A stretch of 62,929 nucleotides of DNA, counting the filler, from Reclinomonas americana ATCC 50394 (lineage: Eukaryota), in NCBI GenBank assembly GCA_048213135.1. It is 12 parts of 12 records of this genome, joined end to end, with 100 filler letters (N's around TTAATTAATTAA, not from the genome) between each part and the next. Parts side by side here need not be neighbours in the genome. Positions count along the whole stretch, not along the records: positions 44,946 to 62,929 come from AFZH01021330.1; 11 more parts are not named here. One strand, given 5' to 3'. Positions 1 to 62,929 of this stretch are shown piece after piece (within the stretch, counting starts at the first letter, position 1; the number at the start of each line of letters is the position of its first letter). The notes beneath the pieces are model-generated. The model saw nothing but the letters and a program-made list of their open reading frames with translations. It made no database searches and was not told the DNA's origin. A program made the translations under genes and the position numbers.

Positions 1-1660
1 CTGCAGCGCGTTGGCGCGTTGAGAGTCTCCCCCGTGGTCACTGAAAACTGGTGCCTCGTGTCGTGCAGTCTGTCCCGGCCCCGACCGCCGTCGACGGCAT
101 CTACTCGCTGACCACCGAGAATGTGGCGGCCACCGAGACCGGTGTCTGGCTGGTTGTGTTCAACCACTCGAACCCCACGTGCGCGGTACGTCTCATGCTC
201 CTTCTTTTCCTCCTCGTCCGCGTTGTGCCTCACACATCCGTCCAATTATGAACGCAGTTCTGCGCCGAAGTCAGCAGCTACATGCGTGACCTGCAGAAGG
301 CGCTGCCGAAGGGCGTCAAGCTCGCTCAGGTCTCCTGCAACACCGAGGCCGAGATCAAGACCTGCCGCCGCTACATGGTCAACCAGTTCCCCACCTTCAA
401 GTGGTGCGTTGCTCTCGCCGCAAGTTCAATCTGTTGTTTGTCGCACCTCATCGTGCTTGTGCGTGCACAGGCGCGTGGAGAACGCCGATGCCACCACGGT
501 GCTGAACAACTCTCGCGACTGGAACGCGAACAAGACCTACCTGTTGGGCTGGTTGAAGAAGCAGATTCCGTTGCGTCGAAAAATGCAGAATCGAGGGAGA
601 GAGTGAGAGTGATACTCACCTCGTCCCTTGCCAATCGCAGGGTTGTCCGCACAATGACCCCGACCGAGGTGCAGTCGTACGACGTGTGGAAGGACGGCGT
701 GTTGGTCGCCTTCCGCGGCACCTCGGACCACGCTGCCACTGCTTTCGATGCCGCCGATCCGTCGCCCGAGTTGGTGAGCTATATTGTTGTGTCGGGTGGC
801 GCAGCTTGCCCCCTCTAACGCAATGCTGCAGACCACCTTCGTCAACATGAGCACCGGCATGACTCGCCGCACCTTCGCCATGGTGCCGAGCTTCGACACG
901 TGGACCAAGCAGTACCCCCTGCCGGCCGGCTGCTCCAACGCTCTGGCGGCCGTCGTTCGCGTCGACGGTGTGTCGTACTTCTGCGGCGGCGGTAACGGCG
1001 ACCGCGTCGCCCTGCGCTCCTTTGTGCAGAGCCAGGCCGTGATGCGCGTTGCGTCATAGCAGTCGTCGCTGTCGCAGTGCGAATAGTAGCTCACCACTGT
1101 GTGCTGTTGCAGATTGGCCGCCTGAACTCGGCCAGCCTCGCGCTGCTGAAGCTCGCCGGTCGCAGTTTCGTCGCTGAACAGTTGCAGCTTTGTGGCTCTA
1201 TACCTGCTCTCACCCGCTCTTCCTCTCTTGCCACAGACCGCATGTTCGGCATTGTGATTCCCAAGAGCATGGAGAAGGATCTGGCATCGTGAGTTTTTCT
1301 CGTTTTGTGTTTTGTCCCTGCTGCTCTCCCAAGTTCTCATTATCTGCGCAGCGTGACGGGCGCCGTGAGCGCGGCTGTCCACCTCGACAACGAGGCTGCA
1401 TTCTTCTACGCCGTCTTTGAGGACACCAAGACGGTGAGAGCGCTGTTTCACGCCACCGTTATGTGCACGCACTCACTCACTCTTTCCCTTCTTGTGGCAT
1501 ACAGTGGCTGCAGCAGCACAACGTCGACGAGAAGAAGCTGCCGGCATACTTTGTGATGACCCGCACTGCGGCATCGGCACAGGCCGTCGGCGCTACCTCG
1601 ATCAACGCCGGCTCGTTCGAGCAGTTTGTCAAGTCGCAGCTGCAGCAGCAGAACGCATAA
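1..1660 (+). CDS. Protein disulfide isomerase-like thioredoxin-fold protein (multi-exon, 5' end outside window)
   Basis: Removing intron 186-257 gives WLVVFNHSNPTCAFCAEV (CxxC), then AQVSC...CRRYMVNQFPTFKW (cis-Pro loop). Further exons resemble b/b' domains (NVDEKKLPAYFVM). Stop TAA at 1660. Confidence 0.7.
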
Positions 1661-1818
1661 GGATCGAAAGAAGAAGAAGCTCATATGTGTGAGCGTGAGC
1701 GTGCATGTACAAGCCGCCACCATTGCCTTTTCTCCCTGTTGTTTTTCTCTGTATGTGCTCGACCAAGTAAAAAACGAGCACGCCAAACAAACACGAACAC
1801 GCCAATTCAATCCTTCAC

Positions 1819-3763
1819 ATGAGCGAAGGTCTTTACTCCCTCTCTTCTCTCACTCACTGCCTCCACACGCAACTAAAACACACATACAATGCACAGCACG
1901 TCGCCCCCCGCCACCCACCAGCAGCACAGTTACGCACGATTATTTCTCCGACACACAGACACTCTCTCTCTCACTCACACACACACATGCACAGGCTGTG
2001 CCAGCAGTGCCCCGCGCACCTCCACCACCACGCGCACCTCCACCAACGGCCTCCTCGCCAGTCGCGGCCTCAGACAGTGCGCAGACAAAGACACACACTC
2101 TCATTCTCTCTCACTCTCTCTCACACACGCACAGGCGCTCTATCAGCAGCAGCAAGTGCTCCGCGTCCTCCTCCTCCTCCGCCCTCCTCCTCCTCCTCGT
2201 CCACTGGTTTGTCTCGCTGCATTTCCACAATTTGATTACAATGATAATGAGAGTGCGACGAGTGACCGGTGTCTCTGTGCAACTCACCTTTACAGAGAGC
2301 ACCCGCTCGCCTCCGCCTTCCGCTGCACCTCCGCCACCTCCACCAGTGTCGCGTCCACCTGCTGGTCTGTGAGAAGAGAGCTCATTAAGAGAGAGTGAGA
2401 GAGAGACTTGACTGAGTGTCTATGGTGTGCGCAGTGCAGAGTGTGGCCGGTGGCTTGACGTACCCTGCGCCTCCGCCTCTTGCTGCTGGCAGTTGCGTGA
2501 GACTCTCACTCTCTGAGAGTGTCAGTTGGGCCTGATGCTCGTTCGCAGAGGCGGCGACCACTGCAGCTGGCGGCGATTCCTTGCCTCGACCTCCGCCTCG
2601 GCGATCGGAAACGGTCTCCATTGTTGTGCTCTGTGTGCTGTTTCGTGACTGTGGAGTCTCACTAGGAAGGTAGGCGGGCGAGGGCAGCGACAAAGCGGGA
2701 GCGTTGCGCTCGGAGTTGTCGTCGGTGCGCGCGGATGCCGAGTGTCTGCGGCGTGACAATGATGCACTGCAGCAGGTTGGTGTCGATGATTGTGTGTTTT
2801 TGCGACGATGTGGAGCAGGCGGTAACATGCGTTTGTATGTGCAGGAGTTGTCGGTGCTGCGAGTGCAGGTCAGTTCGGTGGAGGCGATGAAGCCGCGCTT
2901 GGCGGCGCTGCAGGCCGATAATGATAGGTTGCAGGAGGTCGGTCGCAGCCTGTTGTCGCGTTGCACGTGCTTTTGCTTGTGTTGCTGATCGCGAGGTGAT
3001 GCACAGGAATTGGCGACGTTGCGCAGTCGCGCCTCGGCGGTTAACCCGTCGCAAGCGGCCGCGCAGAAGCAACTGGAGGCTGAGATTGTCGATCTGCGCG
3101 CGGTTCGTGGTGATCGTCGTGATGTAATGTGTGAGCGTGTTCCGCACGCTGACCACGTGCGATGCAGGAATTGGCAAAAACACGCGCTGCGGCGACGGCC
3201 TCTGCTGACGCATCAGCGCGCCTGCGCCAGGCTGATGAGAAGTTGATGCAGACGCAGCGGGTGAGTGTGTGTCTTCAAAAGGTGTTGACGTCCATTGCAA
3301 CTGCGTGCTCATCGCATTGTTCCACGGGTACAGGAGATTGCTGACCTCCGTGCAGTTGTCGAAGCGACACGCAAGGAAGCAACGGTTGGTGCATGTGGTG
3401 AGCGTGCTGAAGGCAATCCTCCTGCTCTCTGACTCTGTGTGCGCAGGATGCCAAGACAGCACTGGCGCGCGCCACGCAACAAGTGGCCGAGTTGTCTGCG
3501 GTATGTTGGTATCATGTCCGCAAGAAGACAGGCAGCTGTGGTAACACGTGACAATAGGTGGCGGAAAAGTCCAAGTCAGCAGCGGCGGGTGCCACACAAG
3601 CGGCTTCGGTTCGTCTCCTTCGCCTCGTTATTCTCTGACAAACATCTCACCCTCTTCTGTTTCGTGCAAACGTAGGGCGAATTGCAGCAAGCACGCCAAG
3701 GTGCGTTATTCATTCTCCCCTTCTGTCGCCGCTTCAATGATTGAATGCGCGTGTCTCTGTGTC
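1819..3763 (+). CDS. Proline-rich N-terminus plus long coiled-coil protein (multi-exon, runs into gap)
   Basis: MSE|ARRPPPPT start, poly-Pro exons (PPPPRAPPP, APPPPPPVSRPP), then heptad exons (ELSVLRVQV, ELATLRSR, ELAKTRAA, EIADLRAV) bounded by GT-AG introns. Confidence 0.6.
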
Positions 3764-3863
3764 NNNNNNNNNNNNNNNNNNNNNNNNNNNNNNNNNNNNN
3801 NNNNNNNTTAATTAATTAANNNNNNNNNNNNNNNNNNNNNNNNNNNNNNNNNNNNNNNNNNNN

Positions 3864-4087
3864 GAGTCGCCACCGAGGGAGTCGAAGGCCACAATAGACA
3901 GAGGGACGCTGGCACTCGCGCCCCCCATCATCAGCGGCGGCAAGGTCTGAGGCGTCATGTGCACCGCCGCGCTGGCGGCTGGTGCCGCCGCCGTCGGTGT
4001 TGCTGGCGGCGGAGGTGGTGGGGGCTGAGGAGAGGGCGAGGAGGAGACGGAGCGGGCCGAGTCAGAGGAATCCGACATGGAGGGCAT
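3864..4087 (-). CDS. Low-complexity Ser/Pro-rich hypothetical exon running into the gap
   Basis: Open frame MPSMSDSSDSARSVSSSPSPQPPPPPPP...; no recognisable domain. Confidence 0.3.
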
Positions 4088-4664
4088 TGGAATGCAGTGC
4101 GGAGAGAACAGGCCGTCGCCCGAGTCATCGACACTGTCGCACTCGTCGGACGACCACGCCAGTGAGCCGGGTACGAGACTGTCGTCGCTCCGGTGCGCGC
4201 GGTGGTGGTGGTAGTCTGTTGTAGTTCAACAGCAGCAACGAACAAAAGCGGGTAAGCTCAACTTGAAGAGCAAGGAAGAAAGAGGAAAGACGAGCGGGTG
4301 GGGAGGCGAGCCGAGCAAGAAAAAGATGAATCTGCATACGAAACAGCTCGTGTTGCAAGAAAGGCAAATCCACCGCTCAATTTTGCCCGAAAAGGAAATT
4401 CACGTGGTGAAATGACACGCAAAAGGCTTGCAAAACATAAGACCAGGCGTGACTGACCAGGCAACCACTCCGCATCACCACAAGCGCAACACACCACTAC
4501 AGAGTGCGTGAGTGTGTGCAAGTACACGAGACACGCGGAAAATGTCCAAAACGTGTGCGCAAAAGAAGAAAACGGGATGGGGTGGCGATAGGGCAGACAC
4601 GGAGGAGGAGAAGGGGAAAGGTGTGCAGAGAGAGGGAGAGACGGAGGGGAGACGCAACATGACA

Positions 4665-5253
4665 CCAAGCTGAGCTGCTCCATGCGCGCCGACGTGGCCT
4701 GGAAAAAGGCACTCGAGGCACCCTCCAGCAACACTGCGTCATTAGGCGGCCACACGCCCAAAATCTCTGTTGCCGCCGCCGATGCTGTTGTCGCAGCTGA
4801 TATGGCCATCACAGCCGCCGCAGTGCCATTCAACAAGCGCCGCTTGTTCATTGGAGGCTCCATGACCGCAGTCGCGGCCGCCCATTCGTCTTGCAGCGAG
4901 CGGCGTCGTCGCCGTGTCCTGCCCAGTGCCGCTGCTGTCGCCGTTGATGATGACATTACAGTGGACGACGAGTGCAGCGGAGTCGTAATCGGCGGCAAGG
5001 CATTGTCGAGTAGTTGTTGTTGTTCCTGGCCATGACGCGCGGCATCTACTACAACCACGGCCGCCGCCTCGGCGGTGGTGACGTCTTGTGATGCAATGGA
5101 GGAGGGTGTGGAGGAGGAGGAGGCTGGTGCAGACGAGGGCACCGCAGGCGAGTGGATGGGTGTGAGGTAAGGTTCGCCGCCGCCAACAACGGCAGAGGGC
5201 GTTGAGAGTGGAGGCGCTTCGCAGCAGCACGCAAAGAAGTCGTCGACTTGCAT
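4665..5253 (-). CDS. Hypothetical low-complexity protein exon with NLS-like basic patches
   Basis: ORF MQVDDFFACCC...RTRRRRRS...PPMNKRRLL, followed by a pyrimidine-rich intron-like tract; 3' end unresolved. Confidence 0.4.
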
Positions 5254-6002
5254 GAGTGTGTGTAAGGTGGGAGAGAAGGAGAGAGAGAGGCAAAGGGCGT
5301 GGCAAAAGAAAAAGCGTGGGGTAGATTGCCTGCGCTCTCAGATGCAACAAGAAAACAAAGAAGAAAAAAAGACTATCCCAATCCGGAGGTGGCTCAAAAT
5401 CGTCCGACACGCCTGCTCAAGTTGCAACGCAAGTTGCACTCCAAGCGCCCAGTTAGGGAGAGTGCGCCAGCACGCACGTAGCCTGCATTCTGCATTTCGC
5501 GGTGGCACTGGCGGCGGTCTCCTCGTCGCAAGTGGTGTGCTGGACAACGTGAGAATACTTGTACCGACAGTACAATCGGACAAAGNNNNNNNNNNNNNNN
5601 NNNNNNNNNNNNNNNNNNNNNNNNNNNNNTTAATTAATTAANNNNNNNNNNNNNNNNNNNNNNNNNNNNNNNNNNNNNNNNNNNNAGCTGCTGCTGCTGC
5701 TGCTGCTGTTGTTGTTGTTGTCTGCGCGGGCATCTCTGCTGCCTTGTTTCGTCGCCGCCCACCACTCGTGCCCGCTCCTCCTCTGCGCTGTTGTTGTTGT
5801 TGTTGCTGGTGCGAGGCGACTGAGAGCGACGCAGAGGACATTGCCGCGGCGTCGAGTGCCTCGTGTGCGGCGTGTGGGGCGCGACCTTTCCTTCGCGCAC
5901 TGTTCATTCGGCAAGTGGTGATTGGGGACAATTAGATGCCGTGAATTGGTCGATCAAAGTGCACCCCGGCAGCGCCGTAGCTTTTGTCTGTGCCTTTTAT
6001 CT

Positions 6003-7101
6003 TTACTTCATACTCTGCGTGCCTGCTCTCGTTCTGTCGTCGTCGTCGTCTTCGTCTTCCGTCGGTGTCATTGTGCTCACCTGCAAGCACGAGAACACCT
6101 CCGGCACCTCCTCCAGCAGCCGCAGCGAGAGCACGCGAAGAAAGTTCCAGCCATTGGTCCCCGCGTCGTCCTCTGTGCACGTATCGGCGTTGATTGAGTA
6201 TGCCGAACTGTGCGATCGATCGACAGCGACAACTCACCTGGCAAGTGCGTCTTGTTGAACGGGTTCGTAAAGTCCACGCGGTCGGCAAACTCGGCGTGTC
6301 GATGCTGCAGCACCTCGCGCAGGCCGGCGAAGCGCGAGTCGGCCATCAGTGGCGTGCGATCGGAGACCACCACCGGGCAGAGGGCGCTCGCAAAGCTGCC
6401 GACGTCGAAGCACGTGCCGAAGCGGTCGGGGTAGTGTCGGAACTTGAGTGGTGGCTTGTCGATGAGCGTCACTGTGTGGTGGCGGTGTGAGACGCGGCAC
6501 GATGGCGTGAGAGTGGGGACGATAATGAATGTACCGAGCGCCAAGTCCACAAAGGCCACGTCCAGTTCCTGCTCTGAAGCGAATCAGTGGTTGTCTTTGC
6601 GTAGCGGTGGTACACAACATACACAGACACGCGCGCACCGGGTTATCACAGCAGAGAATCAGGCCGTGCTTGGAGTCGTACTCTCGACACTTGTCGGCGT
6701 ACCACTCGTAGAAATCCCGAATGGCCTCCACCGGCTCCTTGGCCTCGCGCTGCAGCTCCTCCAGCAGGTCCATGTGCACCGCCCAGAAGCCCGGCACCGT
6801 GTGCACCGTGTCAAAGTCGTCGGGAAACGAGACTCGGAAATCGAATCTTCGCCGCTCCAACACGCTGATGCTCAGGTCGTCCTCCAGCTGCATCAACTGC
6901 GGAGGGAAGTGGGAAGGAGAAGGGAGAAGGGAGAAGGGAGGGTGAGAGGCGTGTAGCAGACAGGGAGTGAGTGAGTGAGAGACGAACCGCAGCGCCAATG
7001 CTGACAAGCTTGTGCTTGCCAAGCCACTGCCCAGTGGTCTCCACATCGAGTGAGAGCACTGTGCAGGGTATGGGGTAGCGAACGCGGTGGATGTCGCTCA
7101 T
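6003..7101 (-). CDS. DEDDh 3'-5' exonuclease (Rv2179c/phage DnaQ-like), 4 introns
   Basis: Spliced product has ExoI LDVETTG...LVSIGA, ExoII DNPELDVAFV and ExoIII THLPEDDA, plus an acidic tail. Confidence 0.75.
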
Positions 7102-7167
7102 GCGCGAATGGGAGAAGAGTGGTTGGTAGAGACTGCAAATCCGTTCATCCACCAGACCATCTTCTAC

Positions 7168-9002
7168 ATGCTCTCTCCCGCACGCCGACCACGTGTTCTG
7201 CTCATCACCATCTGCACGCTGACTCTCCTCGTCACTGCGTACCTCTCACTGCGTCGTGGCACACCGATCGACGACCCAGCAGTGTCGAGCGATGGCGATC
7301 GCGATGTGGAGGCCGAGTTGCAAGAGTGGCGCGAGTTGCAAGAGGTCAGTCAGTGCACAGCAACAACACAGCATAGTGAAGGGTGCACTCTGATGCGCTC
7401 TCTCCCTCGCACACAGGCGGCCGCGCGCTTGGGACCAGTGGGAGGCGGTCAATGTCGCAATCATGTGCTGGCCGCTCGATTGCCGTCGTCGGTGGCCGAC
7501 TGGATCGAGAAGGCCGTTCGCAACCCGTTCATGTTGAGTGCCTTACTCTGTGTCTCTCCCTCCACGTAGACGCTGATCGCCACACTCACTCGCACACACA
7601 GACATCGACTGCTGAACGACCTCGCCTCTCCGAAACTGTGCCAGACGCCGGCCATGGTGGCGCTGCGAGATCGACTCATGTCGCAGCAGTGCATGCGCCT
7701 GTCCAGTTGCGGCTCATACCCTCTCCTCTTCTTCTTCCCCGCTTCCTCACTCGCTTGCGCAGGTCAGCAGTCGACCTTTTGGCAAATCTATCACAAGCCG
7801 GAGACGTGGTCGTCGTTGTACCAATTTGCGTGGACGGGTGGCATCAGTGTGACGCCGGGCGAGCTGGCGCGCTACTGCGACATTAACATTTCCGATTTCA
7901 CGACGGCTTTTGTCAGCGATCCACCGCGACGCGGTCAGCACGCGCAGCTGCAGTTTGCGGAGCAGGCCGCCATCATTCCCATGGGCATGGGCGCGTACTG
8001 CTTGCCCCTCCCCGACTGGTACGGGTTCGGCACGTGGTGAGTGGCTCCGCGATGCGCTCTCTGTGAGTTGACGGGAGCTGATCATCGTTGTCACAGGCAG
8101 CAAGACAAGAAGATGAGACCGCCGTGCAAGATCATGTCGGAGTACCCGATTGAGAGTGCGCTTCCTCCTCCTATTCTTCGTCTCCCATCCTCCTCCTCCA
8201 CTGCCACTCACCACTGCGCGTGTGCAGAGTTGCCACTGAACACCGTGGTGGCGTGGGTGCGTGTCTCTGCCTTCTTTCCCCTTGACTTGCCCTTCAACGT
8301 CTCACTGCTGCCTGCAGAACGATTTCTTGAGCTACAGCTACGGCAGCCTGCTGATTCAGGCCGAGGAAGCGCACGGCAAGATCCTGAAGAACACACTGGA
8401 GACGGTGATGCAGGAAGTGTTTGGCACTGAGCAGCCGATTCCGGCCGAGATCCAGTGCGGCGATTACCGCTGCATTCCGTGCTGTGCGCACATGTACATG
8501 CACAAGCACACACTCCAGTTACGAGCCGCCACCCCTCTCTGCTTCGCAACACAAGCGCTGGGCTCACCTGGCAGTGTGCACACACATAGACTCTTCGCCA
8601 AGTTCCAGCTGGCGTTCTTTGCGTACGCCTTCGGTACGGGTCAGTACCTCGGCGGCTGCTCGTATCTGGAGAAAGGCATGACGTTTGGGCGGTGCTTTGC
8701 GTATGTATCGGAGCGATTGGCTTCGATCTTTTACTTTATGCAAGAGCGCAAGGTGAGTGCGATGACTTTGGTACGACGTGATCTGACTTGGCGAACTGAC
8801 GAACAGTGGAGCACAGATGCTGCTGTGGAGAATTCCGCGTGATGGCGAGTGCCCCGACCCGGTGCACGTCGAGACCGAGCAGTACTACAAGCAGCAACCG
8901 GCGCTGACCAATGAGCAAATTTTGCGCGTGTTCGATGTTCTAGTCGAGTGCAACAAGCTGGCGACACGCGACCTGGAGCAGCCGCCACCATCACCTCCAT
9001 AG
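7168..9002 (+). CDS. Type II membrane glycosyltransferase-like protein (DUF4422/GT111-like)
   Basis: N-terminal signal anchor RRPRVLLITICTLTLLVTAYLSL; motifs QIYHKP, PDWYGFGTW, HMYMHK..LF, RCFAYVSERLASIF resemble DUF4422. Confidence 0.5.
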
Positions 9003-9041
9003 ATTCATAAAAATCACTTGTTTAATTCATCTCTATCGCCA

Positions 9042-10562
9042 TCATTCGTCGTGCACACCACCACCCAGCAGCCCATTCACCGTGATCGCACTACCGCCGC
9101 TCGGCCGGCCTCCCTTCTGCCTCCGCCTTCGCCTGTACGCACATACACACATGCATGAGAGGAGGAGGAGGAGCAGGAGAGACAACTTGGTGAAAACGCA
9201 CCAGCGGAGCACCACCGTGACGAGCCAAAAGAACAGGCCGCCAAGCATGAACGACATGGCCTCGTCAAAGGTGAACAGCGACCCGGGGCGCGACTTGCCG
9301 AGCTCCACGTCGTCCACTGGATCGAGGACGGGCACTTGCGGGAACGTGGTCGGCCCGGCCGGCACCGCCTTGAACTGCACGTGCGCCTCAAGACCTGGCC
9401 GATGACACGCGCCGAACCAGTTGCTGATCGGGCACGGCGACCACCGGCGCACCACGCAGAAACGTGCATTCACCGGCAAGTGAGCGGCGGTCAACTCGCG
9501 CGACTGTTTCGTGGAGGCGCACGAGTGCGTCAACTCCCACGGGGCGTGGGTGGAGGCGCCCCACAGAATCGTCGGGCACGTCTCGCGGAACTGCTCAGGG
9601 CACACGCAGTCAACAACTCCCACTCTCAAGGCAATCATCAAGAAACACACGCACACGCACCTGCTCATTGTGCCGCGCCTCCTCACCACAGGCCAGCGCG
9701 TAGTTGTAGTCGGGCACGCGTGCGGAGAAGACCGCAGAAATGTCGGATCCGGCACCGAGCGTCGGCGTCTCCTTCATGTGCGAATAATCGTGCTTCTGGT
9801 GCACCGCCAGCACCACCGACGTGGCGTCCACCGTAAAGTAGCCCAGCGTGTGCGACAGGTGGTGCGTCAGCCACGAGTCCCACGCCATGCGACCGACCGC
9901 GAACGGTTTCATGGACCAGCCGCCACCGCGACGGAACACAAAGTAATCGACGGCTCGCACATCGTCCAGCACGCCCTCTCGCACCGCATCGTTGTGCAAC
10001 TGCTTCACCCACTCGCCCGCAGCATCGAAATCGATCTCGCGCTGCACGACGACATTGGTGCGTCGACCCAAGATGAAGAACTGCAGACCGCCGTGCTTCT
10101 CCACGTGCTCCGCCACCGTCTCCACCGCGCGCATGAACGCCGGCGTGAGCACAATGTCGGCATTGATGTACACCATCACGTCGGCACTGGTGGCCTCTTG
10201 TGCGCGCGAAAAGATCTCGTGCATGAGGGGAACACCGTCGGGCGTGGTGGCCTCGGTGCGCACCGCTCGCGCCCCCAGTCGCTCTGCCCACACGTCGAGG
10301 TTCTCAGGTGCCACCAGCAGGACCTCACCGCCTGTGCATGTGTGTGTAAGAGGGAGAGAGAGAGACAACAGTGGAGATGCGCGCGCGAAAATCAATCACC
10401 GATGGCCTTCCATGAGCCGATGGCGTTCTTCTGCGCGCGAATGGCGGAGCCGTGAAAGGGTTTCGGGCAGGAGAAGAAGGCCACGCGTAATGCCGAGGTG
10501 GTGTCGCTCAGAGCGACCACGGCGAGGAGGAGGAGGAGCGGCAGCAGCCGCCGCGTGTGCAT
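9042..10562 (-). CDS. Bacterial-type GT-A-fold glycosyltransferase with signal peptide and C-terminal TM (type I membrane)
   Basis: Signal peptide MHTRRLLPLLLLLAVVALS; motifs FSCPKPFHG..QKNAIGSW, YINADI, DYFVF, GRMAWDSWL, HQKHDYSH; TM FMLGGLFFWLVTVVL followed by a basic tail. Confidence 0.7.
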
Positions 10563-11059
10563 GTGAAGTTGGCGAATCCGTTGGTGGGAATGGGTGGTGG
10601 AAATTGGTCGAGAGAGTGGGGATACGGCCTGTGAGGTAGCTGGGTATTTGCGAGGTGCTATAGTGGTGAGTTGTTGGGGGATGGGGTTTTTTCTCTTGCT
10701 GCAAGCTGAATTCGAATTCAAGCTGTGGAGTACGGATATCGATATCGGATCGGATCCGAACCGACCGTTCTCTCGCAGCCGATGCAGCTGTGGCTCGCCG
10801 GCCCCAAGCAGGAAGATGCTGGTATATTATGTACGCCACCTACTTCGAGAATTGACCGAGTGGGTTGAAAGGGAAAAGGCGATGCATGCATTGGAGGAAA
10901 ACCGAACCAAAACCAGTTTCACTCTCGGATCAACTTCCAGCGAGCAGGTTCAGCCCCTGCAAACTAGTGAGTTGCGACTAGCTTCTTTGTCGACCTCTGA
11001 CCTCAAATCTCAGGCGACGGCAAGTGCGTCCTCTGTCCCAGTTGGCTTATCTTTGTTGT

Positions 11060-11893
11060 ATGCTGACTCTGCGCGCCTCGGCACTCCCTCCCCCCGCCGA
11101 CCTGCGACAGCATCGCCTGGCTCGCCTGTCGGCACCACAAGAGCTCTTCTTGGAGAAGCTCGTGATGAACGACGGCGCCACATACTTGGTGTTGGATGAG
11201 GATCATGTCGTCGTCGGGTATGTGGTCACCGCGGAGGACGGTGAGGTGGTGGTGGAGATGCACCTGGAGGATGCAGCGCTGGAGCACGCCGATGCTGTGA
11301 TGGATATGGTGATCCAGCAACTGGGAGTGAAGCGCATGCTGGTGCAGACCTTTGATCCGCTGGCCGTCAGTGTGGCGGTCGGTCGCGCGCGTGATGATGC
11401 GGGCGAGGTGAGCGGCATTCTGTTTCGTGTGATTGTCGATCGAGAGTTTGTGGAGCGCGACGACGTGGTGGCGCGGCTGGCCAGCGAGGCCGATGTGGGC
11501 GATCTCGTCGCACTCAGCAGCGACTTTTTCGACGACGAGGCCGAGATTGAGTCGTATCGACGTGCTGGCGGTCTCTTTGTGTACCGGCGACGTCAAAGCG
11601 AGGCGGAAGAGGAGAGCGAGGGCGAGCTGATTGGCGCTGGTGTGTTGCAGCAGGTGGTGGCCGGCGTCGATGGTGTCGACATTGGCATGGTGGTGCGGCC
11701 GTCGTTGCGCGGCTGCGGCTTCGGCACCTACATTATCCGCCACCTGAAGGCCCACTGTCTGGCGCGAGGTCAGCGACCGATCTGTGGCTGCGCGGTCGAC
11801 AATGAGGCCTCGCGACGCACGTTGCGACGGGCAGGATTCGCCTCGATGCACAAGCTCATGTCGTACAGCCTCGTCGCCGCGGGTGATGAGTGA
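11060..11893 (+). CDS. GNAT-family N-acetyltransferase, intronless, bacterial-type
   Basis: Single 277-aa ORF; acetyl-CoA motif A DIGMVVRPSLRGCGFG and motif B PICGCAVDNEASRRTLRRAGF. Confidence 0.8.
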   Translation: MLTLRASALPPPADLRQHRLARLSAPQELFLEKLVMNDGATYLVLDEDHVVVGYVVTAEDGEVVVEMHLEDAALEHADAVMDMVIQQLGVKRMLVQTFDPLAVSVAVGRARDDAGEVSGILFRVIVDREFVERDDVVARLASEADVGDLVALSSDFFDDEAEIESYRRAGGLFVYRRRQSEAEEESEGELIGAGVLQQVVAGVDGVDIGMVVRPSLRGCGFGTYIIRHLKAHCLARGQRPICGCAVDNEASRRTLRRAGFASMHKLMSYSLVAAGDE

Positions 11894-11994
11894 GTGAAAC
11901 GGGGCTTCTGTGCATCTCTTCGCTTCGCGAAGTCCACTGGCTCGACATAACAAGCCAGCTGCGGTCTTTAGGACAACTCGCATCGCTTCGATTG

Positions 11995-14801
11995 ATGGGG
12001 AGACCGCAATGGAGGGCCTCCACCTTCCTCCCTTTCCTCCTCCTCCTCCTCCTCCTCACCTCTAGCTGCCTGGCGGCTCGCCCACCGGCCTCGCACCCCT
12101 TAGCCTCCACACCAGCCACCATCCGCCTCGAACCATTCCTCCGAGTCGGCGTGCGCTCCGTGCCTCTCGTGTCGCTCTCGGGAGGTGCTGCACAGTGGCG
12201 AGTGCAGCGCGACAACGATGCACAGACACCAAGCGCAGTGTTGTCACTCAGCTCGCATGAGGCGCTGGGCGAGACAGGTGTGTGTGCATGCAAATCACAC
12301 GCTGCATCATGCGAATGAAACTGATATGGTTGGGTCGCAGTCGAGGCCTTTGTGCGCGATCATGGAGGCTCAGTGGAGCAGCTGCTGAGTGACGTGTCGA
12401 CCTACATTGAGGTGCACGCCTGTACTCTCCTCACATCACGCTTGATAATGCCGCTCATCCCATCCTCTCCCTTGTCATTCAGCGACAACGCATCATTTGT
12501 GCTGGTTGTGGTCACTTGCTCGGCGACTCGATGCTGTTTGCCAGCGATGCACCGCGCCCTCTGTTTGCTCCTGGCGACACGTCTCTGGTCGGGCTTGTCG
12601 GTGCACAGGGCACCAGCGCCGTGCTGCCGCTCACCGACGATGTCCACTCGCTGCGAGATGCTGGTGAGGTGATGTGTGCACTCGTTGCGCCTCTTCGTCT
12701 CTTACGTGCATTGTCAGTGACCATGGCGTTCGGCGGCCAGTCCGCCGCCTCGATCAACATGCAGCTGGCTCACACGTGGCGCTCCATTGTCGCGGTGCGT
12801 CGTTACTTGTGCAGTGCACAAGCCTGTGATTTTCTGATGTTTCTGTGCTCACAGACCGATGGCGCCATGCCGCTGCTGCGAGACATTTACTGCGACATTC
12901 ACCTGTACATTAGTGCTGTTGCGTGTAAACGTGTCACTTCCTCCTGCTGCTTTACTGCAGCTCACCGCCTCGTCTGATCGCGACAGCGACCACCTGGCTG
13001 GTGGAAACGACCATCACCGTCATCTGCTGTCGACGCCAGCCTCATCCCGCTGCCGTACGACGTCGATTCGCGAGCGCCCTTTGCCGAGTGGACCCATGGC
13101 CATCGCTTGTCAGCGCAGGCACTCACCGGACCGCAGCGGAATAACATGTGGTGCCTCTCCGCCGCCATGCATGGTGCGTTTGTCTCCGTGTCCTCCTCTC
13201 ATCTCTCTCGCTCTCTCTGAAGCAGCACGCACACTAGAGGCCATTGACTGCACGCACATCGGGCACGGCTTCGTGGCGCGGAGTGCATTGATGCCGCAGC
13301 CGCCGCTTCCCGCAACAGACAAGAATGCGCCTCTCGGCACGGTGGATCCGGCGCAGCGGCAAGTTGGACTGCACTCGGCCGACTTTTGCCGCGACGTGGA
13401 ACAGCACTTGTGGCACATGATGACGGATCCAACGGCACTGGCCGAGGCCCACACTGCAGTGGGCCGCCCGCACGCGCCACAGCCGCTGGCCTTGTTTCCT
13501 GCCGGTTCTGCCTTTCGCGAAAATGCATCCACGCTACAGCGCCTCGCTCACCATCTGGCCTTGCATCCATTCCAGCTCCCGGTCGGTAACGACGACACAG
13601 AAGACCGCCTCGTGGTGTTCACGGTGCTGGTGCTGGACGGCGACAGTCGTTCCGATTGGCTGCTGATGCTGGACAACTGGCTGACACATTTTTGGCATTA
13701 CCACGGACCGGAGGTGTTGCCGCTGATCGTGTGCGAGACGGAGACGACATATGCACTCGTGCAGCAGCTTCTAGAGTCTGCTGTAGGGCGACCACAGTCG
13801 GTGGCCGCCGCCTTTTTGGACGATTTCGGCTGGTTTGTGCCGTCGGCGCTGCAAGCTGTCATTGTATGGCATCCCTCTGAACACCGTCTCATCTGTGCAG
13901 GCAACGCGACAAGGGCGGCCTTCCGTTTGGCTTCCCGGGCGCCTCCGTCAACCTCAAATGGCTGTACACGTACCTGTTGCTCCGGTGCGGATATCGGCCG
14001 CTGCACATGGACGTCGATGCGCTCTTTGTCAGCCACGCTGCACACCTCACGCAGCTGAGCGACGTCGACGATGGCCTTGCGCCCGACATTCTCCTGCAGT
14101 ACGACTACATGCGTTTGGAGACCGATGTGCAGCCATTGCTGCGCACGCCGTCGTCGCAGCGTCGATTAGAGCCGTGGTTGTTTGCCTCGGATTCCGCCGT
14201 GCTGCCAGCGCCGTGGGTTGCGTTCTTCACTGCCTCTCTGACATGTCGTTCTCCTTTCTCTCTCACTACTCTTCTCTCGTTTCTCGTCTCTGTCTCTTCT
14301 CGTGCCATCGCTGCACAGGTGACCATGACATGCGCCGAGCACCGCCGATACCTGCCCGTCAACGTTGGCGTGTTCACCATTCGCCCGACCGTGTTCTCGC
14401 TGCGTCTGGTGGCGCACCTCGTGGCGCTCTTGGACGCACACTGGACGGAGCACAACGAGCAAATGCTGCTGCAGCTTCTCATCGACTACCACACTCGCCT
14501 CGGCCGCCTGCTCTTCGACTGGTTCGATCTCTGGCAAGTGAACAGCGCGCACGGTCTCATTATGCTGCGCGCCGCCCACGATCCCGACGGTCGCAGCGCT
14601 CGCGGCTACGAAGCCGGCTCACCAGCCGTGGTTGCGTGCCGCAAGCATTCGTCGCCACTACCTGTACTCCCCTTCGTTGCTCACACTGTTTTTGTCGTGC
14701 AGCTGCACATAACAGCCACCGGCATGCCCAAGATACCGCGCATGCACGAGTACGGATTGTGGCGAGCCGATGCACAAAGGATCCAGAAGATCGTCGAGTG
14801 A
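11995..14801 (+). CDS. Nucleotide-diphospho-sugar transferase (GT77-like) with signal peptide and long N-terminal extension
   Basis: Signal peptide FLPFLLLLLLLTSSCLA; LDNWLTHF; KWLYTYLLLRCGYRPLHMDVD (DxD); NVGVF; NEQ; LH...K...M...GLW. Confidence 0.75.
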
Positions 14802-14904
14802 GCGTAGCACACATGCCATTCGATGATGGACCTACCTGCGCTGGCCAGCACGTGCACAGGAAAGAAAGAAGACGACAGAGTTGTCGTCGTCGACCGCGAA
14901 TTAA

Positions 14905-16730
14905 ATGGACGGAGTCGCTGCTGCAAATTCGTTCAGTCGTGGGCGAGAGAGAAGAGAGAGGAGAGGCAGAGGGTCACTGTGGCGAGCCATGCAGCCACGC
15001 AATGATAGGTTCCGCCCCATCTTCATGGTGGCCTACTTCAGCCTCATCACCACCACGCTCTTCATACTATACAGAGTCGTTGCGTCTTGCACACACACAC
15101 ACACACACTCTCTCACGCACACACTCACTCACACACTCATCGCAGTCAAACATGGGCGACGAGAACGTCTCCTTCACCATGCTCTCTCCCTGGTCGTGGT
15201 GGCAGTACGGACGCGAGTTTGCCGAGTCAGACTCGCCTGATCATCTCGCAGATTGCAAGCTGGTGTGCGCCGACGCACCTCCACGAGGTACACGCTCTCT
15301 GAGGCACACACACACACATGCACACACAGAGTCACTTACACTCTCTGTCGTGTGGCAGGCAAGCTTCCACCCAAGTGCGACTGCACGCGGATCGCTGCGG
15401 ACTTTGTCGATCGAGGGCGACGGATGCTGCCTCCTCCGCGCCCGCAGATCGACAGTGAGCCTCTGTGGGCGTTCGAACCGGGCTTCCTGCCCGCAGATGT
15501 GTGCAAGGAGACCGAGAGGTTTCTGTGGACAGCGCTCACCTCGCCAGTGGCGTTGCGCGAGGTCGAGGCGGCAGTCGGCAACCCCGAAGCACCGCAACCC
15601 GTGTCGCTCTTCACCACCAGCAAGTATCGCGAGTCGTATGTGGCACTGGCGCACTTGGCGGAGCGGCTGAAGACGGGTCAGCATTCGTTGAACGATGATG
15701 GGCTGGTGGTGTTCACGACGGTCACGCTGCGGTCGACCACCGATGTGGAAAAGGCCAAGGGCTGGACCGACATGTTGCGCAACTGGCTCTTCCACTTTCG
15801 CAAGCTGCACGGCGACGAGAAGAAGCCGCTTGTCATTTGCTCCGACCTGGGAACTTACAATGCGGTGCTGGAGATCACCGGCAACGATCGCACCATCCCG
15901 CTGCTCGAGGAGACGCAGTGGTGAGTGTCTAGTCTCATTCACTTCCCTCCATCGATTGCGCACTCACTGTGGCGATATCGCCTCGCGCGCGCAGGCACAT
16001 TGGCAAGGGTCCGGTTGGCGGCGAGCGAAAGCTGGACGTGTCGCTCAACATCAAGTGGATGTACGCGTACCTGATGGTGCGTTGCGGGTACCAGCCGCTG
16101 TATGTGGACACGGACGTCATCCTGCTGCGCGACCTGCGCACAGTGCCGGAGGTGCTGCTCGGTTTGCCGCAGGCGCGGCCCATTGACTTTCTCGGGCAGG
16201 CCGACTGCTTCGACGACTGCGATCCGGTGCCGACCGTCGAGGCCGAGGCAGCGTATCGCGTCGCCACTCCGTACACCCTCATGCCGCAGCCGTGCACCGG
16301 TGAGGGATATCCGAACTGCCGCGAGAACCAGCGTCGATTCTGCATCAACGGCGGCACATGGACCGCCCGCCCGACGGTGTACTCGCTGCGCTTGTTCGCT
16401 CACATGATCGACGTGCTCGAGTCGCGTTGGGACTGGTTCGAGCAAGACCTGGTGAACTTCCTCATGGACTACCACACCCGTCTCGGCCGTCTGCGCTTCG
16501 ACTGGCTCGATCTGACCCGCGTGAACCACCAAGTCGGCTACAACAACCTCACCAAGCGCCGCGTGGCCTCCAACGATCGCGTGACTGTTGCGTCGCGCAC
16601 TTTGCTTGTAATTGCTCCATCGCCGCCCACACTCATGGTCTTCCTGCAGCTGCACGTCATGGGCGTGTGGTACGACAAGATCAAGCTGATGAAGGACATG
16701 GGCTACTGGTTCGAGACCGACGAGCCATAG
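14905..16730 (+). CDS. Nucleotide-diphospho-sugar transferase (GT77-like), type II membrane paralog
   Basis: Signal anchor IFMVAYFSLITTTLFILY; LRNWLFHF; KWMYAYLMVRCGYQPLYVDTD; INGG; EQD; LHVMG...KIKLMKDMGYW. Confidence 0.8.
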
Positions 16731-16789
16731 CAACGTGATATAAAGAAACCGTAATCCCTTGTGTAAAGACGCCCACTCTATTTTTACGA

Positions 16790-17508
16790 ATGTGGTGGCT
16801 CTGGCGCGCATCGCACCCCCAAGCAGCCTCTGCTGCTGCTGCTGCTGCTGCTGCACAGTCACCAGTGGTCGCCTTGTCGCACAGTGAGGCCGGCAAGGTC
16901 AGCGTTGGAAAGGAGACAATCTGCCTTGCCAGACACTCACACTCTCTCCCGCGCACACACAGTCGGGCGAGGTGGACTTGTGGCGCGACACGCCTGTGCG
17001 ATACGCCGGCTACGCCAACGAGGTACACTCTCCCACCCCCACTCTCTCCCTCTCCCACACGATCACTCACACCTCTCATGATCAGTTTGGAGAGGCATTC
17101 CGCGCCCACATCCCACTCGCCGTCGTCAAGGCCACCTATGTGGTAGCCTCGCTGTACGGCGCCTGCGATGCCGCCGACAAGGCATGGCGTCAGTACGAGG
17201 TGTGTGAGAAGCTGGGCATCACAGGCAGCGATCGCGCACTGGCCGTGGGCAGTGTCGCCGCCGATGTGGCCCTGTGGCAACTGGCGGCCTCGGTGGTGCT
17301 GCCGGCCTTTGCCGTCAATCGCACAGTGTGGCTCGTCAAGATGCTGGTGCCGCAGCGGTTCACGCTGCGCGGGTGGCTGCCGACGTTGTGCGGCCTGGCC
17401 ATTATTCCGTTCTTGCCGCTGGTGATTGATGTGGCGGTCGACCATGTTATGGAGCACTACCTGCGACCGCGGTACCAGCACCTGCAGCACTCGTTGCCTC
17501 CAAAGTAG
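16790..17508 (+). CDS. MTFP1: Mitochondrial fission process protein 1 (MTP18)
   Basis: DLWRDTPVRYAGYANE|FGEAFR, DAADK, DVALWQLAASVVLPAFAVNR, PTLCGLAIIPF...ID. Confidence 0.92.
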
Positions 17509-17747
17509 TAGTCGTTGTCGTTGTTGTTGTTGTTAGTTTCCACACACGTGTTAGAGACCTCTCTTTTCGCATTCCCCTCAGCTCAGCCTTGCATTCATTT
17601 TTCCCTGGCGTGAGCAGGAAGAGAATGAAAACAGAAAGAGAAGAAAGAAAGAAAAAAAAGAAGACTAGTGTAGGTTTTTGCGCGTGTCGATGAGGCGCTC
17701 TGGTCACTCGAACGCCACCGGCATCATTTTTTCAGAAGAAGGGGATT

Positions 17748-19472
<1,725 letters not shown>

Positions 19473-19797
19473 TGCTGCTCTCCGCGATAAAGTCTAGTGT
19501 GAGTGTGAGTGTGTGTGTGTGTAAACGGCAAGGGGGTTTACTTGGCTCCGTCAATGCGCGTGATGGAAGTGGACAGTTCGCTCGTCGCTCGCCGCCGATT
19601 GTCTCTGTCCCGGCTCCCACAAACGGGACATAGTTGACTCGCACGCGTTACATCGCGCGTCTGCTCTTCACACACGCGACTGTGCGTCTCTCTTGTGCTT
19701 GTACCCTGCTTCCTTCCTTTGTCTCTCTTTCTTTGTGTGTGTGTGAGTCTGTGTGCGCGCGCTTGTGTGTTGAGTGAGAGAGCAAGTGCGACACAAA

Positions 19798-22036
19798 ATG
19801 TTCTCGGGACGCGAGTCGAGTGGCGGCACCCGATCACCGTCCAAGCTCTCATCATCAACCTCCTCATCATCATCAGCGAGCTCCTCACGCAGTGGCGCAC
19901 TGTCATCGGGCTCTGGCATGGTCGTGGCCTCTCTGACAACGACGACGCAGACGCAGCAGCATCATCATCAGCGGCACCTGGAGCAACAACAGCTTCTCAT
20001 GATGGAGATGTACGCGAACCGCCCGCGACACCGCTCCATTGCCGCCTCAGCGCGCGTGTGGGAGAGCGCCACGCGCGGTGCCGCCATGTCATCCCGCGCA
20101 ACAACGCCGACAACAACACCAGCGTCTTCTCCTCCGCCTCCGTCTTCATTACCATCACTATCAAGCAGGCAGCAGCAGCAGCAGCAGCAGCCACGGAGTA
20201 GTCATCATCATCAACATCATCATTCTCCACAGCAACAGCAGCAGCAGCAGCAGCAGNNNNNNNNNNNNNNNNNNNNNNNNNNNNNNNNNNNNNNNNNNNN
20301 TTAATTAATTAANNNNNNNNNNNNNNNNNNNNNNNNNNNNNNNNNNNNNNNNNNNNGACGACTGGGCCGACATTCCCACCTTTGAGCAGTCAATGGCCAG
20401 TGGCCGTCAGTCGGTGAGTCGCGCCTTCGAGTTGACGAGGGAGAACGAGAGCGCAAAACTGACCATGATTCGTGTCGTGCACACAGCACATGGGCGAGGC
20501 GCGTCTGAGCCTGAAGGTGCTGACGTTGGCGACGCACCAGATCGAGATTCTGTTTGTGCTCTGCAACCTGATTGGTGGCCGGAGGAAACTGGACGTGCAG
20601 CAGCGCGCCGCCTCGCTTGGCCTCATCCCCATTCTGGCCAAGACCTTTGCGGGCATGGAGTGGGATCCGCGCAAGGAGCACCAGCCGACGGACCCGCCGC
20701 ACGGTCCCGGCTGCGACTGCAACCCGGAGAGCGCGCTGAAGGTGCAGATGCTGCGTCTCATTCACGCCTACTGCGACCGCGACATGGACGGACGCGACAA
20801 CAAGATGCTCCTGCTGACACCCTCTGAGCTGGCGTCTGTGGGCAGTTGCGTGCTCCGCGCACTCTCTTGTCACGACGTGCGCGTGTTTGTGTGCTCACTC
20901 AAAGAAATCCTCGTGCAGTCCAACGCCGCTTTGCCCCGTACACACAATGCAGCGGCAAAACCGGTCTGATTCGGATGCTCATTGACGAGCTCAGCCGCCA
21001 GCCCAAGGACTCCAACTATCGCTTCTGGATGGCGTCGTGTGTGGAGGCGTACTTGCGTGGCGCTAGCATGGAGGAGAAGGTGTTTGTGTGCCGCACGCCG
21101 CTGCTCCAGGTCTGTTTGCACTCTGTTTCCTCCGCCCTTTCCCTCCCTTCCCCCTCACACTCATTTTCTCTCTCTTCCGCAGTTCCTGCTGTCGGACGTG
21201 ATCAGCGACGGCCTCAACTGCCCCGGCAGTCTGCAGACCAGCTTTGATTTGCTGGGCGAGCTGTGCAAGTTCAACCCGGTCGGCCTGCGCCTGCTGAACG
21301 AGATGCTGAGTGAGGACGACATGGCGCGGCTGCGAGGCGTGGTGCTCGGCAACCTGGTGGACAGCAATGTGTTCCTCCGCGGCTGCCTGCTCACGCTCGA
21401 ATCGCTGCGCGACATGCGGCCGTCGTCGGACTACCCGTTCGATGTGTGCAAGTTTGAGCGGTTCTTTGACGTCGAGTCGCCGATGATCCTCAAGAGCCTG
21501 ATGACGATTGTGACGCCAGAAGAGATCACTCAAGAGAGTTGCGTTTCCTTGTGTCTCCGTGCGTGTTTCTTGTCTATGTTGCTCATTTCCCCCCTCCGTG
21601 TGCAGACATTTGCTGTCTCAACACGGCCCTGGTGATCATTTTCCGGCTGCACTCGCACGGCGCACTGGAATCCGTCCTGCGCAGCATCCGCGTCTACGAG
21701 CAACGGCACCGTGTGGAGGTTCTCGGCAACTTCCGCAAGCTGCTCTTCTTCTGGAAAGAGTACTACTTTTACCGCGGCCGCGACAAGCTCTCGCTGGAGC
21801 TCGGCAGCGGCCTGCCGTTCACACGCTGGGCGCGCATGGTCGACAAGCTCATTGCCGAGGGCGGTCGGTTCTCACTGACCGGCGCACCACCACCAACGCC
21901 CTCCGCGGGCGCCACCATGCAAATGTTCCAAATGCTGCCCGGCTCACCCGCAATGGCCGCCGCAGCCGCCGCCTCTGCCGCCTCGGGAAGCAGCAGCAGA
22001 AGATCGCGAGAACTGTTTTCCAAGTTCACTCCATGA
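19798..22036 (+). CDS. TRPC4AP: TRPC4-associated protein (TRUSS, DUF3689), with polyQ N-terminus; contains gap
   Basis: HGPGCDCNPESALKVQMLRL, RFWMASCVEAYLRG, QTSFDLLGELCKFN, LVDSNVFLR, CCLNT, LLFFWKEYY, SLELGSGLPF. Confidence 0.9.
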
Positions 22037-22217
22037 TGAGGGGAAGAAGAAGAAGAAGAAGAAGGAGATACAATATGGCGCTGACATAACAACGAGACAA
22101 AAGAAAGAGGGAAGGAGAGGAATGCAAAAAAATGTAATCGTTTGGTTGGTTGAACGATTGTGCGAATTTACATTCATTGTGTTGTGTATGCCCCCGTGGG
22201 AGACACCCTTTGTTCCA

Positions 22218-22912
22218 ATGGCATCTGTGTGGCAGAGACTGAAGAATGCGACAACCGGAGGCAACAGCAGCGACGGAGACTCACTGGAGGATCTCAAGTG
22301 CCCGTGCCAGTTGTCCTTCAAAGAGCGCATGATTGGGTGCGAAAGAAGCAGACAACTCTCTCACACTCTGTGTCTCTCGCGCTCTCTCTCTCACACACGC
22401 AATGTGCACAGGTTTGGCATCAGCTTTAGCATTGGCGCGCTTCTGATGTTCCTCTCGTTCCTCTTTGTCATGTCGATCCAACTGACCAAGTTCGCCGTAA
22501 TGTACTCCCTCGGCAACGTCTGCGCCCTCTGCTCCACCGGATTCCTCATTGGACCCTGGCGACAAATCAAACAAATGGTCAGTCAACTCGCAAGTCACTG
22601 TGAGATCTTTTCGTTTGTTTGTTTGACTTTGGGTGGCGAACAGTGTGCGCCTGTGCGAGTGGGCGCCACTCTCGGCTACGTGGGCGCCATGGTGATGACA
22701 CTGGTCAGCGCACTCAAGGTTCGACTTGTCCCTCCACGAGTGTGGCAAACTCATTTGACTGACTAGCTGTGCAACAGTTCCGCAGCTTCCTCCTCACCAT
22801 GCTCTTCTTGCTCATTCAAATCGGCGCGATGATCTGGTACTGCCTCAGCTACATCCCGTTCGGGCGGAGGATCTGCAAAAGCTGTGTCGAGTCGGCTGTC
22901 ACGGCTGTGTGA
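22218..22912 (+). CDS. SFT2: Vesicle transport protein SFT2/Got1 family
   Basis: LSFKERMIGF, KFAVMYSLGN, STGFLIGPWRQIKQM, WYCLSYIPFGR; four TM segments. Confidence 0.93.
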
Positions 22913-23208
22913 GCGTTTTTGCTGCTTGTCTGTCTGTGTCGCCCGCGCGCACGCCCTTTCCCCCGAGTCGCCGAGCCGTTCAATGAACGCACGCAGCGGT
23001 GGGACTCTGAACGCAGGCAGTGGAGTGTCTGTCGTCTCTGTATCGCTCGACCTCTTCTCGTTGTGGTCTTCTCGCGGGGGCCGTAGCAGGTGCGCGTTTT
23101 TACTCTATACGCAGGCAGCAGAGTGTCGACCTGCTGCTCTCTCTATTGCTCGACCTCTCGCGTCGTTGTGGCCTTTTCTACGCGCGCATGTCATTCTTCG
23201 TGTCAGCG

Positions 23209-23872
23209 TCACGAAGGCAGCGGACCGTAGTATCGCTGGCGCACGAGGGCAGCTGTTGGCACGTGGCACTCATCCCATCGCCCGAACCACTGGTAGCGTT
23301 TCTGTGAGGCACGACAAGTGAGCTCAAAGACAGCGATGGCGGAGAAGGGAGGAGAAGGAGGGTGGACCTTGGCGACGAAATCGTAGAAAGGGTCGGCCAA
23401 AACGCGCGGCCACCACCCCACCAGCCAGTACACGACCGGCCACGGAGCTGCCATGTGTCGCGCCACTTGCAGTGCTGCTTGCGAGCCCGTGTGCAGCGAT
23501 AGATCGCGCGTGTCCACCACCACGAAGCGATCCAGCACATCCTGCAGCGACATCTTCCGCGCGCCTGTCACCTCACTGACCATTCGCAGCAGATCGCTGG
23601 CCGCCTGCACACGCAGACACACACATAAGCTACTCACGCACAGTGCTCACTTGGGCCTTCCTCCTTGGCCTGTGCATCGCAACTGGAGACTGCGCGTGCA
23701 CGTATGCCAGGTGCGCATGAGGATCGCGACGAGCGACGAACTGGATGCCTGCGTGACACAGGTGGCACACTCCGTCGTACACAATGATGCCGGTGACGTG
23801 TGGCGGGACCGCGAGTGGGAGACGAGTGGAGGAGAACCAGCGACAGGCGCTGGTCGCGCGTGACAGGATCAT
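23209..23872 (-). CDS. DCC-family thiol-disulfide oxidoreductase (DUF393), possibly with mitochondrial presequence
   Basis: YDGVCHLC (DxxCxxC), D..YDFVAK|KRYQWFG; N-terminus MILSRATSACRWFSS. Confidence 0.88.
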
Positions 23873-23925
23873 GTGAAGAGACTTGTCCCGCGATTGTTTC
23901 GTTTTCATTGTCGCTCTCACTCGCT

Positions 23926-25347
23926 TCATGCGGGCGTGCTGGGTGTGGCGACAAGTGCAGCGTTTAGTGGTCGACTTGACTTGCGAACGGGCGTGCGACG
24001 CGGCGAGTCCATCAGCACCTGCATGGTACTCTGGCACATGCTCAGCTGCTCGTCGAGATCCTGCACGTCGCGGTCAGCACGCGCGCATAAGGACAAGCAC
24101 TATTAGCCGATCGGCTGTCTTTACCTGCAGCACGTTGAGCACGCGGCCGACCAGGGCCAGACTCGTGGCGGCACCGTCTTGTGTACTGGCGGTGCTGCTC
24201 ATGGACGGTGTGCGGCTTCCGTGTGGCGTCGACGGTGTTGGCGGTGGCAAATGCGGTGGCTCAGACACGGTGCGCGACCGCACGCTGCTGCCCGGCGTCC
24301 GCAGCTCGCCAGTCGCCGCACTCGGCGTGTTGCCCTCGATGCGCGGAATCGACGACGCACGCTGCATCGGCGTTCTCTGCATGGCTTGCGGCACAGGCAC
24401 CGGCGAGTCCGGCTCCCCATCGCCGTCGACATGACCATTGGCAGAGGATTGCAGAGGTCGCCTCGTCAGGCTCTCCTGCTGCTGGTGCTTGAAGGCCTCC
24501 AGCTCCGCTTGTACCGCTGCACACAGGGCAACACAGCATGAGCTGGAGACTGCTTGCTGTAATAGCCAGTGAGACCTACGCACCCGACAGCTGATCGCGC
24601 ATCAACTGCAGCTCCTTGCTATGATGCATTCGCTCATCCTCCAGCTCACACTGCAGATACACCTTCTCCGCCGTCTGCCTCTCCAACGACGTCTCCAGAT
24701 CCTCGGCACTGGCGGCCACCACGCGTTCCCTATTCTCCAACTCATCATTCACCTGCTCCAAGTACCTTATCCGCGCCTTCATCTCCGTCGCCTGCTGGTG
24801 CAGTCTCTCAACCTCCTCGCGCAACTCGGCAGTCGTCTTGGCCGCGGCCAGAGTCGACTGCTTCATTCGCGACTACACCCCACAGAGAGAGAAAGAGAGG
24901 CAAAGAGTAAGAGACAGACTGAGAGAGAGATGAGTGGAGGTGTCGCACCTGCAGCTCCTCCAGCTCCTCTGAGGTACTCCGCAGTCGCTTTGTGAGCTCC
25001 GCATTGCTTTGCTCTGCTCTCTGCAGTCCCGTCTGCAGCTCTTGCTCCAGCTCATGAGTCGACTCTTGAAACTCATCAAATCTGTTCTCCAGTGAGTGAT
25101 CAATCAGTCTCTCTCTCTCACTCTCTCTCGCGCGCGCGCACACACACGCACTCTTGATTGAGTTGTGCCACCTCTGCACATCGTGCAGAGAAGGCCTTCA
25201 ACAGTGCGTCGCGCTGAGAGGAGGCAGTGGGCACAAGAGCTTCCAACGCGCGCTGTGTGCACAGACACGTGTGAGTGAGTGACACACAGATAGACAGAGC
25301 TTGTCCTCTGCCTTTGTGCTGCTCACTTTGAACTCCTCGGCGTCCAT
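23926..25347 (-). CDS. NDE1: Nuclear distribution protein NudE (NDE1/NDEL1 family), dynein regulator
   Basis: EFQESTHELEQEL and IRYLEQVNDELENRER in a coiled coil, a Ser/Thr/Pro-rich linker and a C-terminal helix. Confidence 0.82.
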
Positions 25348-25391
25348 GTGTCAACTGGAGTGATAAGAGAGGGACGCACAAGTCTTTTCAT

Positions 25392-27202
25392 TCATTTTGA
25401 GGTGGGCACAGCCTGCAGAGCGACGAGCATCAGCTCGCGAGTGAGGACCGGATTGGCCTTGCCACTGGTGGAGCGGATGACTTCGCCGACGAGGAAGCTG
25501 AGGATTCGATCGTCGCCACTTCGCGCACGAGCCGCCTACACAGTACTTTACATGAGTGTCTGCTTGCTGGCGCAAAAAAGGCATGCACGTTACCTCGGCT
25601 TGTTTCGCCGCCAGGACCTTGTCGCAGGCTGCACGTAGCAAGACGGGATCGGAGAGCTGTTGCCAGCCGCGCTCTGTGGCAATGGCTGCGGTGTCGCGCT
25701 GGTCGCCGTCCATCATGCAGTCGAGCACCTTTTTGCCGATCTTGCCCGAGATGAAGCCACGGTCGATGGCGTCGACCAGCGAGCTCAGCTGTGCTGGCGA
25801 CACGGGGCTCTTGGCGAGCTCGGTGTCACGCGCTTTCAGGCGTCCAAACAACTCGCTGGTCAGCCAGTTGGCCGCGCGCTGCGGATTCGCTTTCTTGATG
25901 CACTGGCGAGAGGAGGCAAAGGGGGGGGAGGGGGGTGCGGTGAGAACAAAGTGTAAGGATGGTGTTGATGTGGTGCACTCGACACACCTCTTCGAAGAAC
26001 GCCGGCGCATGCAACGTGTGCACAATCACGGAGGCGTCGTACGGCGAAAGCCCCAGATCTCTCTGATACCTCTGTAACAATTGCTCCGGCAACTCCGGCA
26101 GCGACGCACGAATGGAGGCGATCAGCTCCTGTTCACGCAGCGGTGAGTGCCGGCGCCTGCATGCCTTCCGCAGTGAAGGGTTCTCACCTCAGAGACGACC
26201 AGTGGCGGCAAGTCAGGATCGGGGAAGAATCTGGGTGTAGGCACGCGTCAGGGAGCAGCCACCCGCTCACCGTCTCCACCGCCACTCACCTGTAGTCCAG
26301 CAAACCCTCCTTGTCGCGCAGCGGCGACGTTGTTCCACTGACGGCATCGAAAGCCAGCGTCTGCCGAAGCACAGGCGTGCCCGCCGAGAGCAACTTGATT
26401 TGCCTGGTCGCCTCGTGTTCTGCGAACGCGGCAAGGATGTACGCGTGTGAGCGAATATCAGCAGTAAAAGATGTGATACACACGGCTCACCGATGGCATT
26501 CATCACAAACTTGACGCTGTTGACATTCTTCACTTCGCACCGCTCACTGCGCAGTCCGAGTTCCGCGTTGGAGACGGTGACATTCACATCGCACCGCATG
26601 GCACCCTGCTCGCACACACTGTGAAAAGCACCACCACCACCCAGACGATGCTGCTCCTCACGCACCTCATCCATACTCGCCGAACTCGTGCCAATGTGCT
26701 GCAACAAGAACTGCAGCTTGCGCAAGAACTCGCCCGTCTCCTCAGCCGACCTGCATCACAACTCAGCTTTCCGCACTCGTCGAGGACACGCCGTCAATCA
26801 CACACGCACCGCATGTCAGGCTCCGTCACAATCTCCATGAGGCCCACGCCCGCTCGATTAAAGTCCACAAACGTGAGCAGCCCATCCACCGCATGCATAC
26901 TCTTGCCAGTGTCCTGCTCCAGCTGCAGGCGCGAGATACGAACCTGCCGCCCACTATCCAGCGTCACATGCCCGTGTCGCATGATCGGATCTGCACGCTC
27001 CCATCGGTCCAGCAGCAGCGGCGGTCAAGGTCAAGGGGGCGAAAGGAAAAACAACGCACCCGACTGCTGCGTGATCTGATATCCCAGCGGCAAGTCACAG
27101 TAATAGTAGTGTTTCCGCTCAAACAGACTACGCTGCTGCACGGTCCCATTCAGCGCCAAGCTGGTCATCACCGCGAGACGAACGCACTTGTCATTGATCG
27201 GC
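25392..27202 (-). CDS. GATB: Glu-tRNA(Gln) amidotransferase subunit B, mitochondrial (5' end lost in gap)
   Basis: [76 protein letters not shown]. Confidence 0.96.
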
Positions 27203-27227
27203 TGCACCTCGAATGAGCAAACGCGAG

Positions 27228-27280
<53 letters not shown>

Positions 27281-27436
27281 NNNNNNNNNNNNNNNNNNNN
27301 NNNNNNNNNNNNNNNNNNNNNNNNTTAATTAATTAANNNNNNNNNNNNNNNNNNNNNNNNNNNNNNNNNNNNNNNNNNNNGTGTGTTGTCTTCTCGCATT
27401 GTTCACTCATGACTGATCTTCGCCTCCTTCCATCAG

Positions 27437-27895
27437 GCGCTGATGCACAGCACTGTAGCAGTGTGCATTGCTGTCATTGCCATCGTCGCATGCTACTGCT
27501 GCAATGCAGTGGTCACTGGTGAGTGGATGCATTCTCGCGTCTGCCTGCAATCGGTCTCTCATGCCCCGCATGCAGAGGAGTCGTTCATTGTGCATCCGGG
27601 ACTGGGCGTGGAGGTGTGCAAGCAAAGACCTCCACGCAGCTGCTTCTTGCTGTCAAGAGGGCGTCGGATGCTGGCACATCGCTTCTTCCCGGCACATGTC
27701 GTGCAGGCGTTGCTGATTCATGAGGTGATTCGGCCGACGGCGTGTCGTTACTCGCTGGCGTTGCAGATTGCACCGCAGCAGGCGGAACAGGGAGAGGTAC
27801 TGGTGCCGCTGTTTGAGGACACGAATCCGCGCTTGCCGTTCCTGGAGAACGTGTATCGCGAGTTTACGCAGGTGTGGAGCACTGCGATCAGATAA
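27437..27895 (+). CDS. PIGH: GPI-GlcNAc transferase subunit H (5' part in gap)
   Basis: TM segment, then EESFIVHPGLGVE, IHEVI, YSLA, LVPLF..TNPRLPFLENVY. Confidence 0.75.
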   Translation, partial: ALMHSTVAVCIAVIAIVACYCCNAVVTGEWMHSRVCLQSVSHAPHAEESFIVHPGLGVEVCKQRPPRSCFLLSRGRRMLAHRFFPAHVVQALLIHEVIRPTACRYSLALQIAPQQAEQGEVLVPLFEDTNPRLPFLENVYREFTQVWSTAIR

Positions 27896-27986
27896 AAAAG
27901 AGTGAATGTTGTGCCTCTGTTAAGTTTTCATTCACACTTGGCGGCTGGTGGCGGTGCTGCTGGCCGCGGTGTGTCTTCGGCCCCCC

Positions 27987-30201
27987 TCAATCGCCGGCGA
28001 GCAGCTCCGACAGTGGCATGTTGATGATTGCGGTGAGAACCGGCTGATCGGACTTTGGGTGGCACACAAAGACGCGGATGGCCTCGGTGCCGCCGCTCTC
28101 GTCGACGCACACCACGTCAATGTCGAAGCGGTACTGGAGCGATGGTAGCAGAGCCGGGATCTGTGCCAGGTAATAGATGAGCACTCGGAGATGACACGCG
28201 GCGCGGTCTCCTCCACCCACACGCAACGTGGAGGACGGGTGTCTTGACGCGGTACAGCTGCTGATTGTACAGCAGCGACAGAGGCAAATCAAAGAGCGCA
28301 CGATTGCCGGTGTTTTGCAGGAAGAACTTGAGTTTGAACAGAGGTCCCAGACCCTGCACCTGTGTCGCACAAGAGACATTCCTGGTGAATAGAGAGAGTA
28401 GAAGGAGGTGGCACACAACCAGGCGACTACATGCCTGCGCAGTCAGCCGAAGATTTGCACCCACACCCGTGGCTGCAGCGCCGCCGTCGGAAATGATCTT
28501 GACGAATGCGCGCGCCGTCGACAGGCGCAGCTTGCATAGGTCTCGCTGGAAAACGCGGTGCATGTCTGCCGCGAATGTCACATCAAAGTCGCCAAGCCAC
28601 ACACAAACACTGCACACACGGACCGACAGAGAATTCGCGCTCGCGCTGCGTCTGCTCCAGATACAGCTTGGTCTTCTTGGGGATCTGCAGCGGCTCGTCT
28701 TGTTCCTTGGGAGGGCCACCGGTTGAGCCGCGACCCGTGAGGTTCGCCTACGGTGCAGCAAAAGTAGTGAGAACGAGAGTGTCTTCTTCCAGCGTCTAGC
28801 CACACGCGAATGCACGAAACGTGGCGCGGCAACACTCGAAAGTCGAAACCGCCGCTCTTGTAGGAGGTGACGAGGACATTATCCTCGCGACCAAACGAGC
28901 CAAACTTCATTCCCGTGATCACCTCCTGCAAGAGCACGCATCGTTAGCAAGTTCGACGCCGAGGACAGCCATACGATATAAAGAATACATGCCTTGGTTT
29001 GCGTCACCGAGATGAGGCTCTGGCCCGCGTACACTCGAATTTCGCCATTTTCCAGGCCGACGATCAGCGCCTTGGTATTGCGAAGGCGCTCCGACAGCAG
29101 CTCCATGTTCGACACGGGCGATGGCAGGTACACTGTAAATTGTTTCGTGCCCTGCGACATGCACCACGCAGCATGCCACAAATGAGGCGCACAACAGACC
29201 GAGGGAAGGCACACACGCGACGCGACGCAACCCTGATGGAGTACGAGCTGAGCATGCCATTCATGGTGGCAATCATGATATTCTTGTCAACCAGAATCAC
29301 TTGCGACGGTTGCGACTCCAGCCCAATGGAGCCCACAATGTCACGTTGCTGCGCGGGGGCACACAGCGAGTTATTGAGAGGCGCGAGATGCACACGAGAG
29401 CAGTAGACGAAACAACCTCAACTCACCCGAATAGAGTACACGGAGCCATTCCGACAAGCCACCACCAGGCGGCAATCAACATCCCACTGACCGCTGCAGC
29501 AGATCTGGAACGGCACAGCTGGCAATTGGATCTGCATTGACACATATGAGCCGTGCTGCGATGAACGAAGAGACAGAGAAGGCAGCGCGGATCACGAAAC
29601 TGTCTCGATAACCCTCAGATTTGTCGGCTCCAACACTAGCAGCTGCATGGCCTCGGTGCCGACCAGCAGGCACGACAGCGCGTCGCGCTCCTCGCGATCC
29701 TTGTTGATGCACGCCAGGCACGTGATCACCGACTGCATGCAAGACAAGAGTGAGCATGCGAGAGGATGGCATCAACCCGCAAAGCCTCCTCGTGTGCGCA
29801 CCTTGTGCGCCAGCGGCAAGTTCTTTGTCTCGTCCACAAACGCCGCCTGATCATCAGGGCTATCCATCGTCAACAACTCCAACGACCGCGACGTCAACAT
29901 CACTGGCGGCGCGCCAGCCGATGGCCCTCCACTCTCCTTCAGATTCTCCAACATCTCCCGCGCCTCCGCCACCGTCAACGCCCCATCCGCCAAACCCGTC
30001 CACACCGCCTGCTCATCCTCATGAATCGGCAGATCCGGCAGCGTAAACTTGTTGTACGGTCGCAGATTGCGGTACACATAGATCGAGGAACCACCGGCGA
30101 CCGCCAGTGACGGTCGTCGCGGCTCATTGTAATCCATGTAAAACGCGGCCACAGCCACAGGTGCAATCAGCAGCGCATTCGTCGACACCAAGCTCGTACC
30201 T
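27987..30201 (-). CDS. BBS1: Bardet-Biedl syndrome 1 BBSome subunit (5' end in gap)
   Basis: LAVAGGSSIYVYRNLRPYNKFTLP, FGSFGREDN, PKKTKLYLEQTQRER, MHRVFQRDLCKLRL, VQGLGPLFKL, C-terminal INMPLSE. Confidence 0.95.
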
Positions 30202-30301
30202 NNNNNNNNNNNNNNNNNNNNNNNNNNNNNNNNNNNNNNNNNNNNTTAATTAATTAANNNNNNNNNNNNNNNNNNNNNNNNNNNNNNNNNNNNNNNNNNN
30301 N

Positions 30302-33300
30302 TAACACATGATGCATGTACCTAGCTTCTCTCTCAAGCGCTGCATCTTCGCCTACTAGGTTGCTCTGATATCAAGCGAGTCACAAACCGCCGACCCCTTC
30401 AACGACGACGCACCTCTAGTGCCAAGTGACGCTCGAATCCGCTGTATAGCGCCTGTTCGAGTTCCGCCAGCATCGGTACGTGCGTGGCGCGCCATCTCAC
30501 ACAGCCGGAGCTGTCCAACGGCACACGCTCCACATGTCGACCAGAGCTCTGCGTGCCTCCACTGTCAGCAACATTGTCTTCTCTGCGGTCTCGTCGCACG
30601 CCCGCACCGTGCCGCATACATCGTGCACCAGCTCCAGTACATCCAGGTGCCCGTGCACACAATTCTGCACGCGCTCAGTGGCCTCGTTAAACTTGGGGTC
30701 CAGGCATAGCAGGTCCACGCTGGCCTCCGCTTCCGCCTCATCCACCTCCTCTATCGGCGTGGGCGGCGGCAGCTCCTCGCCCAACGCCTCCGCCAGCATC
30801 GATGACATGGTGTACTGCGATCCGGTGTTTGGCTGCGCGGGTCGGAACGCTCCCACTTCGCGCAGCGTCAGCGGCGGAAGTGGAGGCTCAAAGCGGAAGG
30901 CTGAAGGCTGCGGCTCTGGCGCACTGCTGCCTGCTGTTCCGTCGTCCGAGAGCGTGCCAAACGACGGAGAACCGAGGCTGCCGCCGCTGCCGGTGCGATT
31001 CACCGTCGGCGTTTGCGGTCCTCTGCAGCGAGGATGTGAGAAATCATGCTGAAAGAAGTGAAGCCTTTTGCAACTCACCTGCCGGTGGCCGAGAGCGGTG
31101 TCCCCGGAATGCTGTGTGGGTAACACGGGTGAGGATAGAAAAGAACGCGGACGCCACTCCATCAGTCGGCCACGTACTGCAAGTCGCCAGTCGGCGTGTT
31201 GACACTGGGCAAGCACAACGCAGTTAGGAGGAGATGGGAACACACCGATTTCGCGACGTGATATCGTACCTCACAGACACACGCTCACGAATGGAGCCGG
31301 CGACGGAGAACTTGAAGGGTGAGTCCAGCGACTGCCTCCGCACCACTCCCGACTCGTCATCGTCGGCCGATTCACCAACCGGCAGAGCAGTCGGTGGAAC
31401 CACGGGCGGTTCGGCGAGGAGCGAGTCAGACGGCTCTGCGGTGGCCATGTCCACCAACACGATCGAATCGACTCGACAAAGCTTGAGGGTGGACGACTGA
31501 CGCAGGCTGGAGCGCACCGCATTGCAGGTGCCTCGGCTGTGCACACGGATGGGGTTGGCGAAAGGGAGACGGGCCACTGAGCAGGCAACTGAGGACTTCG
31601 ACACACACCTGTACCGACACAGGTAGATCACCAGCTGCACGGCTGATACGGGCTCGTGATGATGATCCACATAATCGCGGACACAGTCTTCGACCACTTG
31701 CACAATGTCCTCCACGAGGTCTGCTCACGAATGAGACTGCGCCGTGGAGGTTACACACACGACATGGCAGACGACGCACCGGCGCGAAGACTCGAGGCGA
31801 CATGTCGCTCCACGTTGACCAGCGAGCAGAGAATGCTGGGCAGCGTTCGCGCATTCGTGGCAAACACTGGCAGATATCGCACCACATGGGAGTGGCCGTT
31901 GCGCTGACGACGAGTGCGTGCATTGGCCAGCAGCTCGCCCACCACACCCAGACCGAGTCGCACCTCCTTCGAGCAATGCCAGTGTTGAGGGGAAGCAACA
32001 AGGACAGTGACGAGGCGAGCGACATACCACCGTATCGTGTCGCACCGACGGCGAGGATGGAAAGGTGCCGGCATAGTCGGCAAAGAGCACATTGGAGCAG
32101 AGCCAAACACACCGAGTGCCACAGCTGCGCGCGAGTGACACGAGTATTTCAGCATCGGCTCGACAATGAAGATACACGAGAGAGAAAAATGGTCACGCAC
32201 TCGGCGCGGGCCGAAAACAGCCGGTGCGGATTGACGGCCGCCAGCTGCACATCCTTGACATCCATCAGCCACACGCCGGCAAAGCCACTGCCGCTGACCG
32301 CTCGCTGCAACCGCGCAGCGCCCAGAGCCAGACCACCGCAGCCGACCACGAATCGTGGCACGCGCGTGGAGTTGCGCGCCATGTCAAACTGCCAGTTGTC
32401 TGCGATGAGGGAGAGGGAAAGGTCAGTGCTGATTCCGCTGACAGGTCTCTCCCGGCCTCCCCCTGAATGCAGACCTCCGCAAAGGCCTCTGTCAACTATA
32501 AAACTGTCTCTCAGCGAGACAAAGAATTGGGGATCGATGCCTCCAACAGGGAAGAATGCCACAGTGCTCTCTGCTCAACAATCGCTCGTTGAACTCTTCT
32601 ACTCTCTCCCTCAGCCCAGCTGTCTGCACGAGACACAGACAGCGAGTCAGTGCCTCCAACAGGGAAGGCCACTGTGTTCTCACGATCCTCTTCCCGTCTC
32701 CCTGCCTCGAGACACTGACACCGGATCAGTGCCTCCAACAGGGAAGGCCACTGTGTTCTCACGATCCTTCTCTCTTCTTCTCTCCTCTTCTCCCTGCCTC
32801 AAAAGCAGACAGTGGATCAATGCCTCCTTCCCCTCGCTGACCTCTTCTCCTCTTCTCACCCCCCTGCCTCGAGACACAGACAGCGGATCAACTCCCCTCT
32901 TCTCCCTTCTCCTCCTCCTCCTCCTTCCAACTCAACAAAGGAACTGACAAGCGGCGGCCGCATGCACCGGCTGCGGAAACACCCCACGCGACGCCAACGA
33001 CAAGAGCGCCACCTGCATCGTACACGAAGCCGCCCTCCTCTCACCCCCACCCTCCTCCTCATCACCACCACGACTGCTCATCATCACAGGCGGCATCATC
33101 ATCAGTGAATGAGCGCGAGGTGACGCTTGCTCGAGAGGAGGATGTTGTTGTGCAGAGAGAGTGGGCGGGCCAAAGAGTTGAGAGGCAAGCTTGTGCGCAT
33201 CAGCAGTGGATGCAGTCATTGCGGCGTGCACGAGGAGCTCGCCAACGCGACGAAGGTCGGGTCGTTGTTGCACGACGAATTCGCGCTCAAGCTTGGCACT

Positions 33301-33409
33301 CCACTGATGCAGCGAGTGAGAGACTGGGAGGCAAGAGAGAGGTGAGTGTGGGTGAGAGGACCTTCTTTTCCACAAACGAGTCGCCGCCGCCTCCATCGTC
33401 GTCGTCCAT
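30302..33409 (-). CDS. Large multi-exon hypothetical protein (3' end in gap)
   Basis: Consistent GT-AG exon chain from MDDDGGGGDSFVEKK through a Ser/Pro-rich middle to a helical region (AELEQALYSGFE, AKMQRLREKL); no family recognised. Confidence 0.55.
32510..32895. repeat. Degenerate intronic minisatellite (~80-115-bp units, ~5 copies)
   Basis: Recurring GAGACAC...GGATCAGTGCCTCCAACAGGGAAGGCCACTGTGTTCTCACGATCCT unit. Confidence 0.75.
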
Positions 33410-33467
33410 GGCAATCACTGATCATGAGAGGACAACGACGAACGAACTTCACTTCTTTTTCAAGACA

Positions 33468-36400
33468 CTATGCGCTGAGCAAGCGCTCGGCCACCTGCAG
33501 CAGGTGCTCTGCTGCGTGTTTTGTCAGGTAGCGGCGGGCTTTGGTGGCGATCAGCGACCACTCCGACTTGGAGGCCGCGAATTTGATTTCCATGGTGGCC
33601 ACGGCCACGGCGGTCAGCCACAGTGTGTCGTCCACGTCGGCGCCTGGTTTGCCGGCCGCAAGCTGAGCGGCGGTGAGACCGGAGGCTTCGGCCACGATGC
33701 GCACGTCGGTCCATGCACCGGCGGCGTTGGTGGCGAACATGAGTGTGTCGAGCGAGGACGAACGGGAGGCACTGCCACTGCGGCTTCCGCTGCTGCTGCC
33801 GCTGTCTCTGGCGATCTGGCGTACGGCTTGCATCGGTGCAGGTGCCGCCGCCATTGCCGGCGCAAAGACAGCGCCAGGGGCGACCATCATGTCGACGTCG
33901 AGGGACTCCTCCTCGGCATCATACAGATGTCTTGTTGCGGACATCGGCGCGGCACACATTTCTGCGGCCCTCATTGCCGGAGCGGCACCACCTGCGCGCG
34001 AGCGAGACGAGCCCTTGCTCTTCTTCTGCGGGGCATAACCGCCGCCGCCACCACCACCAAAACTGGCCGCACTGGACTGCAGACTGGCAGATCTGTGCGC
34101 ATCGGAGTAAGTTGAACAGCCGCCACAGTGACAGGTGCGCAAGCGAGTGACTGAGAGAGATGAAGAGACAACGCACTGAAGAGACAGCTCGGCGAGCGCG
34201 GCCTCGTTAGCGGCCGAGGCGCGATCNNNNNNNNNNNNNNNNNNNNNNNNNNNNNNNNNNNNNNNNNNNNTTAATTAATTAANNNNNNNNNNNNNNNNNN
34301 NNNNNNNNNNNNNNNNNNNNNNNNNNAGGACGACACGCTCAAGTCAAGACGTGCTACCTTTTCCAGGCACGGCTTCACCGTGGCCGGTAGACCGACCAGC
34401 TCGCAGTTGGTGACTCCACCGACCATCATGTCCGTGAGCTGGCGCGCGCGCGTGCGTGCGTACTGTCAGCAAGCGGACCACGCACAAGCGCGCCGCGTGC
34501 AGGCACACACGCACCTGTGACACAATGACGCCGGCCAAATCGGTTCCCGACCCCACCAGAGAGCAGAGGCCACGACCGACTTGCGCGAGCTGCTCCACCA
34601 GCAGCACATCGACGCCGGAACCCAAGCCGACAGTGTACACACGCAGTTCTTCACTGCTGGCGCGCACAAGATCCAGGCACGCATCGCGTGAGTCCACGGC
34701 ACCGTCGGTGAGTACGCAGCTGAGCGTGCGCGAGTGAGTGAGCACAAGTGGTGGTGACGGGAACGGGTGGTCGGAGAGCGAAACATTTGACGGGTGAATC
34801 CGGGGATGCGGTCCACCGTGGTGGCGTACTCGAGCGGCGACAACAAATTGGTGCCGCCACAAGCCTGATGAAAAAATGAACGACGTGTGAGTAGTTCGCG
34901 CGCATCGCCCGACAAGGCACCAGCAGCACGCCGCAACGTCAAGGGCGTCAATGAAATTGTTGGCCAGGGTCGCTGTCTCGTCGGAGAACGGACGACTGGC
35001 GCCACTGAACAGCGGCGTGTGTCGGTCGGAGAAGGAGATGATGTTGAAGGCGACTCCCTCCTGCGCACAATGGGAGAATGAGCTGGCGCGTGTAACATAC
35101 GAGCATGCTCGCAAGCCGACTCAACTTCGAGACTCGAGAGGAACAATCGAGCTGCGCGCTTTGCCTCCGTGATGCCAGAACCCGCCATGCTTCCTAAAGC
35201 GATCGATAAATGGGGTTGAGGACGGCGGCAAGACAAATCAATGGAAGGATCATTGAAGGAGAAGAGAAACAAAGAAAGAAGAGAGAGAGAAAGAGAACGA
35301 GAAAGAGAGAAAGAAAGAGAGAGAAAGAGAATAAGAGTGTGTGTGTGTGTGTGTGAGTACGCAACCACTGCAATCGACGAGGAAGATGATTTCCGCATTG
35401 GCATTTGGCCGCGACTGGATGGCGGCGCAAGCGGCGGGAGCCACCGAGACACTGTGCGCGTTTTAGAAGAGGATGCGATGGAGGGGAGGAAGCGACAAGG
35501 AAGATCGACATTACCTTGCACACAGCTGGTACTTGTCGGCCACGGGAGTGGGGTAGGACTCGAGTGACACCAGTGGGAACGACATGGATTCGACTGTGGT
35601 CTCCACCACAATCGGCAGTACGCCATCGCCGAGACCCGTCACCAGAATATCGGCTTCGAAGGGTGCATCCTCGGAGAGCTGCAGTGTGTGGGGCTGATTC
35701 GGCACCGAGACTTGTACGAGCTTGTTGGTGCACTCCACGTGGATGGTGAGCGTGACGCCGGCGTACGGAACATTGCCAAAGGGTGTCGGGTGTTCCTCGC
35801 ATTGCAGCCTATGAAAGCAAGAGCGTCACATCAGAGAGAGAGAGAGAGAGAGGAGGGAGGGAGGGAGAGGAGAAGAGAAGAGTGGGNNNNNNNNNNNNNN
35901 NNNNNNNNNNNNNNNNNNNNNNNNNNNNNNTTAATTAATTAANNNNNNNNNNNNNNNNNNNNNNNNNNNNNNNNNNNNNNNNNNNNAACACGGTCAGAAC
36001 CCACAACGAGGAGAATCCGCCCGCGCTGCTGCTCACCTCCCGGATCAAGTCGGCCCACGCTCAAGTCAAACTGATGGCGCGTCTGCGGCGCATGCGACAG
36101 CAAGTACGCCGCCTGGCCCTCGGCCAGCGCATCCTCGTACTGCTCGGCCGCCTGCGTGCGCTCCTTCACTTGTCCGCGGAACACGTCGCCGTTGGAGCGC
36201 ACCACCGCAAAGTCGTTGAGAACTGTGCGCGGACCGACGGGGAGCGACAGAACGCCCTCCACGCTCTCACTCCCGCTGTTGACAAAGCGGAAGAGGCAGG
36301 TGGCTTCGGCCGCTCGGTCGCGCTGGCGAATGGTGATGAGGGTGCCTGGGAAGGGGAAGGAAGACGGAGAGGGGAGGGTGAGGAAGAAGGAGAAGGGAGA

Positions 36401-37136
36401 GGGGGAAAGAGAGGAGGAAGGGGGGAGAGGGAAAGGGAGAGAGGAGAAGGAGGAGAAGGAGGAGAAGGAGGAGAAGGAGGAGAAGGAGGAGGAAGAGTGG
36501 GAAGAGACAGAGACAGGGAAGGGGAGAAGAAGACGAAGAAGAGGGTGGAGGGAAGAGGGACAGGGGAACAGAGATGGCGAGAGGAAAAGGAAGGAGAGGG
36601 GGAGGGGGAAGAGACAGAGTCAGGGGAAGGAGAGGTGGAGGGAGTGGAAGAAGGGAGGAGGAGAGGGAGAGGGGAGGTGCCTGCGGGCGACCTTCAGACA
36701 GAGAGAGACGGTGAGAGGAGAAGGTTGAGGAAGAGGGGGAAGGAGATGCATTGACTGGATATCCAAGATGCGCCTCTGTCAAATCGCCCTCTTCTCTCTG
36801 CTGCTCATTTGTGTACCCCAAGAGAGACAGCGATAGCTCAAGAACACCCTCAACCGTCGACAACCCACTGAGAGCAGCGAAGGAGGAACAATTCAAACTA
36901 TTAATACTTTTTCTCAATGAAACCCACTTGCCTGTCAGTGTGCACTTTGCGTCAGTCACTGGCTGCTGCTGGTCGCCACCCACGGGGAGTGCAGTCATGC
37001 GCACAGGTCCGTCGGGTGGAACGAGCACATTCTCGTCAAAGGCTGGCGGTGGATTCCGCCCGTTGGGCATTATGTAAGGGACGAGGATGTTGGGTGGTGG
37101 GGGGTTGGTGGGCTGGCGGGAGTTGGAGTTGCCCAT
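33468..37136 (-). CDS. VIT + von Willebrand factor A domain protein (VWA5A-like); spans two gaps
   Basis: VIT (FVN...VEGVLSLP, GQVKERTQAAEQYEDALAEGQAAYLL, FDLSVGRL); MIDAS FLVDCSG|SM, GGTNL, LTDG, YTVGLG; C-terminal EWSLIATKARRYL. Confidence 0.88.
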
Positions 37137-37416
37137 GGTGGTGGGTGGTGAGTGCGCGCGGGGAGCGATGACGGAAGACGATAAATGGTGGGACAACTGG
37201 ATCGACGTCGCTTGTTCGCCCTCATACACCCAGCGACCCAGTGGGTTCCGCCCTTGACTGTGCACCCGACCCANNNNNNNNNNNNNNNNNNNNNNNNNNN
37301 NNNNNNNNNNNNNNNNNTTAATTAATTAANNNNNNNNNNNNNNNNNNNNNNNNNNNNNNNNNNNNNNNNNNNNCGTGCTTCTTCTGGTGTCGCCCGCATT
37401 CTCGCTTCTCTCCTCC

Positions 37417-38729
37417 TTACTTGCTCGCCGAAGCATCGCGCTCCAGGTCACGGTCCAACTCAATGAATCGGTCCACGGCGGTCACGTGCAAACCCGCCGA
37501 CCAGCGCCGCACGACTGGATAGAAAATGCTGTCGTCGGCACGCATGCACATCACGTTGCTGCGAGGGGAGGACAGCTGCAGGTGAGCCCTGCAGCATCAT
37601 GATCAAAGCGAGCCACAAGCGTTGTGTCACTCACCTCCACCGACTGAGAATTCGAAGAAAGTTACCGCGCACATACTTGTGTGAGCACCAGCGCTAGCAC
37701 GAGACAAATGGCAGAATGCAAGGTACAACGCACTCGATCTCCAGTTGCGGTGACCACCACGCGCCATACAGCGGCACCAGTAGCTTGTGGATCATCAAGA
37801 AGCACCTGCAGTTGTCGAGGAGTGAGTGAGGGACTGCATGCGCAGACATTCATTGGCCACAATACTCTACCGGCCTCACTTATGGAAGCACACGAGACTT
37901 GTTGGCGATCACTGGTAGATGCTCATTCTTGTGTATGGATCAGTGAAGTTTCTACTACTATAATACATGCTCTCTGCAACTTCTTGGCGTTCTTGACTGT
38001 CTCACTCTCCTCGTACTCTGTCCTTGCGACGCATGTAATCTCTGCACACATGTCTCTGTCTGTCCACTCACGCAACTTCATGTCGTACTTCTCGTACAAG
38101 CTCGCCGAGACCGACTGCAGCGTGTGCGTCGACAAGTCCTTCCACAAGTCGTTGTACTCGAAAACCAAGAAGCGCGTCGTCCGCTTCTGCAGGAACTCGC
38201 TCGCTCCCTCCAGTGCCTGGCGCAGCGAGAGGTCAGAGAAACGCCTTCGATTCACACGCAAGGAACTCCCGCAGGGACGCACCAGCGGATCGCTTCCCTC
38301 GCAGTCCAGCTTCATGATGAAGCACGGGCGATGAAAGAGGTTGACCTGCCGCAGGAGGTCGTCGATCTTGTAGACCTTGATGGGCAGCGTCATCTCCCCA
38401 GACAGTACCGACCGTTCGCCCACTGAACCGAGGAGGTCACCAAGGATACCTGCGCACACACACGTGTGAGGACACGGAGCAAAACCAGCCCTTGCTGGTC
38501 AAACAACGCTCACCGGTTGTGTAGAGCACGGACTCGCCAGTGAAGTTCGACACGGCGGCGTTGACGAACACAGCGCCGACCTCGGACCACTTTCGCTCCT
38601 GAGCAGTTTGCAGCAGCTTCGCAAAGCTGAGCGGCATCGGCTCCACAAACAAGATAGGCAAATGTCGTGTGTACACGCCACTGCAAGTAGGCAACGAAGC
38701 CGCATGCGAGAATGAATAAAGTGAGCGAG

Positions 38730-38767
<38 letters not shown>

Positions 38768-39416
38768 CACAGCAAGCAAGCATAACTCCTCAAGGCCTGC
38801 GCATGGGCGGGCGAGTGAGTGAATGCAAGATGTGAAGAATTGTGCAACCCATCGTCTCACCAGCAAAGTACTTGAGCATGTGAGCCCCGGACCACCTATC
38901 GGCGCCGACGTTTGCACCAAAGTCGGTGAGGAATGCTCCCTGAGCGGGATCGTACAAGTCGGCGATATGTGGAATGAGGGCCTGCGAACAACGAAACAAA
39001 CAACAAAGTAAGAGCGAAAAGCAGAGCGCTCGCGCAGCACACATACGCAGACGTACAGGCACATCAAGGTGGCCTATAGTTCTGTCGTCCTCTGCAGAGA
39101 GAGAGAGAGAGAGAACGCACAGTGGATGCACGTGCACAGTCAGTCAGCGCGCGCACTTGAGCGCATGCATTGCATATTCGCAACTTTGTTTGAGCACTTC
39201 ATCGACAAAGAACTGGCGCATGTCTCCAAAAGAGAGACCTTGATTTGCCGAAGCAACTGTGAAAGCACTGTCGTGTGAGAGCGCTCACACACACACACAC
39301 CCTCACACTCTCTGCCAAGCACTCGCTGCGCACTTACCATTCCCACTACTCGCACATGAGATGACACACGACAAAAGTGCGACCAAGAGCAAAACTGTGC
39401 GTGAGAGCGATTGCAT
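37417..39416 (-). CDS. FkbM-family SAM methyltransferase, copy A (signal peptide)
   Basis: DFGANVG, FVEPMP, AAVSN, MKLDCEGSD, LVFEY, SNVMC. Confidence 0.85.
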
Positions 39417-39640
39417 TTGTGTGTGCGTGGTTGGTGAAAATCGGTCAACCGACGTATGCAGACAATTAATAATATCGCAAAGCATTTTTTGTGCACCATA
39501 ACCCCCCAGTCTCGCTTTCTGAGCTGCGCCTTGCTATAGCCTTCTCATCGTCACAATAATTCGAATTCGGGATCATTCCCTCGCTCTTTACAACGACTCT
39601 TTCCTGCATATTCGCTTGCATCGCTGCGCTTCTCTCCGGA

Positions 39641-41446
39641 TTACTTACTCGCCGAAACATCGAGATCGCGGTCCAACTCAAAGAACTGTTGTACCACCGA
39701 CGGGTACAAACCCGCAGACCAGCGCCGCGTAATCTCGTAGATGTAGCTGTCGTCTGCACGCATGCACAGCACGTTGCTGCAAGGGGGAGACGAGGTGCTG
39801 AGCCATCACAACCCCACCGCACAAAGGCACGCATGTCACGTCACTCACCTAAACTGCCTGCACACGAAAGAGGAACACAGACACAGAGGTGTGAGTTGGT
39901 GGTGCAGTCGAGGTGACGCAGTGACACGCACCTGATCTCCAGCGTGTATTCCGGCGACCACCACGGTCCGTAGAGCGGCACCAAGAGGTTGTGCATGAAG
40001 AAGCATCTGCACAAGAGTCAGTGCGACGAATGAGCAGGAGGGACCTCAGGTACAGAGACTCCATCCTCGCGCAACTTCATGCCATAGTTCTCGTACAGGT
40101 TTGCCGTGACCGACTGCAGCGTGTGCGTCGACAGGTCCTTCCACAAGTTGTTGTATTCAAACACCAAGAAGCGCGTCGTTCGTTTTTGGAGAAACTCGCT
40201 CGCTCCCTCCAGTGCCTGGCGCAGCGACGTCAGCGACACACCTTTCACACACACGCAGGAACTCGCGCAGGGACGCACCAGTGGATCGCTTCCCTCAAGG
40301 TCCAGCTTCATGAGGAAGCACGGGCGATCAAAGAGGTTGACCTCGCGCAAGAGGTCGTCGATCTTGTAGACTTTGATGGGCACCGTCGTTTCACCAGACG
40401 CTACGGAACGCGCGCCCACTGAACCAAGATAATCGCCAACGGCTCCTACATGCGAGACAGAGAGAGAGAGAGAGAAATGAGAACGAGCGAACAAACTGAC
40501 AGTGCACACAGGGCGACGAACCAGACGTGTAGAACACGGACTCGCCAGTGAAGTTCGACACGGCGGCATTCACGAGCACCGCACCGGCGTCAAACCACTT
40601 CCTCGTCTGCGCAGTGTGGAGCAACTCCCTAAAGTTAAGTGGCATCGGTTCCGCAAACAAGACGGGCACTTGTCGAACAAAGACGCCGCTGTTGCGCGCC
40701 AAACACACGTGAATACAGCCGACAACACACAAGGAGAGATGGAGGGAGAAGATAAGCGAATGCAACTCTTTGAGACCTGCACAGTACAGGAACACAAGCA
40801 CGTGAGAAACGAGAGAGAGCGAGAGTGGCACTGGGTTCGCGAGGCAGCTCACCACCAAACGTCTTCAGAATCGAGTGCCCAGTGCAGTCGACGCCGCACT
40901 GAGTGCCAATGTGGGCGCCAAAGTCGGTGAAGAATGCGCCCGCCGACGGGTCATACAGATCGACAATGTGTGGCACGAGAAGCTGCAAATGCGAAGAGCG
41001 ATGAGTGGACACCGAATTTGAGTGATTGAGAGAGGCTGAGGGAGAGACGCACCGGTGCATCGAAGTGGTCCACGCCTAGGTACTCTGCACACAGGATCAC
41101 AGAAGATGAGTGCAGAGAGACAAGACAAGAGATATCACTTTCTGTTTACATTTGCATGCATGCATAATGCACACACAGAACGTGCTCGCGTGTGTGTGCC
41201 TTACGCAACGCAGAGCAGTGACAGTGTGAACAAAGAACATGCGCAGTTGCTCGAACGGTGATGCCTTTCCTTGTTGCGCATCAGCTGCGAATGAGAAAAC
41301 AAGTGTGTGAGCGGCTCTCTCTTTCTCACACACACACTCTCTCTCCTCACATCTCACTCACCAATGTCTGGGGCGCATGAGACGGCACAGAGAAAGAGTG
41401 CCAGAGCAAGTAATACTGCACCGACAAAGCAGCGCGCGCGTGACAT
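39641..41446 (-). CDS. FkbM-family SAM methyltransferase, copy B (signal peptide)
   Basis: DFGAHIG, FAEPMP, AAVSN, MKLDLEGSD, LVFEY, SNVLC. Confidence 0.85.
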
Positions 41447-41644
41447 GTAATGTGGTGTTTTGTGGTTTTGCAAGAGAAGTCCTGCAGCTGCTGGTTTGTT
41501 CCGACAACATGTTGCGCGACAACCTCCCGCTGCGCTACGTATGAAGAATACAGTATCTATGTTACTGACGTCTATGGTGGCGAGCTCTCCCTCTCATCGC
41601 GATCGTTGGTATCGCATTCAAGGACCTGTTTCTGGCCTCACTCA

Positions 41645-42975
41645 TCACTTGTGCGCCGACAACTCGCGGTCCAGCTCGATGAACCGGTCCACCACGGTCG
41701 GGTGCAGACCCGAGGACCAGCGGCGCACTAGCGGGTAGAAAAAGCTGTCGTCTGCACGCATGCACAGCACGTTGCTGTGCGGCGATGGGAGCAAGTTGAG
41801 CGTACTGCAGTCTCCTTCAACGTCGACACACATCGCGACACTCACCTAAATTGCCTGCACACGAGGCGACGCACAAAAAGAGGGACACAAGGCACAAAGG
41901 TGAGCTGGTGGTGCGACGAGAGGTGCCTTCGTGGAGCACGCACATGATTTCCAGCGTGAATTCCGGCGCCCACCACGGTCCGTAGAGCGGCACCAAGAGA
42001 TTGTGCATGAAGAAGCACCTGCGGAAGGGTGAGTGCACTGAGAGCGCAGCGAGGATGCATGGACACCATCCTTCTAGATCTGCGCACGTAACTTCATGTC
42101 GTACTTTTCATACAAATTCGCCGTCACCGACTGCAGCGTGTGCGTCGACAGGTCTTTCCACATGTAATTGTACTCGAACACCAAGAAGCGCGTCGTCCGC
42201 TTCTGCAGGAACTCGCTGGCTCCCTCCAGTGCCTGGCTCAGCGAGGTCAGAGACTCCGACACACACGCAGCGACACGCGCAACGCCTCACCAGCGGATCG
42301 CTTCCTTCGCAATCCAGCTTCATGAGGAAGCACGGGCGATCAAAGAGATTGGCCTCGCGCAGAAGGTCGTCGATCTTGTAGACCTTGACGGGTACCGCCA
42401 TGTCGCCAGAGTCAACCGTTCGCACGCCCAATGAACCGAGATAGTCGCCAACGGTCCCTGCGCATCGCATGTGCGATGGGTGAGCCACTGCAGGTCACAC
42501 GCAACGCCGCCCTCGAGATCGCTCTCACCGGTTGTGTAGAACACGGACTCGCCAGTGAAGTTCGACAAAGCGACATTCGCAAAAAGAGCGCCGGCGTCAA
42601 GCCACCTCCTCTCCTGCGCTGTCCCGAACAGCTTGCGGTAGTTGAGGGGCATGGGTTCCACAAACAAAACCGTCACTTTTCGCGCATAAACGCCGGTTCT
42701 GATGCGCACACAGCGAAAGGTGAATGAACAAGCAGAGCGACACGCGCGCATCAGGCGACTGCAATCACCTTTTGAGACCTGCGCCAAGGAGTGAGAGGAG
42801 CGCGCTTGAACAAACTTGAACTCATCACACACCTGCAAATTTCTCCAGCATGGTGCCTCCGGCGCTCAAGAACTCATGATCGCCGTGGCCTTCAGTGCCA
42901 AGGTGAGCACCAAAGTCGGTGAGGAAGGCACCCTCCAGCGGATCAAACAGCTCTTGAACGTGCGAAATGAGGAGC
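41645..42975 (-). CDS. FkbM-family SAM methyltransferase, copy C (5' end in gap)
   Basis: DFGAHLG, FVEPMP, VALSN, MKLDCEGSD, LVFEY, SNVLC. Confidence 0.82.
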
Positions 42976-43120
42976 TGCGCATGCACCAAACGAGATGAGA
43001 TGTGAGGGAGAGAGAGAGAGNNNNNNNNNNNNNNNNNNNNNNNNNNNNNNNNNNNNNNNNNNNNTTAATTAATTAANNNNNNNNNNNNNNNNNNNNNNNN
43101 NNNNNNNNNNNNNNNNNNNN

Positions 43121-43249
43121 CGTACGTACGTACGTACGTACGTACGTACGTACGTACGTACGTACGTACGTACGTACGTACGTACGTACGTACGTACGTA
43201 CGTACGTACGTACGTACGTACGTACGTACGTACGTACGTACGTACGTAC

Positions 43250-43335
<86 letters not shown>
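43121..43335. repeat. Compound microsatellite (CGTA)n + (TC)n
   Basis: Perfect CGTA tract 43121-43250 abutting TC tract 43251-43335, next to a gap. Confidence 0.95.
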
Positions 43336-43338
<3 letters not shown>

Positions 43339-43348
43339 TGTGCACGCA

Positions 43349-44945
43349 ACTTCATGTCGTACTTGTCGTACAGGTTCGCTGTGACCGACCGCAACGTGTG
43401 CTTCGACAGATCGTTCCACAGATTGTTGTACTCGAAAACCAAGAAGCGCGTCGTCCGCTGCTGGAGGAACTCGCTGGCTCCCTCCAGGGCCTGGCAGGAG
43501 GTCAGAGCAACGCCACAAGCAAACGGAGGAGATAAAAACTCACCATCGGGTCGCTGCCCTCGCAATCCAGCTTCATGAGGAAGCACGGACGATGGAAGAG
43601 GTTGACCTCACGCAGGAGGTCATCGATCTTGTAGACCTTCACCTGCACCTCCACGTCGCCAGCCTGCACCGATCGCGCGCCCACTGATCCGACGCGATCG
43701 CCAGCAAAGCCTGTTGGAAAAAGGAGGGGAGGGGCGAACATGAGAAGATCGAAAGAGAGAGACGAGAAGGAGAGAGAACGAGAGAGAGAGGCAAATACAG
43801 GGTGAGAGAACGAGAGAAAATAAGGAATGAAGAAAGGAAGAAGAGACACAGACGGAGGCAAAGGGAGAGAGAGAGAGAGACTAAGTGAGTGAGAAGGGAA
43901 GAAAAGAGACACAGACGGAGCCAAAGGGGGAGAGGGAGAATAGATGGGTGTGACAGGAAGAGGGGAAGAAAGAGACAGAGATGGAGACCGAGACAAGGGG
44001 AGAGAGAAGCAGAAAATGGGTGGGTGTGACAGGAAGAGGGGAAGAAGAGACCGACACGCAGAGAGAGGGAGAGCGGGAGAGAATGGGTAGAGTGCCAGGA
44101 AGAGGGAAAGAAAGAGACAGAGATGGAGACCGAGACAAGGGGAGAGAGAGGCAGAAAATGGGTGGGTGTGACAGGAAGAGGGGAAGAAGAGACCGACACA
44201 CAGTGAGAGAGGGAGAGCGGGAGAAAGTGGGTGGGTGTGCCAGGAAGAGGGAAAGAACGAGACAGAGATGGAGGATAGAGAGAGAGGATGAGTGCGTGGC
44301 AGGAGGAGAGACAGGAGACTGGCACTCACCCGTGGTGTAGAACACGGACTCGCCCGAGAAGTCCGACACCGCGGCTCTCACGAGCACAGCACCGGCGTCA
44401 AACCACTTTTGCGTCTGCGCAGCGTGGAGCAGCTGCTCAAAGTTGAGCGGCATGGGCTCCACAAACAAGATCGGCACTTTCTGTTTAAATGTGCCACTGC
44501 GACGCAAAGGACAGTGAGACAGTAGTAAGACGACAGACAAGGCAGCAAGCGGCATTACGAGACTCTTCTTGCGAGTGACCTGCAAAAAGACGATACAAGA
44601 GTTGAGCGCGAGCGAACAGAAGATTGCAGCAAACAAAAAAAAACTCACCAGCAAACTGCTTCAGCATCTGAATGCCCTCCTCGCCCAAGTTGGCACCAAA
44701 GTCAGTCATAAACGCACCCTCCGATGGGTCATACAGATCGACGATCAAGGGAATCAGAGTCTGCACAATCAGTGTCAACAGAGATGAAGAGGAAGAAATC
44801 ACATCAAAAGAAGCATGCAAACCGATGCATCCACAAAGCCAGTCGNNNNNNNNNNNNNNNNNNNNNNNNNNNNNNNNNNNNNNNNNNNNTTAATTAATTA
44901 ANNNNNNNNNNNNNNNNNNNNNNNNNNNNNNNNNNNNNNNNNNNN

Positions 44946-44992
<47 letters not shown>

Positions 44993-45306
44993 GAGAGTGA
45001 CATGCTTGTCAAACAGCTGATACGAACAAAAAAACGAGTGCGTCCACGCAACTTTGAGCATTGACAGACGACATGAAGACTCTGCGAAAGTCTGCCACAG
45101 TCACCTCCGCTGCACGAGCAACACACACACAGTGAGCACACACACACAAGGCATCGCATCTCTCACATTCGCGCGCGCTCTCTCTCTCGTTGCTCTTTGC
45201 TCTCTGTGAACAAGCACGCACCTGTGACAGAGGCGCAGGAGACACACACGAGGAGTGCCACCAATAGCAGCACCTGTGCGGGTGCACTTCGGCTGCACGT
45301 GTGCAT
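43349..45306 (-). CDS. FkbM-family SAM methyltransferase, copy D (3' end lost in gap; internal gap)
   Basis: Signal peptide VLLLVALLVCVSCA; DFGANLG, FVEPMP, AAVSD, MKLDCEGSD, LVFEY. Confidence 0.8.
43945..44275. repeat. Intronic ~140-bp purine-rich tandem duplication
   Basis: AGAGACAGAGATGGAGACCGAGACAAGGGG...GCAGAAAATGGGTGGGTGTGACAGGAAG occurs at 43971 and 44113. Confidence 0.8.
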
Positions 45307-45700
45307 TTTTGTTTTGGAGGCGATGATGAATGCACAAACAACCAATTTTCGCGCGCAAAACTCCGAACTCAGAAACGGGATGGAAACTGCATTGGGCCCG
45401 TCTTTCGTGGAAGGGGGAACGCATCACGTTTCCTCGGTGAGCGTACAGTGGATTGGCGACTTCTCGAGATTCACATCGCAGCGATCTTGACCAGGCGCGA
45501 GACGTGTCACCCGCTGCGTCATGTCTCGTGTTCAGCTGCTGAGTGGCGAAGACTTGTCACTCGTTGGAGAGAGACCATCGGATGGCGCGCCAGTGTGCGT
45601 GTTTGCGAGAGGGAGAGAGTCGTCCGAGGGCACTTACACGACAATGGCAAACCCGTGGTCGAACCTTGCACACGGGAAGAGCAAACACATATTTCTTTCA

Positions 45701-48221
45701 TCACCAAATGTCTGGCATCGGTGGCGACGCTTTGCGGAGTCGCAGCTCGCGCAGTTCTCTTCTCACGTCGTCCAGCGGCTCCGAGGCGTGGGCGTCAAAT
45801 ACTGCAAAGGCGTCGCGTAACCTGTCGTCGGGGAGCGCGTACCACGACGACCAGATGGTGGTGAAGGCGGGGTCGTCGGCGTGCATGCAGAAGACATTGC
45901 TGTTGTTGGAGGAACAGGAGAAGTAAGTGACAGACACAAGTCGGCAAAGAGATGTAGACACGAGAGACATGCACTCTCGGAGGCACAGAACGGAACACGC
46001 TGGGGGAAGAAGGAAAAGAAGGCAGGAAAAACAAAAACCGTCGACCCGCCCATTCTCACACACAGACCTCCACCAACTGCGACACACAGAGACGGAGGAG
46101 AGTCAGTCACTTGCAAGGTACCGCAGGCGAGTGGTGTCACAGCTAAACGCACTCCAATTCCAACGATGGGTACCACCAGCGTCCGTAGAGCGGAGCCAAG
46201 TAGTCGCTGGCCATGAGGAAACATCTGCACACAGAGTCAGAATCAGCCGAGCACGAGAGAGGCAGGGCGTGGTCGCAACTTGAGCCCGTACTGCTCAAAC
46301 AGGCTCTCGGACACGGTTTCAAGCGTATTCGACGACATGAATGGCCACAAGTGGCTGTACTCAAACACCTGCACAATGCGTGAGTCACGAATGTGAAGAC
46401 AGGCGCGTGTTGACCGAAAACAAACCAAAAATCGAGGCAGTCGTTCGGTAAAGTACTCGTGCGCGCCCTCTAGCACCTGCAGCACCAATCATGATCAGTA
46501 GGAGATAGCAAGGAGAGACTCAGTCTCTCTCCCTCCATCCCTCTCTCTCTCTCATATCAACCAACCAGTGGATCGCTGCCTTCGCAGTCGATCTTCATCA
46601 GAAAGCATGGCCGCTCGAGGAGATCGTGGTCGCCCAGCAGTCGATGGACGGTGGTGACGTTGACGGGTATCTCCACTGCGCCTTCGGGGCTCACCTGCGC
46701 GCCAAGAGCGGCCCACTCGTCGCCGACACGACCTGCACGATTCCGTGGGCAATGAGCACCCAGCAAAGTGGTGCACTTTTCTCTGCCCACTCGCCGTTCG
46801 AAAACAGCAGGGAGGTGCCGACGTGATTGGAGACGGCGGCTTGCACAGGCTTGGCGCCAGCTTCCAGCCATCCACCGAACGCCGCCTTGTGCGCCAGCAT
46901 CGCAAACGTTTTGGGCATGGGTTCCACAGCAAGAACCGTCACTGGTCGACTGAAGCTCTTGTCTCTGCGTGTCGCGGTGGTGAGGCATACTCAACTCGTT
47001 CAACAAGGAGGGTATGCACGAACCGCTGGAGACCTGCTCTTGCGAAGAACCAACAAAAGATGTGAGGGCAAGAGAGGAGAGTAGGTGAGAGGGCAAAAAA
47101 GAGCGCGACAACTTGCCTCCGAGGTGGTGCAGCATGAGGCGAGTGGCGCCGCCGAGGTTGGCGCCAATGTCGACACAGAATGAGTTGTCGTCGTCGGTGA
47201 ACAGGTGGGCAATGTGCGGAAGGAGGGTCTGAGGGAGGAGAGGGTGAGAAGGGGAGGAGAGAGAGAGATGAAGGGAGAAGAGAGAGAGAGGGAGAGAATG
47301 AAGGAACGAGAAGAGAAGAGAGGAAGAAGAAGGAAGACTGGAAGAGGGAGAGAGATACATGCACCGAGAAGGGTTGAGAGGGGAGATGAAGGGGAGACTG
47401 CAAGACAAAGAGAGAAGAAGAGACAGAGAAGGAGAGAATGAAGGAACGAGAAGAGAAGAGAGGACGAAGAAGGAAGACTGGAAGCGAGACACACCGGGAG
47501 AAGGAGTGAACGGAAGACAATGAGAGGACAGGCAAGACAAAATGGAGAGAACAAATGAAGAAGAAGGAAGACTGAGAGAGGGAGAGACGCACACCCAGAG
47601 GGGAAGGGAGGAATCGAGAGACTGGAAGAGAGACAAGAGGAGAGAGGGAGAGATGCAAGGAGAGACTGCAAGGCAAAGAAGAAGAAGAAGAGGCAGAGGA
47701 GGGAACGAAGGAACGAGAAGAGAGGAGAGGAGAGGAAGAAGAAGACTGGCAGAGGGAGAGATACATGCACCGAGAGGAGGAGAGAGGGGAGAAGTAAGGA
47801 GAGAACGGAGGGAAGAAGAGAGGGAGAGAATGAAGGAGAGAACAATGAAGAAGAATGGAGACTGAAAGAGAGAGAGAGAGAACGCAACAGACATGCCCAG
47901 TGGCCCGAGATCATACTCTGCGCACAGACAGAGAGACAGAGAGAGATGAGTGCACATGCATGCATCGACGACTCTCACAGAAACGAATGCGCAACTGCGT
48001 TGCTGAATGGTCTCTGCGTTGATCACTCGTGCCTCGTCAAACGTCAGAGGCACACCTGAGCACACACAGTGTATGAGAGAGAGAAAGAGAGAGAAAGAGA
48101 CGAGTAAGAGGCACTGACCTTCCGCGCGTGCCAGAGAGGAGCAGTGGCATGCGGAGAGAGCAATGCTTATGCACAGCAACAGACATAGTGAGGAGGCAGT
48201 GCCTCTCCTCGTCTCCTGCAT
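45701..48221 (-). CDS. FkbM-family SAM methyltransferase, copy E (most divergent; signal peptide)
   Basis: DIGANLG, AVEPMP, AAVSN, MKIDCEGSD, VFEY, WWSNVFC. Confidence 0.85.
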
Positions 48222-48268
48222 TCGTTGTGTGACAAAAAAAGAACGTCGAGAAGTCAACTTCGTTTCAC

Positions 48269-50001
48269 TCATGACTCGTCGTCGACGGCATCCTCCTCCT
48301 CCTTTGTCACTGCAGCTGCAGACACTGCGGGGAGGTTCTCTGGTGGCAGCGCGCCTCGAATCTCCAAAACGCGTTGCTCCAACGCGAACAGGTACTCGTC
48401 GTGCGCCTTGTCGCCAATGTGTCGCAGAGCCGAGCATAGGTTGACCAGGTACTGCACGGGCACGTAAGGTGAGATGGCTGCTGTTACGTTGCCCGTGTCT
48501 CCGTTATACGCCACGCAACATCGACATTGGGGCCTGACGCGCCCACGGAGACGGCAATGGTCTGCGCGCACTCTTCTAGCGGCAGATCGACTGGCGGCGA
48601 AGACAACAATTGGGACAGAGGCACGACAGGCACGGAAGGAAAAAGAGCAACTCACCAGCGAAGAATTCGTTGTCATGCGTTCCCAGGAAGAGCATGCACT
48701 GTGGAAACCGATGAGCGACAAGGGTACGACTCTTGAAAACTTTCTTTTCCTTGCTCTCGCGGTGGCAAGCGTGTTCTCTCTCTCTCTCAGAGAACAAAGA
48801 AGTGTAAGAGGTTGACGAGTAAGAAAAAGAGACGAACAGAAGAGAGGAGAAGAATGAGAGAAGCAGAGACCAACAGGAGGCAGGAATAAACCTCGAGTCC
48901 TTCTTCCATTCTCCCTTGCATCCCACTCCAGCGGACACCCTGTTAGCGTGTTTCTCCCACTTTCGTCGCCCATCCTTCTCCTGTTTCCTCTGCTCCCTCT
49001 CATTTCCCTTCTCATTCCTGCTTCCTTTGCTCCCTCTTATCTCTCTCCGTCCCTTTCCCATTCTCCCCTCCACACTCGCCCACTCCCGTTGGAGACCCTG
49101 TTGGCCTGTTTCTCCCACTCGTGTCACCCATTCTTCTCTCTTGCGTCTCTCTGCCTCGCGTTCTCTTTCCCTTCCCTCTCTCCCTTCATGCCGCCACACT
49201 CGCTCGCTCCCGTCTCACTCCCTCTCCCATTCTCGTCCTCTCACCCATTCGTCTCTCTCACTCCCTCAGCTCCCTTTCATCCGTTCTTCTCTCCCTCCCT
49301 CCCTCTCCCCCTCCCATCCCTTTCCCTCCCCTCTGTCTCCCTCTCTCTTCTCCTCTTCTCCCCACCTCCTCCAACACCGGCACCGCTTGCTCCTCCTCCG
49401 AATCATACACCGCCACCGTGGTCTTGGTGTACCCCGCACGCTCCCGATGATCCAAGTGCGCCAGCACCTCACTCAGACGCTCCTCAGCAATCTCATACAC
49501 CGCACCCCAGCAAAACGCAGTGGACGACGCTGACGGACAAAAGGGGGGGAGAGGGGAAGGGAAGTGAGATGAGGTGTGTTGCCGCACAGACACGACTGAG
49601 ACAGGCGAATGATGCATGATGATCATCAAAGCAGGGCACCTGGAATGAGAGTAACCACCAGGCCAAGACGCTCAGGCGTACCCTGCACACACATACACAA
49701 GATGATTGCACACACACACTGCACAATCTCTTGTCGCCTGTCATACCCTGTGCACTGGATCGCGCTGCACTCACGCGTCAGTCACTGTCACACGTACACA
49801 CTACACTACACACACGTACACAACAAGCGATTCACCTGCCAGAAGCGCCGCTCAAAGCCGCGGATGCATCCCTCGAAACTGCACACACACATGATCGTGA
49901 GACACAAGCAGTGACATATAAAGGGAAGCGTGCACTCACCGTCGCACAACAGGAAAGTCGACTTTCCACACCAGTGAACCGTAGCCAAAGAGGTACGGCA
50001 T
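48269..50001 (-). CDS. CHAC: Glutathione-specific gamma-glutamylcyclotransferase ChaC
   Basis: LFGYGSLVWKVDFP, RRFWQ, HR|GTPERLGLVVTL, WGAVY, LDHRERAGY, GASGPNVD|YL, DEYLFALE. Confidence 0.93.
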
Positions 50002-50498
50002 CTCTGTGCGTCACGAGAAGAAAGACACAGAGAGAGAGAGAGGACACAACCAATCATGTACATGCATGACTTCGCCAGCATCGCACGTCGACTTTATCGT
50101 ACTGCTCTATAACCTCCGTCTTGTGGCCACCTCCCCTCCTGCCAGGGAGATGCGATCGAAGCGTGGGTTCAACGTCGTGCCACTGTGCAAATGATGCGCA
50201 CAATTAGTATTGCAAAATTGGTTTCGCATATTTATTCGACCTCGCTGGTGGTGTGCAGGCGCCGGCTGTGCACCACCGAGTTGGAGACGACAGGGAGGAT
50301 GCTTACTGAGTGGAGCACACAGTTGATGGCCAGGAGTAAACCAATCGATTATTATATATCATTCCCGCGCAAAAGAAATCGTTATTATTGCTAGCTGTTC
50401 CGAACAACGTCCCGCAGGCACACCACCCTCTTCCTCCACTTCAAAACGCACACACATTGGCGTGCCGTGTGACCATCGCACACGCCATCGCACACGCC

Positions 50499-53400
50499 AT
50501 GATCGCGAGGGCGCGCAGTGCTCCTCCATGGCATCGACTCGTCGCTGTTCTCGAACGCCTGTTTCTCTCCCACTCGCTGTTCACGAACGTGGTAAGTATG
50601 CCCTGGAGCTCCCTCTCTCTCTCCCTCCCTCCCTCACTCCCTCTCTCTTACACACTCTCCTCCTCCCTCCCCGCTCCCTCTCCCCCTCCCTTTCTCACTC
50701 CACACTCCACCCCACAAACAGCGCTTTCTGGACGCCGTGTGCCTGTTGTGGACACTCGTCGCCTCGTTCGCCACGATCTTCTCGCCCTCTCTGTGGCCAG
50801 CTGCCGGCACCTCCGTGTTTGTCGGCGCTGTGCTTCTCCCGCAGGTTCGTTGTCCGCCTTCTTTTTTCTTCTCTACAAACGCCTGAAACGTGAAACAGCA
50901 CAATTTCTCGCTGTCACGCTTCCACACCGCCTTTGCGTATGCCACCATTTACGTGCTGCTGCTTGTTGCACAACTGTGGTGGGCATGCTATCGTCGTCGT
51001 CGCCGTGTGGAGAGCGGCAGTCGAAGTGTGTCGCTGGGCGACACACTGTTGCGATGGCAGGTGAGATATCAGCCTCGTTGTTGTTTGGTCACAGCACGGA
51101 TCAATGAAAATGACTTACCTCCACACAGTTGCTGCTGGTGGTGGGACCACTGCTGTCACCACTAGTTGTGCTGCTGCTGCGTCCCCTGCATTGCAACTTC
51201 ACGACGCTGCAGCACTTGTCGCTGGTGCTTGGCGAACATGCGGGTCATCATGTGTGGAGTTGCGTGCATCGTCGTCACGCACTGGCGACCTCTGTGGGAC
51301 TCACTGGCGCTGTCGCAGTGTGCAACGAGGCGACGAACCTCACTCTGGGGGTGGTGGGCATCTTGATGGCTGCTGTCGTGGGAGTGATTGCGACAGTGAT
51401 TCCACCATTGTTGCGCATGCGCCTTCCTGCCGTCGTCTCGTCACACACCGTCCTCATTGTGTGCCCCACAACAAAAGATCAATGGATTTCCGACCGAGCT
51501 CCCCACTGTGGAGTGCTGGCGTGCTGAGTGGTCGATTCGTGGCCGTCGTGAACGCCATTCGCCTGCTCCTGGCCGTGACGCACACATTCGCCGCCTTTCA
51601 TGTTCCCCTGTTGCACCTGGGTGTGGGCACTGTGGCATCGAGCGCGCTACTGTTCATGCTCTACACGTTTGTGCCGATGTATTCCACGGTGGCGTCGCGA
51701 GTGGCCACCGCGGCGTGTCTTGCGACACTCGTCGCCTCTCTCGGCTGCGCGGTGTGCGTGCTGGTGCCATCGGGCACCAGCTGGAGAAATCTGGTAGTGG
51801 TGGCCAGTGGAAGCGTGCTCGTTGCCGTGGCCACCACACTCCTGTTGATGCAAGTGCGACGGCGAAGTGTGCAGCGCTCCATCAGCTCGTACCTCGAGGC
51901 TGCACAGTCGCCGAGTGAACGGGGGCTGCTGTTTGCGGTGCGTTGGTGGCGCTGGTGGCGCGAACGCATCACCTTTGCCTTCCTGCGCCTCACCACCCAC
52001 TCCCACAGGTCGACCGCGAGTCACGATTGCCAGTGGGGCATGAACGAAGCTCCGAGGAGGTGGTGGACGAGGAGGAGCGCGAGTTGCTTGCTCGCCTCTT
52101 CCCTTCGCCGTGGGCTGTGGAGATCGCGGCGCGGCTCCCCCCCGACCACGTTCGCGAACCGTGGGCGCGAGCCATGGACTTGTTTGAGCTCGGTGCGTAG
52201 AGCCTGCCACAACCACGCAAACACCCTCCCTCACACTGCGCGCCAGGTACCCTGCAATTCGCGGCGGAGTCCGACACCACGAACGGGTTGATCGTGCGCC
52301 TGCTTCACGCCATTTACATGTGGAGTCACCAGACGGAGCTGCCTCAGGTGCAGAGCATCGTTGCCGAAGTCAGCGCACAGGATGCGGTAAGGCGAGTGCT
52401 GCCGTTCGACATGCGGCGTGTGATGCACGTCATGTCCACCTCCATGTCAGCTTCCAGCGCTTCCAGCGAAGCGCCTTCGTTTCGCGAGGCCTCGTATCGT
52501 TCGCGGCTCGCGGCCGTACACCAAGAGTGGTGCCAGTGCTTTGTGTTGTCGCTGGCGGCGTGGAAGCATCTGGAGTCTGGCAGAATGCGTCCAGGTCTGT
52601 GAAGCCTCCTTCATGTCACCCAGCTATCGTGGGGATAGTACTAACGAGAAGGGGTGTGTGCCTACGAGCAGGGGACCACAAACTCGTGTCGCTGTTACTC
52701 TCGCTGCGTGAGCAAGAAGAGGCAGTGGATCGTCTGTTTGTTGCGATGCTCGATGACTTTGCCGAGATGCACTGGCAAGCAGAGCTTCTTGCTTGGCAAT
52801 CGTCGGTCAGTACCTGTGATCCATTCATCTCCCTTTTCCACTCGGCGCTGAATGTGGACGTCGGCTGCAGTTTGTCGCCTCCGTACGAAACGATGCGGCC
52901 ATGGCACATCGTCTTGAGGTAAAATCGAATACTCTGTACCGGTTGCTCGAGACCCGCGTGGCAGAAGTAGGCGATGAGTCGGAGCGGCTCGCCTCGCTAC
53001 GCATGGCTGCCATGGTAAGCTGCTCTGTTGACGGTCACCGACGTTGACAGTTCCGTCAGCGACGCTAACTTTGCGTGTACTCTCCTCGCAGCGGCGGTTG
53101 CAGATGATCGCCAGTGGTGTCGTCAGCAGTGATCAGGCGTCCGAGGACGCGGAGTCGAATTATGTTGCCGAGTTCACCAGACTTGATGTGCAAAGTACGT
53201 GCTTGCTGTGTCTTCTGTTCTGCGTGCACATGGGCGGCGCTGACACGCAGTTGGGAATGGAGTAGTGCAGGCACTCGGAAGGCGACTCAGCAAGTCCACG
53301 CTGTCGCCGAATTCTGTAATGCCGTCGATGCGCACGCTGTACAGTCGACGAGACAGTCGAGGTTCGTCAGCGCGGTTCTGTCAACACACTGCCTCATCCG

Positions 53401-56400
53401 TCCTCACCATAGTGGCATCCAGGACCATCGTCACCAGAAGCCTCGGGTGCCGCTGCCGACTGGCTGTCTGCCACGGAAGAACCGAGCGAAAAGGACGCCT
53501 CATTTCGTGTGCCACCTCTGTCAGATACTGGCGATGCCGCTAGTTGTGATCAAGCCGATGATGCCAAGCAGGTTTATCCTACGCTGTTCTCTTCTCGTGG
53601 CTCGATGGCTGACACTGTCGCGATGCAGTCGCCGCAAACCTCGAGTGCTGGCGACAGCAAGTCCAGCAGCGAGGATTCGGTGTGGGAGCCAGTCACGATT
53701 CGCCAATCCAGTTGCGTGCGTGCCGCTATCAAGAGTTATCATCCTATGCGCCTCTAAATGCAGCGACTACAGCTGTGCCATTGAAGAGCGCACCACCGAC
53801 TCGCCGCTTCGCCGACCTCCCACAAAAGTGCGACTCGTATCGGCGAGCATACCCACCGACTCTTGCTGACCGCGTATTATTGGCAGGTCACTCTATCGTT
53901 GTCCAAGCACTCTGTCGAGTACCAGAGCTGGCACCCTCGGTGACAGTGCAAACTCACACATGTATCGCTCGACGATTATCTCCGAGCACGTTCGTATCAC
54001 CATTTCGATTGATTTGTGCTGCCCCGAATGACCAACTTGTCGCGCGCAGAACCCGACCATTGTGCGCGCCAGCTGGGCGTTGTGGTTGACGTTCATGGCG
54101 GTAATTATTGCACTGATCTTTGCTGCCATTGTTGCCAAGATTACCGTCAGCGATGTGTACCGTCGCCATGAAGACTACGAGAGTGTTGCCGATGCTGGGT
54201 GCGTTCTGCCTCCTCGCTCAACGGCCTCTGCCTGCTGTTCCTCGCCGCTAATTCGCCTGCGCACAGTGTGTATGCCACCATGGCCAGCGTCGCCGCTCTG
54301 CAAATGCACTACTATGCCAAGGTGGACTTGCCCTCGGGTTCCGATGCGCGAGTGCAAGAGATGCGTGCGATGATTCGCGACAATATCACCACTGTGCGAG
54401 AGTCGATGGACCTACTGGCTACCCAAGTGTTGCGTCCGTTTGGAGGGTTGGATGCTTGTCGTTCTTTGTTGCTCACCGCCTTCTCTTGTGAGAAACAGTG
54501 ACCAGTTCGACAACGAGTTTGCATTTGCCAACGTTTTCACTCTGTTGTTCAACTCGAAGACTGCGTATGCTGGACGCAAGCTGCAAATGCAATTTGACGC
54601 GGTGACAAAACACTATGATGATCTGATGGTTTGCTCCAATCTCCGGCTGCTCCATGTCTGTCGCTGTGACATCATCCTGCATTGCTTGCCTGCGTCACAG
54701 TTGTACGCACAACAGTCGTTCAAGAACGCCGGCACGCCGTCGCTGCAGATGCCAGCATTTGTGGAGGGCATGAAGAATGCCATCGGCAACAAGGAAGCGT
54801 GGTACGCAATCGCACACGAACTGGTGGATCACATTGTTGTCCGTGGACTGGAGTTGAAGTCGACGCTGTGGATTGAGATGGGAATTGTGACCAGGTGCGC
54901 CTTGCCATCTCTCCTCCTGTATCCCTTAGTCGCTCATTGTCCTCCAATTGCAGCGTCATTGGTGCTGTGGTATTTGGACTGTTGCTGCCGGCGGTGGTGA
55001 TGGTGCGCAACAAGCTCAACGAGGGACTGGCCACGTGCCGGCTGGTGCCGAAGAAGGAGGCAGCGCAAATGCGACAACAAGTGCAGGCTCAGTACCTGAA
55101 TTATCTGGACCTGTCGGACAAGGCCCGCAATGTTGAGTCGCCACGAGCAGCACTGTGATTCTGGCAGGCGCTCATTGTGTAATTTGTTATTCAGGGAGTG
55201 CATCCGTCGACTGTGGTCAACTCCAAGTACTTGCCCACACAATGCGTGCGAGCGGACATGCAGTTCCTGCACAGCCTGACCTTCCGCAGTGTGGTGGTGC
55301 TATTGGTGGTCATTGCCACCATCATGACGATGAAGTTGCGTGATATGGCAAAGAGTAGGAAAAGCCCTGCTGTACCGTGCTGCTTACACTGTGTGGCGTG
55401 CTCGTGCGCAACAGCTGGACATCGACAGAGATTGCCGCCACCACATCGCATGCCATGCGTACTGTGGACTTGCTGATGCAACGGACAGCAGACATTGATA
55501 CCATGGCGTTGGCGGTGTGGCAGCACACCACGCCGGACGGGTTGCTGTCACCGGACGACACGCTGGCGAGATTAGCAGATCAAGTGAGCAAAGCAGAACA
55601 GTCATCTGTGGCCGCACTGGCCGTGGTTGACAACGGTGGGCTGGATTCGGCCACCGACGACCTTGAGCACGCCATGTTATACAGTGAGCGATGTCGTCTG
55701 GAGGACCGTGCTGCCATTATGATGACCGAGCCGCGGTGGAGAGTGGATGTCGATTGTTTGCCGATGAACTCATTGGTAAGTATGTGAGTGGAAATGCATG
55801 ATAATGCAAGTGGTGCTTACGAGAGCACCGCAACAGATATCCGATGTTGTGGCTACGAGTCGCATTATTGTGACTTCTGGAACAGCTGGGGGATCCGTGG
55901 CGGTCGGCCTTCGCGACATGATATTTGCTGCGCATCCAGTGATTCACGAGTACCTCCTCCAGAGCTCAGATGTGCGTTTGAATACTATGAAATGGTTGAC
56001 GGTTCTGTCTTGCTCACCTCACCGTCCCTCACCACGTTGTACAGTTGTTCAAGACCTCTTTCGAGCGGTACTTGTACAGACTCGTGGTTCTTGGACAAAC
56101 GATGTTGGGACTGGGAATCGGCGTGACAGCGATTGGTTTCTTCTACTTGCTGGCTCCGTTGTTGCGCGTGTGCGACCAGGAGCTGCGGTACTTCAAGAAG
56201 TTCGTGGCTGCACTGCCTTCGGCCGCCATCAACTCGGTGCCAGAGTTGCAAAAGGCGCTTCTCCCTCGTTGCGTGACGGCTGGATGCCTGGTGATTCTTG
56301 TGTGAGGGTGAGGGATACTCAACCTGTGAATTCGTGTCGTGTGGTGGTCGCTGGCAGACTCGCTGCTGGTGTCGATTCAACTCAATCAGGAGTTGACGGC

Positions 56401-59400
56401 AAGTGAGCATGCGCTGCGAGATCTGACGTCCAGTTTCGTGGTTTTCGTGCCTGTAATTGTCTAGTATTCTCCGTAGCCACAGTCTCACCCGATATTGCGC
56501 AGGTGTTGGACTTGTGTTTACAACAGAAAAAGTGCGTCAGTGTTAGTGTTGGCGTTGTGCTATTATTGCTCCGCACGAGAAGATACTTATTCCCTTGGTC
56601 TGTGCAGCTGATCGTCGAGTCCGTCAACGCTTCATTTTCGCACCTGCTGGGCTACGCAGCTGACGAGATTGTGGGCCAGCACATCAAGGTACGACTTTCG
56701 TGTGTCTTCGGCAACACCCGTTTCTGCCAATCGCCAAACATTGTTGCTGCCGCGTAGACCATCATTCCACCATCGTTCCGAGCTGCGCACGAGTTGCTTG
56801 TCTCCAGACGGCTGAATCAGACACTCGGTATCCTGGCCTCCGAAGCTCCACCTCTCCGAGTCGACCGGCAAACGTTGGTGAGTGTGTGTCGAGTGTGCGC
56901 TGCTCGGCGTGCAGTCCGCTAACGCTTTTTTTCTCGAAAAGGTGCGACATCAAAATGGGACGGATATGCAAGTGCAAATCATGATTCTGGAGGTGACTGT
57001 GGGGCCTCGTCGTCTGTTTGCAGCGATGTTGCGAGATATTGCGAAACAAATGCAGGCGGCTGACACAAGTCGGCGTTCTGTGAATATGGTAACGATTGCA
57101 CAGTGATTCTTGCGTTCTAATCGTCACTCAGCACTGACGTTCTTCTTTGGACCCAGGTGACCTCCATGTTGTCCACCATGCCACATGCCGCCATTATCAC
57201 CGACGCCAGCGGCATGATCCACAACGTCAATGGAGCCGCTGTTGATCTGTTCGGATACGGCAAGCCCAGCGATCTTACCGGTCATCACATCCGCATGCTG
57301 ATGCCCGCACCACACTCGGAGCGACATGATTCGTTGCGTGATCTGATCGCTCACTCTCGCGGCTGCTGACCGCTGCTCACGCCTCGTGTGTGTGTGTGAT
57401 ATTGCACGAACAGATACGTCTCCTCGTACATTACGCGGCACCCACACAGTGCTGATATGAAGCACGGAGAGGCCAAGTTGCGGCGTCCGTCCACACATTC
57501 TCCATCCTCTGCCTGTCAAGGATCTCACACGCACACACACACGCGCAGATTCCGCGACGTGCAGGGACTGCGCAAGAATGGCACCGTGATTCCGCTCCGT
57601 TACCACACTGTGGATGTGACAGTGAACAGCCAGCGGTACTTTCTGGCAGTGCTGCACGACAATGTCAGCGAGGCACAAGTCCGAGCCGGCTACGAAGAGT
57701 GCATTGACCGATTCAGTGGCATGCTGTCGACCTCCAATGATGCAGTTGCGTTTCTGTGTCGGTCCGCTGAGAGTGCATTCAATTCACATCGCTCACCTGC
57801 ACGTGTGCGTGTGTAGATCTTGTGGGCCGACCACAATGGCATGATTCAATGGTGCAACGCATCCGTGTCGCGCCTGCTTGGCTACACGACCGAGGAGCTC
57901 ACTGGTACATGCTCGCCAGCTGTGCTCGATGCCGTGGGGTGATTTTTGAGACTCACATTTTCGTTGGGGAACACAGCCAATGGACATGCATCAGTGTACG
58001 ATGTGCTGCGGCCAGTGAGCACAGCCGAGTTGCAGAGTGGAGCAATCATGGAGGCGGAGCTGTGCCGGAAAGATGGACAACAGTTGCGTCATTGCGTGGA
58101 GATGGAATGACGGCATGTCATGACAAGAGTATGCGTTTTCAGAGTGCGGCTGGTGGTGCGCGGTATGCACACGGTGGAGGCTGGTGAAGTGCACACGATT
58201 GTGCGTGTTTCAGAGCCGAATGCGCAGTTGGTGCACATCCACAAGCAGGAGCAACACAATGACCGATTGCAGGAGGTACGTGCATGTGCCTCTTTGTGCG
58301 GTATTCGCGCGAACTCACACGGGCTGCTGTTACACAGCTGTTGCGCATGTCGTTCCCAGCGGCAGCACTGGACAAGATCACGGCGTTGTCGAAGGACGAG
58401 GCGCAAGCGATGTTGAGGACGGTGAGCTGTTGAGTTTCGTGTTTCCTGTGAATTCACGCGCTCACTGGAGAAGCAGGATATCGACGAGTCGCGATCACCG
58501 ATGTGCACCATGTTCGAGTATCACGAGGAGGCGACGTGCATCTTCATCAAGATGGTGTCGGTGCAGCGGGTGGTGCCCGAGAGTGGTGCGTGTAAATGTT
58601 GGATTATGCACGAATGGACAGCTGGCTGATTGTGAAAGCCATTGCTTGCAGGCGATGTCGTGGCCCTGCCGCTGGTCGACAAGATCTGTGTGTTGCATGA
58701 ATTGTTCACGGCATTTGATGCATTGGTGCGACGACACAATGTGGAGCGCGTGAAAACGATTGGTGAGTGCGGGCGACTGATGTTTGGGCATTGTTGTAAG
58801 CATCACCCTCATTGACAACGCGATCATGTGTGAAGGATCGGCGTACCTGGCGGTCTCTGGCATGTACGCGCCACGACACGACCACGCCACGGCGATCGTC
58901 GAGTTTGCGCTGGATTGCCGACAGACGATTCTGCGATTGAGTCGCGAGGTGAGGCGAGATGGAGAAGACGTGTGAATGGTGTGGTGTGCTTATGTGATAC
59001 GCTTCTCTTCCGGCTTCAGCGTGGACTGCAAATCAAGTTCCGCACTGGCATCAACACGGGTCCGGTGACCTCGGGAATTGTGGCGGGCCTCATTCGGACG
59101 TTTGATTTGTATGGAGGTGCGTGGTGGTGGATCGAGCCCACCCTGTGCGCCAGCTTTGCTCATCTCCTGCGCAGACTCGGTGAATGTGGCATCGCGAATG
59201 GAGAGCTCGGCGCCGTTTGGTCGCGTCCAGCTGAGTGAGGTGAGGAAGAGGAGGGAGAGGGAGAAGCACATCGATGCACCTGTGCTGATGTCGGGGTGAT
59301 TCTGATCGTCGTCGCATGCAGTCAACGAACCGCAAAACGCGCGGCTTGTTTGAACTGGAGACGACTAGCGTGGAGAGTTGCGTGCGATTCCCGTCGACAG

Positions 59401-59492
59401 CTGTGTTGTATCTCACTCACGATACGTGTTGCACAGTCAAGGGAATTGGATATGTGACGACGTTCCTGGTGGTGCCGCAGGAACAACAATAA
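50499..59492 (+). CDS. Large multi-TM, three-PAS, class III nucleotidyl cyclase-domain receptor (TmcB-like N-terminus)
   Basis: Many hydrophobic exons at 50.9-51.9 kb, 54.1, 54.9, 55.3 and 56.1 kb; PAS repeats at 56.6-58.2 kb; cyclase motifs VKTIGSAY, RTGINTGPV, FDLYG|DSVNVASRMES, VKGIG. Confidence 0.85.
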
Positions 59493-59542
59493 TGATAAAC
59501 TAATGATGTTTAGCGAACGACACGGTACGCTTTCTGCATTTT

Positions 59543-62500
59543 TCACAAGCCATACACGCGCCATGTTGGCGACTCTACCACTCCACCGGTCAAGCCGCGC
59601 ACCTCGTCTAGCATGTGTAGCACTGCGTCTGCGTCCTCGCCACGCACCCGAATTGGCTGCAAAGAGGAACAAGTGTAAGTAGCAACTCATCTCCTCAGCG
59701 AGACTTGCTTGAACAACGCACTCTGAATGTCAGTTCGCTGGCATGCTGACGGCACAAGGCAAGGAACATGTCCATGGCGGCTTGCAATGAAGTCGCCTCG
59801 GCACGACAACCAATCATGAGAAGCGCGAGACAGGTCCGCCCAGTGCATTCTGCGTCAAGACCACCGCAGTTAACGCCAGACACGGGGTACAGACATGTGA
59901 GCCTCGTCTCGCAAGCAAACCTTGTTGGTCCACCGATGGAATCAACTTGACGAGACCGAGTACGGCATTCTCCTCGTCGAACTCGCGACCCTTCTTGTGT
60001 CGCAACCGACGCACATTCTTGCGACTGGCCGACGACGACAAGGAGGTACTCGACGACGCAGAGCTGCGACTGACATCACTCATATCCGAGTAGGCGCTGA
60101 GATCACTAAACGCATCCGAGTGCGCATCATCACCGCCTCCATCCAAGCCATCTCGCGCCAAACCAGGAATACCTGCACGCTTTCATCAGTCACACGCAAT
60201 CAATCCGTGCATCGCATCTCCCTCACCGTGCAATCTTGCGTATTCACGGATCTTGCGCAGTCCGTCGAGCTTGCGCTCGAACCGCTCATGCGTGGCCCGA
60301 ATTGCTGCCTCCTGCGTCGGCGCAGACAGCCGGAGCGCTGGAACAATATTGACGGTGACAAGGTCTTCGCGACGCGACAGACGAGCCTGAATGAGGAGGG
60401 GGCGGAAGAAATGTGAGAAAAGGTTGGGGTTGCGGCGTCGGAGCAAATGAAAACATAGTCACCAATCGAATGGCTTCGAGCCACTGGCTGGCGCTCATCA
60501 ACATCTCCACCGCCTGCTCCGCGTCTTGCGTCCCGTCCACGAGCGCACGCGCAGCACCAACAATGTCACCGCGAGACTTGAGAGCCGCACTCTGCGTCGG
60601 TTGCAGGTCAGTCGTGCGACATCACAGGTGACACACATAGCAAAAAACACACACCAGCTGAGTAGCGATGGATTCTCGCCGCATGACTGCAGTGTCGCGA
60701 TCGCACAAATCGAGGGTGGCAAATGCCTCCGCCACCAATCCACCTTTGGCAAACGCCTCGGCAGCGTGGAGTGTCTGTGGTGGGACGCAGCCCAGGAAAA
60801 CTGCACCGGCATCACGGAATCGTCCCTGTCAACGTCACGCAACCAAGTAAGCCCTATTGCGGGTGCTCCGTAGTAGCATGTGCTTCTCACCACGAACCTT
60901 GTTGCTCAACTGCGCGCCGTAGCTCACCAGCAGTCGCTGCCGCACTCGTTGCTTCCACTCCTCCTCCGACGAAGCAACAAAGAGCTCATTGAGAGCAAGC
61001 TCGTGCAAATCATGGCCCTCTGCCAGGCGCACAGATGTATCCTCCTCCTCGGCGCCCGCGGCACACAGATTGCGCAGCGCACGATCGTAGCGTCCTGCAA
61101 CGTGAGAGAGAAAGAGAGAAAGAATGAGGAACGAGATTGCCAGATTAATCAAGATGCGCAGCTGTCTCACGCAACGGAGATGCATGTCGATGCGGTAGCG
61201 GCGCAGCGATTCGGGAACCGACTGCAGCTGACGAAGGAAAGGAAGGTACTCTTTCGGATCGCGCTGCGACTGCTGAGCCACCATCACAACCAGAGAGAAG
61301 TTGTAGAGGCCCAGCGCCACATTGTACAACACATCCACGTCCGACAGCACAATGAGGTACGCGAGGGCGGCTTGAGCGGCCTCCTTTGATTCCATCGCCT
61401 CGATGCGTTCAACTGCGTTTGTAGAGTGAGCTTCGTGAGATGCAGTGCGCACGGATCAATAACTATTAACCGGTGCGGAGAGCACTCTCCAGGTCGGGGG
61501 GTGACTGGCGTGCAAACGTGGTAATAATGGCGTGGCGGTACTTGATGAAATCCAGACGCTGAACGGTGTGTTGTCATGTCAGCATGTGATAACAAGGAGG
61601 CAGTGAATGGCTGTGGCTACCGCGTACCTCCATGGCCTCGCGGAACAGCTTGCACACGTGATTCACCTTGCCCGGGACGGAACCGGCGTTGGGGAGTGCG
61701 GCATCGTGGTGACCGAGAAATCTGAAGAGGGTCTTTGTCGTGTCTTCGTCGCGCAGCTGCGAGAGGAAGACGTTGAAGTTCTCAATGTCGTCGATCTGGT
61801 GGTGTAGGTGAGTGAGTGGTTATCCAGCACAGAAACGACAAATGCTGCACAGCCTGGGTTTTCGATTCACCTGTCGAATAAAGGCCTCTGGATCGGCATC
61901 GATCTCTCGCGCCGCGAGGTCGTACGCCACATTCATATCCACACGCTGCTTGCGGCAGAGCAGCAGCGCTGTGCCGTAGGCGCCTTGCCGTAGCGCCAGC
62001 TTGATGGCCAGCAACACCAGGGGTCGCGGATTGATTGCCTCCAAGTTGCCGCGAGGCATCTGCAGCACAACACGCGTGTGCACCGGAACGGCGCACACCA
62101 ACAGTGATCCACGCTCGACTTCGCGAGTAAACACCCACTCGGCGGCGTGCTCCTTGGTAAACTGCACAGCACACAGTCATGATGTGGGGAAATGGGAGGA
62201 TGGCGGCCACCACAAGTACCTCATCGAGAGTGGCGGCTACGGAGCTGGCCACAGGCACAATTCGCAACTGGTGCGAGTAGGTCGTGTAGAGCAGGAAGGA
62301 CTCGTGTACGGCAAACGAGGAGCACTCGGAGGAGACGAGGTGCGATCCAGCATAGAGCTGACCGCGCGCAGAGAGTCCCACCAAGCATTCTTCGCTTCCA
62401 AACTGCAATGCACGCGCATAGTTGTGGTGAGTTTTATCGCCCCACATAAAAGAGAGGCGGCAAGGCTCACCATCATGCAGCTCGTCTGTGGACACGGTTG

Positions 62501-62720
62501 TGGGAACTGCTGGTCGGGGGCCACCGCAAGCGCCGCAGCGCCACTCTCGCTCAGTCGTGCCGTGAGAATCTGGCCGGAGCGAGTTTGCACAAAGGTTCGA
62601 CCGGTGAACCAATGATGCGCAATGCTCAGCACGTCGTCCTTGGACGATGCGTCCGGTCGCGACAGTGTCGTGGTGCGCCCCGACAACGTGTCGAACTGAC
62701 GAAGCGAAGGATGTCAACAT
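59543..62720 (-). CDS. ELP1: Elongator complex protein 1 (5' part beyond window)
   Basis: REVERGSLLV, VLQMPRGNLEAINPR, RKQRVDMN, ALGLYNF, QQSQRDPKEYLPFL, RYRID, basic KKGREFDEE region. Confidence 0.95.
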
Positions 62721-62724
62721 TTGG

Positions 62725-62929
62725 AGACACACACACACATATATGTACACACACACACACACAGTCATTCACTCACACACATGCACACACAAACAGGCAC
62801 TCACACACACAAAGGAACACAAGCACACACTCACTCATACACACACACACACACACACACTCACTCACTCACTCACTCATACACACATACGCACACATGC
62901 ACACACACATTGGCACACACACACATACG
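62725..62929. repeat. CA/CACT-rich low-complexity tract (intronic)
   Basis: Imperfect (CA)n and (CACT)n runs to the window end. Confidence 0.85.

Follow-up and report, generated by a model that had tools for sequence, protein, structure and literature searches.

A class III cyclase domain lacking the metal-binding half of its active site in a predicted PAS protein of Reclinomonas americana

Described half-site and homodimeric cyclases

The active site of class III cyclases spans the dimer interface, with a pair of metal-binding Asp residues coming from one chain and the Lys, Asp, Asn and Arg from the other. Animal adenylyl cyclases and the NO receptor, soluble guanylate cyclase (sGC), are the textbook cases of heterodimers built from complementary half-sites; single-domain cyclases of microbes and protists are generally regarded as symmetric homodimers. 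In sGC, an alpha/beta heterodimer, the beta1 subunit carries its haem sensor (an H-NOX domain), PAS domain, linker and cyclase domain on one chain, and its cyclase domain supplies the base and transition-state half of the single shared site, with Glu/Cys as the specificity residues for GTP. In the animal membrane adenylyl cyclases, the C2 domain (IIC2 in 1AZS/1CJK; the second domains of AC9) is the second of two and follows the second membrane block, and the Lys/Asp/Asn/Arg/Lys set is unneeded in the C1 domains. Rv1625c/Cya of Mycobacterium tuberculosis has a membrane anchor followed by a single cyclase domain with class IIIa-type Lys/Asp specificity, holds both Asp residues and works as a homodimer; mutants of it that lack opposite halves reportedly complement each other. 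Among sensors, the haem-PAS domains of FixL (1D06, 1DP6, 2CMN) hold their proximal His in the motif LMPxPHxxRHDxY, and a loop Arg (IGIGR) contacts bound O2. The protein described below shares features with each of these systems.

Gene layout and sensor domains

The window, as we call the whole stretch of DNA that was analysed (62,929 nt; 12 joined contigs of R. americana ATCC 50394, assembly GCA_048213135.1), encodes a cyclase domain in the 3'-terminal part of a long + strand gene that is rich in introns. We have confidence in the model of its 17 final exons (56608-59492, +; 601 aa): a single open frame crosses all 17, and the modelled introns (49-82 nt) are GT-AG in 16 of 16 cases. The residues discussed here were read by translating this predicted GT-AG splice model from genomic DNA and, since six introns of 58-82 nt interrupt the cyclase domain, every residue call depends on that model. 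Upstream, a dynamic-programming exon model trained on the 17 C-terminal exons yielded a crude exon chain, some borders of which are likely wrong, that probably carries the gene back to ~51.5 kb. Hydropathy of its translation revealed about eight hydrophobic segments, and the protein is probably membrane-anchored on this model. This N-terminal part contained no recognisable domain in Pfam at E<=0.05, where matches were at chance level only. The features of the gene are as follows.

51482-56541, +: N-terminal portion, probably of this gene (rough ab initio model, ~24 exons, ~1044 aa)
56608-57088, +: PAS domain 1 (exons 56608-56688, 56758-56877, 56942-57088)
57157-57744, +: PAS domain 2, FixL-type (exons 57157-57332, 57414-57476, 57549-57744)
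57817-58275, +: PAS domain 3 (exons 57817-57904, 57977-58082, 58143-58275)
58338-58421, +: linker exon LLRMSFPAAALDKITALSKDEAQAMLRT, from sequence reading
58471-58585, +: cyclase exon 1, strand beta1 and degenerate metal/phosphate loop IFIKMVSVQ
58652-58762, +: cyclase exon 2, ends VKTIG (PF00211 profile positions 32-57)
58836-58948, +: cyclase exon 3, starts (G)SAYLAVSG (PF00211 profile positions 59-89)
59020-59116, +: cyclase exon 4, GINTGPVTSGIVAG...FDLYG (PF00211 profile positions 98-127; PDB alignments)
59175-59239, +: cyclase exon 5, (D)SVNVASRMES (PF00211 profile positions 129-149; PDB alignments)
59322-59376, +: cyclase exon 6, STNRKTRGLFELETTSVE, from profile alignment of the spliced domain; donor GTTGCG
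59437-59492, +: last exon, (I)KGIGYVTTFLVVPQEQQ then stop (TAA 59490-59492)

The least certain junction in the splice model is 57904/57977, within PAS domain 3. Retention of the last intron (before 59437) would also be in frame, and its splice was chosen by fit to family spacing. An earlier note on this DNA had its range begin at 58501, but that position is an internal Met: the first domain exon runs from 58471 and is preceded by the linker exon (58338-58421), the predicted sequence of which is similar to LLxxxLPxxVAxxL, an element found in front of class IIIa/b cyclase domains.

PAS domain 1 gave weak PAS_9/PAS matches on its first exon and was aligned by tblastn with one of the PAS repeats of P0039; where FixL has its proximal His, this domain also has a His (AHELL, codon 56788-56790). 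PAS domain 2 matched PF00989 at E 1.2e-9. In the PDB, each of its seven best matches was the haem domain of a FixL (E from 2.5e-8 to 3.6e-4), and the His was aligned. This proximal His (codon 57325-57327, motif HDSYVSSY) aligns with the FixL His in 1D06, 2CMN, 1DP6 and P0045, the last of which is labelled a FixL sensor kinase by its source. Indeed, PAS domain 2 is alignable end to end with the FixL haem-PAS sensors: residues 3-145 of the spliced domain align with P0045 (67.9 bits), HDxY and the loop Arg included, and that Arg (AKFRDVQG) falls on the Arg of GIGR in P0045, directly after a gap of 5-6 residues. Relative to FixL, the domain is longer by some five residues ahead of the loop Arg and has a Ser in place of the Arg two before the second Tyr (YVSSY vs YISRY), and the output is a cyclase domain instead of a histidine kinase. 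The second exon of PAS domain 2, searched alone against the PDB, returned SAM synthetases at chance level only. From these alignments, PAS domain 2 is probably a FixL-type, haem-binding gas sensor; the proximal His has been named as the main determinant of haem binding (PMC10468136). No H-NOX family occurred among Pfam matches on 90 stretches of the gene. PAS domain 3 matched PF00989 at E 4e-5 on its first exon and aligned by tblastn with P0186, and it apparently lacks the segment just before its conserved His (GHASVYD, His codon 57985-57987).

Catalytic residues and relatives of the cyclase domain

As spliced in the model, the seven exons at 58471-59492 (+) encode one complete class III cyclase domain. 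The spliced domain scored 141.4 bits across positions 14-200 (187 of 204) of an in-house profile of 204 positions built from 236 cyclase domains, and four of its exons (2-5) match PF00211 collinearly over profile positions 32-149. The closest solved structures are those of Rv1625c (4P2F, 4P2M, 1YK9, 7YZ9), which headed the PDB matches of exon 3 and also ranked near the top for exons 2, 4 and 5; exon 2 also gave PDB alignments to AC8 and AC5, and the exon 3 matches include the sGC beta1 catalytic domain. Exon 1 by itself was too divergent for Pfam or PDB placement, its sole PDB match being to Spindly at E 0.6, a chance hit. Identity of the cyclase domain to any retrieved sequence was 35-38% at most. 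Word-index protein searches with stretches of exons 2 and 3 gave 60 and 148 candidates respectively, of which not one reached E<=10, and thereby neither the protein itself nor a close relative. Absence of a C1 domain from the gene, as stated in the earlier note, was borne out: no second cyclase domain was detected in the gene or in any of 1615 six-frame stretches of the window.

Both substitutions that had been reported at the metal-binding positions were recovered in our alignments. The first Asp is replaced by Lys (AAG, 58549-58551), a placement on which three whole-domain alignments agree (phmmer against P0124, MAFFT of 237 domains, and the profile alignment). The second is replaced by Ser (TCG, 58838-58840), as agreed by PDB, phmmer, MAFFT and profile alignments; GSAYLAVSG aligns with GDSYMVVSG of Rv1625c in the PDB alignment, and phmmer alignment with P0124 (KTIGDAYM) puts the Ser at the same Asp. 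Since an Asp codon needs two base changes from AAG and three from TCG, a single sequencing error explains neither residue. The GFT phosphate loop reads S, V, Q (58558-58566). Among the D/D-type domains of the alignment, Asp occupies both metal columns in 133 of 133, and the loop residues are held almost as strictly (G in 131, F in 131 and T in 132 of the 133). The ATP-specifying and transition-state residues are intact, as the note had also stated, and lie in the aligned columns: the substrate-specifying Lys of VKTIG (codon 58753-58755), the adenine-specifying Asp of FDLYG (59104-59106), and the Asn (59183-59185) and Arg (59195-59197) of NVASR. Counting the Lys of the KGxG motif (59439-59441, last exon), the substrate and transition-state residues are kept at 5/5 positions, and the seven-position signature (metal 1, Lys, metal 2, Asp, Asn, Arg, Lys) reads KKSDNRK. 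In the predicted protein, the metal/phosphate half is thus lost as a block (Asp to Lys, Asp to Ser, GFT to SVQ).

The comparison with mammalian C2 domains made in the earlier note stands as far as the residues go. The signature is identical at 6/7 positions to SKSDNRK, the commonest second-domain signature of animal membrane adenylyl cyclases (87 domains), and the sole difference is at the first metal position (Ser vs Lys), where 99 C2-like domains carry S, T or N and Lys is unusual. The KTIGS of the R. americana domain aligns with KTIGS in the C2 domains of AC8 and AC5, the GFT loop is lost in both the R. americana and the animal domains, and the Lys lies farther from the first metal position, with a spacing of 46 residues as compared with 43-47 in C2-like domains and 40 in 133/133 D/D domains. 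The resemblance is one of pattern only. The tree does not place the domain, neither joining it firmly to the C2 clade nor excluding it, and the architecture differs, the domain being single and on its own chain. In a tree of 75 rows it fell outside the starred clades and grouped loosely with second domains and with the P0183 first domain (SH-aLRT 86), a position in which long-branch effects are likely; its terminal branch is the longest in the tree, at 3.76 changes per column (median 0.14). In the same alignment, animal C1 domains have drifted at four of the five substrate and transition-state residues (signatures DSDDT[K/R]x).

The KKSDNRK pattern is known from one sequence only. The 34 single-domain relatives retrieved, many of which share one 90% cluster and so are not independent, have Asp wherever the metal columns aligned (28 with full DKDDNRK and 6 partly gapped rows). 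Since all 34 keep Asp, the sampled family shows no sign of a heterodimeric habit. The relatives most similar in layout are diatom multi-PAS cyclases (P0039, P0186 and P0177 clusters) and P0124, which have several FixL-like PAS domains followed by one C-terminal class III cyclase and align lengthwise with the 601-residue C-terminal part; the diatom sources are Conticribra weissflogii, Seminavis robusta and Cyclotella cryptica. Unlike the R. americana protein, all of these retain the homodimer-type DKDDNRK, and identity between the cyclase domains is ~35%. The open-access papers and preprints searched yielded no characterisation of the diatom multi-PAS cyclases or of P0124.

Candidate roles of the half-site domain

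Since a class III site is built across the dimer interface and both Asp residues are lost here, two copies of this chain cannot form a metal-holding site. The earlier claim that a homodimer would have no metal ligands follows from the established class III mechanism, and such a homodimer should, judging by the predicted residues, be catalytically dead. Heterodimers that complement missing catalytic residues are described as an established class III cyclase design (PMC8815786), and the sGC beta homodimer is described as inactive (PMC3591389). Selective loss of the metal half, with the other half kept at 5/5 positions, fits a C2-type, sGC-beta-like subunit, and we counted this retention toward a C2-type role because it persists on the longest branch of the tree and because C1 domains have drifted where the residues are unneeded. 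We tentatively favour, at slightly less than even confidence, the reading that the domain acts as such a subunit in a heterodimer whose Asp-supplying partner is encoded elsewhere. The R. americana protein would then be the C2-type chain, giving the base, ribose and transition-state half, and a separate cyclase-domain protein would contribute the Asp pair; of the heterodimer's two sites, one would work on ATP and the other would be degenerate, and the PAS sensors would set cyclase output through the linker. We infer the splicing, the haem binding and the dimerisation in this scheme, as well as the existence and nature of the partner, and the earlier reading of an obligate heterodimeric, heme-gated adenylyl cyclase is partly supported.

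The proposed subunit would resemble sGC beta1 in carrying haem sensor, PAS, linker and cyclase domain on one chain and in the half of the site that it keeps. It would differ in that the haem would sit in a FixL-type PAS domain rather than in H-NOX, in its Lys/Asp (ATP) rather than Glu/Cys (GTP) specificity residues, and in being probably membrane-anchored. A protist counterpart of sGC in the full sense, in which a membrane-anchored FixL-type haem-PAS/C2-half subunit joins a separate C1-type subunit and O2, NO or CO controls cAMP, is possible but doubtful.

Several other explanations could be given for the loss of the metal half. That the domain is a non-catalytic pseudo-cyclase, a homodimer that makes no cAMP and ends a PAS receptor, serving there for dimerisation, as a scaffold or as a sensor that binds ATP without metal, strikes us as rather unlikely, yet it is a serious rival. 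The GFT loop is missing along with both metal ligands, a search of all 12 contigs in the window found no partner, the domain has low identity to every other cyclase domain, and the very long terminal branch of 3.76 changes per column is also expected of a domain freed from catalysis. Against it, all five residues for base, ribose and transition state persist, whereas animal C1 domains drift at four of them, and the Asn and Arg of class III cyclases act on the transition state and would hardly be required for mere ATP binding. The domain could also be an attenuator ('dominant negative') that pairs with full-site cyclases and reduces their two active sites to one, or locks them off, with the PAS sensors deciding when. 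In a pure inhibitor the Asn, Arg and Lys would be dispensable, and we consider this distinctly unlikely, although it predicts the same residue pattern as the C2-type heterodimer, full-site relatives are present in the wider family, and a precedent comes from Leishmania, in which one receptor cyclase is reportedly regulated negatively by a paralogue. The same sequence evidence fits a productive heterodimer equally.

Very unlikely, in our estimate, is artefact or decay, i.e., a splice model that is wrong at both key junctions, an unexpressed gene or a young pseudogene. The 17 exons maintain one open frame with canonical sites, no alternative AG/GT near either key junction yields Asp, and no alternative exon with an FxDIxGFT or KxxGD motif occurs in any frame of the window. 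If the intron that follows VKTIG is retained, the next residue is Glu and the frame closes at a stop 16 codons on. What speaks for an artefact is that cyclase exon 1 goes unrecognised alone in Pfam and PDB searches, that the contigs joined here come from a draft assembly and that the splice model was predicted from genomic sequence alone. An active homodimer with unconventional chemistry, e.g., with the Lys amine taking the place of a metal ion, seems extremely unlikely; it has in its favour the positive charge at the first metal position and nothing further, both Asp residues are retained in all 133 D/D-type domains of the alignment, and we know of no active class III cyclase that lacks the pair.

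In the literature searched (open-access papers and preprints only), no paper was found on haem-PAS half-site cyclases in protists. Should the domain be a dead pseudo-cyclase, it would be an ordinary degenerate signalling domain. If the C2-type reading is true, however, the union of a FixL-type haem sensor with a C2-type half-site would constitute a second, independently built gas-regulated heterodimeric cyclase and, because its relatives still have full sites, would show the origin of such enzymes from full-site ancestors. The haem sensor would then lie on the C2-type chain both in this protein and in sGC, and the R. americana protein would allow one to ask directly whether it is necessarily the C2-type chain that bears the sensor.

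A complete cyclase domain in seven modeled exons

The region 58501-59492 proved to be a run of short exons on the plus strand and not a single open frame, and the ATG at 58501, where the earlier note had begun the domain, encodes an internal Met. Sequence reading and a check of the junctions gave a splice model with the following cyclase exons, separated by six modelled introns of 58-82 nt, all GT-AG.

58471-58585, plus strand, cyclase exon 1
58652-58762, plus strand, cyclase exon 2
58836-58948, plus strand, cyclase exon 3
59020-59116, plus strand, cyclase exon 4
59175-59239, plus strand, cyclase exon 5
59322-59376, plus strand, cyclase exon 6
59437-59492, plus strand, cyclase exon 7

Exons 2-5 each matched Pfam PF00211 singly (E 0.0003 to 0.0068), at collinear profile positions (32-57, 59-89, 98-127, and 129-149). 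Against our own profile, built from 236 retrieved cyclase domains, the spliced 193-residue domain scored 141.4 bits (E 1.4e-45) over positions 14-200 of 204. Given these collinear matches and this score, the cyclase domain is real and complete.

A Pfam scan of the gene region (50300-59500; 90 stop-free plus-strand stretches of at least 32 aa) placed PF00211 in four stretches, all within 58636-59296. When all 1615 six-frame stretches of at least 20 aa in the window were searched, a scan in which 968 masked bases and shorter exons could hide something, neither phmmer, queried with the spliced domain, nor three motif patterns recovered anything but the domain's own exons (next best E 3.4). The 236-domain profile likewise detected no second cyclase domain in the window stretches (next best E 0.51). 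The earlier note's claim that the gene has no C1 domain, i.e., no counterpart of the first domain of animal adenylyl cyclases, was thus borne out by Pfam, phmmer, motifs, and profile. Since the window consists of 12 joined contigs, a lone cyclase domain within it says little about the real genomic neighborhood.

The DNA is eukaryotic, with 57% G+C, and is interrupted by 11 spacers between 3764 and 44945 (e.g., 3764-3863 and 44846-44945), each composed of 44 N, TTAATTAATTAA, and 44 N, with a stop codon in each of the six frames. The spacers appear to join 12 draft-assembly contigs artificially, and order and adjacency across them are not to be trusted. Microsatellites, (GA)n, (CAG)n, (CGTA)n, and (CA)n, abut several of the joins. 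The cyclase gene lies on the last piece (44946-62929), which contains no N. Tail to tail with it on the minus strand is an ELP1 (Elongator) gene (59817-62768), with Pfam matches to the three-helix bundle, the alpha-solenoid (E 1.7e-21), and the second beta-propeller (E 7e-15). An imperfect (CA)n-rich repeat, encoding His-Thr repeats in several frames, occupies 62600-62929, up to the window end. Other contigs carry these recognizable genes, the presence of BBS1 being suggestive of a ciliated or flagellated organism:

10982-11890, plus strand, GNAT acetyltransferase
21879-22763, plus strand, Got1/Sft2-like protein
28120-28878, minus strand, Bardet-Biedl BBS1 GAE domain

Catalytic residues of the two half-sites

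The residues named in the earlier note, Lys and Ser in place of the two metal-binding Asp alongside an intact Lys/Asp pair, Asn, and Arg, were all found where it had placed them. At the second metal position, GSAYLAVSG of exon 3 aligns to GDSYMVVSG of Rv1625c, and VKTIG, which ends exon 2, aligns in AC8 and AC5 both to IKILGD of the first domain and to IKTIGS of the second. By itself, exon 1 was so divergent that neither Pfam nor a PDB search could place it. Three whole-domain alignments (phmmer, a MAFFT alignment of 237 domains, and the profile) agreed in assigning the Lys of IFIKMV to the first metal Asp column; the phmmer alignment to P0124, a retrieved protein that reads LFVDVVGFT there, scored 84.9 bits over residues 3-191. 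The codons AAG and TCG lie two and three base changes, respectively, from an Asp codon, and sequence reading, with exons scanned in six frames of the window, found no alternative splice site or exon that restores Asp.

We summarized 236 aligned domains from 137 proteins by a signature of seven columns.

Signatures of cyclase domains (first metal Asp, substrate Lys, second metal Asp, substrate Asp, Asn, Arg, KGxG Lys)
Window cyclase domain: KKSDNRK
Second (C2) domains of animal type-9-like cyclases: SKSDNRK, the commonest (87 domains)
First (C1) domains of animal type-9-like cyclases: DSDDT[K/R]x
Full-site domains: DKDDNRK (29 domains)

Thirty-four of the proteins had only one cyclase domain; the signature was DKDDNRK in 28 of them, and the other six were gapped or truncated in some columns. 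None had a residue other than Asp at an aligned metal position; many of these rows are members of a single 90% cluster and so not independent. The loop that follows the first Asp is also nearly invariant in the 133 domains with both metal-binding Asp (D/D-type): 131 have G, 131 have F, and 132 have T at its three positions. The corresponding residues are mostly N, F, and N in 99 C2-like domains and S, V, and Q in the window. As read from the sequence, the metal- and phosphate-binding half is wholly gone, since Lys and Ser occupy the Asp columns and the loop is SVQ, and the other half is intact at five of five positions. In animal first domains, where the substrate/transition-state half is not needed, four of its five positions have drifted, and this drift is our main argument that the half kept in the window domain would still be under selection. 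The distance from the first metal position to the substrate Lys (46 residues, against 40 in all 133 D/D-type domains and 43-47 in C2-like domains) would carry little weight as a likeness to C2-like domains, since the additional residues do not clearly fall at matching sites.

The upstream gene and its relatives

Upstream exons were modeled from splice-site reading and homology to P0124 and to P0039 and P0186, representatives of diatom multi-PAS cyclase clusters. The resulting open frame (56608 to 59492; 17 exons, 601 residues) encodes three PAS domains followed by a linker exon (LLRMSFPAAALDKI...) and then the cyclase domain. This linker appears to resemble the element that precedes class IIIa/b cyclases. 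All 16 modeled introns are GT-AG (49-82 nt). Five have GTTGCG donors (57333, 57477, 57745, 58083, and 59377), not GTGAG or GTGCG, and the same donor recurs several more times in a crude upstream exon chain; GTTGCG would seem to be a second kind of donor in common use in Reclinomonas americana.

The first exon of PAS domain 2 matched PF00989 (E 1.2e-9), and its top seven PDB matches (E 2.5e-8 to 3.6e-4) were, without exception, to haem domains of FixL, the proximal His being in register. Splicing from donor TC|GTTGCG at 57332 to the acceptor at 57414 yields the motif HDSYVSSY, where FixL has HDSYISRY and P0039 has HDSYVKHY. Once spliced, PAS domain 2 aligned at residues 3-145 to P0045, named a FixL sensor kinase by its source (67.9 bits), with the loop Arg aligned as well. 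According to a review of PAS families, haem binding depends mainly on the proximal His (PMC10468136). PAS domains 1 and 3 appear, on weaker evidence, to keep His at the same position. In PAS domain 3, in-frame TGA codons (57940-57942 and 58108-58110) split same-frame coding-looking stretches; the model places both inside introns (57905-57976 and 58083-58142), and the domain so modeled lacks the segment preceding the conserved His. This could mean a degenerate PAS domain 3 or an incorrect 57904/57977 junction. Extended by a crude chain of exons predicted ab initio, the gene would reach back to about 51.5 kb, gaining about 1044 residues with no recognizable domain and about eight hydrophobic segments, a hint of a possible N-terminal membrane anchor.

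Searching 1.84 billion representative proteins with the PAS exon returned 4218 matches at E<=0.001. The best were giant proteins (P0001-P0030; 1700-5490 residues, most from metagenome records) with up to 13 tandem FixL-like PAS repeats, and no output domain was found in the five scanned (P0001, P0003, P0004, P0008, and P0016). Three of the best 150 of the 4218 matches also had a cyclase domain. One of the three, P0039, falls in a cluster of diatom sequences (Conticribra weissflogii and MMETSP transcripts), and its cyclase domain retrieved the diatom multi-PAS cyclase family, then animal type-9 adenylyl cyclases. In Cyclotella cryptica, two multi-PAS cyclase genes on a single 437-kb contig bear the consecutive locus tags HJC23_012051 (P0177) and HJC23_012052 (P0184); the signature of P0177 is full, and the P0184 domain, matched by Pfam in two pieces only, was outside the signature alignment.

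No retrieved relative exceeds 35-38% identity to the window cyclase domain. The domain's best phmmer match (92 bits) was P0183, a 1037-aa protein whose two cyclase domains (326-527 and 823-1007) are C2-like (TKNDNRK) and C1-like (DKDDDR-), respectively, an order opposite to that in animals. The window domain had the longest end branch of a 75-row tree (3.76 versus a median of 0.14) and fell in no well-supported clade, grouping loosely with second domains and the P0183 first domain (SH-aLRT 86). Its C2-like pattern may be either inherited or convergent.

Proposed pairing with a chain that supplies the Asp pair

The class III active site lies across the dimer interface, with the Asp pair contributed by one chain and the base-specifying pair, Asn, and Arg by the other, as established from the VC1/IIC2 structures. 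This design is summarized in PMC8815786. Because each site takes its Asp pair from one chain, a homodimer of the window protein would have metal ligands at neither site.

Complementary heterodimers are already well known from animal membrane cyclases, soluble guanylyl cyclase (sGC), and chytrid rhodopsin cyclases. The last, according to PMC8815786, are obligate heterodimers though they keep all catalytic residues. Our search of open-access papers and preprints found no single-domain FixL-type PAS protein with a C2-type half-site. A non-catalytic role for the domain is a live alternative in view of its long branch, its unusual Lys, and the fact that no partner was seen within the window. The loss of one half together with full keeping of the other fits a C2-type subunit that would pair with an Asp-pair chain. 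The sGC beta subunit likewise pairs with a chain supplying the Asp pair, and its homodimer is described as inactive (PMC3591389). The putative partner of the window protein might be either a paralogue dedicated to the C1-type role or a full-site cyclase of the ordinary kind; with a full-site partner, the window protein could act as an attenuator.
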